DNA of 64,000 nt from an uncultured Planctomycetaceae bacterium (GTDB lineage Bacteria; Planctomycetota; Planctomycetia; Isosphaerales; Isosphaeraceae), in assembly GCA_963833985.1 (NCBI GenBank), contig CAWIAD010000002.1:1664001-1728000 (forward strand). The letters are read 5' to 3'. The translations under genes and the position numbers were made by a program. Below the pieces are notes generated by a model. That model saw only the letters and a program-made list of their open reading frames with translations. It ran no database searches and was not told the DNA's origin. Shown piece by piece: positions 1 to 64,000 of this stretch. Position 1 is the first letter of the stretch; each line of letters opens with the position of its first letter.

Positions 1-1769
1 GGCAGACATACAGGTCCAGGTCGCCATCGCCATCAAGGTCGGCGAAGGCCGCCGAGGTCGGCCAGTCGCGGTCGCCCGCCAGTCCGGCCGCCGCCGTCAC
101 GTCCCGGAAACGGCCCCCGCCCGCGTTGTGCAGGAGCAGGTACGACCGCCAGCGCGTGACGAAGAGGTCGGGCCGCCCATCGTTGTCGAAATCGCCGACC
201 GTCACTCCATTGCCGTAGCCCCCGGCCGAGGAGGCGATTCCGCTGCCGCGGCTCACATCCTCGAAGCTGCCGTCGCCGCGATTGTGATAGAGCCGGTCGC
301 CGTTGCCTGGGGGCGAAGGGCCGGGAGGGAACGGCCCCCCCTGAACGGCATAGACGTCCAGCCAGCCGTCACCGTCGAAGTCGAGCAGGGCCACGCCGCC
401 GGACATGGTCACGGGCGGGGCCAGGTACTTCCCCGAGCCGCCCTTCTCATGGACGAAGTTCAGACCCGCCGGCGCGGCGTCGTCACGGAACGCGACCGCC
501 GGCTCCGGGGCCGGCGCCGGGGCCGAGGCAGAGACGGATCCAACCTCGGAGCCGGCATCGGCCAGAAGGTCATGGATCAGCGGCTCGAGCAACCGCGACC
601 GATTCCCCGAGTTCCGCACCAAGGCCAGGTCTTCCGAGAGCCCTTCCGCATCGCTCCGGCCGGCCAGGATGAGCGACCATCCGCGTGCCTCCAGACTGCG
701 GCCCAGCGCCCCGGCCAGCCTGGCCAGCTCGGCGCCATGCTGGTCGCGGTCGTCGCGCATGATCGAGCTCTGCGTAGCGCGCACGAAGATGGCTCATCTC
801 GGCTTGCTGCTTGCGGCAAGCCGAGGCCTCGACGGGCTCCCCGGCAGCCTGCGCCAGCTCGGCCAGGCGGGCCCAGCCCAGGGTGTATCCCGGCTCGGCC
901 GCCACCAGCTCCAGCAGACTGTGCCGCTCGGCATCCGCACCGCGCCGGGCGGCGAACCAGGCCCGCAGCCGCAGGACATCGGCCTGCAACATCCAGCTCG
1001 TATCGAGATGCTCGGCCGCACTCCGGGCCGCCTGGGCGTCTCCGCAGGCCAGGGCCAGCGTCAGCCGCGCCTGCCAGACGGCCGGGTCGGCGGGCCGGCT
1101 GCGCTCGCAGGAATCGAGCCAGGACCGGGCCTCGTCATACTGACCGCGCCAGGTTGCCAGGTTTGCCCGGCCCAGCCAGACACGGTCATCATTCGCATCA
1201 CCATGGGCCAGCGCGTTCTTGACGTAATCTAGCGGAAACGGCCCATCCTCGAGCATGAACAGCTTCGAGAGCACCTCGGAGGGACTGGCCGCGCCGGGCC
1301 ACGATTCCACGATCAGTGCGCGTGCTTCCGCGTCACGCCCCTCAACGCGGAGCAAGAGCTCAAGCTGGTGCCGCACATGTCCGGAGTAGGCACCGCGGTC
1401 GCGGGGCAGCGTCCGCAGCAGGTCCTCGGCCTGCGCGAACTTCCCGGAATTCATGAGGACGAGCACGCGCCCGATGGCCGACTTGATGAACAGAGGCGAG
1501 CTGGTTTCGATGCGCGACCAGACATTCAAGGCCGCGGCCCCGTGGCCCAGTTTCTCCTCGCACAGGCCGAGCTGGTACGCGGCCTCGGCCGATGCCGGTT
1601 TCCGCTTCGCAAGCTCGAGGAAGTGCTGCCGGGCCAGGTGGTAGCGGCCGTTCTCCAGCTCTTTCTCGGCCTGTGCCAGGTCGCGGCGGAACCGGCGCTC
1701 CTGGGCCCAGTACCAGCCCGCCGAGAGAGCCGCGGCGAGGCCGAGCAGCAGGACGAGCGATCTGGTCAT
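1..1769 (-). CDS. TPR + FG-GAP repeat (CRTAC1/ASPIC-UnbV-like) exported protein; runs off the window start, apparent frameshift near 760
   Basis: ATG at 1769 (MTRSLVLLLGLAAALSAGW, signal/anchor), then TPR-like helices in ORF 570..1982. The minus strand of 1-500 encodes FG-GAP motifs DFDGDGWLD, DFDNDGRPD and DLDGDGDLD. Confidence 0.8.
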
Positions 1770-1904
1770 GGAGAGCGCGGGCAAGGAACGCACCTCGAAG
1801 CCGGCCACAAGCTGTGCTGGAAGCGCTTCCCAATCTATCATCTTCGCGCGGCCTGAGCACTGCGTGAAACGCAGTCCGGGGTACGCGGACCAGCGCCCAT
1901 GGCC

Positions 1905-1974
1905 CAATACCGTTGAAATAGCGTTAACGAAAAGGGGCAAGAGGCTTGCGACAGACTTGTTCCCACGCTCCGCG
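1905..1974 (+). mobile_element. MITE 'L' arm (copy A), terminus CAATACCGTTGAAATAG
   Basis: 70 bp, near-identical to the reverse complement of 3557-3626; ends in the REP-like half GTTCCCACGCTCCGCG abutting the IS. Confidence 0.75.
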
Positions 1975-3556
1975 CTTGTCATTCCCGAGAATTTGTTAAC
2001 ATGGTTGGCTGAATCCTACCAGCATGCTCATGGATGGAACCAACTATGTTCACAGGGATGTCAGTCCACCAGTCCCCGCCCGCCCAATGGGCTCGGATGC
2101 AGTTCGACGGGATCAGGCTCGGCCATTGCACCAGGAGGAATCGCCTCATGGCGTTTGCGGAGGCCCTCGCTGAGCAACCCGGGAAGATGATCCCCGAGTT
2201 GTTCACCCGCAAGTACGACATCAACGCGACCTATGACCTCCTCGACGAACGCGAGGTGGTCCCCGATGCGATCCAGGCGACTCACCGCCGACTGGTGATG
2301 GCCGAACTCCGCAAACCGGGGCGATATCTCCTCATCGAAGACACCACGTTTCCCTCGTTCTCTCATCGCAAGCAGCCAATGCCCGGGCTTGGGCCGATTG
2401 GTGACTCGGAGCCGGGACAGCAGGGCTTTCTCCTCCACTCCATCCTTGCGATGCGTGCCGACTCGTCGCCCGTACCTGATGCGAGCGGTCGTCGGCCCCC
2501 GGTCACGATCCTGGGGCTCGCCGACCAGCAATACCTCATCCGCATCCCGCGGGATCCCGACACGCCGAAACAGGCCGGATCGCGGCAACGGCAGATCCGG
2601 GATCGGGAGTCGGATCGCTGGCTCGAGTCGGGCAAGCGGATTGGCCCGGCGCCAGAGAACCCGGAGGTCCGCTGGGTGCGCGTCGCCGATCGAGAGGCAG
2701 ATATTCATGAGTACATGGAGTCCTGTCGCGCGGCAGGCCACGGTTTCGTGATCCGGGTCAGTCAAAATCGCATTCTGCTCAATCCGGCCGATGGTAAGCG
2801 GCTCGGGCTGGTCTTCGACCACATCGTGGGCGTGGCGCCCGTGGGGGGAATGTATCTGGACCTGCGTGGCCGCGATGGTAAGGCCGCGCAGCGCGCGAAG
2901 CTCCTGATCAGTTGTGGTCCGGTGCGCGTGCGGGCACCCGAGCGTGCGGGCCGCGCGGCCGGCACGGGCGAGCCGATCGACGGCTGGTTCGTGCGGGTCT
3001 GGGAGCAAGACCCGCCTGAAGGCGTCGCGCCGCTGGAATGGGTGCTCTACACGGACAGCCCGACGGAGAGCTTCAGCGCTGCGATCATGGTGGTGATGGA
3101 CTACGGCACACGCTTTCTGATCGAGGAGTTTCACAAGGGCCTCAAGACGGGCATGAAGGCTGAGGATTTGCAGCTGGAGCGGGGCAACCGATTGTTCGCT
3201 GCGATCGCCGTGATGAGCGTGGTGGCGCTTCGGCTGCTGGATCTGCGCGAGCTCGGCAAGGGCTTCCCGGGAGCTCCCGCGGCAAGCACTGGCCTGGAGG
3301 AGCCCGAGCTGGAGGTGCTCGGTCTGGCGGTCGAGCGTGAACTCAAGACCGTGGCAGACGTGTTGCTTGCCCTGGGGCGGCTCGGTGGGCATATGAACCG
3401 GCGACGAGACGGGATGCCCGGCTGGATCACGCTCTGGCGCGGCATGAAGGTGCTCCGGCTCCTCGTAAGGGGAGCAAAGCTTGAGCGCGCGAGAATCAAT
3501 GCACATGTACACCACTAATTGAATACGCATGCATGCAGTTTTCCGGGAATGACAAG
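1975..3556 (+). mobile_element. IS4-family (IS50/Tn5-like) insertion sequence, copy 1, 1582 bp
   Basis: 13-bp terminal inverted repeats CTTGTCATTCCCG / CGGGAATGACAAG; near-identical inverted copy at 21091-22671. Confidence 0.9.
2034..3518 (+). CDS. IS4-family DDE transposase (Tn5/IS50-like)
   Basis: N-terminal W..F....LG..RR..RL DNA-binding motif; IEDTT, VADREADI and YGTRFLIEEFHKGLKTG (YREK signature); C-terminal LGRLGG...PGW..LWRG dimerisation motif. Confidence 0.95.
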   Translation: MEPTMFTGMSVHQSPPAQWARMQFDGIRLGHCTRRNRLMAFAEALAEQPGKMIPELFTRKYDINATYDLLDEREVVPDAIQATHRRLVMAELRKPGRYLLIEDTTFPSFSHRKQPMPGLGPIGDSEPGQQGFLLHSILAMRADSSPVPDASGRRPPVTILGLADQQYLIRIPRDPDTPKQAGSRQRQIRDRESDRWLESGKRIGPAPENPEVRWVRVADREADIHEYMESCRAAGHGFVIRVSQNRILLNPADGKRLGLVFDHIVGVAPVGGMYLDLRGRDGKAAQRAKLLISCGPVRVRAPERAGRAAGTGEPIDGWFVRVWEQDPPEGVAPLEWVLYTDSPTESFSAAIMVVMDYGTRFLIEEFHKGLKTGMKAEDLQLERGNRLFAAIAVMSVVALRLLDLRELGKGFPGAPAASTGLEEPELEVLGLAVERELKTVADVLLALGRLGGHMNRRRDGMPGWITLWRGMKVLRLLVRGAKLERARINAHVHH

Positions 3557-3626
3557 CGCAGAGCGCGGGAACAAGTCTGTCGCAAACCTCTTACCCCTTG
3601 TTGTTAACGCTATTTCAACGGTATTG
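3557..3626 (-). mobile_element. MITE 'L' arm (copy B), inverted
   Basis: Ends CTATTTCAACGGTATTG; paralogue of 1905-1974 with a few mismatches; flanked by ATCGTACACCC, the reverse complement of the flank at 22739-22749. Confidence 0.75.
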
Positions 3627-3684
3627 ATCGTACACCCGGAACCCGCCCGCCGCGACTCCCGCGAAGGTATTGTGTGCTCAAGGT

Positions 3685-5069
3685 TCAGCGACCGGCGGCC
3701 TGGCCGGGGAAGCCTGAGGCCGGGCGAGAGAAGCTTGAGGCCGGGCCGCTCGCGGCCGTTACGGACGCGTCGGCGCGGCTGCCGTGGGCGGCGAAGAATG
3801 CGATCGCGCGGGGAATGCCGTCGCGAATCATGGGATCGTAGTGGCCGCCCGCCGGTACCCACTCCACCGTCACTTCCTTCCCCGCGCTCTGGAGCGCGGA
3901 GGCAAACGCCTGGGTCTCGCTCACCGGGATGATCGGGTCGTCCTTGGCCTGGAAGAGCAGGACCGGGCACTTCATCGCGCCGGCGTGCTGCGCAGGATTG
4001 TACGTGGTGAGGATCTCGGCGGCGGCAGGAATGACCTGGCCGATCACCGTCCGGGCCATCGCGCTGAAGTTCCCCGTGGTATCGGAGCGCGGGGAGAACG
4101 CCGCGCAGGCCTTGATCCGCGCGTCGTTCTCGGCCAGCAAGAGTGCCATGGTTCCCGCCGAGCTGTGACCGGCGGTGTAAAGGCGACTCGGGGTCGATCT
4201 CGGGGAAGTTCTTGAGCGTCCAGTCGATGGCGGCCCTGGCGTTGGCCAGGCCCGCTCGCGCGGCGACGAATTGCGCAGGCTGGCGGCAGCCGCGGGTCGG
4301 AGAGCTGGTTCACACCGTCAACGTGGCCATCCAGCGAGTACGACACCACGGCATGGCCCGCGGCGACGTAGGGGAAGTGCTCGGCGCGGTCGCCGTCACC
4401 GAGGTCCATCCCGGTGAGGATGATGCTCCCCGCCGGCGCCACAATGACGCACGGGAGCGATCGGGGTGGATGGGTGCCATCGGGAAGGTACACCCAGACC
4501 GTCATATTCATGGTCGCCACATCCTGCCGCCCGGAGGCGCGGACCTGGAAGACGCGAATGCCGGGCCGGATGACCTGTCCCGCGTCGCGTTCCGGGAACG
4601 GGGGCGGGCCGGCCGGTGCCGAGATGACGGCTTGAGGTATGATTGGTGGCGGAACTCCCTGGTCCCCCGCGGGGTTCGCCTGGTTTCCGCGATTCAACCG
4701 CAGCACCACGCGCAGGACAATCATGGCGAGCACGAAGGCACCCCATGAGAGTCCCTTCCGGCTGGTGCCGGAGCCCCCTGCCGCCTTCGCTTTCGCGCGT
4801 CTCTTCACCTCGGCCTTCGTCTTCGGCCCGCTCGCGCCGGGCCCGGCCGCCGGGACAGGCGCACGCGGAGGAAGCATCGGCGCTGGCTCCGACAGCCCGT
4901 ACACGTCCTCGAGCGCACTGACCTCTTCGACTTCCTCGGGCTCCTCGGAGGCCAGCGCAGGCACCTTGATCGCCGCGCCGCAGTGCTTGCAGCGAACGGT
5001 CTTGCCCGCGAACTTCTCCGCCGCCTGGAAACGCTGGCCGCACTGGGTACAACTGAAGGAGATGCTCAT
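3685..5069 (-). CDS. Zn-ribbon + transmembrane + alpha/beta-hydrolase (S9-like) protein, frameshifted near 4170-4270
   Basis: ORF 4044..5069 begins CTQC...CKHC with a TM helix; ORF 3685..4149 has hydrolase-like PVLLFQAKDD and GGHY motifs; a GHSSAG-like nucleophile region spans the break. Confidence 0.7.
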
Positions 5070-5241
5070 CTTTCTACAGGCCCGAAGGGACTTGCGTATG
5101 ACGTCAGGAAGACGATGAGCCTGGAATCATGCACGGTGGTGTGGACGCCGTCAAGAGGTTGCACGGCAACCGGAATGGCGATGTCGAATCAGAGCCACAG
5201 CCGTTGCCGCACCCCCGGCCGGGGTGCGAGTGCACCTGGAG

Positions 5242-8200
5242 TCAACGCGCGGGGCGGAACCTCCAGTCAACGTGGCCAGCGTAGGCAAATGTCTCATCAA
5301 CCAGGGCGAAGAGATCCGGGTCGTGTTCCTTGAGCGCTGCGCGGCCTGCGATCGGGTGTGACGAGCCGGGCGGAGCGGCTTCCTGGCCCATGGCGTCGAA
5401 GTAGGCCAGCACGCCGCTGGCCCAGTATTCCTCGGGGTCGCGCGCCGCGGTGGTCCCCTGCCATTTTCCGGACGCGATGGCCTGCCGGTAGAGCTGAGCG
5501 ACCGTTGCACCAAACCGGACATCGAGCCGCTTGACTCGCAGCTCGTATTGCTGAACGGCCCAGCCGCGATGGTCCCAGTTGGGGTCGACGGGGCGGCTGC
5601 CCGTGACGGCGAGTGCGGCACGGGCAAGCAGGCGGATCACCTGATTCGATCCGACTCCCGGCTCCGCGTGATCTCCGAGCACGTTCTGCTGGTCCACGAC
5701 GACCGTCTTCGTCTCGGGCGTGTACTCGAGGAACCGCACCAGGGGATCGATTGGCTTGCTGCGGAAGTCGCGGTACTCGGGCAGCTCGTCAATCCGCTCT
5801 CCCGGGGCAAGGACCACGAGCTTGACGCCCGCGGCGATGAGCGCCTTGAGGATGTCGTGCCGGTAGGCGAACAGCTTGCGGACGGTGTCATTGGCCTTGA
5901 GCATGGCCTCGTCGCTGGCGCCCCGGCCCACGACCGGAAACTCGCGGGCCCAGGTGAAGCGGGTGTAGAACGGGTCGATTCCCAGTTTCGCCGGAGGCGC
6001 GGCGACGTTCGGCAGCTTCTGCACCCAGCGGTAGCGCCAGTCGTGTTCAGGATCGAGGTTGAAGGTCGTGCGGGCAAGCTCGTAGCCTTCCGGGTCGTAA
6101 AGCTTGAGCTGCTCGCGCGTGCCGACGGGGCCGTGGTTCCAGTTGTTCACCCGGTTGCAGTCGAAGTACGACTGAACGATCTCGGCCCAGTATTCGCCGG
6201 GGTTGCCGGCGGCATAGGCGCCGCGGTACCGGCCCTTCGCGATCGCGTTTTTGTAGACGGACCGGAGCCGGCCGCTCCACGCCGGGTCCATGCCACGCAG
6301 CGTGCCATCGATCGTGTGCGAGAACTCGTGAACGGCGATGCTCTCGTCGTCATAGCGGTCGAGCGGCAGCGAGAGCACGTTCTCCTCGCCGAAGCTGGTG
6401 GGCCGGCCGCCGGTCCCGCGCACCCGTTCGTTCTGGTAGGCAGGGTTGGGATGGTGCCGGTACTCGGGCATGTCCGTGTAAACCTGGTCCTTGCCGATGA
6501 CGATCAGGTACATCTGCGCTTGACCATCGCGCGGATGACGTCGGGCCGGCCGGCCAGCATCGAGTGGACGATCTCCCGGGTACGCTCGAGCGCGCGGTCG
6601 GCGACCTCGGCCGCGGCCGCCACGGGCATGCCGTCGACCTCGAGATACTTCCTGTAGAATGCGCGGGCCGCCTCCCGGTCGCCGGCGGGAACCATCGCGA
6701 AAAACGAATCCGGCGGTGGCGTCACGGCCGCGCCGCTGCTGGTGGACTCTCCACGTGCCGTGTCGACGCGGACGGCCGGCGCGGAGGGCTGTGTCGGCGC
6801 ATTGCGATCGGGGGGTTCCTCGTGGAGCAGGTGCCGGACGAAGAAGTCCTGCATCCGCCGCGTGCCGTAGGCGCCGCCGATGCCGTGGTTGGCGTTCGGC
6901 ACGACAACCAGGTCGAAGTCCTTGCCGGCGCGGATCAGGGCGTCGGCCAGGCGGAGGGTGGACTCGGGGGGCACGTTGGTGTCCATCTCGCCGACGATGA
7001 GCAGCAGCTTGCCGCGCAGCCGCCGGGCGTTGTCGATGTTGGAAGACTCGGCATACCAGGGGCCGACGGGGTATCCCATCCACTGCTCGTTCCATGAGGC
7101 CTTGTCCATGCGGTTATCGTGGCAGCCGCAGGCGGCAGCGGCCACCTTGTAGAAATCGGGATAGAACAGCACCGCGCCGGCGGCGTTCTGTCCGCCCGCG
7201 GAGACGCCGTAGACTCCCAGTCGATCGAGGTCGTAGTAGGGGTATCTGGCTGCGACCGCCCTGTGCCAGAGGATGCGGTCGGGGAAGCCGGCATCCTTCA
7301 AATTGTGCCAGCAGACGTCGTGGAACGCCTTCGACCGGTTGGCCGTTCCCATGCCGTCGATCTGGACGACGATGAAGCCCAGGTCCGTGAGCGTCGAGTA
7401 ACGATTGAAGGGGCTGAAGGTCTTGGGCACGTAGGAGTCTTGCGGACCGGCATAGATGGACTCCACGACCGGATAGCGGCGGGACGGGTCGAGATGCCGC
7501 GGCCGGGCGATCACGCCGTAAATCTCGGTCTTGCCGTCCCGGCCCCGGGCGCTGATCGGTTCCAGGGGCTGCCAGCCGCTCGACCGCAGCCGCGTGATGT
7601 CGGCCTCTTCGAGCTTGCAGACGAGGCCGCCATCGGAGCACCGGCGCAGCTCGTGGACCGGCGGCACATCGACGCGGCTGTACGTGTCGATGAGGTACGA
7701 GCGGTCGGGCGAGAACTGCACCGAGTGGCTGCCGTTGCCCGCGGTGAGCGCGACCAGCCCGGTGCCGTCGAGGTTGACGCGGTAGAAGTGCACGAAGTAA
7801 GGGTCCTGGCCGGGATTCTTGCCTCCCGCGTGGAACCAGACCTGGCGCTTCTCCTCGTCAATGAAATCGATGCCTCGCACGACGTACTCGCCCCGGGTGA
7901 TCGCATTCTTGACCTCGCCCTTGCGGGCGTCGATGAGGTAGAGGTGACGCCAGCCGTCGCGCTCCGATGCGTAGAGGATCTCCGGGGACCCGTCGAGATA
8001 GTTGACGGGCCTGAGGTCGACGTTCTCGGCGTGGGCCGTCCAGATGAACGTCCTGGTCTGCTCGTCGATCAGGTTGCGGGCCTTGCCGGTGTGCGCATCG
8101 ACCTCGATCACCCGCAGTCTCTGATGGCCGCGGTCGATCTTCTCGTAGGTGAACCGGCTGCCGTCCTTGCTCCAGCGCAGCCGCGGCTCGTCGTAATCGA

Positions 8201-9150
8201 CGCGTTCCACCTCGGGTTTGGTCTGCTTTCGTGAGCCGATGTCGAAGAGGTTCAGCTCGTAGGCCGCGAACCGGTCGCCCGGCAAGTCGTAGGGCCGGGT
8301 TCGCAAGCGGGCTCGGCCCCCGCCAGAAGGAGAGGACTGGATCAGGTAGACGTCCTTGTGATCGCCGGGCTCGATACGATGGGCCGCCAGCAGCTTCGAG
8401 TTCGGAGACCAGGACAGCCTGCCGTACGAGAGCTTCTCCTGGCCGTCATGGCTCAGCGCCACCGCCTGCGAATCCGCCTGGTCTGTTGCGCAGCATGACG
8501 TTGTGGTCCTTCACGAACGCCATCCACTTGCCGTCGGGGGAGTGGCGCGCCTCAGCGCCCGCATCTCCCGCCTCGCCAGAGAACCGAGAACGCCGCCGGG
8601 GACTCGCGGGAGCCTCCACCGGAGCATCACCCGCAGCGCCCCTGGTACATTCGTAGCTCGACAGGTCGCACTTCCAGACGGTGTCGTCGATCTTGAACCG
8701 GAGCGTCTTGCCGTCATCTCCGAACGCGATGAGGTCGAACGGCAGGCGCTTGGCGGCCACCGCACGTCCGAGCGCCTTCGTCGAGCGCGGTGGCCAGCCG
8801 CGCGTGATCGAATGCCGGGCGCGAAGTCCCCGCGGCGCGTCGACGACGATGAACTCGCGGGCTTCGCCGGCCAGGTCGTTGAGATACCAGAAGCGCGCGT
8901 TGCCGGCAAACCAGTGGGGTCGGATCTGATCCTTATCAACGAGCCGCGGCCCTGAACCCTGCGCCCGCCGCGCCTGCGGTGCATCTTGCGGCGCGAACCA
9001 GGGGTCGCCGGGCGGCGGATCCAGGCCCGGGGATTCCACGGGTGCCGTGGCGGCAGCGCCAGCGCTCGTGGTATCGTCCGCGAGAGCGCCGTGGTATGCG
9101 GTGACCAATGGAAGCGATGCCAGGAATACGGCAAGCCAGAACCGGATCAT
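5242..9150 (-). CDS. Secreted DPP-IV-like S9 peptidase fused to two zincin-like domains; frameshifts near 8800, 8460 and 6510
   Basis: Signal peptide at 9150; DPPIV_N propeller; GVSAGG nucleophile, MDTNV Asp and NANHG His in ORF 6504..8462; HEFSH...EYWAE in ORF 5242..7095. Confidence 0.8.
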
Positions 9151-9440
9151 GGAACTCTCCCGGAGAACGCGAAACGACGGCGGCCCGCTCCGCGGACAAT
9201 CGAGACGCTACGGCGAAGCGCGCCTGGTTTGTTCCGAGAGTAACAGATTTCGGGCCGTCCGTTAGTCCTCACCCGGCGCGCGGATGCCGGCCGGACAACG
9301 GCGGCTGAGCAGCCGGGTCCAGTCGCCGCGGGTTTGTCTCAATAAAGCCGGTTGCCGCACGAATCGATTGTCGCGGAAGGCGGCATCCCCACTCGCGATC
9401 AGACCGCAAGACCGGACCATCCGGACCAGGAGAGACTCCA

Positions 9441-10154
9441 GTGCGCTACCAGATCCACTATCAACCCTCTTTCAGCATGGCGGTCGTGTCGCTGGAGAGG
9501 GGTGAGCAGATCATGGCCGAGTCCGGAGCCATGGTGAGCATGTCGCCGACGATCCGGATTCAGGCGGCGATGTCGGGTGGCGGGCTGCTTGGCGCCTTCA
9601 AGAGTGCGGTCGGTGGAGAGTCGATCTTCCGGACGACCTTCACGGCCGAGGATGGCCCTGGCGAGATCGCCCTCGCTCCCGCGGCTCTCGGCGACATCAT
9701 GGCGGTCGAGGTGGCCGGCTCGCGCTACTTTGTCCAGCCAGGCAGCTACCTGGCAGGCGACCCCGGCCTGACCTTGAGCGTTCAGGGCACGATGCGGGGC
9801 ATGCTCTCCGGCGAGGGTCTCTTCCTGCTGACCGTGGACGGCAGCGGCCTGCTGCTACTCTCTTCGTTCGGAGCCATCCACACGAAAACCCTGGCTCCGG
9901 GCGAGGAGTATATTGTCGATACCGGGCACATCGTCGCCTTCGAGGGCTCGGTCGGCTACCGTCTCGAGAAGGCGACCGGAAAAAGCCAGGGAGTCGGGGG
10001 CTTCCTCAAGGGGATGGTCCAGTCCGCGCTTTCCGGCGAAGGGTTCGTCTGCCGCTATCGTGGTCCTGGCAAGATCTACATCCAGACGCGGCAGTTGCCC
10101 GGTTTCGCCCGCCAGCTCATTCCGTTCCTTCCGCGGCCGAGCTCCGGAGGATGA
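9441..10154 (+). CDS. TIGR00266/AIM24 family protein
   Basis: AESGAMVSMS, GGESIF, GEGLF, VDTGHIVAF and GPGKIYIQTR motifs. Confidence 0.9.
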   Translation: MRYQIHYQPSFSMAVVSLERGEQIMAESGAMVSMSPTIRIQAAMSGGGLLGAFKSAVGGESIFRTTFTAEDGPGEIALAPAALGDIMAVEVAGSRYFVQPGSYLAGDPGLTLSVQGTMRGMLSGEGLFLLTVDGSGLLLLSSFGAIHTKTLAPGEEYIVDTGHIVAFEGSVGYRLEKATGKSQGVGGFLKGMVQSALSGEGFVCRYRGPGKIYIQTRQLPGFARQLIPFLPRPSSGG

Positions 10155-10166
10155 GCAGACGGATCG

Positions 10167-11024
10167 TCAGGCGCGCCTCGGCTCGGAGTCGGCTGCGGAC
10201 GCGAAGCCGAGTGCGGCCAGGCGGGCCACCACCTGGGCGTACAGCTCCGGGATCGGCGGGCAGAGCGAGCCGGGCGCGGGGGTCATCCAGTTCATCTGGC
10301 GTAGGTGATCGGTCGGCCACGAGGGCAACGGCGTGCCGAAGGCGAGCGCGGAAGCGACCGACACGAGACCGTCGTTGGGTCCTTCCAGCTCGCTCAGCAT
10401 GGCGTGCAGGCGATGCAGGGGCCATGTGACTTCCGCGGCCGGTGGATCGCCAGCCAGGCTGAAGCAAGGAAGATCGCCGATCTCCCCTTGCAGGCGATGA
10501 AACCGCCGGGCCGACTGCCTGGTGATATCCAGGAAGCCCCGGGGATCCAGCCTCAAGAGCTCCAGCAGGCGGTACACACGGCCGACCCGCAGCTTGGCGA
10601 AATCGGCCAGATGCGTGCCCAGGTGCGGCGTGCCAATGGTCGTCAAGCTGAGCACGCGCTTCCGCCAGTAGGGGTCGGCAAGCAGCAGGCGGGCATCGAG
10701 GCCGCCCATGCTGTGGCCGATGATGTGAACCGGCTCGTCCGGATAGGCGCGGCGGATGCGGTCGCCCAGCCGCCGGGCCCGGAACTCCACGCCGGCGATG
10801 GGATGAACCCGCGTCACCAGCACGCGGTTGCCGGCCGCCCGCAGGTAATCCGGAATCCCCCGGAAGTACGACGTGAGCGTGAGCGGCCCCAGGCCGATGC
10901 GCGAGAAGCCGAAGAGACCGTGTGCCAGCACGAGCGGGGCATGCAGCCGTGCAACCGGGGAAGGCGGTTCGCAGGCGATGTACGACGACGCGGATGCCAT
11001 GGGACTGCCAGGGATGAACTGCAT
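10167..11024 (-). CDS. Triacylglycerol lipase/esterase (alpha/beta hydrolase)
   Basis: LAHGLFG oxyanion motif, GHSMGG nucleophile, TPHLG and NDGLV. Confidence 0.88.
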   Translation of the reverse strand: MQFIPGSPMASASSYIACEPPSPVARLHAPLVLAHGLFGFSRIGLGPLTLTSYFRGIPDYLRAAGNRVLVTRVHPIAGVEFRARRLGDRIRRAYPDEPVHIIGHSMGGLDARLLLADPYWRKRVLSLTTIGTPHLGTHLADFAKLRVGRVYRLLELLRLDPRGFLDITRQSARRFHRLQGEIGDLPCFSLAGDPPAAEVTWPLHRLHAMLSELEGPNDGLVSVASALAFGTPLPSWPTDHLRQMNWMTPAPGSLCPPIPELYAQVVARLAALGFASAADSEPRRA

Positions 11025-11154
11025 TCGGCCGGCTCAAGAAAGCTCTATGAATCGATAGAGACAGTATAGACTATGGGTCAGTGGGGTGCGTCGTGATTCG
11101 CGTCACGGAAGGGGGAGTGATGCAGGTCCGAGGAATCGTGCAGGCGCCGAGCTG

Positions 11155-11397
11155 ATGGAGAACCCTCCCGGCAGCGATCGGATCGAGATGGTTCTCTGGG
11201 GTCAAGGAGTGGGCCCGAACAAGCCGCGGAGCATCGTCGTGCCCTATGAACTGCTGCTCACCGACACGTCGCTCGAGCCGGAACGCGTTCAGGGGCACGG
11301 CTTCGAGGCGGAGGTCGAACAGGAAGAGAGTGGGCGCTGGATCGCGCGGGAGATTGGCTTTGCCTCCGGACGGGTGCTCCGCCTAGGCGACGGGTAG
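11155..11397 (+). CDS. Small hypothetical protein
   Basis: MENPPGSDRIEMVLWGQGVGPNKPRSIVVPYELLL... is globular-looking and fills the gap between two genes; start uncertain. Confidence 0.5.
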   Translation: MENPPGSDRIEMVLWGQGVGPNKPRSIVVPYELLLTDTSLEPERVQGHGFEAEVEQEESGRWIAREIGFASGRVLRLGDG

Positions 11398-12582
11398 AGG
11401 CCTGAGCATCGCGGCATCCGCCCAGGGCGGTCCGCCGTTCCTCATGGCGTGGTAGAGCGCCTCGTACCGGTCGACCACCGCTTCCAGCGAGAATTGATCG
11501 GTGGTGCGTTGACGTGCGGCCGATCCCAGGCTCCGGGCGTGCTCGGGATCCCCGAGCAGCTCCAGCAGCGTCGCGGCCCAGGCTTCGGGACGGGCGTCCG
11601 CCACCAGGCGTCCCGTCACGCCGTCGGCCACCAGGTCGGAGTTGCCGCCGATGCCCGATACAACGCAGGGAAGTGCGGTGGCCATGGCTTCCAGCAGCGA
11701 ATTGCTCATCCCCTCGGCCACGCTGGGCAGGACGAAGACGTCCGCCGCGCGGAGGTAATCCGCGGGGTCGGCCACCGCGCCGGCGAACTGGACGCGATCG
11801 GCAATGCCCAGTTCCCTGGCACGCTCGGTGAGCACCTGGCGATCGCTGCCGGGTCCAACCAGGATCAGGCTGGCCGGTACCTTGCGGACCACGAGAGACC
11901 AGGCGTCGAGCAAGAGCGGGACGTTCTTTTGCGGGTGCAGGCGGCCGGTGAAGATCACGCGGGGCCCTTGCAGCAAGTGACTGGCAACCGAGCTGGGCCC
12001 GGGATGAAAATGCTTTGTGTCCACGCCGCTGGCCATACGGACGATGCGCTCGCGGGGAAAACCCAGCTCCCGCCACTGGCGTTCAATTTCCGCGGAGATG
12101 GCCGAGAGGGCGGTGTTGCGCACGATGATCCGCCGAAGCAAGGCAGCGCCGCGGGTGCGCCGCAGCTCGTCGGCCTCGCCGTAATAACCCGCGCTTGCCG
12201 GCTGCACAAGGGTTGGAATGCCGGGCAGCCAGGGGCGGGCCAGCCCCGTGGCGACCGCTTCCCAGAATGCCTGGTGGGTATGGACCACGTCGATCCGCCC
12301 GTGCAGCTTGCGGAGAGCGTGGACGACCCCCGCGACGAAGCTGAGCGCGAAGAGCGGCCCGCGTTTCGAGGTGCGGACGCAGCGATGAATGAGGACGCCC
12401 TGGTAGTCTTCCTCGTCGACCGGGTAGCCGGGGACCGCCTGGGTGACCACGTGCACGGTGTGGCCCCGGCGCACCAGCTCGAGGCCCTGTGCCAGGGCCT
12501 GTCGTTCGGCCCCGCTGGCGAACGGATGGAAATAACTGACGACGTAACAGACGGCAAGAGGAAGCTGCGCGGCATCGGGCAT
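11383..12582 (-). CDS. Glycosyltransferase family 4 (GT-B)
   Basis: GAERQ, FTGRLHPQKN and FVLPSVAEGMSNSLLEAMA (E-x7-E). Confidence 0.92.
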   Translation of the reverse strand: MPDAAQLPLAVCYVVSYFHPFASGAERQALAQGLELVRRGHTVHVVTQAVPGYPVDEEDYQGVLIHRCVRTSKRGPLFALSFVAGVVHALRKLHGRIDVVHTHQAFWEAVATGLARPWLPGIPTLVQPASAGYYGEADELRRTRGAALLRRIIVRNTALSAISAEIERQWRELGFPRERIVRMASGVDTKHFHPGPSSVASHLLQGPRVIFTGRLHPQKNVPLLLDAWSLVVRKVPASLILVGPGSDRQVLTERARELGIADRVQFAGAVADPADYLRAADVFVLPSVAEGMSNSLLEAMATALPCVVSGIGGNSDLVADGVTGRLVADARPEAWAATLLELLGDPEHARSLGSAARQRTTDQFSLEAVVDRYEALYHAMRNGGPPWADAAMLRPLPVA

Positions 12583-12607
12583 GGGCGTTGCGGTCCGCGG
12601 CAGCGGC

Positions 12608-12877
12608 TCAGAGATCGGGATCGTGAACGTTCTTCAGGTCCTTGAAATGCGGGTACTGCGCCAGCACCTCGCGGGCGACCCTGGCCTGTGACGCCGGTAC
12701 GTAGATGACGTGCCCGGACTCGAAGCTCAGGCCGCCGAAGGCGGGAGTGGCCAGTGAAGCGTCGCTACGGGCGCAGATCTCTTGCTCGTGCAGCAGCTCG
12801 ACCACCATCGCGGCTTCGAACTCGTTGAGCACCGTGCAGAGCCGGATCTCCGGAACCTCGTTCGTGGATTCTTCCAT
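12608..12877 (-). CDS. DUF2007-like putative signal-transducing protein
   Basis: NEFEAAMVVELL...I and IYVP...A.EVL pattern; 89 aa. Confidence 0.7.
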   Translation of the reverse strand: MEESTNEVPEIRLCTVLNEFEAAMVVELLHEQEICARSDASLATPAFGGLSFESGHVIYVPASQARVAREVLAQYPHFKDLKNVHDPDL

Positions 12878-13018
12878 CGTCGTCCTCCCGCTTGCCCGTC
12901 ACTCGCTGACCCGCACGCGGGCGAGTCCTGACGGGGAAAAGAGCAGTGGCTACCGGCACGGTCGGAGCCGGGCGAACCTGGTCACAACCGGTTCGCCCGG
13001 CGTCTGGCCGCAAGCGTC

Positions 13019-14325
13019 TCAGCGGGTGATCACCAGACTGGGAATGTCGCGGCCGATGTCGTCGCTGATCAGGCCGTTGCTCACGGTGATCTGGCTGACG
13101 GCATACACGCGCCCGCTGGGCATCGCGACGTTCACTGTCCAGTCGCCGTCGGGCACCTTGACCGCGAAACGTCCGAACGCGTCAGAGAGAGCCACGCGGT
13201 CGGCGTAGGCGTTGGTCCGGCTGGAGACCGTCACCCGCACCCCTTCTTCCGGCTCATTGGTGTCCCGGGTCTTGACCCGGCCGAAGAGCACGTTGCGATA
13301 CGCGCTGGCCATGGTGCGGGTGGAGTAAACGGGCTTCTGAACCACACGCTGCTGACGGTCGGAGCCGGAGCCTGATGCCGCCTCGCCGCCGGGAGCCGGC
13401 TGAAGGTCGTCGCCGGTGGCGGGAGCCGAGGGAGGCTCGACCCCGCTCGGTGTCCCGGAGGCGCCGGGCCTGGGATTTGCCGATTCCGGCTGGACCCTGT
13501 TTGGGGCAGCCGCCGAAGTCCCGCTCTTACCCTGGGCCCCGCCGCTGTTGCGCGGGAGTGCCGTGGATGACTCGCGCGATGGCACCTGCGGCGTGGGCGG
13601 AGAATCGACCGCCCGGGGCGCCGGCGCGCGGCGTTCGAGGCCGCCGCCGTGGGTTTTGCCGGCTCGGTCGCCGGCAGCTCGGGCACATCGGAGCTGGTCG
13701 AGTCTTCGTCGGCCGCCTGGCTCTGCAACGGTGCGGAGCGGGGTCTCGGGCTGGTCCGCGGCGCCGGGGAGGTACTCTGCTCGGACGAGTACATGCGCAC
13801 TTCCGGGGCGGCCGATGCCACCATCTGGCCGTCGCAGCAATCGACCGAACGCGCCGCGGTGTAGCCGGTGGTCACAACCCCTGTATCCAGGACTGTCGGC
13901 GAATAGACTGTCGGCGAATAAAAGGTGGTCGGGTAATAGTAGGTCGTGGGGTAGTAGGCCGTGGTCGGCATGTAGTACGTGGAGACCGGCGAGTAATAGG
14001 CCCGCGTGGTTTCCACCAGCCTGCGCCCGAACAATCCCCTGCGGCGGAACCGCGTTTCATAATACGTGGGGGCCAGGTAGGCCGTCGGCGTCAGCAGGGC
14101 AGACTCGGTGACATAAGCCGTGGCATAGACAGTGGGAATCGCATAAGAGGTCGGCGCCACGATCGAGCCGCCGATCACATAGGAGGTCGGGACCGTCAGC
14201 ACGCTGCTCGTGGGATACCACCCGGCGGATTCCAGGTAAACCACGTCGGCCGCTCTGGTTCGGCCGGTGCAGAGAACCAGTGCCAGCACTGCCCCGATCG
14301 GCAATCGCAAGCCAACAAGCCGCAT
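13019..14325 (-). CDS. Secreted Tyr/Thr-rich protein with a C-terminal carboxypeptidase-regulatory-like (CnaB/Ig) domain; frameshift near 13625
   Basis: RBS GGAAGGAG before ATG 14325; signal peptide; YYPTT repeats; C-terminal LFGRV...EGVRVTV...SDAFGRF.V.VPDGDW.V. Confidence 0.65.
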
Positions 14326-14709
14326 GATGAAACTCCTTCCAGATGCGTTGCGGGTCCGTGAGAAGATCAGCGTCATGCGTGGGAACCGCTTTCCCTCACG
14401 ATACCAGAACGCTGTGCGGCAACCAAGACACTGTCCTTGCGCAAGGTTTACGGCTCGATGCACTTCCGGTTGGGAAGAATGGGAGGATTGTGACGGGGCA
14501 GCGGTTCAGGGGCGGCCGCGCGGTCCCGGCCATTGGCCTGGCTGTCGCGGAGCCGGCACGCACCGTTCGGCTCGCGGCGGGTGCCGGTTTGCATCCCGGG
14601 CAGTCTTGTGGGATGATCGATAAAGACCGTTGCCAGCATGGTTTTCGGCGGTCTGGGATGTTTCCGCCGGAATGGCCGGCTGGGTGCAACTCCGTGGAGC
14701 AAACCCATC

Positions 14710-14997
14710 ATGTTGAACTCACGCGAGGCCCTCGAGGTCCTGGACCGGGACTTCCTGGAGACACGGTGCAAGATCCTGGAAATTGCCGCTGTGCTGGATC
14801 GGATCGACCGTGCGCCAGCGCTCCATCATGTCCATCCTGATCCTCGGATGGGCCAGATTCGACAATCGCTGGAGGCGCTTTGCGTTCCGGGTCCGGGCCG
14901 TGCCGAGACAATCCAGCGCATCTTCTCGCTGGAGTACGATCCGGACTGGCGGACCGTGATGCGGCTCGCGCCGGCGCGGCCCAGCGACCGACATTGA
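14710..14997 (+). CDS. Small helical conserved hypothetical protein
   Basis: MLNSREALEVLDRDFLETRCKILEIAAVLDRIDRA...RAETIQRIFSLEYDPDW; directly upstream of the TatD gene. Confidence 0.7.
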   Translation: MLNSREALEVLDRDFLETRCKILEIAAVLDRIDRAPALHHVHPDPRMGQIRQSLEALCVPGPGRAETIQRIFSLEYDPDWRTVMRLAPARPSDRH

Positions 14998-15071
14998 ACC
15001 ACCCGGAAGGGTGGAGCCAGCCATTGCTCACGAACTGATGTGGTGATTCACCCGGCAGAAGGGGGTACGCC

Positions 15072-15907
15072 ATGCACTACGTTGATCCCCACATTCACAT
15101 GGTTTCGCGCGTCACCGACGACTACAAACGGATGGCGCTGGCGGGGTGCGTGCTGGTCAGCGAGCCGGCGTTCTGGGCGGGTTTCGACCGCTCCGGGCCG
15201 GAGGGTTTTCGAGATTACTTCCGGCAACTGACGGAGTACGAGCGGAAGCGCGCCGCCGCCTACGGCATTGAACATCGCTGCTGGCTGTGCATCAACGCGA
15301 AGGAGGCCGAGAACGTCGCGCTGTCGCGTGAGGTGATCGCGATGATCCCCGAGTTCATCGATTGCCCGGGCGTTCTGGGCATTGGCGAGATTGGCCTGAA
15401 CAAGAACACCCGCAACGAGTCGGTGGTTTTCCAGGAGCATCTCGACCTGGCGGCCCGGCTGGGCGAGCTGGTCCTGGTGCACACTCCGCATCTGGCCGAC
15501 AAGTACCAGGGAACGCGCATGATCCTGGACATGATCGCCGCCGAGCCGCGGATCGCGCCGGAGCAGGTCTGCATCGACCATGTCGAGGAGCACACGATTC
15601 GCCTGGCTCTCGAGGCGGGTCACTGGGTCGGCATGACGCTCTATCCGATCACCAAGTGCACGCCCGCCCGGGCCGCCGACATGATCGAGCTGTACGGCCC
15701 GCAACGCATCATGGTGAACTCGGCCGGCGACTGGGGCCACAGCGACCCGCTGGCCGTTCCCGAGCTCATCTTCGAGCTGCGCCGCGCGGACACGAAGAGG
15801 CTCTGATCCGCCAGGTCGTCCATGACAACCCCCTGACCTTCTTTGCCCAGTGCGCCAGGTTCCGCTTCCAATCGCTGGCGGAAGCCGGTGCCGCGGCGGG
15901 TCGATGA
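15072..15907 (+). CDS. TatD-family metal-dependent hydrolase; frameshift near 15790
   Basis: DPHIH, GIGEIGL, VHTPH and IDH motifs; C-terminus (IRQVVHDNPLTFF) continues in the frame ending at 15907. Confidence 0.85.
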
Positions 15908-16272
15908 CCACGGCCTCACCGGCACAGGCGGAGCGGACAACCGAAGGTCGCGGCGTGTGCGGGTTTGCCTGGAGCTCCAGACTCCTGAGTGCTCCCCGAG
16001 GCGTTCGTCAGGAGGCGCGTTGCGCTGTTCCCGGGCAAGGGCGAGATTGCTTGACGGCGCTCCGGAGCATTGCGAAGAATAACAAGGTCTGCCTCAGCCG
16101 ACATGCCCGGCACAGCACGCTTTGTTCCATCGCCACTGTTCTCGGCAGGAATGCGAGGCACGTCGGTGGAGCGCATCATCCCTGGCGGGTAACATCGGGA
16201 GTGCCGCAGGTCCTGTAAGCTCCCGATCCTGCCAGCCCGGACGACGAACGCACGGAGAGAAGGCGATCGCTG

Positions 16273-19069
16273 ATGAAGAGCCGCACCAAGATTGCCGCCC
16301 TCCTGGGCGTTCTCATCCTCCTCGTTGCCGGCGGCCTGCTCGCGACGACGGTGCGGGAGAGCCTCTGGCCGGACGAATCGCTGGAAGGACGGGTCCGTCA
16401 ACTGGACAGCCGCTGGGCCGCCCAGCGCCGCGCGGCGGCCACGGGACTGGCCCGTTACACGGCGTCCCCGGACACGGTCGTCCCCGCGCTCACCCGGGCA
16501 CTCGATGACCCCGACGCGGAGGTGCGGCGTAACGCCCTCGAATCGTTCGCTGCGTTCGCCGACAAGTCTCGCCCGGCGGTTCCCGCGCTGAGGCTCACGA
16601 TGAAGCAGGATCCGGACCCGGCGATTCGCAGGGAAGCGATGGCGCTGCTGGGGCGCATCAAGGATCGGGACTCGGTTCCCGCGCTGATCCAGGCGCTCGA
16701 TGACGAAGCGGGTGCGACCCAGGTGCAGGCGGTCCTGAGCCTGGGGCAGTTCGGCCCGGCCGTCGCCACGGAGCCGCTCATCGCCAGGCTGCGCTCCACC
16801 CTGCTCGAAAGCAAGAACGAGCTGTTGCGCCTGGCGGCCTTGGACGCGCTCGATTCGCTGCGCGCGGCAATGAATCCGTCGCCCATGCCGTTTCGGAGGC
16901 CGCGGTCAAGGACCCGAGCACACCACTGCGGGCCAGGGCCGTGAACATCCTGGACGCGAAATACCCGTTCGTCGTACCGGCCCTGCTCGCCGCCCTCGAC
17001 GACGCGCAGCCGCAGGTCCGGATGGCGGCGGGAAGCCGGCTGGCGCTCATCGGGCTGACCGACGACCGCACGGTCCCCGCGCTCTGCCGGCTGGCGCTCA
17101 AGGCGGATGATCTGAACCGTGAGACTGTCGGGGTCATCTTCGGACAGCTCACTCTCGTCCGGCCCAGCGGACCGACCTCCGCGGATCAGCTCGGGCGGAG
17201 ATTCGAGACAGCCGTGCAAGAGCTTCGAAGCGTCGTCGAACGGCGAGAGGCGGGCGGCCGGGCGGCTGTCGTCGCGGTGCTGGGGCGGATTGTCGGAAGC
17301 TACGAGAAGTCCGGCGAGCCGGCCCTGCTGGCGCCGGCACGCGCGGTGCTCGAAACCCTGCTCGCGCGCATCGAGGATCCCCAGGAGGACCTCTCGCTAC
17401 GGCTCGACGCCATGGGCCAGTGGCCCATGCTCCAGATGATGGTTCAGAACAGAAAAGACACGCACACCAGCGCGCTGCACGCCACAGCTTTATGGATTGC
17501 GTCCCTGGGCAGGGTGCTCGCGGACCCTGCGCTTGAGGTGCGGGGCAAGGCCATGGTCAGCCTGCTGGAGAGCTTCCAGGATCCGCTGCCCGATGGTGCC
17601 TTCCGGCAGACCTGGCAGGGCCTGGTTCCCACCATGGTGAAGGCGGCCGCGAGCGACGACCTGCGGGTCCGAACCGGTGCCTTGCTCGTGCTCAAGCAGC
17701 TTGGTCCCGTGGCCGAGCCGGCACTTCCCGCCCTGCGCCACTGGCCAGCCAGGCCCACGATCCCGCGGCCTCCGAGCAGATCGAAGCGGCCATCCGTTCG
17801 GCCTCGATCAGCGACAGGCTCCAGCGCGGCGATCCCGCGGCCCGCATCGCTGCATCCCAGGACCTGGGGCAGCTTGGCTGGCGCGCTGCGCCGACCGTAC
17901 CGCTGGTTCTCGTTCTGCTCAAGGCACCACAGGACGGCGTTCGCCTGGCTGCCGTGGCGGCGCTCAAGGCCCTCGTGACCAAGGACCTTGCCGCCGTCTC
18001 CGCACTGACCGCAGCGCTTCGGGCCGAGGCCGAGGCGCCGGTACGCGTGGCGATTCTCGAGGCTCTGGAAACCGTGGCGCCGGGGACCCGCCAGGTCCTC
18101 GACGCGCACGTCGAGGCGCTCAAGGATCGCGATCCCCGGGTTCGCGAGGCGGCGGCGCACTTCGGCCGGGTCCCCACCGACGACGCGGTCCTTGCCGCAC
18201 TCAAGTCCGCCCTGGATGATGACAGCGAGCCGGTGCGGGCGGCCGCTTCCCGCAGCCTGTGCGAGATCATGTTCCTGAAGCCTCAGGTCATTCCCACGCT
18301 GATTCAGGCGCTGGGCGAAAGCGCCCAGTGCCAGAACGTGGCGACGGCCCTGGACGAGCATCTCCAGCAGGTTTCCGATCGGGCCGAGTTTGGCCGCCTC
18401 AGGGGCGACCTTACGGGACTGCGGGCAACGCTTGCCAGCGCGGTCCCCGCGCTCCAGAAGGCGGTCACGTCCGATGGCGCCGAGCGCCGGGCTCGAGCCT
18501 TCGAGATCCTGGGGCGGATTACCGCCTTCTCCGATCTGAACCGCGACGCCGAGCTGCTGAAGGCCATTGAACCGGCCATCGGGCCCTACCTCGTCGGGCT
18601 CGAGAGCGACGACCCCGGGGTCCGCCGGGGAGTGCTGGGCCGGCTTGGCTCTATCGGTATTCACCGCGCCCGGATCGTGGGGCTGCTGCTCGGCGAGCTG
18701 GCGCGGCCGGGGCTCAACGAGGACGACCGCCAGGCCGCCCTGGCGGCGCTGGCTGCCCAGGCCACGCACGCCGGGGGCGACTCCGAACTGCACACGGCGC
18801 TTTTGCCCGCGATTCCGGAACTGGCCACGGCGCTCGAATCCCCGGCGGCAGAGCTTCGCGGCCGGGCGGTGGTGGCGCTTGGCCATATTGGCAGCGCTGC
18901 CCGGCCGGCCCTGGAGACTCTTCGCAGGCTGGCGGAGCATGACCCGGACGCAGGCATCCGCAGGAACGCCGCGGACGCCGTGAGGGCCGTCGAGGGGACC
19001 GCCCCGATGCCGGTTTCCAGCCCCCGCGGTGCTGGTGCGGGCGCGGCGCGGCCGCGGAGGATCGAGTGA
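16273..19069 (+). CDS. Membrane-anchored HEAT-repeat protein; frameshifts near 16860 and 17740
   Basis: Repeated 'VPAL..AL.D.D..VR..A' motifs across ORFs 16273..16944, 16941..17978 and 17954..19069; stop overlaps the sulfatase start. Confidence 0.8.
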
Positions 19070-21006
19070 CGGCCATGTCCGCGGCTCATGTCCAGGCGAA
19101 GCAGCAGACAACGGCGCCCGCGGGTCGCGGCCTGAGCGTCCTCAGCGTGCTCGCCCTGGCGGTCTGGCTGGGCATGGCCGCCGGGCTGCTGGAAGTCGCC
19201 ATCCGGGTCCTCTTCCGGTCCATTTCCCCGACCGGCCGCCTTTACCTGGTGAGCCGGCACTTCGTCTGGCTCACGCCGCTGGCCAACGTCGTGCTCTTCC
19301 TGGGGGTCGGCCTCGTGCTGGCCCTGCTGGCCAAGGTCTGGCCAAAGCTGGGGAGCTGGCTCTGCCCCCGGTTCCTGCTGGCCCTGGCGCTGCTGCCCGC
19401 ACTCGCGGTCGCCGTCCCCAACATCTTCCCCGAGGCCTGGTTTCTCCTGAGCCTGGGAATCGCCGTCCGGACGGTCCCCTTGCTCCAGGCCCACGCGCAG
19501 CGCCTGCGTGCGGCGTTCATCTGGGGCTTTTTCTTGCAGGCCGCGGTGATCGTGCTGCTGGCGGGGTCGGTCGTTGCGAGCGACTGGATCAAGGAGCGCC
19601 GCGAGCAGGCCCGCGCCTTACCGCCGGCCGGCGCGGCCAATGTGCTGCTCATCGTCCTGGACACGGTTCGCCAGGATCATTTGAGTCTCCATGGCTATCG
19701 CCGTCCCACCACGCCGGTGCTCGAGCGCCTGGCCCGCCGCGGGATCCGCTTTGATGCGGCCCGGGCGACGGCCCCCTGGACCCTGGCCTCGCACGCCAGC
19801 CTGTTCACGGGCCGCTGGCCCCACGAGCTTGGCGTCACCTGGCTCTCGCCAATCCGCAACGAGTCTCTCACGCTCGCGGAATACCTCGCGGACCACGGCT
19901 ACGCCACCGCCGGTTTCGTGGCGAACACGCAGTATTGCTCCTACGACACCCGGCTCGATCGCGGATTCGCGCACTACGAGGACTACGTGGACGAGTGGCT
20001 CAGTCCGCTCCGCATGTCGTTGGTGTTCCGCGAGTTCTTCACGGCCTTCTCGGAGCTCGCCTCGTACCACCCGAGCGGCCCCATCCACTCCATCCAGGGG
20101 CTGCTCACGCGCTGGTCGTGCTACGGGATCCGCAAGGACGCGGAGCGCGTCAACCACAGCTTCTTGACGTGGCTGGACCGGCGGAAGCAGCCGGATCGTC
20201 CCTTCTTCGCCTTTCTCAACTACCTGGATGCCCACGCACCTTATGAGCTGCCTCCGGCGGGGAGCTATGTGTTCGGCCGCAAGCCCCAGACCGACGACGA
20301 GCTGAGCCTCGTGAACGATCTCTGGCCGTTCCTGGATAAATCGAAGCTGCCACGTTCCTATGTGAACCTGGCGGCTGACTGTTATGACAGTTGCATCGCT
20401 TACCTGGACAGGCGCCTGGGCGAGCTGTTCGATGAGCTAGCGCGGCGCGGCACGCTCGAATCCACGTGGATCGTGATCACCTCGGACCACGGAGAGGGAC
20501 TGGGCGAGCATGGTCTGTTCTTGCATGGCGAGAGCCTCTTTGCCACGGAGATCCACGTGCCTTTGCTGATCGTGCCGCCGGCAGGCCGCGCGGCAGCGGC
20601 CGTGGTGCCCCAGCCCGTCAGCCTGCGGCAGGTGCCGGCCACGGTGGCCGATGTGCTCGGGCTGGAGCAGGGCCAGCCGTTCCCCGCCCGCTCGCTGGCG
20701 AGTCTCTGGACCCGGGGCGTGCCGAGCCCTGGACAGGACGACCCGGAACCCGCGTTCTCGGAGCTTCTGAGCCCGAATCCGAGCGACCCGAACCAGGGCA
20801 GATCCCCGGCGCATCGCGGCCCGCTCATCGCCCTGGCCGAAGAACAATTCGTGTACATCCGCAACCAGCGTGATGGCGGCGAGCAGCTCTTCGACCGGCT
20901 CGACGACCCGCGCGAGCTGACCAACCTCGTATCCAGAGAGGCGATGCAGCCGGTGCTCAGGCGGTTCCGCGATCACCTGCGCCAGGCGTTTCCCCACTTA
21001 CGTTGA
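19066..21006 (+). CDS. Membrane-anchored sulfatase-like hydrolase/transferase
   Basis: Several N-terminal TM helices; NVLLIVLDTVRQD, WTLASHASLFTG, NYLDAH, TSDHGE and HVPL motifs. Confidence 0.9.
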   Translation: MTAMSAAHVQAKQQTTAPAGRGLSVLSVLALAVWLGMAAGLLEVAIRVLFRSISPTGRLYLVSRHFVWLTPLANVVLFLGVGLVLALLAKVWPKLGSWLCPRFLLALALLPALAVAVPNIFPEAWFLLSLGIAVRTVPLLQAHAQRLRAAFIWGFFLQAAVIVLLAGSVVASDWIKERREQARALPPAGAANVLLIVLDTVRQDHLSLHGYRRPTTPVLERLARRGIRFDAARATAPWTLASHASLFTGRWPHELGVTWLSPIRNESLTLAEYLADHGYATAGFVANTQYCSYDTRLDRGFAHYEDYVDEWLSPLRMSLVFREFFTAFSELASYHPSGPIHSIQGLLTRWSCYGIRKDAERVNHSFLTWLDRRKQPDRPFFAFLNYLDAHAPYELPPAGSYVFGRKPQTDDELSLVNDLWPFLDKSKLPRSYVNLAADCYDSCIAYLDRRLGELFDELARRGTLESTWIVITSDHGEGLGEHGLFLHGESLFATEIHVPLLIVPPAGRAAAAVVPQPVSLRQVPATVADVLGLEQGQPFPARSLASLWTRGVPSPGQDDPEPAFSELLSPNPSDPNQGRSPAHRGPLIALAEEQFVYIRNQRDGGEQLFDRLDDPRELTNLVSREAMQPVLRRFRDHLRQAFPHLR

Positions 21007-21023
21007 CCCCCTGGCCATGGGCC

Positions 21024-21090
21024 CAATACCGTTGAAATAGCGATAAGTTGATTGCAGGCATAAGTTTGTCCCTCGTCCCCACGCTCCGCG
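21024..21090 (-). mobile_element. MITE 'R' arm (copy A), inverted
   Basis: Begins CAATACCGTTGAAATAG; 67 bp; paralogue of the reverse complement of 22672-22738; flank GGCCATGGGC is the reverse complement of the 1895-1904 flank. Confidence 0.75.
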
Positions 21091-22671
21091 CTTGTCATTC
21101 CCGGAAAACTGCATCCATGTATATGCAATTAGTAGTGTACATGTGCATTGATTCTCGCGCGCTCAAGCTTTGCTCCCCTTACCAGCAGCCGGAGCACCTT
21201 CATGCCGCGCCAGAGCGTGATCCAGCCGGGCATCCCGTCTCGTCGCCGGTTCATATGCCCACCGAGCCGCCCCAGGGCAAGCAACACGTCTGCCACGGTC
21301 TTGAGTTCACGCTCGACCGCCAGACCGAGCACCTCCAGCTCGGGCTCCTCCAGGCCAGTGCTTGCCGCGGGAGCTCCCGGGAAGCCCTTGCCGAGCTCGC
21401 GCAGATCCAGCAGCCGAAGCGCCACCACGCTCATCACGGCGATCGCAGCGAACAATCGGTTGCCCCGCTCCAGCTGCAAATCCTCAGCCTTCATGCCCGT
21501 CTTGAGGCCCTTGTGAAACTCCTCGATCAGAAAGCGTGTGCCGTAGTCCATCACCACCATGATCGCAGCGCTGAAGCTCTCAGTCGGGCTGTCCGTGTAG
21601 AGCACCCATTCCAGCGGCGCGACGCCTTCAGGCGGGTCTTGCTCCCAGACCCGCACGAACCAGCCGTCGATCGGCTCGCCCGTGCCGGCCGCGCGGCCCG
21701 CACGCTCGGGTGCCCGCACGCGCACCGGACCACAACTGATCAGGAGCTTCGCGCGCGCGCGGCCTTACCATCGCGGCCACGCAGGTCCAGATACATTCCC
21801 CCCACGGGCGCCACGCCCACGATGTGGTCGAAGACCAGCCCGAGCCGCTTACCATCGGCCGGATTGAGCAGAATGCGATTTTGACTGACCCGGATCACGA
21901 AACCGTGGCCTGCCGCGCGACAGGACTCCATGTACTCATGAATATCTGCTTCTCGATCGGCAACGCGCACCCAGCGGACCTCCGGGTTCTCTGGTGCCGG
22001 GCCAATCCGCTTGCCCGACTCGAGCCAGCGATCCGACTCTCGATCCCGGATCTGCCGTTGCCGCGATCCGGCCTGTTTCGGCGTGTCGGGATCCCGCGGG
22101 ATGCGGATGAGGTATTGCTGGTCGGCGAGCCCCAAGATCGTGACCGGGGGCCGACGACCGCTCGCATCAGGTACGGGCGACGAGTCGGCACGCATCGCAA
22201 GGATGGAGTGGAGGAGAAAGCCCTGCTGTCCCGGCTCCGAGTCATCAATCGGCCCAAGCCCGGGTATTGGCTGCTTGCGATGAGAGAACGAGGGAAACGT
22301 GGTGTCTTCGATGAGGAGATATCGCCCCGGTTTGCGGAGTTCGGCCATCACCAGTCGGCGGTGAGTCGCCTGGATCGCATCGGGGACCACCTCGCGTTCG
22401 TCGAGGAGGTCATAGGTCGCGTTGATGTCGTACTTGCGGGTGAACAACTCGGGGATCATCTTCCCGGGTTGCTCAGCGAGGGCCTCCGCAAACGCCATGA
22501 GGCGATTCCTCCTGGTGCAATGGCCGAGCCTGATCCCGTCGAACTGCATCCGAGCCCATTGGGCGGGCGGGGATTGGTGGACTGACATCCCTGTGAACAT
22601 AGTTGGCTCCATCCATGACCATGCTGGTAGAATCCAGCCAACCATGTTAACACATTCGCGGGAATGACAAG
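21091..22671 (-). mobile_element. IS4-family (IS50-like) insertion sequence, copy 2, 1581 bp
   Basis: Same CTTGTCATTCCCG inverted repeats; near-identical to 1975-3556 with scattered SNPs. Confidence 0.9.
21129..22612 (-). pseudogene. IS4-family transposase with a 1-bp deletion near 21755 (real or sequencing error)
   Basis: Copy 1 reads GCCGCGCAGCGCGCGAAG, whereas copy 2 lacks the A; the protein is split into ORFs 21740..22714 and 21129..21725. Confidence 0.85.
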
Positions 22672-22738
22672 CGCGGAGCGTGGGAACGAGGGACAAACCT
22701 ATGCCTGCACTCAACTTATCCCTATTTCAACGGTATTG
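22672..22738 (+). mobile_element. MITE 'R' arm (copy B)
   Basis: Starts CGCGGAGCGTGGGAACGA, ends CTATTTCAACGGTATTG, followed by GGGTGTACGAT. Confidence 0.75.
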
Positions 22739-22807
22739 GGGTGTACGATCGATCGATCCTGGATCGTTCGACCGCGGATCCTGAACTGCCCGGGGAGGTT
22801 CCGTTGC

Positions 22808-23845
22808 ATGAGATCGCGCAAAAGACCGGTCACACGTCGTCGGTTCTTGACCCTTGCCGCACGGGCGGCCGCTCTGGGTGCAGTCATGTCCGGCTGGAGA
22901 TCGTTGCCGGCCGCATCAGGGTCAGGGGCTGCGCGGCCGGCCGATTGGCCCGGCTCCAGCGAGCCAGTTGCTGCGCAGTCCGCGCCCATCCGGATCGGCA
23001 TCCTGCTCGGGACGTTCGGCCGCGGGACTCTGGCGGATCGCCTTGATGCGGTCAAGGCGAGCGGCCTCGATTGCGTGCAGCTCAGCTTCGACTGCGCCGG
23101 TTTGCCCGACATGCCCCAGGCCCTCCCGCCGGAAGTTGCCGAACGCATCCGCCGGCAGGCGGCCGATCGTGGAATCACGATCGCTTCCGTGCAGGGCACC
23201 TTCAACATGAGCCATCCCGATCCCGCACATCGCCAGGCCGGCCTGCGCGCGCTGCGGGTCATCGCCGAGGCCTGCCCGCGGATCGGTACATCGAAGATTC
23301 ACATCTGCACGGGCACGCGCAACAGGAGCAGCATGTGGGGGAACCATCCTGACAACCAGCGGCCGGAAGCCTGGCGCGACATGGTCGCCTGCGTTCGCGA
23401 GGCGGCCGACATCGCCGGGCAGGCACGCGTGGTTTTGGCGTTCGAGCCCGAGGTGAACAACGTGGTGAACTCGGCGCGGCAGGCGCGCAGGCTGCTGGAC
23501 GAGATCGGCTCGCCTTCATTGAAAGTGACGATGGACGCGGCCAACCTGTTCCATGCCGGGGAGTTGCCGCGGATGAGAGAGATCCTCGACGAGGCGTTCG
23601 AGCTGGTCGGCAAGGACATCGTCCTGGCGCACGCGAAGGACCTGGACCACGACGGCGACGCAGGGCACTTGCCGGCCGGCCACGGCAAGCTGGACTACGA
23701 CTATTATGTGGCCCTGTTGCACCGCGTCGGGTTCCCGGGGCCGCTTTTGCTGCACGGTCTCAGCCCGGCACAGGTGCCCGGCTGCGCGAGCTTCCTGCGG
23801 ACGAAGATCGGACGCCTGGCCACCCCCGCTCCCGAGGGCCGCTGA
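22808..23845 (+). CDS. Tat-exported sugar phosphate isomerase/epimerase (AP endonuclease 2 TIM barrel)
   Basis: TRRRFL Tat motif; LAFEPE, MDAAN, HAKD and GHGKLDY motifs. Confidence 0.85.
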   Translation: MRSRKRPVTRRRFLTLAARAAALGAVMSGWRSLPAASGSGAARPADWPGSSEPVAAQSAPIRIGILLGTFGRGTLADRLDAVKASGLDCVQLSFDCAGLPDMPQALPPEVAERIRRQAADRGITIASVQGTFNMSHPDPAHRQAGLRALRVIAEACPRIGTSKIHICTGTRNRSSMWGNHPDNQRPEAWRDMVACVREAADIAGQARVVLAFEPEVNNVVNSARQARRLLDEIGSPSLKVTMDAANLFHAGELPRMREILDEAFELVGKDIVLAHAKDLDHDGDAGHLPAGHGKLDYDYYVALLHRVGFPGPLLLHGLSPAQVPGCASFLRTKIGRLATPAPEGR

Positions 23846-23889
23846 CCGCGTGAGCGGCCCCATTGCCTGGCCGGACGGCTCGCTTCGGC

Positions 23890-24982
23890 TCAGGAATGCT
23901 TGGCCCTGGAAGAGCCGCCCTTGCGCGGGCTGCCGTCGCCGCCGGCCGGCTCTCCATAGGCGGGTTCGGGTACGGTCTGCTGGATCCTGTCGATGATCTG
24001 GTCGGCGTCCACGCCCTCGGCATCGGCGTTGAAGTTCGTGAAGATGCGATGCCGCAGCACGGGCCGCAGCACGGCACGGATGTCCCCCGCGCTCACCGCC
24101 AGACGACCGTGCAGGATGGCGCGTGCCTTGGAGGCGAGGATCAGGTACTGGGCCGCGCGGGGACCGGCGCCCAGGCCAGCCAGTTCTTCACGAAGTCGAG
24201 CGCACGGGCTCCTTCGGCCGGGTGGCGCGCACCAGGTCCACGGCGTAGTCCACCATGTGCTCGCTGGCGGGGATCTCGCGCACCAGTTGCTGGATCCAGA
24301 GCAGGTCGCGGCCCGAGAGGATGGGCCGGATCTCCTCGCTGGTGGCCTGCGTCGTGGCCGTGACGATGCGGCGCTCCTCGTCGCGAGTGGGATAGCCGAT
24401 GTTGATGGAAAGCATGAAGCGGTCGAGCTGGGCCTCGGGGAGCGGGTAGGTGCCTTCCTGCTCGATCGGGTTCTGCGTGGCCATGACGAAGAACGGCGGC
24501 TCCAGCTCGTAGGTGCTGTTGCCGGCGGTCACCTGGTATTCCTGCATGGCCTGCAAGAGCGCGGCCTGGGTCTTGGGCGGAGTGCGGTTGATCTCGTCGG
24601 CCAGGACGATGTTGGCGAAGATCGGCCCGTTCACGAACCGGAAGCCGCGCTTGCCTGTGGTGGCATCTTCCTCGATGATCTCGGTGCCGGTGATGTCGCT
24701 GGGCATGAGGTCGGGCGTGAACTGGATGCGGCTGAACTTCAGGTGCAAGGCGCGGGCCAGAGTGGCCACGGTCAAGGTCTTGGCCAGGCCCGGCACGCCG
24801 ATGGTCAGGCAATGTCCGCGGGCCAGCAGGCAGATGAGCATCTCCTCGATCATCTGCTCCTGGCCAATGATCACCTTGTGCACCTCGCGGCGGAGCAGCT
24901 CTCCGGCGCGTTGCACGCGCTGCACGGCCTCTTCGGGGCTGGTCCTGGCGGGCGCCGGAGCGGGCTGGGTCTGGCTGGACAT
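23890..24982 (-). CDS. MoxR-family AAA+ ATPase; frameshifts near 24170-24210
   Basis: GVPGLAKT Walker A, RIQFTPDLMPSD, LADEINR, ATQNPIEQEGTYPLPEAQLDRF; C-terminal PVLRHRI. Confidence 0.92.
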
Positions 24983-25242
24983 TCCAAACGGCTCCTGGTC
25001 GAGAATTCGCTGGCCGCGGACGGCGTTGTCCGCGGCACGGGGATGGTCGTGGACCGGAATTCCGGGCGGGAGCGGCCCTCGGGCGGCCTGCGATAACTCC
25101 CTGGAAGCCCGGAGATTCGTGACCTTCTTCGTTTCTATCCTACCTTATTCCTGGGATAATCGTACGTGGCGGTCCGCCGATTCTCGCGGCGCAGCGACCC
25201 GCGCGTGCCGCCTCGCGCGCTTCCGCTTCCAGGGTGCAACCG

Positions 25243-27363
25243 ATGCACACCGCTCGTCTCCGCACAGTCGTGTTCGCCGTCCTGGCCCTGTCGGCTGGCC
25301 AGGGACCGATGGCAGCCGCCGGACAGGAGGCGCAGCAGCACCCGGAGCCGGCCGGTGGTCCGCCGCTTCAGCGCAGGGTGCAGTTCCCCCAGGGATCCGC
25401 GCTGCCGGCCATCGTGATGACCGAATTCTTCACCCAGGGCGAGCTGTCGGCCAGGGGCGGCAACCTGGCGGTTCAGGACGGCCACGGCAACCCCGTTCCC
25501 TGGAGGATCCTCCAGCAGGGCCCCGGAGATTTCTGCCGGCTCGCCTTCCAGACGGCCGCGCGGCAGCACCTGTACAGGATCTGCTACGGCGGCAAGGACA
25601 CAAACGCGCCAGCTCCGCCCTGGACCAGCGCGGCGGGCCTGTTGCTCGAGACCCGCCACTGGAGCAACTGCAATTTCAATCATCTGGAAGAAGTCCAGGC
25701 GACGTTCCATGCCGCCGAGCCCTTCGGCAGCGCCTTCGTGCCGGCAGTCTTTCACCGCTTCAATCCGTTCTGCCCCGATCCCGTCCCGTTCCTCAGCCAT
25801 TACCAGGGAAAGCTGCAAATCCATCGCCCGGGTCGGTACCTGTTCTTCACTTCCAGCCAGGATTGCAGCTTCCTCCTGATCGACGGCAAGGCCGTCGTCG
25901 CTGCCCCCGGCTGGCACGGTCCCAGTCACGACGCGCGGCACCGGGGCGAGATCGAGGTCGCTTCCGGCCCGCACGAGTTCGAGTACTGGCACGGCGTCTC
26001 GGGTGGCGAAACCTGCATGGTGGCGGCCTGGCAGCCACCTGGAGCCGCCCGGCCGGAGGCGATCCCGGCGGAGGCGTTTGGCTCCCAGGCCATCGCACAG
26101 TTCCCGGCAACACCGGTAATGCACGCCCACGAATACACGGTCGACGTTGCCGGCGAGGTCGCACTGGACGACAGCGAGACGCCGCTGGTGCGCGTGCAGT
26201 TCCGCTCGGTCTGGGCGCGGTCCGCTCCAGCACGGCCCAGGCTGCACTGGGACTTCGGCGACGGCCAGACCAGCACGCTGGCCGACCCGGTGCACATTTA
26301 CCTGCGGCCGGGGCTGTACCAGGTGACCATGAAGGCCGCCGGCGAGACCGACGCGCAGGCCGCGGCCAACCGCGTGCCGATTCACCGGGCTCTGGTCTTC
26401 GCCGACCAGCAGCATCCCGGGGACCAGCTTGCTGCCTACCTGACAATCCTGGGTACGTACGATCCCGTGAAGCTCGACCCGGACGGGCTCTTGCAGCTCG
26501 CGCGGGCGCTCGAACAGGGAGGTCAATTCGATCGCGCCGCGAGGGTCGGCGAGACCGGCTTGCTGGAGGGCCGTGAAGCGACCGACGCTCCGGCTGCCCT
26601 GGCGGCGGTCCGGCTGGTGGGCGGCCTGCTCCGCGTCCAGCTCGATGATGCCGCACGCTCTTTCCATTTCTGGAAGGCCGCCGCCGATGCGCTCCGCCCC
26701 GGTGCCTGGAAGGCCGAATGCGAGATCGAGGCGGCGGACCTGGCACTCTCGGTGCTGAACCAGCCGGGCCCGGCCAAGACGCTGCTCGAGGCCGCCACCA
26801 ACCACCTGCAAACCCTGGACGAGCCCGCACTCACCAGCCAGCTCCAGCGTGTCTGGGGCGACTGGTACGCGCGGAAGGGAGACAGGTCCTCGGCGCTGGC
26901 CGCCTACCGCCGCGCCATGGCCGCCCGCGAGCGGCACAAGAGTGCGGTGGTGCAGGACGCATGGCGCGGTGCTCACAGCCGGTCCACCGAGGAGTTCCTG
27001 CGCGACAGGGCACTCGACCGGGCCCGGATCGAGCTGGGCCGCTGGCAGGACGAATACCCGATCGACAAGGTGGAAGGCTATCTCACCTTCCTTCAGGCGC
27101 GTTACTGGTTCAGTCGCGGCAGGTGGCCACAGGCCATCGCGCTGGCCGGAGACCTGCTGGCGATCAATCCGGACTCGCCCTATGCCGACCGCCTCGTCTA
27201 CCTGGCCGCCGAGTCCGAGGAGAAGCTTGGACATGCCGATCGTGCCCGGGCGGGCTATCAATCGCTGCTCAAGGACTATCCCGGCAGCCCGCTGGTCGGC
27301 GAGGCCAGGAAGCGGCTCGAAACCCCTGGCCGGAAGCCTGCCAGCGCGAAGGGAAAACCGTGA
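25243..27363 (+). CDS. Secreted PA14-like/PKD + TPR protein
   Basis: Signal peptide; SQDCSFLLIDG; WDFGDG...H.Y..PG.Y.V (PKD); C-terminal TPRs ending Y..LL.DYP.S. Confidence 0.8.
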   Translation: MHTARLRTVVFAVLALSAGQGPMAAAGQEAQQHPEPAGGPPLQRRVQFPQGSALPAIVMTEFFTQGELSARGGNLAVQDGHGNPVPWRILQQGPGDFCRLAFQTAARQHLYRICYGGKDTNAPAPPWTSAAGLLLETRHWSNCNFNHLEEVQATFHAAEPFGSAFVPAVFHRFNPFCPDPVPFLSHYQGKLQIHRPGRYLFFTSSQDCSFLLIDGKAVVAAPGWHGPSHDARHRGEIEVASGPHEFEYWHGVSGGETCMVAAWQPPGAARPEAIPAEAFGSQAIAQFPATPVMHAHEYTVDVAGEVALDDSETPLVRVQFRSVWARSAPARPRLHWDFGDGQTSTLADPVHIYLRPGLYQVTMKAAGETDAQAAANRVPIHRALVFADQQHPGDQLAAYLTILGTYDPVKLDPDGLLQLARALEQGGQFDRAARVGETGLLEGREATDAPAALAAVRLVGGLLRVQLDDAARSFHFWKAAADALRPGAWKAECEIEAADLALSVLNQPGPAKTLLEAATNHLQTLDEPALTSQLQRVWGDWYARKGDRSSALAAYRRAMAARERHKSAVVQDAWRGAHSRSTEEFLRDRALDRARIELGRWQDEYPIDKVEGYLTFLQARYWFSRGRWPQAIALAGDLLAINPDSPYADRLVYLAAESEEKLGHADRARAGYQSLLKDYPGSPLVGEARKRLETPGRKPASAKGKP

Positions 27364-28100
27364 TGAAGATTCTGGCTTTTCAGCGCATCCTGGTTCTTGC
27401 CTTGTGCCTCCCCGTGCCGGCCGCCCGCGCCGGCGACCTCACCGTTGAGCTCGGCAGGGCCTTCGACGCGACCAGCGTGGGCGCGGTCCAGCGCTGGGAC
27501 GAGGACGGCAAGGCCCGCTTCCCTGTCGATCCGAAGGCAAAGATTACCGAGCCCAGGCTGGACGCCCGGGCCGTCCGCGTGGGCGCGGGGAAGTGGGTCT
27601 TCCGGAACCTGCCTGCCGGTCACTACGACCTGGTCGTCCTTGGGGCAGAGCGAGTACGTGTCGAGGGGTTCCGTTATCCGCCGATCAACGAGTTCGACCC
27701 GTTCCTGGCCCCGGCCGCGGCCCCTCCGGAGGACGAGACGCGCGACTGGATCATCAAGCACATTGCGAAGTCTCAGCACTACGAGAACAAGGTGACACCG
27801 TTGTTCCTGGCCGGCGATGACAAGCAGGTGCGCATCCTCATGCAACTGGTGCGCGACAAGCCGACGAGCTACGACGCGGAGTTCGGCGCACCCGTCGCGA
27901 CGGTGCGGCACGAGGTCTGGCAGTACACCAACAAGTACGGCGGCTGGGTGAAAGACCGCCGCACCGAGGTGCTCGACCGCGTACTGCTGGCCAGAAGCGA
28001 ATTCATGCGCTGGACCTGGGTCTGGGAGCCGAAGCTGGGAGGGATCGAGGTCGGCGCGCAGCCCGTGGCCGTCACCTGCGAGCCTCCCCGCTACCTTTGA
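27363..28100 (+). CDS. Secreted hypothetical protein
   Basis: ATG overlaps the upstream TGA (TGATG); signal peptide MKILAFQRILVLALCLP; FRNLPAGHYDL Ig-like motif. Confidence 0.75.
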   Translation: MKILAFQRILVLALCLPVPAARAGDLTVELGRAFDATSVGAVQRWDEDGKARFPVDPKAKITEPRLDARAVRVGAGKWVFRNLPAGHYDLVVLGAERVRVEGFRYPPINEFDPFLAPAAAPPEDETRDWIIKHIAKSQHYENKVTPLFLAGDDKQVRILMQLVRDKPTSYDAEFGAPVATVRHEVWQYTNKYGGWVKDRRTEVLDRVLLARSEFMRWTWVWEPKLGGIEVGAQPVAVTCEPPRYL

Positions 28101-28274
28101 CCGTCAAACCGCCCGCGGCTGGTTCCCGGAATGAGCCATGCCGGCCGAGTACAGGAGTCGAGCCCAAGGGACGCGCGACGAATGCCGCCAGAGCCGTCCA
28201 CCAGAAGGCGGATATGGCGATGGTACGGCGCCCCATTTTCATGGGCTCTCCGGGGTGATTTGTGACCGAAGCGA

Positions 28275-29078
28275 TCAGGCGTGGTCGCATCTTGTCTGGT
28301 TCAGCTTGAGCACCCACTCGCGTTCCTCGGGGGAGAGCGGCAAGTCATCCGGCAAGGGGCGGTCGTGATGCAGCGTCCGGCGATAACGGCCCAGGTCGTA
28401 CACCCGGGTCACAAGCTCGCTCAGGTCCATCTCGACATCGGGGGTCGGAGGGCGCAGGGGAATGGGTAGAGTGGGCAGCCGGTCGTGGAGCGACCATCGG
28501 TACACGGCGGCGACTGGCAAGCGGGCGCCTCGAGCCACGATGACGTAGTAGCGGCCGAAATCCAGGCGCTCTTTCATGGGCAACGGTTGTCCTCCCAGGA
28601 GCAGGTCGATCTCCACCAGGTTGATCTTCTGCGCATGGAGCTCCTCGCGCTTCGCCAGATAGCTGGGCCGGCCCGGCCAGGACTTATTTCCCGGTGACAG
28701 TAGCTCGATGACGGTCACCAGCTCCAGCTCGGGCAAGCGCCTGATCTCGACCCAGGTGTGGCGAACCTCTTCCGGATCGCGCTCGAGCACCTCGTTGAAG
28801 ACTGGCTCGATGGCCGCCATGCCGGAACCGAGGGAGCCGGACCGTTCTTGCGATTCCGGCCGGTCGTGCCTGGCGACCAGCACGTCGGGACGGTAGGAGG
28901 TTTCTGGGTTCAGATCGGAACCAGTGATTTCAATCGACTCATCGACGCGCACGACGTATTCGTCGGGCAGGCGAACTCCCAGGAAATTGCACATCTCGGT
29001 GATGAGCCGGTTGTGGAAATCCTGCCAGTTGCCTTGCGATTCGATATACGGGTCCATTCCAGGGAACGGTCCGGCCAT
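28275..29078 (-). CDS. DUF4058 family protein (PD-(D/E)XK/Uma2-like)
   Basis: PFPGMDPYIE...WQDFH, PDV, IELLSPGNK and LVEIDLL motifs. Confidence 0.9.
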   Translation of the reverse strand: MAGPFPGMDPYIESQGNWQDFHNRLITEMCNFLGVRLPDEYVVRVDESIEITGSDLNPETSYRPDVLVARHDRPESQERSGSLGSGMAAIEPVFNEVLERDPEEVRHTWVEIRRLPELELVTVIELLSPGNKSWPGRPSYLAKREELHAQKINLVEIDLLLGGQPLPMKERLDFGRYYVIVARGARLPVAAVYRWSLHDRLPTLPIPLRPPTPDVEMDLSELVTRVYDLGRYRRTLHHDRPLPDDLPLSPEEREWVLKLNQTRCDHA

Positions 29079-29176
29079 GGTTTGAACTCCGTGGAATGTT
29101 GCGATTCCATCTTCATGCTATCCGAGGTCGCAATTTGGGGATAGTTGCCGGACGGCGTCCAGGAGCAAGGATAAAG

Positions 29177-29212
29177 GACAAGAGGATAGACAGGACGACA
29201 AGAGGATAGACA
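29177..29212 (+). repeat. 16-bp direct repeat GACAAGAGGATAGACA x2, period 20 bp
   Basis: Exact copies at 29177-29192 and 29197-29212, upstream of DUF4058. Confidence 0.8.
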
Positions 29213-29879
29213 ACGCACTCTTTCGATGAAAGAAGGACAAGGCCGGGCGAACCTGGGCGGCTGCGCGGCGCGGTGAGATGTCGACGACGGCGTGGCGATG
29301 CGTGCGATGCGGCGCGGTGCAGGTCGGGCTAAACGCTGGATTCTGGTCGGGCTCACGCCCGAGGTTGGGGGCTGCGCCCGTGAAAACCACGTGCTTACGC
29401 ACGTGGCCGTGCGCCGAACCGCACCCGCCGTACGACGTCCTGGGACGATGCCCGCAGAGTCCATCACGCTCGCGCACGGTGGCGTGCGTCGCGGGCTCCA
29501 GGTGTGGCGGGTGTGTCCAGCGCGGCGACGACGCACCAATCCGCGGCACGGGCTCGGGCGGAAACCGACGCGGCGATGTCCACATCGCACCGGATGGAGC
29601 GACTGCAAGACATCCTATCGCAGGCCAGGTGCACGCCCCGGCACGCAAGCATCGCCTGCCGTACGAATACACCTGCCCGACGGCTGGGGGGGAAAATCAA
29701 AAATTCCCCCGGATTCCTCCGATTTTTGGCGGTTTCGGTCGGATCCTCATAGATAGACGGCAGATCCCGGCGCATCGGCCGCGGCTTGCCGAGGAGGCCG
29801 CTCCTCAGGTGAACCGCCGGCCAGGGCCGCTCTGCGCACCGCACAGAAGTCCTGCACCACCAATAAAGAAAGCAACACC

Positions 29880-31564
29880 GTGGCCAGTACAGCCCAGATC
29901 TCGGCCAACCGCCGCAACGCCGCAAAAAGCACGGGGCCGAAGAGCGACCAGGGCAAGGCCCGCGCACGGCTCAACGCGCTGAGGCATGGCGCCAACGCCC
30001 GCATCGCCATCCCCTTCCTGCCACAGGAAGATCCGAAGGAGCTCGCCGAACGGATCTTGCAGTGGACGTTCGAACTCGTGCCGCGCAACGACGTCGAACG
30101 CACCCTGGTCGGCCATGCCGCACGCCTCGACTGGCAGATCGACCGCGCCGAGCGGGCCGAGACGGCTTACCTCGCGGCTCGCGTGCACCGCCAGCGCGAC
30201 CGCGACGAGGCCACGCGGCTGAAGCAGGCTCACATCCTGGGCCGCAAGCTGCTGGACACCCTCGACCCGCGTGAGCGGTTCGGCAAGGCCGAGTACTACG
30301 ACGACATGCCCGCCGTCTTCCTCGCCCGGCTCGAGCAGCTCCCCGAGGGCTGCCGCTGGCTGCTGGCGCGGTGGTCCGAGTTCCGCAACCTCATCGACGT
30401 GCGGGCCGCCTGGAGCGAGACCGACCACTACCGGTTCCTGCGACTCATGGGCAAGAGCTTCCTGGAAGGCATGATCGACCCGGCCGCCAACCGCGTGTTC
30501 CAGGCCGTCGACGCGATCGACCCGGGCCAGGGCCGCGAGCTCTGGGAGCTGTTCCGCAACATGAAAGCCAGCTCCGGCCCCTACTTCAGCGGCGCGATGC
30601 CGTGGCGGCGCTCTCGCGCCCGCCGGCGAACGCGAAAGAGGGCTGGGAGGTCCTCAGCTCGATCGTGGACGAGGCGATCCACCGGCTGGAAGCGCGGCTC
30701 GGCGAGCACGAGGACCTGGAGCAGATGGAAGCCGACGCCGAGCCCGACCGCGCGGTCTTCGCCGCCAGCAAGGCCCTTGCGGTCCTGCGCCGGCACCAGG
30801 GTGCGCTGACCCGGGAGCTGCTGCGTACGCTGACCACGCTGTCGAAGCTGCAAAAAGCCGAGCTCGGCGCCGACAACAACAACGAAGCCGACCGCCTCCC
30901 CATGCCGGTTGTCCATGAGCCGCAGGTCGGCCCCGCGCCCGAGCCGGACGCACGTCAACCACACGATGAATCGCGCAATGGCCGGAATGAAGGGGATGAT
31001 TCCGGGATGGCGTCGAGAGGGGGCATCTCGCCGCACGCAAAGGTCTGCAAGAAGGTGGGTTGCGCTGCGCTGACCCACCCTACGGGTGGTTCACCACGAG
31101 TTTCTCGGAGTGTCTTGAACGAAGCCAATGTTTTGGCGATGCAAGTTGAGAGTGGCAAGGAGGATACAGCCGTAGCGGAGCGCGACCGGCGGCCAGAAGG
31201 AAGCCAATCGGGCACGCGCCTCGGGCAGGATGCGAATGGAGGGGAACAGCCGGGAATGGCTACAGATCGCCCGGGAATGGGAAGTAAGGAGACGATGACA
31301 AGCATGAAGAGGGGTATCTCACCGCACGCAAAGGTTTGCAAGCCGGTGGGTTGCGCTGCGCTGACCCACCCTACGGGTGGTGCTTCACGAGTTTCTCAGA
31401 GTATCTTGAACGAAGCCAATGATCTGGCGATGCAAGTTGAGCGTGGCAAGGAGGATACAGCCGTTACAGAGCGAAACCGGAGACCAGAAGGAACCCAAAT
31501 TGGAACGCCCTTCAAGCGTGGTCCAGGCGGACGAGTCGGGAGTGGGCGCGCGCCACGGTGCTGA
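29880..31564 (+). CDS. Hypothetical protein of the 'ANRRNA.KSTGP' type with a repetitive tail; frameshift near 30610
   Basis: N-terminus STAQISANRRNAAKSTGPKSDQGK...NALRHG; helical body continues in ORF 30371..31564. Confidence 0.65.
31015..31510 (+). repeat. Two ~200-bp direct repeats (period 291 bp), each with a GTAG-type REP palindrome
   Basis: GGTGGGTTGCGCTGCGCTGACCCACCCTAC identical at 31054-31083 and 31345-31374; surrounding sequence is similar (RGGISPHAKVCK...NEAN twice). Confidence 0.85.
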
Positions 31565-31804
31565 GGCTACGCAGGCGGAGGTTCGCCCGGTCGTGGACCG
31601 ACAGTGAACGGGACCGCGCAAGTTCTCCGGTCCTTGCCTCGACGGTCCGGATCGTCGCGCCGCCATGTGTCGGGGTGTGCGGGAGGTGGTGTAGTAACCT
31701 CTTCATGAAGGGGCGAGGTCACGGGAACGCGATTGTTGCGATCCTCTCGAGACTGGCACGGGCCGTGGTTATCATCCAGTGAGTGAACCGGAGGAACAAC
31801 GACC

Positions 31805-33007
31805 ATGAGAGTCCCTCGCATTCGTCTGGCTTTGGTGGCAGGTCTCGGCTGGTGCTGGTGTCTTTGCGCCGCGGGCGGTGTGTCGGCGGCAAGCGATGGG
31901 CCCACGTCCGCCGCGGCGAATCCCCTCGCCGACTCCGCGCTCTTTCCGATCGCCGTCTGGTTGCAGGATCCGGCCCAGGCCGCGAAGTACAAGGCTGCCG
32001 GGGTCAACCTCTATGTCGCGCTCTGGAAAGGGCCGACCGAGGCCCAGTTGAAAACCCTCCGCGCCGCGGGCATGCCGGTGATCTGCGAGCAGAGCCGGGT
32101 CGGGCTGTCGCACCGGGATGACCTGATCATCGTGGGCTGGATGCACGGGGACGAGCCCGACAACGCCCAGGAGATTGTGGATCGGTCCACCGGCAAGCGG
32201 AGTTATGGCCCGCCGGTTCCCCCCGCGCGGATCGTGGCGGAATACCAGGCCATGCGCGCCGCGGACCCGACCCGGCCGATCATGCTCAACCTGGGGCAGG
32301 GGGTCGCCAACGATGACTGGAAAGGCCGCGGCCCGGGTGCCAGCCTCGACGACTATCCGAAGTATGTGCGGGGCGCCGACATCGTCTCGTTCGACGTCTA
32401 CCCCGTCGCGGGCCTTGAGCGTTCCGACGGCGATGAGCGTCTGTGGTACGTGGCCAGGGGGCTGGACCGGCTTGCGCGCTGGACCGGTCCGCGGCAACGC
32501 GTCTGGAACTGCATCGAGTGCACGCACATCAGCAACCCGAAGGCCAGGGCCACGCCCCACCAGGTGCGGGCCGAGGTCTGGATGTCGCTCGTGCATGGCT
32601 CGCGCGGGCTGATCTACTTCGTGCACCAGTTCCAGCCCAGCTTCAACGAGCACGCGCTGCTGGACGACCCCGAGATGCTGGCCGCGGTCACGGCGATCAA
32701 TGGCCAGATCCGCGAGCTCGCCCCGGTTCTGAACAGGCCGCAGGTACCGGGCGTGGCGCGGGTGCGCCCGTCGAACCCCGAGGTTCCCATTGATCTGACG
32801 GTGCGGCAGCAGGACGGCACGACGTACGTCTTCGCCGTCGGCATGCGCAACGCCCCGTGCCGGGGCGCGTTCGAGATCCGCGGACTGCCGTCGCAGGCGG
32901 CCGCCGAGGTGCTGGGCGAGGGACGGCGCGTCCACGTCAAGGAGGGCCGGTTCGAGGATGACTTTCGGGCCTATGACGTGCATCTTTACAGGATCGGACG
33001 GGAGTGA
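31805..33007 (+). CDS. Secreted putative glycoside hydrolase-like TIM-barrel protein
   Basis: Signal peptide; [19 protein letters not shown] and [16 protein letters not shown]-terminal beta domain. Confidence 0.65.
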
Positions 33008-33107
33008 GCCCCTTGCAGCGATGCTCCGGCTGGTCCATGCTAGGAGAGTTCCCTCGCCCGGTTCGCACCCGCGACACACGCTTTCCTTTTCACGGGAGGC
33101 TTCGTCC

Positions 33108-34458
33108 ATGCGTGCCCCACTCATTGCGGAGGAGAGACGGCAACTCGCCGCGACGACGCGGCGCGGCTTTGCACAGGCCGCGGCCGGCTGTGCCCTCTCC
33201 GCGCTGGCCATGCCCACCATCGTCAGGGCCAGGAACCTCCCCGACAAACTCAACATCGCCCTGGTGGGCGTGGGCGGCCAGGGCGCGGATAACCACAGAA
33301 CGGTCGCCGCCGGCAACACCATCGTCGCGCTCTGCGACGTGGACGAGAACAGTCTGCGTGAAGCGGCGAAGACCAGCCCCGGTGCCCGAACCTTCCATGA
33401 CTTCCGCAAGATGCTCGATGAGCTGCACGGCCGGATCGACGCCGTGGTGGTGAGCACGCCCGATCATACGCACGCGGTGGTTGCGAAGTCGGCCATGGAG
33501 CTGGGCAAGCACGTCTACTGCGAGAAGCCGCTGGTGCACTCGATCCACGAGGCGCGGGTGCTGGCCGAGACGGCCCGGCGGCACAAGGTGGCAACCCAGA
33601 TGGGCAACACGGGGCACTCCAGCGAAGGCACGCGCCGCGTCGTGGAGGCGATCCAGGCCGGCGCGATCGGGCCGGTGCGCGAGGTCCACGCCTGGTCCAA
33701 CCGCCCGATCTGGCCGCAGGGGATCGACCGTCCCGCCGATCGCCCGCCCGTCCCCCGGCGCTGCACTGGGACCTCTGGCTTGGCCCCGCGCCCGAACGGG
33801 CCTACAACCCGGCCTACCATCCTTTCAAGTGGCGCGGCTGGTGGGATTTCGGCACCGGCGCCCTCGGCGACATGGGTTGCCACATCATCGATGCGGCATT
33901 CTGGGCATCGACCTGATCGATCCTCACGCGATCGAGGCGGAGAGCCCGCCGATCTCGCCGCATCCGGAAACCGCTCCCGCATGGTCGATCGTCCGCTACG
34001 AATTCGCGGCACGCGGTAACCGACCGGCGCTCAAGCTCTTCTGGTACGACGGCGGCAAGCTTCCTCCGGCCGAACTGTTCGACGGGCACGTGCCGGGGAA
34101 GGATGCCAACGGCAGCCTCTTCGTGGGCGAGAAGGGACGGCTGCTGGTCGGCGGCGATCGCGGCCGCGGCTACCGGCTGCTGCCCGAGGCGCAGTTCGGC
34201 GGCTACGCCCCGCCCAGGGCGACGCTCCCGCGCTCGCCCGGCCATCACGCCGAGTGGATTGAAGCCTGCAAGACGGGCAAGCCGACGGGCACGAACTTCG
34301 ACTATGCCTCGAAGTTGACCGAACTGGTCCTCCTGGGCAACGTCGCTCTCCGCGCGGGGCGGCCGATCACCTGGGATGCGGCCGCCATGAAGGTCACGAG
34401 CGGTGCGCAGGACGATCTTTACATCGAGCGCGACTATCGCCCGGGCTGGGCACTGTGA
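33108..34458 (+). CDS. Tat-exported Gfo/Idh/MocA oxidoreductase; frameshifts near 33755 and 33905
   Basis: TRRGF Tat motif; VGVGGQG, STPDHTH, YCEKPL and [18 protein letters not shown] in the shifted frame. Confidence 0.9.
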
Positions 34459-34466
34459 GCAAGCCA

Positions 34467-34952
34467 ATGGCCAAGCGAGTGACCGAGTTGAAGGTCAACG
34501 GACGGACCTGTCCCGTGGACGCCGAAGCTGAGAGAAGCCTGCTCAGCGTGCTGCGTGACGACCTGCAATTGACGGGGTCGAAATACGGCTGTGGCGAGGG
34601 CAAGTGTGGCGCGTGCACGGTGCTCATCGACGGCCTGCCGGCGCACTCCTGCACCACCCGGATGTCGGCCGCCGCCGGCCGGTCGATCACCACCATCGAG
34701 GGCCTGGAGCAGAACGGCCGGCTGCATCCGCTCCAGCAAGCCTTCCTTGACCAGGGCGCGTTCCAGTGTGCCTACTGCACGCCCGGCATGATCATGGCCG
34801 GCGTGGGGCTGCTCTCCAGCCACTCCGATCCCACCGAGCCGGAAATCGTCGAGGCGATGCATGGCAACGTCTGCCGGTGCGGCACGTATCCCCGGATCAT
34901 CGCGGCGATTCGCCAGGCCGCCGGGTTCATGAAGAAGGAGGCCAGCCGATGA
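34467..34952 (+). CDS. (2Fe-2S)-binding small subunit of a Mo-hydroxylase (CoxS/IorA-like)
   Basis: GCGEGKCGACT, QCAYCTPG and NVCRCG motifs. Confidence 0.93.
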   Translation: MAKRVTELKVNGRTCPVDAEAERSLLSVLRDDLQLTGSKYGCGEGKCGACTVLIDGLPAHSCTTRMSAAAGRSITTIEGLEQNGRLHPLQQAFLDQGAFQCAYCTPGMIMAGVGLLSSHSDPTEPEIVEAMHGNVCRCGTYPRIIAAIRQAAGFMKKEASR

Positions 34953-37198
34953 ATCCACGTATTGCACACGATGGAGCCGCCACTCCCGAGGCGGCTGGCA
35001 TCCAGGAGCTGGAACCGGGCCTGGAGCAGGAACTGGCGCTGGAACCGGAGCGTTATGAATTCCGCGAGCCGGGCTGGGACTTCAACCTGGGCCGGCGCGA
35101 TTTTCTGAAGGTCCTCGGCGGCGGCTTGCTGGTGCTCTGCCTGGGCCGGGACGACGAGGCTCAGGAGTCTGGCCGTCCCGGGCGTCGCGGGGGCGGAGGC
35201 CCGCAGCGCGGGGGTGGGGAGGTTCCGCGGCAGATCGACGCCTGGCTCCATATCGGCGAGGACGGCGTCGTGACGGCCGCGACCGGCAAGGTCGAGGTTG
35301 GCCAGAACGCCCGCACCTCGCTGACCCAGGCCGTGGCGGACGAGCTGCGCCTACCGATCGACTCGGTCCGGATGCTCATGGGCGACACCGATCACGTTCC
35401 CTACGACATGGGCACCTTCGGCAGCCGGACCACACCAACGATGGTGCCGCAACTGCGGCGGGCCGCGGCCGCGGCGCGGAGCGTGCTGCTCAAGCTGGCC
35501 GCCGAAACCTGGAACGTGGACCGCTCAGCGCTCGAGCTGGCCGGCGGCAAGGTGGCACATCCGGCAAGCGGACGAAGTGCCGGCTTCGGTGAGCTGACAC
35601 ACGGCCGCAAGCTCGTGGAGACCATCGGTGAAGACGCGGCCGTCATGCCGGCCACGGAGTGGAAGGTCGCCGGGCAGTCGGTGCCGAAGGTCGACGGCCG
35701 CTCGTTCGTGACCGGCCGGCATCGCTACACGACCGACCAGGAGCGGCCGGGGATGCTCCGTGGCAAGGTATTGCGCCCGCCGGCGCTCGGCGCCAGTCTG
35801 GCCAGCATGGACAGCTCGGCCGCCGAGGCGATGCCCGGTGTGAAGGTTGTCCGGGACGGCGATTTCGTCGGCGTGGTGGCTCCCTCCGAGCACGCCGCGG
35901 AGCAAGCCATCAAGGCGCTTCGCCCGGAATGGAAACCGGGCTCGTCCCCCGCCTGCTCGGATCGCGATCTGGCCGTGTTTCTGAAGGCCCATCCCGAAGC
36001 GAGCGGCCAGGGCTACGGCAACCGCTCCGCGAGCCAGAGCGGATCGGTCAAGAGCGAACTGGCGTCCGCGCACGCGAAGGTGGAGGCCAGCTACACGGTC
36101 GCCTACATTGCCCACGCACCGCTGGAGCCCCGCGCCGCGGTGGCCGAGTGGAACGGCGACCACCTGACGGTCTGGACGGGAACCCAGCGCCCGTTCGGCG
36201 CCCGCTCGGAGCTGGCCCAGGCGTTTCACATGCCCGAGGAGCGCATTCGCGTGCTGGTTCCGGACACCGGCAGCGGTTACGGAGGCAAGCACACCAACGA
36301 GGCCGCGGTCGAGGCCGCGCGGTTGGCCCATGCCGCGGGCAAGCCCGTGAAGCTGGTGTGGACGCGCGAGGAGGAATTCACCTGGGCCTACTTCCGCCCC
36401 GCCGGGCTGATCGAGACCGCGGCCGGCATCGACAAGGACGGTAAGCTCGTCGCCTGGGAGTTCCACAATTACAATTCGGGGGGTTCGGGACTGAACAGTC
36501 CCTACAAGGTGCCGAGCCGCCGGGAGGCCTTCCAGGCGACGGCCTCACCCCTCCGGCAAGGCTCGTATCGTGCCCTGGCGGCCACGGCGAACCACTTCGC
36601 CCGCGAGTCCCTCATGGACGAACTGGCCCATGCCGCGGGGCTCGACCCGCTCGAGTTCCGGCTGCGGAACCTCCAGAACGACCGGCTCCGCGCCGTCTTC
36701 GAGGATGCAGCCTCCCGGTTCGGTTGGGGCAAGAATCCGCCGTCTCCGGGGCACGGCTACGGGATTGCGGGAGGTGCCGAGAAGGGGGGCTACATCGCCA
36801 CCTGCGCCGAGGTGGCCGTGGAGAAGAGCTCGGGCGCGGTCCGGGTTGTCCGCGCTGTCTCCGCCTTCGAGTGCGGCGCGATCGTCAACCCCGATCACCT
36901 GCGCAACCAGGTGGAAGGCTGCCTGATCCAGGGCATTGGCCCGGCGCTCTTCGAGGCCATCCGGTTCGAGAGCAACAAGGTTACCAATGCCCGGTTCTCG
37001 CGCTATCCGGTTCCCCGTTTTGGTGACATTCCCCAGATTGACATTGTCCTGCGGAACCGCAAGGACCTGCCGGCGGCCGGCGCGGGTGAGATTCCCATCA
37101 TCGCCATCGCCCCGGCGATTGCCAACGCCATCTTCGCCGCCACCGGCGTCCGCCTGCGGTCCATGCCGCTGGTGCCCGATGGAGTGGTCAAGGCATAA
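34949..37198 (+). CDS. Xanthine dehydrogenase family molybdopterin-binding subunit (IorB-like)
   Basis: RRDFLK Tat motif; GKVEVGQ, GTFGS, HAPLEP, GSGYGGK, SYRA and GAGE motifs. Confidence 0.92.
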   Translation: MNPRIAHDGAATPEAAGIQELEPGLEQELALEPERYEFREPGWDFNLGRRDFLKVLGGGLLVLCLGRDDEAQESGRPGRRGGGGPQRGGGEVPRQIDAWLHIGEDGVVTAATGKVEVGQNARTSLTQAVADELRLPIDSVRMLMGDTDHVPYDMGTFGSRTTPTMVPQLRRAAAAARSVLLKLAAETWNVDRSALELAGGKVAHPASGRSAGFGELTHGRKLVETIGEDAAVMPATEWKVAGQSVPKVDGRSFVTGRHRYTTDQERPGMLRGKVLRPPALGASLASMDSSAAEAMPGVKVVRDGDFVGVVAPSEHAAEQAIKALRPEWKPGSSPACSDRDLAVFLKAHPEASGQGYGNRSASQSGSVKSELASAHAKVEASYTVAYIAHAPLEPRAAVAEWNGDHLTVWTGTQRPFGARSELAQAFHMPEERIRVLVPDTGSGYGGKHTNEAAVEAARLAHAAGKPVKLVWTREEEFTWAYFRPAGLIETAAGIDKDGKLVAWEFHNYNSGGSGLNSPYKVPSRREAFQATASPLRQGSYRALAATANHFARESLMDELAHAAGLDPLEFRLRNLQNDRLRAVFEDAASRFGWGKNPPSPGHGYGIAGGAEKGGYIATCAEVAVEKSSGAVRVVRAVSAFECGAIVNPDHLRNQVEGCLIQGIGPALFEAIRFESNKVTNARFSRYPVPRFGDIPQIDIVLRNRKDLPAAGAGEIPIIAIAPAIANAIFAATGVRLRSMPLVPDGVVKA

Positions 37199-37262
37199 GG
37201 AAATGCCGATCATCGCTGCCCATCGAACAGGGCCGGGACGGCGCATGCAACGACCGTTGACG

Positions 37263-38049
37263 TCACTGCGCCGTCCAGCCTCCATCGACCGCGATGGTCT
37301 GGCCGCGGATCGGATCAGCCGCCGAACTGCATAGAAAGAGGACGAGGTCGCCAATCTGCTCGGGTGTGACGAACGTCCCGGACGGCTGCTTCTCGGCGAG
37401 CAGGGCGATCCGGGCCTGATCAAAGGTCTTCCCCTCGGCCCTGGCGCGGGCCTGAATCTGGGCCTCGACCAGCGGCGTCAGCACCCATCCCGGGGCGATG
37501 GCGTTCACGGTCACGCCCGTGGCTGCCGTCTCCAGCGCGGCGACCTTGGTCAGGCCCACCACCCCGTGCTTCGAGGCAACGTATGCCGCCTTATGAATCG
37601 ATGCAACGAGGCCGTGCACCGAGGCAATATTGATGATGCGGCCCCAGTTCCGTGCGAGCATTCCCGGCAGCACGGCCCGCGTGCAATGAAAGACGGCGGA
37701 GAGATTGAGGGCCAGTAAGTCATCCCAGCGATCCGCGGGGAACTCGGTGATCGGCGCCACGTGCTGGACGCCGGCGTTGTTCACCAGGATGTCCACGGTT
37801 CCCAGGGTTTTCTCGGCTTGCCGGATGAGGTCCTGGATCTCTCCGGGCCGGGTCAGGTCGGCACCATGGAAGCTCACCTCCGTCTTGAATTGCTCGGCAA
37901 GCCGCGCGTGCCCCTTCGATGGCGACGGGATCGCCCAGGCCGTTCAGCATGATACGGCATCCCGCGGACGCCAGCTTCGCGGCGATGCCCAGACCGATGC
38001 CGCTGGTCGAGCCCGTCACCAGAGCGGCTTTCCCGGTCAGGCTGGACAT
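37263..38049 (-). CDS. bdhA: 3-hydroxybutyrate dehydrogenase (SDR); frameshift near 37900
   Basis: TGSTSGIG, NNAGVQHVAP, SVHGLVAS..KAAYVASKHG, PGWVLTPLV and DGGWTAQ motifs. Confidence 0.88.
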
Positions 38050-38092
38050 GGCGGGCAGTCTCCTGTGGCGGCTTTTCCGGTCAGGCTCTGGA

Positions 38093-38752
38093 TCAGTCCA
38101 GCACCATTTCGGGAACACAACCGGGGACAATCAGCGCCGCGGCCGTGGCGGCGCGGACGTCCTCGACCGAGACACCGGGCGCCGTCTCGCGGAGCAACAG
38201 GCCCTCGGGCGTCGGCTCGATGACGGCCAGGTCGGTGACGATGAGGTCCACCGTCCGGAGCGACGTGAGCGGAAGGTCGCACTGCTCGACGATCTTGGAG
38301 TAGCCTTTGGCGGTATGGACCATGGCGACGATGACCTTGCGGGCCCCGGTGACCAGGTCCATGGCCCCGCCCATTCCCGGCACGAGCATTCCGGGGATCA
38401 GCCAGTTGGCAAGCCGCCCCCGGGCATCAACCTGGAGGCCGCCGAGCACGGTGAGGTCGAGATGTCCGCCGCGGATCAGGCCGAACGAAAAGGCGCTGTC
38501 GAAGCTGGCCGCGCCCGGGACGGCGGTGATGAAGCCGCCTCCGGCATCGACGAGGTTCGGGTTTTCCAGGCCCTTTGGCGGTCGCGGGCCCACGCCGGCC
38601 ATTCCGTTCTCCGTGTGGAAGAGCACCCGTCTACCCGGCGGCAGGTAGGCGGTCACCAGGGTGGGCAGGCCGATGCCCAGGTTCACCAGGGCCCCCTGGG
38701 GGATCTCTCTGGCCACGCGGCGAGCGATGATTTCCTTGGCGGGCCGGGTCAT
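38093..38752 (-). CDS. 3-oxoacid CoA-transferase subunit B
   Basis: VNLGIGLPT, TENG and GMGGAMDL motifs. Confidence 0.93.
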   Translation of the reverse strand: MTRPAKEIIARRVAREIPQGALVNLGIGLPTLVTAYLPPGRRVLFHTENGMAGVGPRPPKGLENPNLVDAGGGFITAVPGAASFDSAFSFGLIRGGHLDLTVLGGLQVDARGRLANWLIPGMLVPGMGGAMDLVTGARKVIVAMVHTAKGYSKIVEQCDLPLTSLRTVDLIVTDLAVIEPTPEGLLLRETAPGVSVEDVRAATAAALIVPGCVPEMVLD

Positions 38753-38754
38753 GG

Positions 38755-39402
38755 TCAGTTCTCCAGCAAGAAGTCGACCAGCACGCCGGGCGTGCGTACC
38801 GCGTCCGGCGAAATGGCGCCCGTGGGCACGATCTCGTCGGCCTCGGCAATCACCGTTTGCGCCGCGGTGGCCATGAGTGGGTTGAAGTTCTGGGCCGTGA
38901 ACGCATAGCTGAGGTTGCCGGAGTGATCGGCCTGATGGGCGCGAATCAGGGCAAAGTCGGCCCGGAGCGGCTTCTCGAGCAACCAGGTGACGCCGTCGAT
39001 CTCCAGCGTGGTCTTGCCGCTGGCAACCATGGTTCCCAGCCCGGTCCGGGTGAGCACACCGCCCAGCCCGAACCCGCCGGCCCGGACCCGCTCGGCGAGC
39101 GTCCCCTGCGGCACGAGCTCGACCTCGAGCGCGCCGGCGATCATCTGCCGCTGGGTGTCCGGGTTGGCTCCGATGTGCGAGGTCACCAGGCGCCGGACCC
39201 CGCCGCTCGCAATCAGCTTGCCGACGCTGACGCCGGGAAATCCCGTGTCGTTGGTGATCATCGTGAGGCCCTTGCGACCCGAGACGGCAAGAGCCTGGAT
39301 CAACCGCTGCGGCGTGCCGACGTCAAAGAACCCGCCGATCATCACGGTTGCCCCGTCGGGAATCAGGGCCACGGCGGCATTGAGGGTGATCAGAGTGGTC
39401 AT
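38755..39402 (-). CDS. 3-oxoacid CoA-transferase subunit A
   Basis: IPDGATVMIGGF, PQGTLAERVRAGG and NFNPLMA motifs. Confidence 0.93.
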   Translation of the reverse strand: MTTLITLNAAVALIPDGATVMIGGFFDVGTPQRLIQALAVSGRKGLTMITNDTGFPGVSVGKLIASGGVRRLVTSHIGANPDTQRQMIAGALEVELVPQGTLAERVRAGGFGLGGVLTRTGLGTMVASGKTTLEIDGVTWLLEKPLRADFALIRAHQADHSGNLSYAFTAQNFNPLMATAAQTVIAEADEIVPTGAISPDAVRTPGVLVDFLLEN

Positions 39403-39500
39403 CGAGGCCTCGAAGTCGAGCGCGGATCGCCGTGATGGATGGACCCGAAGCAGCACGGAATCGCACCATTCTACCGGCGATTCGAGCGACGTCGATGGTC

Positions 39501-40451
39501 CTACCCGGCGGGTGCGAATTGCAGAAGGGCCCGAGTCAAACGCTGCCGCAGCTCCTCGGCCTGTTCCGGAGTCCACTCGTGAAAACCACGCCCCGTCTTG
39601 ACTCCGAGGTCGCCAGCGCGAACCTTCGCAGCCAGCAGTTCCGGGATCGGCGCCGCGGAGCGGTCCGGGCCGGTCAGGACCGGGAAGATCTGCTCGGCGA
39701 CGGCCATGATCGTGTCCAGCCCCCCCAGGTCGAACACCTCGAACGGCCCGGCCGCGGCGAGCCTGCGGCCGAAACCCGATTTCACGACCTGGTCGACGGC
39801 CTCCGGGTCCGCGATGCCCTCTGCCACGATCGCCAGCGCCTCGCGAAAGAGTGCGAACTGGAGCCGGTTGCCCACAAATCCCGTGGCTTCCTGCTTGAGC
39901 ACCACAGGCATTTTGCCGATCCGCCGCAGCAGCTCCTCGACCCGCGAGACCGTCTCTTCGGATGTCTCCGGACCCGGCACGATTTCCACCAGGGGGAGCA
40001 GGTATGGCGGGTTGAAGTAATGCGCCACCAGCAGACGGTCCGGGCAGGGAACCGCCTCGGCCAGGCGGCTGGGCATGAAGCTGGAGGTATTGCTGGCGAG
40101 AATCGCGTGGCTTTCGCAGAGCCCGCCGAGCGAGCGCAGCAAGGCGTGCTTTGCGTCGAGGTCCTCGAAGATGGCCTCCACGATCAGGTCGGCTCCGGAG
40201 ACGGTCCACGGCAGGTCCGTGCTCGTGTGGATCGCTGCCACGGCCTGATTGATCCGGGCCGCGTCGCATCTACCCAGTTCCGCCAGCCGGCTCAGATTGG
40301 CGCGGATGCCGCCGAGTGCGCTTTGAAGCCGCTCTTCGCTCAGGTCATGGAGCCGGAGTTCGTGGCCTGCCAGGGCAAACTCCTGGGCGATGCCGTGGCC
40401 CATGAGCCCCGCGCCAATGACGGCGATGCGCTCGATTCGCGATTGACCCAT
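39501..40451 (-). CDS. 3-hydroxyacyl-CoA dehydrogenase
   Basis: GAGLMGHGIA, SNTSS, HYFNPP..LVE and GFVGNRL motifs. Confidence 0.93.
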   Translation of the reverse strand: MGQSRIERIAVIGAGLMGHGIAQEFALAGHELRLHDLSEERLQSALGGIRANLSRLAELGRCDAARINQAVAAIHTSTDLPWTVSGADLIVEAIFEDLDAKHALLRSLGGLCESHAILASNTSSFMPSRLAEAVPCPDRLLVAHYFNPPYLLPLVEIVPGPETSEETVSRVEELLRRIGKMPVVLKQEATGFVGNRLQFALFREALAIVAEGIADPEAVDQVVKSGFGRRLAAAGPFEVFDLGGLDTIMAVAEQIFPVLTGPDRSAAPIPELLAAKVRAGDLGVKTGRGFHEWTPEQAEELRQRLTRALLQFAPAG

Positions 40452-40868
40452 GGGATCAACTCCATCCGACGCTCACGACCCTGGCTCACGCTTGAGCCGC
40501 TCGGCTATTCTACCAGCAGGCAACCCGTTGTCATCGGACGGTGCCCCAGCGGCCCTGGTGCGCTGCCTCGACGGTCCATTCTCTCAGACGGGCTGAACCG
40601 TGATCCCCACGAGTGGCCATGGAGCGCGGAACTGGAGGCACGGTGGAGATGAGGGACGAGAGCGTCGAAGCTGCTGCGGTCCGCGGGAGGCGAGGACCGG
40701 CTCGATCGAGTCCGCTCGGGGACCCTATCAGGGCGTGCCGGGACGTGGTTCCTGGCTTTGTGCTGGGACGAATTCCGACGATGTTGCGTTGAACGCCGGC
40801 GCGCGGGCCTCACGAAGGGCGCGTCTCGGGGGGCCGGAGTTGAGCTGCATTTCAGCGATGCGGCGAAG

Positions 40869-41522
40869 CTATTTCTTGCCGCCAGCCAGGAGCTTCCCTG
40901 TCTTGCGGTCCCAGCGGACGGTTCGCACGGCGAGGTGATGCTCACCGTGGCAGCTAGTGCACTCGATGCTCTTCATGTCTGTGGACTTTGATGATTTCTC
41001 CAGGAAGCGCTGGACCACGGCCCTGGGCTCGACGTCGTGGCCGTCGTGGCAGCGAGCGCATGAGCCATCGATCGAGCCGGCGGCGAACATGCGGTCGGGT
41101 GGGATGACGTTGGCCTCATCGTTCCGATGTGCGATGGACGGGCCGTGGCACGACGTGCAACTGACGGCGTGGCTCGCGTGCGTCGCGGCGAGATTCTCTT
41201 TACGGAAATTGGCATGGCAGACCAGGCAGGCGGTGTTGTCTGCCAGTTTCTGCGCGGAGCCCGGTGGGACGGGCCGGGTGGGGGCGGGGGCATCGAGATG
41301 AAGCGGCCCATCCTCATCGAGCTCGAGCGGAGGCGGTTTCGACGGCTGGCCCGGTGGGGTCGAGACTGGCGCTCCGGTGGCCTTGCTGGTACTGGTACTC
41401 GTGATGGTGGATGGCACCTGCTGGGACCGCACCTGCGCCACGCCCAGCAAGCTCACGGAGCAGAGAAGCGAGGCCGCGCCGGCGACAAACCAGCCGATGC
41501 CTTTACGAGCAGGCGAACACAT
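40869..41522 (-). CDS. Tetraheme c-type cytochrome (c3-like)
   Basis: Four CxxCH motifs (CLVCH, CTSCH, CARCH, CTSCH) after a signal peptide and a Pro/Thr-rich linker. Confidence 0.88.
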   Translation of the reverse strand: MCSPARKGIGWFVAGAASLLCSVSLLGVAQVRSQQVPSTITSTSTSKATGAPVSTPPGQPSKPPPLELDEDGPLHLDAPAPTRPVPPGSAQKLADNTACLVCHANFRKENLAATHASHAVSCTSCHGPSIAHRNDEANVIPPDRMFAAGSIDGSCARCHDGHDVEPRAVVQRFLEKSSKSTDMKSIECTSCHGEHHLAVRTVRWDRKTGKLLAGGKK

Positions 41523-41588
41523 GAAGATCTCTCCGGCGCGGTCCCCACAAGCAAGCCGCGAGTGATAAATGGACGCGGGATGAGTCGA

Positions 41589-42692
41589 TCAAATGATCTC
41601 CCAGTCGCGCAGCCAGTGGTAATCAGCGGGCAAGTCCGCCCACGCGCGGTTCATGGCGGCCTTCAGCTCCGCTTGCTCGGACTCGTCCAGCATGCGCCGC
41701 TCCTTGATCGCGAGCGCCACGTTGTCCACCTGTTTCACGCTGATGAGGCCGGGAATCGGCGCGGTGATTGCGGGGTTGCAGAGCACGTAGCGAATCGCCA
41801 GGCGGGCCAGGCGGTTGTCTTCCTTGAAGGTCGGGCTCGACGGCGAGCTGTCCCCCTTGAACAGGGAGTTGCTGGCGAACGGCTTGATTCCGAACCAGCC
41901 GACGTCGTGTTTCTTGATCGCGGACCAGAGGCCCGACTCGTCGGTCACCACCTTGGTGTCGGCCGTGTAGGGCGTGAGGACCACCTGGATCTGGTCCGGG
42001 TACTTCTCGATCATGGACCTGATATGCGGCCTGTGGTGCGACGAGATGCCGGTGAACCGAGCTCGACCCGTCTTCCGGGCCCAATCAAGCGCGGCCACGG
42101 CTTCCTCGATCTCCGCGGATGTGTGCTGAATGCTCTGTTCGAGCAGCGTGATGCGCCACAGATCAACATGTTCGAGCCCCGCCTGCTTCATCCCCTGATC
42201 GAGCGTCTGCATCAGCCTGGTACGCGATCGCCACAGGGGGAAACGGCTCTCCTGTTCGTACCAGGAGAACCCGAAATGGATCTGGCTGCGCCGGCTCTTG
42301 AGCACCTTTGCATAGGTCATGACTTCCGCGGAACAGCAGGCGTCGATGTAGTTGATGCCGCGATCGATGCAGCGGTTCAACACATCGGCCCGGTTCCGCA
42401 GGAACTCGGAGCTGCCGAGGTCCTGCGACAGCCAGCCGTGGTTGGCGGCGTTGCCGACCATGGTGTCAACCCGCTTCCAGTGGCCGCCCATCGCCACGGC
42501 GGAGACCATCAGCCCGGTCTTGCCCAGCCGCCGGTATTCCATGTCCGGGTTGTAGTTGAGGATCTTGCTGGTGTCCGCATTGCTGGGATCGCCGGCCCGG
42601 ACGATGGATGCGGAGGCCAGTCCCGATGCCAGTGCGACGGCCGCGACCGCGCCTTCCTGAACGAAGTCCCTGCGCGTGAGGTTGTCTGTCAT
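41589..42692 (-). CDS. Tat-exported aldo/keto reductase-fold protein
   Basis: TRRDFV Tat motif; MEYRRLGKTGLMVS, GINYID, GISSH, IKPF and AIRYVL...PIPG motifs. Confidence 0.85.
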   Translation of the reverse strand: MTDNLTRRDFVQEGAVAAVALASGLASASIVRAGDPSNADTSKILNYNPDMEYRRLGKTGLMVSAVAMGGHWKRVDTMVGNAANHGWLSQDLGSSEFLRNRADVLNRCIDRGINYIDACCSAEVMTYAKVLKSRRSQIHFGFSWYEQESRFPLWRSRTRLMQTLDQGMKQAGLEHVDLWRITLLEQSIQHTSAEIEEAVAALDWARKTGRARFTGISSHHRPHIRSMIEKYPDQIQVVLTPYTADTKVVTDESGLWSAIKKHDVGWFGIKPFASNSLFKGDSSPSSPTFKEDNRLARLAIRYVLCNPAITAPIPGLISVKQVDNVALAIKERRMLDESEQAELKAAMNRAWADLPADYHWLRDWEII

Positions 42693-42757
42693 GGGCGGGA
42701 TCCTTTGCAGCGCCGCGATCGCCACCGCGACCGGGTCCTGGTCGCGGAGCGGTCCGG

Positions 42758-42812
42758 AACAAAAGAAAAAGCCCCACGGCGCACGGAGGTTACGTTGTGC
42801 GCGTCGCAGGGC
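42758..42812 (-). terminator. Intrinsic terminator-like hairpin with a U-tract
   Basis: Minus strand reads GCCCTGCGACGCGCAC...GTGCGCCGTGGGGC followed by TTTTTCTTTTGTT. Confidence 0.6.
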
Positions 42813-42907
42813 CGGCGTGACCAGACCGGGCGCACCTGCCATAAGTGCGCCCGCGTCTTTATACAGATTGATTGGACACCAGAACGAGCTCCGTGTCCAG
42901 ACCCCGC

Positions 42908-43880
42908 TCAGTACCCCAGCGTTTTCCGCACGAACTCGCGGCTCAGCTTCAGGCTCTCGCGGAGGGGACGGGTGGGATGAAAGCCAGTTTCGTGGGCCAG
43001 CTCAATCACCGCGATGCCTGAGAACGGCACGTCGTGCAACGCCTTGCCGATGGCCTGGAAGTCGGTGCAGCCTTCGCCCATCGCCTCGGACCACGTGCCG
43101 TCCGCTTTCTGGTCGCGGAGATGCAGGAAGACGATCTCCGAGCCGTGGTCGTGGATGAACTGGACCGGGTCCACGCCGCCCCGGATCAGCCAGTTGAGGT
43201 CGGGACCCAGCTTGACATCAGGTATGCGCGCCAGCGTCCCCTTCAGGTCGTGAAGCTGGTTCTCAACCTCGTAAGTATGGTTATGCAAGTTGAGCACCAC
43301 CCCATGGTCCTTGCACAGCGCCATGAGCGTGCGGAGCAGCTCCGCCTGGGCATCGAGCTGGGCCTCGGTCTTCGGTCTCGGTGCGTGGCCGACCGACGTG
43401 CCCAGCGTCTTGCCGCCGAGCGCTTCCAGACGCGGGATGATGAGCCGGGCGTCGCTCAGAACCGCGGCATGCCGGCTGCGGTCCCACATGGCGCCCTCGA
43501 AGGACATGCCCAGGACCGGAAGTTGATGCTTGTCCTTGAGCGCCTTGATCTGTGCGACCGAGTCCGCTGGCCGCAGCGCCGTGTGCATCAGCTCGATGCC
43601 GTCGATGCCGGCATAGGCGACGTCGGCAAAGATCTGGTCGAGGATCGGGTAAATGTCGTATCGGGGCCGGGTGGCGGCGTAGACCCAGGGGTGTGCGCCC
43701 ACGGTCACCCGCGGCGCGGAGGCTCGCGAGCGCCCGCGCTCCTGGTCTCACGAGACTCGCCGCGACTGCCAGGGCCGACGCTTTCAGGATGCGCCGACGG
43801 GAGAGAGTGCTCGAGAGCAGGGGATCCGCTGCGTTCGCCGTGCTGCGAGTCCGGACGTAGGTTCTGGGATGCCGTTGCAT
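42908..43880 (-). CDS. Tat-exported sugar phosphate isomerase/epimerase (IolE-like); frameshift near 43710
   Basis: SRRRIL Tat leader (ORF 43281..43913, RBS AGGAG); HNH..E, GPDLNW, HLRD and GEG..D motifs in ORF 42908..43708. Confidence 0.82.
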
Positions 43881-44059
43881 GAGGAACTCCTTTCGTGGAG
43901 AGATGGACCTCACGTGGAGGTGATGCCGAGCCCGGCATCCGTTTCAGAATTCCGCCTTCCCGATGATGTCGACCGAGCTTGTGACAAGCCAGGGGTTCAG
44001 ACGTTTCTCTCACTCTTCATTCGCTGGATGAGGACGGTGATGCCGAGGCCAGAAGCTCG

Positions 44060-45241
44060 CTATTCTGCTCTGGCGTGGGCGACTGGAACCCTCACACCGG
44101 GCTGTGCTCCAGCGAGTCTCAGATAATCCGCGATGGCTTTCTTCCCGTACCTGGTGGCCACGTCGAGAGCTGTCTCTCCGTTGTGGTTGACCGCGGTCAG
44201 GCTCGCGCCGCGTTCCAGCAGCAACTTCACCACGACGAGCGTCGAATTCCGCTCGCAGGCTTTATGTAAGGGCGTGTCGTTCCCCTGATCTCTCACGTCG
44301 ATCTCAGCGCCGTGATCGACCAGCCACCTTGTTCCTACGATATCGCCCTGGTGTGCGAACGCGTGCAACAAAGTGCGAGCTCTCCGCTCGTTCACATCGA
44401 CACCTGATTCCAGGCAGAGCGCCGCAACATCGTAGTTTCCTTGACCATGTCGCTGGAAATGCCCCAGGGCCGCCAGCAGGGTTTCGCTCGTTGGCTGCCA
44501 TCCGTGTCTGATGAGTAATTGAGCGATCCTGATATTTCCGCCGCGAGAGGCACACAGGTGAAGAGGACTACCGCCACGATCGAGTTCCGCTCCGGGAGCC
44601 GAGCTTCGATCCAGTAACAGTTCAACGCAAAGAAGCAGTTCGTCTGCACGCGTTGGATTGAGTTTTCCCAGCTCAGACCTGCAAGCAAAATGGAGCGCCG
44701 TCATCCCCCTTTCAAAAGCACAATCGGCGGTCTTGCTGACCAGAGCGGGATCTGCGGACAGCAAGTCACGCAACCGATCCACCAGGCCCAAGGCAGCGGC
44801 CGTGAAGACGTTTTGCTCGGCTCCCGACTCAATGAGGGCGTTCATGATGTCGACATGGGGTCCGACGGTCGCCGCACAGACCAGATGAAAGTCCGGTTTC
44901 GCGCCCTGCTGGATCAGATACCTGACCAGTTCCACGTGGCCTGGTTTCTTGGGAGCTGACTTGAAGTCCATGACGGCCAGGGCGAGCAGGTAGTCCCTGT
45001 TGCCGGCATCAATCAGACCCCCGTGCTTCTTGACCGCCGCAAGATCACCTTTTTTGACGAGATCCTGAATACGAGGCGGAGCTGCATCACCAGACTTGCT
45101 GCTCCTGATCGCATAACGCGTGCGCCTCCGCTGGTTGACGCACGAGCGACACAACTTCTGGAGTCCATCCGGCTCCTGATTGCTGTGGTAGAACGAGGAG
45201 GAATCCAGCAACTGGTGGCATACTCGACATTCCTTCTTCAT
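44060..45241 (-). CDS. Ankyrin-repeat protein with an N-terminal Cys4 zinc finger
   Basis: GMTALHFA, SPLHLCA, DTPLHKA and GETALDVA ankyrin motifs; KECRVC...LCRSC at the N-terminus. Confidence 0.85.
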   Translation of the reverse strand: MKKECRVCHQLLDSSSFYHSNQEPDGLQKLCRSCVNQRRRTRYAIRSSKSGDAAPPRIQDLVKKGDLAAVKKHGGLIDAGNRDYLLALAVMDFKSAPKKPGHVELVRYLIQQGAKPDFHLVCAATVGPHVDIMNALIESGAEQNVFTAAALGLVDRLRDLLSADPALVSKTADCAFERGMTALHFACRSELGKLNPTRADELLLCVELLLDRSSAPGAELDRGGSPLHLCASRGGNIRIAQLLIRHGWQPTSETLLAALGHFQRHGQGNYDVAALCLESGVDVNERRARTLLHAFAHQGDIVGTRWLVDHGAEIDVRDQGNDTPLHKACERNSTLVVVKLLLERGASLTAVNHNGETALDVATRYGKKAIADYLRLAGAQPGVRVPVAHARAE

Positions 45242-45500
45242 TTCATGCTGGCCTTGAGGCTGGGTGCAGCCGACATAAGCCTGGTACCCAGGTTATGTCC
45301 TACACCATCGTGCCGGCCGATGCCAGGAGGGCGTCGGAGCGTCGTTGCTTTGAAGTGGCTGACCGGCCGTTGACTTCGCGGGTCCCTTGAGCGGCGGGCC
45401 GGTGAGAGCGATGATCGAGGAGACGCGCCGCGGTCCGCGCACCGCCGGTCGTGCCCTCCACGCAATCCCTCCCCTCGACGAACGATGAGGAGCCATCGCC

Positions 45501-47708
45501 ATGACGAGCTTCGTTCTTGCTTCCTTGCTGGTCTCGGCTGCGATTGTACCGTCCGAACCCGGGCCGGTCCGGCTGGCCGCTCCTTCCTTCGTGGCCGAGA
45601 TCGATCCGCACACGGGCACCTGGTCGCTGGTGGATGCGAAATCGGGCGTGCGCTGGCCAACGGAGGGATCGGCAAGTGCCGGTCGGGCGAAGGGGCTCGA
45701 GGGCGGGTTCGGCTCGGTCACCTCAACGGCCCGGAGCAGTCAGCTCACGAACCAGAACGGCAGCACCGTGACCTTCGCCCTTGTGGATGACAACCGCTCG
45801 CTGGAGATCCGCTACGGGGGCAAGGACCCGGACGAGATCCGGCTGCTTGGCGATGCGTCGCTGATGACCGATCGTGAGCAGGGCGGCATCGTTGTTCCCT
45901 GTCGCGAAGGCCTGCTCATTCCGGCCGGCAGCGGGGTTGCCTTTGAACACGGGTTCGGCAGCTCCGAGTACGAGGGCTGCCACATGAACATGCTCGGGAT
46001 GATCAAGCGTGGCAGCGCTCTGATGATCACCTGGGATGGGGCCGATGTCTGGCCCGAGGTCCGCAGTAAGCTGACGGCGGGCAAACCACAGCGCCAGGAG
46101 CTGAGCGCCGAGGTCCGGCTGCGGCAGTCGGCCCGCTCGGTGCGGTTGACTCCGCTGGGCCCGGGCGACTGGAACACACTGGCCGCGGGCTATCGGCGGA
46201 TTGCCGAGCAGAAGGGGCTGGCGGTCACGCTGCACCAGAAGATCGCGCGAAACGCTCACGTCGAGCAGCTCCTGGGCGCGGCGAACGTCAAGCTCTGGAC
46301 GTGCCTGGAACGCCGGATGAGCGAGGACAGCACGCGCGTGGAACGGACGCGGGTGCACTGGACGTTCGACGAGGCCGCGCAGGTGGCCGAGCATCTGAAG
46401 CGCGACCTCAAGATCGATCGCAGCCTGTTCATCATTGGTGGCTGGACCGAGGGCGGCTACGACTGCCGGCACCCCGACAATCTGCCGGCGAACCCGGAGT
46501 GCGGGGGCGACCAGGCGCTCGCGGCCGCGCTCCGCCGCATTCAGGATCTCGGCGACATCGGCTGCCTGCACGATAATTACCAGGACATGTACAAGGACGC
46601 CCGGAGCTGGGACCCGCGGTTCATCCAGAAGCGGGCCGACGGGTCGCTCATGGCCGGCGGACGATGGCTGGGCGGCCGCGCTTACCTCGTCTGCGCACCG
46701 GAGCAAGTGAAGCTGGCGATGCGCCCGCAGAACCTGCCGGCCATCGCGGAGCGATTCGCGCCGGCTGCCTATTTCATCGACACCACGTATGCGGTCGGTC
46801 CGCAGGAGTGCTTCGATGCCGCGCATCCGCTCGGCCGCAACGATGACATCGCCTGGAAGATCAAGCTCAGCGAGGCGGCCCGCAAGACCTTTGGCATCTT
46901 CGGCAGCGAGTGCGGCCGCGAGTGGGCCGTCCCGTGCAGTGACTTCTTCGAGGGGCTGGTTGGTGTGGGCGGTCATGACTACCACCAGCTACGGCCCGAG
47001 CAGCTTGGTGCGACGGTCATCCCGTTCTGGGAGATGGTCTACCACGATTGCGAGGTCTGCTATGGCAAGTACGGCTACGACATCCACCGCGCAGGGGAGT
47101 ATGTCGCCCACCACCTGCTGGCGGCTCGTGCGCTCAACTACCACTCGATTCCCGATCATCTCTACTGGAAGGCGCCTCATGGCGACGAGCAGCCCTCCGG
47201 CGTGCTGGCCTGCTATACGCGCTGCGATCAAGGATGGGCCGCAGGATTCCACCCCGTCGATGTGTTCCTCAAGAACACGCAGGAAGTGCTGGGCCCGCTC
47301 CAGCAGGCCACTGCGCACGAGCGGCTGACGCGCTTCGAGTTCCTCGATGCCCACCATGCCGTGCGCAGGGCGACCTATGGGGAAAGCCAGGAGGCCACCG
47401 TCGTCGTGGTCAACTGCGGAGCCACCGAGGCGCGCGTCGAGTCGCGTCTGGGCGGGTCGGTGTTGCTGCCGCCCTGGGGGTTCATCGTGGAAGGCCCCAG
47501 GTTCGCGGCCTTCTACGCCCGGCACTGGGGCGGGCGCGATTATCGCGAGGGCGCGCTCTTCACCCTGAAGCCCGCGGGCGGCCAGGTGCTGAACCAGGCC
47601 GCCCACGTGCGGGTCTTCCACGCGTTCGGCGATCCTCGAATCGACTGGCGCGGCGCGAGTTATTCGGTGCGCCGCGAGGAGGAGGTCGCGGCGCGAGGGT
47701 CCCGCTGA
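45501..47708 (+). CDS. Secreted glycoside hydrolase (DUF5696/GH101-GH129-like)
   Basis: RBS GAGGAG; GW..GGYD..HPD, LHDNY.D.Y, YFID, GSE and IPFWEMVYHD motifs. Confidence 0.75.
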   Translation: MTSFVLASLLVSAAIVPSEPGPVRLAAPSFVAEIDPHTGTWSLVDAKSGVRWPTEGSASAGRAKGLEGGFGSVTSTARSSQLTNQNGSTVTFALVDDNRSLEIRYGGKDPDEIRLLGDASLMTDREQGGIVVPCREGLLIPAGSGVAFEHGFGSSEYEGCHMNMLGMIKRGSALMITWDGADVWPEVRSKLTAGKPQRQELSAEVRLRQSARSVRLTPLGPGDWNTLAAGYRRIAEQKGLAVTLHQKIARNAHVEQLLGAANVKLWTCLERRMSEDSTRVERTRVHWTFDEAAQVAEHLKRDLKIDRSLFIIGGWTEGGYDCRHPDNLPANPECGGDQALAAALRRIQDLGDIGCLHDNYQDMYKDARSWDPRFIQKRADGSLMAGGRWLGGRAYLVCAPEQVKLAMRPQNLPAIAERFAPAAYFIDTTYAVGPQECFDAAHPLGRNDDIAWKIKLSEAARKTFGIFGSECGREWAVPCSDFFEGLVGVGGHDYHQLRPEQLGATVIPFWEMVYHDCEVCYGKYGYDIHRAGEYVAHHLLAARALNYHSIPDHLYWKAPHGDEQPSGVLACYTRCDQGWAAGFHPVDVFLKNTQEVLGPLQQATAHERLTRFEFLDAHHAVRRATYGESQEATVVVVNCGATEARVESRLGGSVLLPPWGFIVEGPRFAAFYARHWGGRDYREGALFTLKPAGGQVLNQAAHVRVFHAFGDPRIDWRGASYSVRREEEVAARGSR

Positions 47709-47759
47709 TCCGCTGCTGCGCGGCAGCTCAGGGGAACGGCGCATCATGAGGCGGGGGCA

Positions 47760-50142
47760 TTATTCATCCTCCGCCTCCACCACCTTCCACTCGTGCACGC
47801 CGGCGGCCCACTCCTTCTGGAGCTTCACGGCCAGGCGGAGGGCGGTGGTTGTGACCGGGGTGAAATGAACCTCGCACCAGCCGTCGAGCTTGATGGGGTA
47901 ATCGGAGCTGCCGGCGACTGGTTTCCAGTCATCGCCGTCGCGATACTCGATGTGCCACGACGCCGGCAGGCGGCAGGCGCCCCGGCCGGTGTCGTCGAAC
48001 CAGTAGAGCTTCGAGCCGCTCACGGCCACGGGCTTCTTCCAGGTGTATTGCACCCATTCCTCACGGTCCCGGTGCGGCCACCAGTGGCAGAGCGCCGAGG
48101 GCTGCTCGCCACTGCTCTTTGGCTCGAGACCGTCATTGATGCCCCAGGGCTGGCTGTTCCCGCTCACAAACGACAGGCTCACCCTGGCCTGCGTTTCCAG
48201 ACCGCCGGCCGCGGGGGGCCGGGGTGCCTCGGGCAGCCACACCTTCATGGGACCCGGTTTGCGGTTGTCCCAGGCGTAATAGGGGATGGCGGTGATTGGC
48301 ACCCGGCGCGGGGTCGCGACGGCCTGATAGAGCGCACTGTTCCACTCGGGTTCGGCTGCCGTCTCGGCGAACCCCTCGACCGCGACCACGCCGCCGAGCA
48401 GGTCCGTTCTCCTGTCAGCCTTCAGCTCGGCCCCGCGCGGCAGCACCAGGTTGGCCAGCGGCTCGGGCTGATCGCCGGCTTCCAGGCAATAGACCAGCGG
48501 CCCGCGCTGGATGGCGAGCTGGCCGGTGTCGGACTGGACGTGCGGATTGGCGGCAACCCGCTGCACGGGCATGGGAAGGTTCAGCTCGACGGCGTCGCCT
48601 TCCTTCCAGTCGCGCTCGATCACGATGTAACCACCCTCGACCACGGGTGCCGTGACGGCCTGACCATTGACCGCCAGGCTTGCACCCTGGCACCAGCCGG
48701 GCACGCGCAGGCGAAGACTGTAGTTGCCGGCCTGATTGCCGTGCGGCCGGAGGGTCACCTTGCCATCCCAGGGATACTCGGTCTGGACATCGAGGGTCGT
48801 TTTTCGGCCCTTGACCGTTGCGGTCGCCGATCCCTGGATGTACAGGTTCACCCACAGGCCGTCGTCACTGGTGGCGTAGGCGTAGCCGCCCAGCGCGGCC
48901 AGAGTGCGGGCCACGTTGGGCGGGCAGCAGGCGCAGCCAAACCAGGGCGAGCGGTGGTGATGGCCCTCGCTTTCCAGCGGGTTCACGTAGAAGAAGCGCT
49001 TGCCGTCAAGCGAGACGCCCGCCAGAACGCCGTTGTAGAGGGAGCGTTCGACGACGTCGGCGAAGCGGGCGTCGCCGTAGAGCAGGGCCAGGCGGTGGTT
49101 CCACTGCGCCAGGGCGACCGATGCGCAGGTCTCCTGGTAGGCCGAGCGGTTGGGCAAGTCGTAATCACGGGTGAAGCCCTCGTTGGAGGCGCTCGGGCCG
49201 ATACCTCCGGTGATGTACATGTTCCGCTGCGTGGTGTTTCGCCACACGCGGTTGATCATCTTCAGCAGGGACGTGTCGTTCGTCTCTCCGGCAATGTCGG
49301 TGGCGCCGCTGAGCAAGTAAGCCGCTCGCACGGCGTGCCCCTTGATGTTGCGGTGGTCGCAGATGGGCACGTCGTCCTGCCAGTAGGTTCCGTCGTAGGC
49401 GTCCTGGGGCGTGTGGTGCTCGGTGGCGAAGAACTTGCTGCCGCGGTTCTGGATGAAGAACCGGGCGAGATCGAAATAGCGCTTCTGCCCGGTGGCACGC
49501 CACAGCTTCACGAGCGCCAACTCGATCTCGGGATGCCCGGGATAGCCCATGCGCTTTCCCGGTCCAAAGACCGAGTCAATGTGATCGGCGAGCCGCGTTG
49601 CCACGTTCAGGAAGCTGGTCTTGCCCGTGGCGCGATGGTGCGCCACGGCGGCCTCGATCATGTGGCCGGCACAGTAAAGCTCGTGGTTGTCACGCAGGTT
49701 GGTCCAGCGCCTGTCCGGCTCGTTGACAATGTAGTAGCTATCCAGGTATCCATCGGGAAGCTGCGCGGCGGAGAGCTTTTCGATGATGGCGTCAAGGCGC
49801 TTTCTCGAGCACGGGATCGGGATGCGACGCCAGCGCGTACGAGGCGGCCTCGATCGCCTTGTAGATGTCTGAATCCATGAAGACCGGCCCGGTGAATCCG
49901 CTTCTTGCCCGGGCCGCGGCGACTTCGAGGTTGCGAATGTTGCCCGATTTCTCGAGCATCTCGAAGTTGAGCGGCAGCGAGGCTGTCCGGTTGGTTTCCT
50001 GCCGCGGGCTCCAGAACGCATCGCGGATCTGCACGTCGGTGAAGGGGATCTGCCGCAGCCTGGCCAGCGGTGCGTCCGCGGCCAGCGCCAGTGCGGGACA
50101 TCCCAGGAACGCGAGCCCGCCGAGAATCAGGAATCGTCTCAC
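47760..50142 (-). CDS. GH127 beta-L-arabinofuranosidase-like protein with a C-terminal galactose-binding-like domain; frameshift near 49800
   Basis: FMDSDIYKAIEA, HELYCAGH, GHAVR, ETCA and CACCPPN motifs; GTG start with RBS GAGGAG. Confidence 0.92.
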
Positions 50143-50279
50143 GAGAAGCTCCTCACAACGAATCGCCCGCTTGCGGTTCCCGTGCATGATCGCACGAGGG
50201 AGGGTCGGACCTTGGCCTTGAGCGTAGGGCAGCCGGGGTCTCGGAATCAAGATCGAGCTGCCCGCGGGGATGAGGCGCA

Positions 50280-51413
50280 TCACCGAATCGCGCGCACGGC
50301 GTTCAATGGAATATGTCGAACTCGTGATTCCGATCCGGCCGGGAGACGGTCCCGCGTTTGCCGGGGACGCTCCGGGCCAGTCCCGAGGTCCAGGGTCAGC
50401 CCTCTCGAGAGATCAAGATCCACCAGCCGGCCATGCAGCGTTTCGCCGCGCGTCTCGACGCGCACCATGGCTCCCAGGTGCTCGCTGCGGGCGCGCCAGG
50501 CGTCGCTGAGGACGCCCGGTCCGCTCTCCACAATCCGTTCGTAGCAAGCGTCGAACCGTTGCACCAGGGCACGTGCCAGCGCCGAGCGGTCGACCGGCTG
50601 GCCGCCGTTGAGGACCGCCACGGACGTGGCACTTGACTGAAGTTCGGGCGGGAAGGCATCCAGGGCGATGTTCACGTTCAGGCCGACGCCGATGACCACG
50701 GCCTGAGTTCCTGCGTCGTGCTGGCGGCCGGAGCCGGTGCCGCGCAGCGGGCGGAGCACTCGCTCCACGAGGATGCCGGCAATCTTGCGGCCCTCGACGC
50801 GGACGTCGTTGGGCCACTTGATGCGGGCCTCGCGGCTCGTCCACTCCGTGACGATCTCGGCGGTTACGAGGGCCGCCATGGCCGTCAGCCAGGCACTCCC
50901 CGCGTGCGGATCGAGCTGCGCCGAGGTCAGGGCGGCTGGCGGGAAGACCAGGATCGACATGAGGATCGACGAGCCCGACGGCGCCGTCCAGCTTCGACCG
51001 CGCTGGCCCCGGCCCGCGGACTGCTCCTCGGCAAGAACCACCAGCCCGTCGTTGGCCAGGGCCGAGCCCGCGCGTGCCGCCAGGTCGTTGGTGCTCTGCA
51101 CGCGGCTCCAGACCGCGATTCTGCGGCCGATCCGGCGCGTGGCCAGTGCATGCTCGATCTGGTCGGGGCAGAGCCTGGGTGCCGGGCCCCGATACGCCGC
51201 GCCCAGGTAGGGATGCCGCTCGATCTGGAAGCCGAACCGTACGAGAGCGTCCAGGTCGTCCCAGACGCGGCCGCGGTCCACTCCCAGGCACGACATGGGG
51301 AGGAAGCTGCCGCCGGCCTGCTTGAGCCTTTGAAGCAGGCCAATGTTCAGGCCGGCCGCCCCGGTGCCCGTGGCCAGCGGAGCCCTGCCCGCGTTCCCGC
51401 CTTCCATCGGCAT
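50280..51413 (-). CDS. birA: Biotin--acetyl-CoA-carboxylase ligase
   Basis: STND, QSAGRGQRGRSW, KWPND, KIAGIL and GVGLNV motifs. Confidence 0.93.
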   Translation of the reverse strand: MPMEGGNAGRAPLATGTGAAGLNIGLLQRLKQAGGSFLPMSCLGVDRGRVWDDLDALVRFGFQIERHPYLGAAYRGPAPRLCPDQIEHALATRRIGRRIAVWSRVQSTNDLAARAGSALANDGLVVLAEEQSAGRGQRGRSWTAPSGSSILMSILVFPPAALTSAQLDPHAGSAWLTAMAALVTAEIVTEWTSREARIKWPNDVRVEGRKIAGILVERVLRPLRGTGSGRQHDAGTQAVVIGVGLNVNIALDAFPPELQSSATSVAVLNGGQPVDRSALARALVQRFDACYERIVESGPGVLSDAWRARSEHLGAMVRVETRGETLHGRLVDLDLSRGLTLDLGTGPERPRQTRDRLPAGSESRVRHIPLNAVRAIR

Positions 51414-51425
51414 GATGTTCCCTCG

Positions 51426-52343
51426 TCACGCGCTGCCCGGGGAAACTGGCGTGCTCAGGTCCAGCGCGATGTCGAGCGCCGGAGCCGAATGGGTGATCGC
51501 TCCGACGCTGATCCGGTCCACGCCCGTTCGCGCCAGTTCCTGCACCGTCGCCAGTGAGATGCCGCCGGAAGCTTCGAGCTTGATGCCCGGGGCGATGGCG
51601 TCCCTGCGCCGGACCGCCTCGGCCACGGCCTCCGCTGCGAAGTTGTCAACGAGGACCAGATCCGGATCGCACCGCAGCGCCTGCTCGAGCTGCGCGAGCG
51701 AATCGACCTCGACCTCGATGAACGCCGCATGCGCGGCGTGGGCACGCGCCGCGGCCACGGCGGCCGTGATCGGATCGGCAAGGCCCTGCGCTGCCAGGCA
51801 GGCCAGGTGGTTGTCCTTGATCAGGATGGCATCGTGCAGCCCCATGCGATGGTTTTTGCCTCCTCCGCAGCGGACCGCGTACTTCTCCAGCAGGCGCCAG
51901 CCTGGCAACGTCTTCCGCGTATCAAGGATCTCCGCCCCGGTCCCACTCACGGCCGCCACGAACCGGGCGGTGAGCGTGGCGATGCCGCTGAGCCGCTCCA
52001 GGAAGTTGAGGGCCGTGCGTTCCATGGCCAGAATCGACCGGACCGGTCCGGCGAGCTCGGCGATCACGCTACCGCGCTCCACGGACGCACCGTCGGCAAT
52101 GATGGGCCGCCAGTCTGCCTCGAGCTGGAAATGCCGGACCAGGCGGCCGACCAGAGGCATGCCGGCGAGCACGCCGGCCTCCCGGGCCACGATCTTCCCG
52201 TTGGCGCGGGCCTGGCTGGGAAGAGTGGCCGTGCTGGTGATGTCGCCGACCTGGGCCAGGTCTTCCTCCAGCGCCAGCGCGATCAGCGTATCGGCTGCGT
52301 GTGCCTCGGCTTCCCCGAATGAGTAATCAGGTCCCTCGCTCAC
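51426..52343 (-). CDS. nadC: Nicotinate-nucleotide pyrophosphorylase (carboxylating)
   Basis: ERTALNFL, DTRKTLPG, HRMGL, IKDNH and EASGGI motifs. Confidence 0.96.
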   Translation of the reverse strand: MSEGPDYSFGEAEAHAADTLIALALEEDLAQVGDITSTATLPSQARANGKIVAREAGVLAGMPLVGRLVRHFQLEADWRPIIADGASVERGSVIAELAGPVRSILAMERTALNFLERLSGIATLTARFVAAVSGTGAEILDTRKTLPGWRLLEKYAVRCGGGKNHRMGLHDAILIKDNHLACLAAQGLADPITAAVAAARAHAAHAAFIEVEVDSLAQLEQALRCDPDLVLVDNFAAEAVAEAVRRRDAIAPGIKLEASGGISLATVQELARTGVDRISVGAITHSAPALDIALDLSTPVSPGSA

Positions 52344-53601
52344 GAATCGTCTCGGCTCCTCTTCTCCGGTTCCGGCGTGGGATTGACCATCTTTCGATAA
52401 CCCTGGTAGAGCTTGGGAGCGGTCGAATCCGGCGGCGAGTCCATGATGGGGACGATGAGCTCCACCCGCTCCGGCACCTTCTGGCCCCGTCCCAAGGCGC
52501 AGGCGGCGGTGACGGCCTTGCTGATGAGCCGCTCCGGGGAGAACATCGCCACGGCCGCGTACTCGCCGGCCCGCACCATGCTGGAGACGTTCTCGTCCGA
52601 GCTGTAACCGGCAATGGTGAATACGCGATCCGGACCCAGTTCGCTGGCGACATGGAGCGCAGCGGAGATGCCAAGTAGATCGGTGGCCACGACCACGGCG
52701 AACTTCTTTTTCTCACGCAGCAAGGTGCCGAGCCTGGTCTGGGCGGCTTCGAGGTTCGCCGCGAAGCGGATCTCCTCCGTCGCGGTGATCCCCGCGCCGC
52801 GAATCGCCTCGAGCAGTGCCCGGTGGCGATCTTCGGTCAGCAGGTCACCGGCGGCGTTCACCATCACGACGGCGCCCCCTCCGGAGCCAGCTTGGAATTC
52901 TTCGCGTTCCGGACGGCCGATTCCACGAGGGATCGAGAAGTGCGGGTGAACGGTTCGGGCACCACCCGGATGAGGGCGCCCCGGGTGGGCACGGGAGCCG
53001 TCTTCCTGGCCGGATCGACTGACTCTGGCTCCGTCCTGGCCGGTAGGTGTGCGGCGTCGAGCTGGTGGCCCACGACAATCACCGGAATTCCTCTGTCACG
53101 CGCTTGCGTCACTGCCCCGGCCAGTGCAGCGTCCGCCGGATCGATGGGCTCGACGATCAGGGCGAGCGGGTTCTGCTCGGCGGCTCGGCGCACCAGGTCC
53201 GCCTGGGAACCAGGGGTCTCTGGCTCGCCCGGGACGGCGATCCGGATCCGCACCCCGTCCCTGCCTGCCTGGGCACGCGCCGTGAGCTTGATCAGGTCCG
53301 ATTCCGTGGCGTTGCGGCTGGCCGCGATGAGCTCGATCGCCCTGGCGCCGGAGTGCAACGGCACGCTCCCCGGCAGGGACGAGGCGACCGGCGCGGGTGC
53401 CGCGGGAGCCGGGCCCTCAGCGGAGGCACTCGCCGATCCCGCCAGCTCGGGCGGCCGCGGAGGCACGAACGAATCGGGCTGGCAGCCGCCGCTGATCACC
53501 CCGATGACCATCAGCAGCCCGCATCCGCGATGAGCCGATCGAATGCCACGGCTCGACCTGGAAACCTGCATCCGTTGCGGCAGGAAAGTCCGCTCCTCCA
53601 C
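52340..53601 (-). CDS. Periplasmic-binding-protein-like lipoprotein (sugar-binding type I); frameshift near 52870
   Basis: Lipobox-like ISGGC; ALIVEP.D and A...GIPVIVV motifs; continues in ORF 52340..52867. Confidence 0.65.
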
Positions 53602-53757
53602 GACAACCTCCGAACTCTCGACCTCGAGCTTACGGGACCAGAATGATGCACGACGATGATGGGTCCATGATAACAGATCGCCCGGCGCGAATCACCCGGT
53701 GGCCGCTTTTCACGCAGGCTGATCGATCGGCGGAACGGCTGCTGGATCGGTTGAGGA

Positions 53758-55826
53758 TCAGTCCTGCCTGCGCCGGCCGGCTCGGGACTTCGCCTTGGCT
53801 TTCGCCCGGGCGCGGCGCTCTGCGCCTGGGGGCTGGCGGCCGGCCGCGCTGTGCCGCCCGAGGATTCCGAGCGGAGGCTCATGATCCGGTCGCGCAGGGC
53901 GGCAGCCCGCTCGAATTCCAGCTTCTCGGCGGCCTCGAGCATCTCCGCCTCCAGGGCAGTGATGTACTCCTCGTTGGCCTCGGTGACCTCGTCGCGGCCG
54001 ACCGCCTGACGGACGACCTGCCGCGCCTGGGTCTCTTCCTCGATCCCCCTCCGGATCGCCTTGCGGATTGACTCCGGTGTGATGCCGTGCTCGGCATTGT
54101 AGGCGATCTGAAGTGCCCGGCGGCGGGAGGTCTCGTCCATGGCGCGCTGCATGGACGGGGTGACCTTGTCGGCATAGAGAACCACCTCGGCGTTGATGTG
54201 CCGGGCGGAACGGCCGATGGTCTGGATCAGCGAGGTCTCGCTACGCAGGAAGCCTTCCTTGTCGGCGTCGAGGATGCAGACCATCGAGACCTCGGGAAGG
54301 TCCAGCCCCTCGCGCAGCAGGTTCACGCCCACCAGGGCGTCGAACGCGCCCTCGCGCAGCTCGCGGAGGATCGTCACGCGCTCGATGGCGTCCAGCTCCG
54401 AGTGCAGCCACTTGCAGCGCAGGCCCTGTTCCTTCAGGTAGCGCGTGAGATCCTCGGCCAGCCGCTTGGTGAGCGTGGTGATGAGCACCCGCTCGCCTCG
54501 CTCCGCCCGCTTCCGGGCCTCTCCCAGAAGCGCCGGCACCTGGCCCCGCGCCGGCTCCACGCGCACCAGCGGATCCACCAGGCCGGTGGGGCGGATCACC
54601 TGCTCGACCACCTCGCCGCCGGACATGGCCACCTCGTAGTCGGCCGGTGTGGCCGATACGAACAGCTTGCGGTGGAACTTCTGCTCCCACTCGTCGATGC
54701 GCAGGGGCCGGTTGTCCAGCGCGCTGGGCAGGCGGAACCCGTGCTCCACCAGCGTGAGCTTGCGGCTGTGGTCGCCGGCGAACATGCCGCGGATCTGGGG
54801 CACCGTCACGTGCGACTCGTCCAGGATCAGCAGGCTGTCCGCCGGGAAGAAGTCGAGCAGCGTGTTGGGAGTCTCGCCGGGCTTGCGTCCGGAGAGATGG
54901 CGGGAATAGTTCTCGATGCCCGAGCAGTAGCCAACCTCCAGCAGCATCTCCATGTCGTAGCGCGTCCGCGCGGCCAGCCGCTGGGCCTCGAGCAGCTTGC
55001 CCTGCTCCTTCAGCTCCTGGAGCCTTCGCTCCAGCTCGCCACCAATCGCCTCGACGGCCCCCTGGATGCGCTCCTCCGGCAGCACGAAATGCTTGGCCGG
55101 GTAGATGTACATCTCGTCGTGGGTTTCCAGCACCTGGCCCGTGAGCGGGTCGATCGTCGCCAGCCGCTCGAGCTCGTCGCCGAACAGCTCGATGCGGTAG
55201 CCGATTTCCTCGTACGCCGGCCAGAGCTCAACCACGTCGCCCCGCACCCGGAACTTGCCGCGCTCGAAGGACACGTCGTTGCGGTCGTACTGGATGTCCA
55301 CGAATCTCAGGAGCATCTCGTCGCGGTCGACCGAGTTCCCCCTGCGCAGATGGACCATCATCTTGCGATAGTCCTCCGGTGAGCCCAGACCGTAAATGCA
55401 GGAGACGCTCGCCACCACGATCACGTCGGGCCGGCTCACCAGGGCACTGGTGCAGGCCAGCCGCAGCCGCTCGATCTCCTCATTGATCGAGGCATCCTTC
55501 TCGATGTAGATGTCGCGCTGGGGGATATAGGCTTCGGGCTGGTAGTAGTCGTAATAGCTCACGAAGTAGCGGACGGCGTTGTGCGGGAAGAACTCCCGGA
55601 ACTCGGCGTAGAGCTGGGCCGCGAGCGTCTTGTTGTGCGACATCACCAGCGCCGGCTTGCCATACTGGGCAATCACGTTCGCCATGGTGAAGGTCTTGCC
55701 GGAGCCTGTCACTCCCAGGAGCGTTTGATGAAGCTTGCCCTCGTTCAGCCCCTCGACAAGCTTCGCAATCGCCTGGGGCTGGTCGCCGGCGGGCGCAAAA
55801 GGGCTGGCAAGCTGAAACGGGGACAT
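53758..55826 (-). CDS. uvrB: Excinuclease ABC subunit B; the true stop is probably at 53758 after a tail frameshift
   Basis: [36 protein letters not shown] and the UVR domain LEFERAA.LRD. Confidence 0.97.
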
Positions 55827-55865
55827 AAGCTTTGGACCTTCGAGGATGGGACTTCGACCCGGATC

Positions 55866-55881
55866 GTGTTATTATTTACAC
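55866..55881. promoter_or_regulatory. AT-rich palindrome in the uvrB/DUF4058 divergent promoter
   Basis: GTGTTATTATTTACAC here, and a perfect GTGTTA-TTAT-TAACAC in the duplicate at 56855-56870. Confidence 0.4.
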
Positions 55882-56036
55882 TGGATGAGGGACTGCCAAC
55901 CGCAATCCGATTCGCCCGGCCGCGATTACGAGCAGCCGATTCGCGGGGAATCCGCCGGCGCGGGGGCAATCGGCCTGGAGAGTCCGGATGAGTGGATCGA
56001 GGTTCCCCGGGGAGAGTCTTGCCAGGAGGCGCCGCC

Positions 56037-56789
56037 ATGCCCATTCATGACTGGACACGCGCGACCGCGGGAACCTGGCACGATTTCCATCTGGCCTGGA
56101 TCGCCGAGATTCGCAACGCACTGAACGGCGGCCTGCTGCCCGCCAGCTATTACGCCCAGGCCGAGCAAATTGCCGGTCCGCTGGGACCCGACGTGCTGAC
56201 CTTGCAGGCCGCCGAGCTTTCCGCCGGCGCCGCGCTGGAGGATACGCCCGGCGGGGGACTGGCCGTGGCGATGGTGCCGCCCCGAGCCAGGCTGGTCGAC
56301 GAGGTCGAGCTCAGCCAGTACGCGTGGAAACGGAGGACGCTGGTGATTCGCCATGCCAGCGGAGACCGGATCGTCGCGCTGGTGGAGTTGGTATCGCCGG
56401 GCAACAAGTCGGCGCGGTACGCGCTGGAGGCATTTGTGGAGAAGGCCGTCGAGGCCCTGGTGCGCGGCTATCACCTGTTGATCGTGGACCTGTTTCCGCC
56501 CACGGTGCGTGATCCCAACGGCATTCACGCGGCGATCTGGTCGCGGCTTGACGGCAATTCGTACACCCTGCCGCGAGAGCAGCCGTTAACCCTGGCGGCG
56601 TACTCGGCCGGCGCTGTGAAGCAGGCGTACGTGGAGGCGACGGCGGTGGGCCGGCCGTTGCTCGAGATGCCACTTTTCCTGGAGCCGGAAACGTACATCA
56701 ACGTTCCCCTGGAAGAGACCTACACCGCCGCATACCGGGGTGTACCCCAGCGCTGGAAGCGCGTGCTCGAAGCGAGCCAAACAGCATAG
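56037..56789 (+). CDS. DUF4058 family protein, copy 1
   Basis: MPIHDWTR..AG.WH.FH..W, PDVL and VELVSPGNK motifs; RBS CAGGAGG. Confidence 0.9.
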   Translation: MPIHDWTRATAGTWHDFHLAWIAEIRNALNGGLLPASYYAQAEQIAGPLGPDVLTLQAAELSAGAALEDTPGGGLAVAMVPPRARLVDEVELSQYAWKRRTLVIRHASGDRIVALVELVSPGNKSARYALEAFVEKAVEALVRGYHLLIVDLFPPTVRDPNGIHAAIWSRLDGNSYTLPREQPLTLAAYSAGAVKQAYVEATAVGRPLLEMPLFLEPETYINVPLEETYTAAYRGVPQRWKRVLEASQTA

Positions 56790-57026
56790 CATGCCCGAAG
56801 CGGAAACGGGGACATGAGCTTCGGACCTTCGAGGACGGGACTTCGACCAGGACCGTGTTATTATTAACACTGGATGAGGGACTGGCATCCGCGATTCGAC
56901 ACGCCCGGCCAGGATTCCGAGCAGCCGATTCGCGGGGACTGCACCAGCCCGAGGGCAATCGACCCGGAGAACGCATGATGGGTGTATCGAGGTTCCCCGG
57001 CGAGAGTCTTGCCAGGAGGCGCCGCC

Positions 57027-57779
57027 ATGCCCATTCATGACTGGACGCGAGTGACCGCCGGAACCTGGCATGCCTTTCATTTGAGCTGGATCGCGGAGAT
57101 TCAGCTCGCGCTCAACGGCGGCCTGCTGCCCGCCAGCTATTACGCCCAGGCCGAGCAAATTGCCGGTCCGCTGGGACCCGACGTGCTGACCTTGCAGGCC
57201 GCCGAGCTTTCCGCCGGCGCCGCGCTGGAGGATACGCCCGGCGGGGGACTGGCCGTGGCGATGGTGCCGCCCCGAGCCAGGCTGGTCGACGAGGTCGAGC
57301 TCAGCCAGTACGCGTGGAAACGGAGGACGCTGGTGATCCGCCATGCCAGCGGAGACCGGATCGTCGCGCTGGTGGAGTTGGTATCGCCGGGCAACAAGTC
57401 GGCGCGGTACGCGCTGGAGGCATTTGTGGAGAAGGCCGTCGAGGCCCTGGTGCGCGGCTATCACCTGTTGATCGTGGACCTGTTTCCGCCCACGGTGCGT
57501 GATCCCAACGGCATTCACGCGGCGATCTGGTCGCGGCTTGACGGCAATTCGTACACCCTGCCGCGAGAGCAGCCGTTAACCCTGGCGGCGTACTCGGCCG
57601 GCGCTGTGAAGCAGGCGTACGTGGAGGCGACGGCGGTGGGCCGGCCGTTGCTCGAGATGCCACTTTTCCTGGAGCCGGAAACGTACATCAACGTTCCCCT
57701 GGAAGAGACCTACACCGCCGCATACCGGGGTGTACCCCAGCGCTGGAAGCGCGTGCTCGAAGCGAGCCAAACATCGTAG
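57027..57779 (+). CDS. DUF4058 family protein, copy 2
   Basis: Same protein as copy 1, differing only in the first ~30 residues and the last residue. Confidence 0.9.
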   Translation: MPIHDWTRVTAGTWHAFHLSWIAEIQLALNGGLLPASYYAQAEQIAGPLGPDVLTLQAAELSAGAALEDTPGGGLAVAMVPPRARLVDEVELSQYAWKRRTLVIRHASGDRIVALVELVSPGNKSARYALEAFVEKAVEALVRGYHLLIVDLFPPTVRDPNGIHAAIWSRLDGNSYTLPREQPLTLAAYSAGAVKQAYVEATAVGRPLLEMPLFLEPETYINVPLEETYTAAYRGVPQRWKRVLEASQTS

Positions 57780-57951
57780 CATGCCCGAAGCGGCGTGCTC
57801 TCATACGACGGGCGGATACTTTGCACCTTTCATCGGGCTGGCGACGTATTCAAGGATATCGGGTCATCGGAAAACCAGGCTCTCCGGGACCGCCGACGGC
57901 GATCACGGTACCTGTTTCCTTTCCCAGAAAACGCAATACGGGAGCAAGTCA

Positions 57952-58845
57952 ATGAACAATCGTGTCACTCGGCTCACCCGGGGTTCCTTCTCGAAGGCTC
58001 TGCTCGCCCTTGGCCTGGCAGCGTGGGTCTTCTCAGGTTCGTCTGCGTTTGCTCATGGTGGAGGCGGTGGCGGAGGCGGCCATGGAGGCGGTGGCATGGG
58101 CGGTGGCCACATGGGCGGGGGCATGGGCGGCGGGCACATGGGCGGGGGCTGGGGCGGTGGGCACATGGGCGGGGGCTGGGGCGGTGGGGGCATGGGATAC
58201 CACCATCCTGGCGGGGGTTACTATGGAGGGTACGGAGGAGGCGGCGGCGCGTACTTTTACCCCGGCTTCCTCGGCGGCATCGGGCTCGGCGGCCTGTACG
58301 GCCTTGGATACGGCTACGGTTTTGGTTACGGACCAGGCTACGGACTCGGTTCCTTCGGCTACGGAAACGGCTACGGCTCCGGCGGCTATTACCCGTCCAG
58401 CTACTACCCGTACTCGTGGAACTACGGCTACGGAAATGGCTATAACCCCTACTCGTACACGACAAGCTATCCTGTAGGAAGTTACGCGCCGGGCTACATT
58501 TACCCGACCCAGAGCGCACCGTCGGGCGTGGTCGGCGTGCAGTCCACAGTACCCGTGACGCTCACGGCCGTTCCGCAGGGCAAGCTGCTGGGGATCGATG
58601 AGGTCGCCGTGAAGGACTCTGAAGGCCAGGGCATGCGGGTGGATAAGGTTTATCCCGGGTCCGCGGCGGAACAGGCTGGGCTGAAGGTTGGCGACGTGAT
58701 CCACCAGGCCAATGGTTACTTGACCCAGGTTCATGGCAATCTGACGTGGATCATCAACCATCACGCAGGCAACGGCGTGCTGAACCTGAGCGTTCACCGG
58801 GCCGCAAGCAACCGTGACACCGTCGTCGTGGCCAAGCTACGGTGA
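57952..58845 (+). CDS. Secreted Gly/Tyr-rich protein with a C-terminal PDZ domain
   Basis: Signal peptide; GGHMGGG repeats; LGI...V..VYPGSAAEQAGLKVGDVI. Confidence 0.85.
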   Translation: MNNRVTRLTRGSFSKALLALGLAAWVFSGSSAFAHGGGGGGGGHGGGGMGGGHMGGGMGGGHMGGGWGGGHMGGGWGGGGMGYHHPGGGYYGGYGGGGGAYFYPGFLGGIGLGGLYGLGYGYGFGYGPGYGLGSFGYGNGYGSGGYYPSSYYPYSWNYGYGNGYNPYSYTTSYPVGSYAPGYIYPTQSAPSGVVGVQSTVPVTLTAVPQGKLLGIDEVAVKDSEGQGMRVDKVYPGSAAEQAGLKVGDVIHQANGYLTQVHGNLTWIINHHAGNGVLNLSVHRAASNRDTVVVAKLR

Positions 58846-59334
58846 CGCGGCAGCAGCCTCTGGCCCTCGGACCAGCGGGACTGGCCCGGGGGCTTTGAGG
58901 TTGCCGCGGATCGCCAGCGTGATGGGCCGCTCGCGCTGGGCTGGAATTCGCAGGTGAGGCGCGATCCGGGCGAGCGTCGCGGGACCCAGTCCGCGGACAC
59001 GCCGGCGGAGATCCGCAATCGATTCGAACGGCCGGACGCGCCGTTGCTCAACCGCCTGCTTCACCAGGCTTGGCCCGACGTGCGGCAAGGCCTCCAGCAC
59101 CTGCGGGGGTACCGTGTTCGGGTCGACAACCAGGATGGGAATGACCCGCCATGCCCGGCGCGAGGAGGGCGCGGGGCTCGCGAACCGCAGCGACACTCCA
59201 GCAAGTAGCAGCAGGACCGCGAGAAGCACCCGAGACCGCGCCGGAAAGGGCCAGGAGATGACCGTCCGCCGGGAAGCCGCTTCTTCCTCGCAGTTTCTGG
59301 ATGCGCTGGACATCCGTTCCATAAACCTTGTCAA
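58837..59334 (-). CDS. ComEA-like helix-hairpin-helix DNA-binding membrane protein (start uncertain)
   Basis: TM helix, then VDPN....LEALPHVGP and F.SI.DL.RRVRGLGP. Confidence 0.78.
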   Translation of the reverse strand: MTRFMERMSSASRNCEEEAASRRTVISWPFPARSRVLLAVLLLLAGVSLRFASPAPSSRRAWRVIPILVVDPNTVPPQVLEALPHVGPSLVKQAVEQRRVRPFESIADLRRRVRGLGPATLARIAPHLRIPAQRERPITLAIRGNLKAPGPVPLVRGPEAAAASP

Positions 59335-59499
59335 ATAAACGGTTTAGCGAGGCAGTCACGCTCATCAGCCTACATCGCCGGGGATGCAGGTTCAAGCGGA
59401 GAGCACGCTGATCATGCGAGGAGTCAATCCTCGTGGAGCCATGCAGCCTGGACCGATTGTCGATCTCGGTTCCCATTGGTGGTCCGGGCGGGAGAAAGG

Positions 59500-59850
59500 T
59501 TATTCGGACCTGCTCCGCCGTCCAGGTGGTTTGCCGCCAGCGCGGATGGCCTCCTCGAGCAGGAATGTCCAGTAAGCGGGCTGGGACCGTGCCATCCGCC
59601 ACTCTTGCTGGATTGCCGTGCAGACCCCACGCGCAGGGCCTGCGGGTTCCTCTCGCTCGGTGATGATTGCCAGGAGTGCGGCGTCCATGGCGTCGGGCTC
59701 CGGGTCCAGAGCGATCAGGCGGTTGAGGATGTGCTGTCGCAGGGATTCGCCGGCCAGGTCCGCTTGCTGGTCCCGTGCACGTGCGCGAGGAGGTGCTCCG
59801 CTGGAAGCCAGCAGCACGCACGCGAAGTCGCCGGGGCGAAGTTCCTGCAT
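59500..59850 (-). CDS. Hypothetical protein
   Basis: 116-aa helical-looking ORF (PPR.RARDQQAD.AG) with plausible codon use. Confidence 0.6.
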   Translation of the reverse strand: MQELRPGDFACVLLASSGAPPRARARDQQADLAGESLRQHILNRLIALDPEPDAMDAALLAIITEREEPAGPARGVCTAIQQEWRMARSQPAYWTFLLEEAIRAGGKPPGRRSRSE

Positions 59851-59973
59851 GGGAGTCGTTCGGAGGCCGCCCGCAATCGCGGGATCTCAAGTCCTGCCCG
59901 CGAGCGTACAATACAGAAGGGTGCCGTGACCAGGGCCAGGGCCGTGCCGTCCCCTTCAGGAGTACTCAAGTCC

Positions 59974-62900
59974 ATGGCGACCGTATCGGACTCGAGCGTT
60001 GCGCGCTCGGGTGCAACGCCCCACGCGGGGGCGATCGATGCCGACGTGCTGGAGCGGAAAACCCGTGAGATCGGCCGTGAACTCCTGGAACGCATGGGCC
60101 GCGGTCCCGCGTTCTGGCAAAGGGGATGGTGGGACGATCGATTGATGACCTGGACGCTCGATGATCCGGACGTCCGGGTTCAGCTCTTCCGTTTCATCGA
60201 CGCCCTGCCCGCGCTGCGGTCGGCCGGGTCGGTACGCAGGCACCTGGCCGAATACCTCGACGAGGCGGGCTCGAACGTGCCCTGGTGGCTGGGGCAGGCG
60301 GTCGCGCTGGCGCCCCCAGGAACCGATCGCGAAACGCTCATGGCCTGGACGGCCCGTTTGGCGGCCGGCCTGATGGCCCGCAAGTTCATTGCGGGGGCCA
60401 CGCCGGACGAGGCCACGAAGACGGTCCTGAACCTGCGAGCCCGCTCGCTCGGGTTCACGGCCGACCTGCTCGGCGAGGCGGTCATCAGCGAGGCCGAGGC
60501 AGACGCCTACCAGCAAACCTGCCTGGAGCTGATCCGCGGGCTGGCCGGACCACTCCACACCGCCCCCGAGGTGCCGCTCATCGACCGCGACCAGCGCGGG
60601 CCGATCCGCGCGTGAACCTCTCTCTCAAGCTGTCGAGCCTGACCACCCACTTTGACCCGATTCATACGGAAACGACCCTGGCCAGCGTGGCCGGACGGCT
60701 GCGGCCCATTCTGCGCACTGCGCGAGAGCTGGGCGGGTACGTCCACGTGGACATGGAACAGTATTCCACTCGCTCGCTCACCTACGAGATCTTCCAGCGG
60801 GTCCTGGCCGAACCGGAGTTTCGCGACTGGCCCGATGTCGGCATTGTGGTGCAAGCCTACCAGCCCGAGGCCGAGGACGAGCTGGGCATCCTTCTGGAAT
60901 GGGTGCGGACGCGGGGCACCCCGATCACCATCCGGCTGGTCAAGGGGGCCTACTGGGATTACGAGGTCCTGACCGCCCGGCGAACCGGCTGGCCCGAGCC
61001 GGTGTTTCTGCAAAAGTGGCAGAGCGACGCCATGTACGAGCGCTGTTCGAGGTTCCTGATCGCAAATCACGAACGGCTTCGCCCCGCGTTTGGCAGCCAC
61101 AATGTACGCAGCCTGGCCCATGCCATTGCGGCCGCGGAGCTGGCCGGGATCGACCGGTCCGGCATCGAGCTTCAGACCCTGCACGGCATGGGCGACGTGA
61201 TCCAGTCCGCACTGGTCGCGCGCGGGCACCGGGTCCGCGTTTACACGCCTTATGGTGCCATGCTCCCGGGGATGGCGTACCTGGTACGCCGGCTCCTGGA
61301 AAACACGTCGAATGAGTCGTTCTTGAAGGCCACTACCGCCGACCGCGCAGGTGGACGCGCTGCTGCGCAATCCTCAGGAGCTTGGGACGATGCCGACCCG
61401 GACGCGACGAACCATGGTCGAGAAACCCGACGGCGTGCAAGGACCCGGCCCGTTCCGCAACGAGCCGGTGACCGATTTCGCACGGGCCGAGAGCCGCCAG
61501 GCCATGGCCAGCGCCATCACGGCGGTCTGGCAGCAACTGGGCCAGAGCTATCCGCTGCTGATCGGCGGCCGGGAAATCGGCGAAGACGTCGCTCGGCTTG
61601 ATGCATACGATCCGAGCCATCGCTCACGGATCGTCAGCCGGACCGCGGCCGCGACGGCCGGGCATGCCCGCGAGGCCATCGCCGTGTCGCGTTCCGCGTT
61701 TCCGTCGTGGGCAGGCACGCCGGCGCGCGTGCGTGCGGCTGTGCTCCTCAAGGCTGCCGAGATCCTCCGCCGGCGCCGCTTCGAGCTGGCCGCCTGGGAG
61801 ATCTTTGAATGTGCCAAGCCCTGGCGTGAGGCCGACGCCGACGTGGCCGAGGCGATCGACTTCTGTGAATTCTATGCTCGCGAGATGATCCGCCTGGACG
61901 TGCCCAGGCGGCGCGACGTTCCCGGTGAAACCAACGCCAGCGAACACTTGCCGCGCGGAGTCGCCGTGGTGATCCCCCCGTGGAACTTCCCGCTGGCCAT
62001 TCCCTGCGGCATGACCGTCGCGGCGCTGGTGGCCGGCAACACGGTGGTGCTGAAACCGGCCGAGCAAGCGCCCGTGATGTGCTGGCACCTGGTGCAAATT
62101 CTCCACGAGGCCGGAGTTCCGCCCGCCGCCCTGAATTACCTGCCGGGGCGGGGCGAAGAGTCCGGCCAGGCGCTGGTGAACGATCCCGGCGTGGACCTGG
62201 TCGCCTTCACCGGCTCCCGCGAGGTGGGTTTGCTGATCAATCGCCAGGCTGCCGAGACGCAGCACGGGCAGGACCACGTGAAGCGCGTGATCGCCGAGAT
62301 GGGGGGAAAGAACGCGATCATCGTCGATGACGATGCCGACCTGGACGAGGCAGTCGTGGGCGTGGTGCAAAGCGCGTTCGGCTATTCCGGTCAAAAATGC
62401 TCGGCGTGCTCGCGGGTGATCGTGCTGGAAGGCATTCACGACGCCTTCCTGGCGCGGCTGGTCGAGGCGGCCCGGTCCATCACCATCGGCCCGGCGGACG
62501 ACCCCGAGACGATCGTCGGCCCGGTCATCGACGCCGAGGCACGCAGGCGGATCGACGAATATCGCCGCCTCGCCGCCCAGGAGGGCCGGGTGGTGCTTGA
62601 CCTTCCGGTGGGCGCACTCGGAGACGTGGGAACCTATGTGGGCCCACTCATCGTGGCCGACGTCGCACCCTCCGCGCGGATCGCCCAGGAAGAGATCTTC
62701 GGTCCCGTGCTGGCCGTTCTGAAGGCGAGCGATCTGACCGCAGCCCTGGAGATTGCCAATGGAACAGAATACGCCCTCACGGGCGGTCTCTACTCGCGCA
62801 GCCCGGTGAACATTGACCGCGTGAAACGCGAGTTCCGGGTCGGGAACCTGTACATCAACCGGGGAATCACGGGTGCAGCCGTTGATCGGCACCCGTTTGG

Positions 62901-63057
62901 CGGTTTCAAGCTCTCGGGCATCGGCACCAAGGCGGGCGGCTCGGACTATCTGCTCGAGTTCCTGCTCAGCCGCAGCATCACCGAGAACACGATGCGGCGC
63001 GGTTTCGCGCCCGAGGACCTGAGCGCGGCCGCCACCGCGGCTGCCGGTGGTGCGTGA
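59974..63057 (+). CDS. putA: Bifunctional proline dehydrogenase / P5C dehydrogenase; frameshifts near 60610 and 61345
   Basis: LFRFIDALP, DLLGE, VDMEQ, RLVKGAYWD and YLVRRLLENTSN; ALDH motifs PWNFP, EMGGKN, GQKCSA and EEIFGP. Confidence 0.95.
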
Positions 63058-63093
63058 TCCCGGACCGGCGCGGCCGGCCGGAGCTCGATTTCG

Positions 63094-63609
63094 TCACCCG
63101 GCCCTGCGCCGGGGATGCCGATGTCCCGGCTGATCGGGACTCGTGGCGACCGGCCGTGCGAAATCCGCGACCACGGGCTCTTCCAGCCGTGCGAACTCGG
63201 GATAGGCCATCTCGATGCCCAGGTGCCGCATGTTCGTGGGAAAGAGAACCTCCGCCGCATCGCTGAGACGACAATCCACGAGCGTGCGGAGCTGGTAGAG
63301 CCGGCCGAAGGGCGGGATCGCGCCCGGCTCGCAGTCGTGGAAGATGCTGTCAATCTCGGCCTCACTGGCCAGCTTCAGCTCCCGCGGTTCGAACCCGAGA
63401 GCCTGGCCAAGCCGCGCCAGATCCACCTGCGACGTTGCCGGCAGGACCGCCAGCAAGTGCTCTCCTTTTGCCGAGACGAGCACCGTCTTGGCCACACGTC
63501 GACCCGGGATATGCAGGCTGGCGGCAAGCCGCGCCGCCGAGGATGACGGCCGGTGCAGGCGGGCCTGGAAGCGGGCGGAGCGGCTGCGCAGGTAGTCCAG
63601 GACATACAT
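63094..63609 (-). CDS. YbaK/ProX-family aminoacyl-tRNA deacylase
   Basis: VAKTVL, LAVLPA and DCEPGAIPPFG motifs. Confidence 0.85.
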   Translation of the reverse strand: MYVLDYLRSRSARFQARLHRPSSSAARLAASLHIPGRRVAKTVLVSAKGEHLLAVLPATSQVDLARLGQALGFEPRELKLASEAEIDSIFHDCEPGAIPPFGRLYQLRTLVDCRLSDAAEVLFPTNMRHLGIEMAYPEFARLEEPVVADFARPVATSPDQPGHRHPRRRAG

Positions 63610-63852
63610 GAGGTGTCGCCTCCAAGGGATGGGTTCCTGGATGAAGTATAGTTCACCCCGGTAAACCTGGAGGCTTGTGCCGATGATTCACCTCGCCGCG
63701 CATTCCGTGTAACTGAAATGGTTGAAAGAATCGGTTGCAAAGCGGTCGGGTCTCGACAAATGATCACGGCTCCGTGTGCCAGGGCCGCGGTTCGAATGGG
63801 TCATTGTGAGTTTCGGCTCTGGCAGGACGAGGTCTCTGAACCGGGAGGCCAG

Positions 63853-64000
63853 TCAAAACGTCCTGGGCTCGGCGGTCTTGATCCAGGGCGCAGCACCTCG
63901 GCCACACTCCACGCTTGCGCGATGCAGCCGCGTGGCGTGAACGGGCTCTCGGCGTCGAATATCTCGCTGATCGTGCCCAGTCCCGCCTCGTCGAGATGCC
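63853..64000 (-). CDS. C-terminus of an amylo-alpha-1,6-glucosidase / glycogen debranching enzyme (partial)
   Basis: Minus strand reads [37 protein letters not shown]. Confidence 0.85.

Follow-up and report, generated by a model that had tools for sequence, protein, structure and literature searches.

Organization of the locus

The DNA analyzed, referred to here as the window, is a stretch of 64,000 nucleotides from an uncultured Planctomycetaceae bacterium whose genome amounts to 10.16 Mb in two contigs. It contains two oppositely oriented copies, A and B, of an insertion sequence (IS) of the IS50/Tn5 subgroup, each flanked on both sides by half of a REP-like hairpin and by one arm of a small non-autonomous element, or MITE. 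The features are as follows:

1895–1904, plus strand: outer target duplication of MITE1, first copy (GCCCATGGCC); its inverted partner is at 21013–21022
1905–1958, plus strand: L arm of MITE1; 1905–1921 is the 17-bp IS4-subgroup terminal repeat
1959–1974, plus strand: REP-like hairpin, outer half; the 9-bp target core is 1966–1974
1975–3556, plus strand: IS copy A, IS50 subgroup, 1,582 bp, with perfect 13-bp terminal repeats at 1975–1987 and 3544–3556
2034–3518, plus strand: Tn5-like transposase, intact, 494 aa (D103, D219, E364; Y357-R360-E364-K371)
3557–3572, minus strand: hairpin half of MITE2, with core CGCAGAGCG at 3557–3565
3573–3626, minus strand: L arm of MITE2, inverted; terminal repeat at 3610–3626
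3627–3637, minus strand: outer duplication of MITE2, inverted copy of GGGTGTACGAT
3557–21090, no strand: putative inverted segment (exchange between IS copies A and B), suggested by crossed outer duplications and a SNP mosaic
21013–21022, minus strand: outer duplication of MITE1, second copy, inverted; one additional base precedes the terminal repeat
21024–21090, minus strand: R arm of MITE1, inverted (21024–21074), with hairpin half (21075–21090)
21091–22671, minus strand: IS copy B, 1,581 bp; its frame ends after 290 codons
22672–22738, plus strand: hairpin half of MITE2 (22672–22687) and R arm; terminal repeat at 22722–22738
22739–22749, plus strand: outer duplication of MITE2 (GGGTGTACGAT)

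As an earlier, sequence-only reading of this stretch maintained, the same REP-like half abuts all four IS junctions (1959–1974, 3557–3572, 21075–21090 and 22672–22687), in arms of 70 bp (L) or 67 bp (R), hairpin half included, that both terminate in the 17-bp repeat CAATACCGTTGAAATAG. Autonomous elements in relatives have the 17-mer of 1905–1921 as their left end, too. That the IS is nested in the MITE also holds, but the intact L..R MITEs described with it are not there in the window as written: copy A lies between two L arms (L-IS-L') and copy B between two R arms (R'-IS-R), and whole MITEs emerge only when an inversion of ~19 kb is undone. At the left boundary of copy A, contigs from sequencing runs X1 and X4 have loose ends at 1974.

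Elsewhere in the window, direct repeats at 55809–56286 and 56798–57276, ~990 bp apart and 86–93% identical, are probably tandem paralogous genes, and a GC-rich tandem repeat with a 12–15-bp unit at 58057–58194 is likely a glycine-rich coding tract.

The IS and its transposase

Protein matches, motifs, ends and duplication length agree in placing the IS in the IS50/Tn5 subgroup of the IS4 family, as had been supposed. Tn5 transposase matches the IS protein with E=2.7e-36; the protein scores above the cut-off for NF033590 and matches PF14706 as well; and its DDE (D103, D219, E364) and YREK (Y357-R360-E364-K371) residues are invariant across seven aligned proteins. The left end agrees with the IS50 consensus, CW------Y---CA-A--W-, at seven of the eight specified positions, with G instead of C at position 13, and the 9-bp duplication described below lies within the subgroup's 8–9 bp. 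At 1,581–1,583 bp, the element is ~30 bp beyond the 1,350–1,550 bp typical of the IS50 subgroup according to the sections consulted of PMC2266710.

The host genome carries seven copies, which differ from one another at 5–23 of 1,583 alignment columns. Two of the seven retain the full 494-codon frame, and cut-and-paste activity is predicted from the sequence. The closest named relatives of the IS fall in Isosphaeraceae. Residues ~144–156 of the transposase (window 2463–2501) form an insertion of 12–13 residues that is common to the CTTGTCAT-ended group and missing from Tn5 and ISEc13; judged from the alignment, it is a candidate specificity element.

One base of a hairpin

When the flanks of every copy are tabulated, all 14 IS junctions in the genome abut one base of a hairpin. 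The IS is thus site-specific, as had been claimed, with seven of seven copies at the same position. The target is the apex of the REP-like hairpin, TTCCCA-CGCnnnGCG-TGGGAA. The duplication made there had been put at no more than 4 bp (CGCG), and is really 9 bp. It can be seen directly at three of the seven copies, two of them perfect (CGCTC(T/C)GCG) and the third with one mismatch. The empty palindrome reconstructed earlier, GTTCCCACGCTC-CGCG-GAGCGTGGGAAC, has no copy in the genome at two or fewer mismatches; empty sites in fact are hairpins whose loop is 3 nt long.

Where the element ends and the duplication begins is settled by a relative, 91% identical, at locus L038 in genome G002. Here, an unrelated 9-mer, ATCAAGAGA, is duplicated, with palindromic arms on either side, and because this 9-mer is unrelated, the IS end is CTTG and the duplication is 9 bp. 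Duplications of 9 bp occur at the relatives' loci L038, L039 and L071; across the reconstructed targets their lengths range from 7 to 11 bp, mostly 9, and some track the size of the loop. At each of the genome's 14 junctions the IS end is preceded by GCG, which would also suit longer ends, with the hairpin halves counted as IS sequence and only a 3-bp loop duplicated. Relatives start with CTTG, however, next to unrelated duplications of 9–11 bp (L038, L075), and empty hairpins are abundant. This reading, already refuted by L038, is scarcely credible.

Because L038, an off-REP target, keeps palindromic arms around an unrelated core, the comparison suggests that the arms of the palindrome matter more for targeting than the core does. 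Arm pairing reaches at least five of seven bases in 24 of 28 reconstructed targets, all selected for a direct duplication and from related, hence not independent, loci, versus 5.5% of 5,000 random sites. Comparators of the IS50 group from plasmids are mixed—an arm score of at least 5 in none of the six with a duplication, and scores of 7 and 5 in the two without—and going by these scores the preference for palindromes may not be confined to one clade.

Insertions into repeats are harmless, and this would favor a quite different account, namely that insertion is untargeted and that selection has purged the copies outside extragenic repeats. Purging could yield neither one identical base in seven of seven copies nor 24 of 28 targets with the insertion centered on the axis of the palindrome, and we think this account extremely improbable. 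Targeted insertion at the hairpin is the reading we adopt.

In the relatives' loci, IS ends were located by motifs (the end pair is absent in 2 of 64), target labels were assigned by eye, and a quick tree served for rough grouping only. Short metagenome contigs are possibly chimeric across the IS, and inverted flanks on such contigs were excluded as evidence of mechanism.

The MITE and its autonomous parent

The earlier proposal was correct on the arms: they are those of a second, non-autonomous element of IS4 type, which makes its own duplication, of 10–11 bp. CAATACCGTTGAAATAG fits the end consensus of the IS4 subgroup, -AATR--------WTW, at every specified position, and the duplication falls within the 10–13 bp of that subgroup (consensus from PMC2266710, in part). 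The outer duplication agrees at nine or more of ten bases in 13 of 35 copies, versus 1 of 1,190 mismatched pairs. Empty MITEs were looked for, and are present in the genome. The 35 two-ended MITEs comprise four of 128–130 bp, 20 of 210–245 bp, three arrays of 358–466 bp and eight that bear an IS; none has the size of ~135 bp once proposed. The short MITE (~128 bp) is one hairpin, and the long MITE (~230 bp) is an inverted hairpin doublet.

An autonomous IS with these ends, whose existence had been anticipated, is found in relatives, but not in the host. Elements of 1,484–1,490 bp with both ends, matching Nterm_IS4 and NF033592, occupy 8 of the 10 relative loci examined; end and protein searches of the host genome found no autonomous CAATACC-ended IS (best identity 28–33%).

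The arms of IS-bearing MITE copies differ by 6–26%. Because they are far more divergent than the IS copies, the insertions were independent, as had been argued; the opposite orientations put forward as proof of this are weak evidence, because the IS, bounded by a 29-bp inverted repeat in which the half-hairpins are included, could, we infer, flip in place. Movement of MITE and IS as a single unit was considered and rejected, the arms being about ten times more divergent than the IS.

The MITE is host to other elements as well. An IS1182-family element (NF033551; L272:1–1883, G000 C2 3745424–3747306, and four more copies) lies, in five of five copies, within the inner GACGC-nnn-GCGTC hairpins, with a 3-bp loop duplication that is mismatched in two. 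A single IS66-family copy (L273, G000 C2 2576586–2578325) is in the first hairpin of the MITE, with an 8-bp duplication.

Hairpin or MITE

The MITE had been seen as a safe landing pad, recognized by the IS through its arms or as a whole. All seven copies in the host genome do lie in hairpins with MITE arms about them, and the IS1182 and IS66 copies lie within the MITE, too. Hairpins here are nearly all MITE-borne, however, and because 80 of 94 hairpin matches are within 400 bp of MITE arms, MITE and hairpin are confounded in this genome. In relatives at 81–91% identity, insertion is into the hairpin outside these MITE ends. Among close relatives, an IS end could be read at 25 loci; one end or both lie at the hairpin in 19 of these, and six are away from it; by junction the figure is 32 of 48, one of the 48 probably spurious. 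A MITE end is present in none of the 20 relative IS loci checked, only eight of which have long flanks. Genome G036 (58% complete) contains no match to the MITE end; of 11 loci fetched for a relative there with 30% identity, 10 have the IS next to the very same hairpin. More distant relatives are found at the apex of other REP families or repeats. Recognition of the MITE itself is thus largely refuted, and we rate it very unlikely. Judging from these flanks, the target is the hairpin, and the MITE only carries that repeat.

The hairpin is a short, multi-copy palindrome, with 94 matches in the host genome, about 96 sites of the kind used by the IS in its 10.16 Mb, and often an inverted doublet, the form that it takes in 20 of 35 MITEs. 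The long MITE folds as one stem with its two hairpins paired (z=-9.4). We call the hairpin REP-like because no cognate RAYT was found: none of seven Y1 loci in the host genome has the hairpin alongside, and of 51 Y1 matches in four genomes of relatives, 30 loci were fetched, and it is close to two of them, inside another MITE bracket. The GTAG or CGTC foot tag is absent, the foot reading CTC-GTT, CTT-GTT or GGC-ATT in the copies inspected; these tags as a feature of REPs and REPINs are taken from parts of PMC3733652, and the definitions of REP and RAYT from parts of PMC6006769 and PMC3733652. In a survey of the phylum, 3 of 300 other genomes had exact matches to the hairpin, at one site each.

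Loss of the inner doublet

In four of the seven IS copies—A and B of the window, once un-inverted, c696 and c5958—the inner doublet is missing. The IS in these copies sits between two outer half-hairpins, and the loss lies exactly between the two cut sites. Loss with the outer duplication intact is seen at c5958, L172 and L074; at L072 the inner doublet is present as a 94-bp direct repeat with six mismatches. The loss most likely occurs by IS-promoted adjacent deletion or by recombination. Adjacent deletions that start at the ends of Tn5 are known in vivo (PMC2723962, in part), and the simplest route is one that runs from an IS end as far as the neighboring target. A simple deletion of this kind predicts the usual loops, TCT at L and TCC at R, and two of the four deleted copies fit. 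The other two would require either rare loop variants, seen in 1 of 18 long MITEs, or a later flip inside the inverted flanks of 29 bp, or conversion.

The same loss might come about in one step, by capture of a folded structure: with hairpins 1 and 2 paired in an extruded doublet, the IS ends would attack sites ~100 bp apart, and deletion of the inner doublet or a long duplication would be the primary products. The single-stem fold of the long MITE (z=-9.4) speaks for this, as do inner loss in four of seven copies here and in at least two other genomes with the outer duplication intact, the 94-bp direct repeat at L072, and the deletion by IS1272 of parts of its hairpin targets, as described in portions of PMC4923244 and PMC5678879. 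However, adjacent deletion and inter-copy recombination yield the same products; mismatched duplications, found in two of five IS1182 copies, too, point to inter-copy exchange as a common event; and L072, which is without its outer left arm, could be a recombinant. Capture of a folded doublet strikes us as quite unlikely, and adjacent deletion or recombination remains our preferred reading. Broader, and rather unlikely, is the idea that homing to REPs is the natural behavior of a wide group of Tn5-family transposases, in which each subunit reads one arm of the palindrome by itself. Cut spacing would then be variable, following loop size at 9, 10 or 11 bp and stretching to as much as ~100 bp where a doublet is folded, so that deletion of the inner doublet, or a long duplication, might arise in one step; members would have switched REP families, and two distant lineages (~30% identical) would share this hairpin.

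A probable inversion

Because their outer duplications are crossed, we infer that A and B are products of a ~19-kb inversion, brought about by recombination between inverted IS copies. The 10-mer to the left of copy A recurs, inverted, to the left of B, and the 11-mer to the right of B recurs, inverted, to the right of A. If A and B exchange ends, one product comes to be 4 rather than 9 differences away from its nearest genomic copy, with no change for the other, at 12; the SNP mosaic puts the crossover near IS alignment columns 1100–1470. A mis-join in the assembly would look identical. The gene-order test (sulfatase then TPR gene) gave 0 of 20 loci, in a paralogue-rich setting, and was uninformative; GC skew across the inverted segment is uninformative on inversion as well, and in the sequencing runs (shares 0.05–0.14) no contig spans the locus, hence these lend the arrangement no support. 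Replicative inversion was also weighed as the origin of A and B, and was rejected since the copies differ at 23 columns.

A proposed history

An explanation by stacked elements—a REP-like doublet in a MITE, an IS at the hairpin, inner loss, inversion—is, taken as a whole, probably right. In the first step, a REP-like hairpin doublet would have become the cargo of a MITE with IS4-subgroup ends, which an IS4-subgroup transposase presumably spread in trans, with 10–11-bp duplications, at sites resembling GGNTTAAGCC; the ends, the duplications and the parent element of this step have all been seen. In the second, a later-arriving IS of the IS50/Tn5 subgroup would have cut and pasted itself into the center of the hairpin, at the site and with the 9-bp duplication described above. 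What the dimer of its transposase recognizes is most likely the pair of symmetric arms around the 9-bp core, rather than the loop or the MITE.

The doublet's second hairpin, ~100 bp off, would be an equal target, and in the third step the inner doublet could be removed by adjacent deletion, or by recombination after a local hop. This would give the product that is in fact observed, an IS between two outer half-hairpins. Finally, inverted copies 19 kb apart would have recombined into L-IS-L' and R'-IS-R.

Relation to known systems

Tn5 transposase is a standard, near-random insertion enzyme. The IS resembles IS50/Tn5 (PMC2266710, in part; PDB 1MUS) in its DDE and YREK transposase with a Tn5 N-terminal domain, its CT-starting ends and its 9-bp duplication, but its transposase is only about 28% identical. 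The sites used by Tn5 are incompletely explained by a motif (PMC8557372, in part), whereas this IS is at one base of a repeat in seven of seven copies. Target selection in the Tn5 family has been only partly mapped, according to the sections consulted of PMC2229646.

A parallel in behavior is offered by ISRm22 of Sinorhizobium meliloti, an IS4-family element all of whose copies are in REPs, at the axis of the palindrome, some with mismatched duplications ascribed to recombination or adjacent deletion (PMC1525189, in part). ISRm22 differs in belonging to the IS4Sa subgroup (PMC2266710, in part) and in its 6-bp duplication, and the consulted part of PMC1525189 does not report its REPs as MITE cargo. 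IS1397, ISKpn1, IS621, ISPpu9/10, ISPsy8 and IS481 (P. fluorescens SBW25) likewise have extragenic palindromes as fixed targets, but they belong to the IS3, IS110 or IS481 families and are not Tn5-like. REP targeting has been published for IS3, IS110, IS481 and IS4Sa-subgroup elements (PMC1525189, PMC3184786, PMC11708052 and PMC2266710, each in part). IS1272, of the IS1182 family, also targets a hairpin and replaces part of it, but without duplication and by deletion within one hairpin (PMC4923244 and PMC5678879, in part); here, a 9-bp duplication is usual and the loss is between two hairpins. REPINs and REP doublets (parts of PMC3337134, PMC3116915 and PMC3733652) are similar in having two inverted palindromes with a spacer, in many extragenic copies. 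The doublet described here differs in that it has no GTAG tag, no cognate RAYT gene was found, and it is spread between IS4-type ends.

REP targeting is therefore known in other IS groups, and what seems to be new here is homing to a REP-like hairpin by an IS of the Tn5 type. At the level of titles and abstracts, in a literature covered in part, we found no report of REP targeting by the IS50 subgroup, or of this family; the supplements to PMC2266710, with subgroup alignments of ends and targets, may bear on this novelty. Natural homologues of Tn5 with a defined, 21-bp palindromic target invite comparisons to find the residues that set specificity, and site-selective tools might be made from them. 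REP-like repeats, for their part, can be spread by unrelated cut-and-paste transposases, and when so spread they become hot spots for more ISs and for inversions.

Other brackets and neighboring repeats

The identical doublet lies between different ends in genomes G007 and G032, and hairpins of other kinds are enclosed by CAATACC ends in G002, G007 and additional relatives. Other short inverted ends enclose the doublet at L146, L153, L157 and L172 (G007), at L154 and L160 (G032) and at L074, some with 8-bp duplications. Comparison of these brackets suggests that the doublet has been captured repeatedly by unrelated IS ends.

A second type of MITE, ~145 bp, has TAGAGCGGTTTTC ends, which we take to be IS630-like from their motif, and contains a different pair of hairpins (G000 C2 3041847–3041993, and 14 more pairs). 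The same pair also flanks the Y1 locus L005, and one copy of this MITE is inserted in an L arm. An IS4-family element with CCATAG ends (NF033592; L274, G000 C2 1893740–1895480, and about eight more copies), presumably ISH8/IS231-like by its ends, has most of its copies inside REPs of the GTAG type that belong to the Y1 locus L007; by eye, the duplications measure ~18–20 bp. Lastly, strongly AT-rich tracts accompany the hairpins of arrays at C1 256529–256994, C1 1331990–1332430, C2 1826856–1827213 and C2 2033036–2033455 of G000, and at L147 and L150. In this genome of 65% GC, they resemble MITE arms that have shifted toward AT, their hairpins intact.
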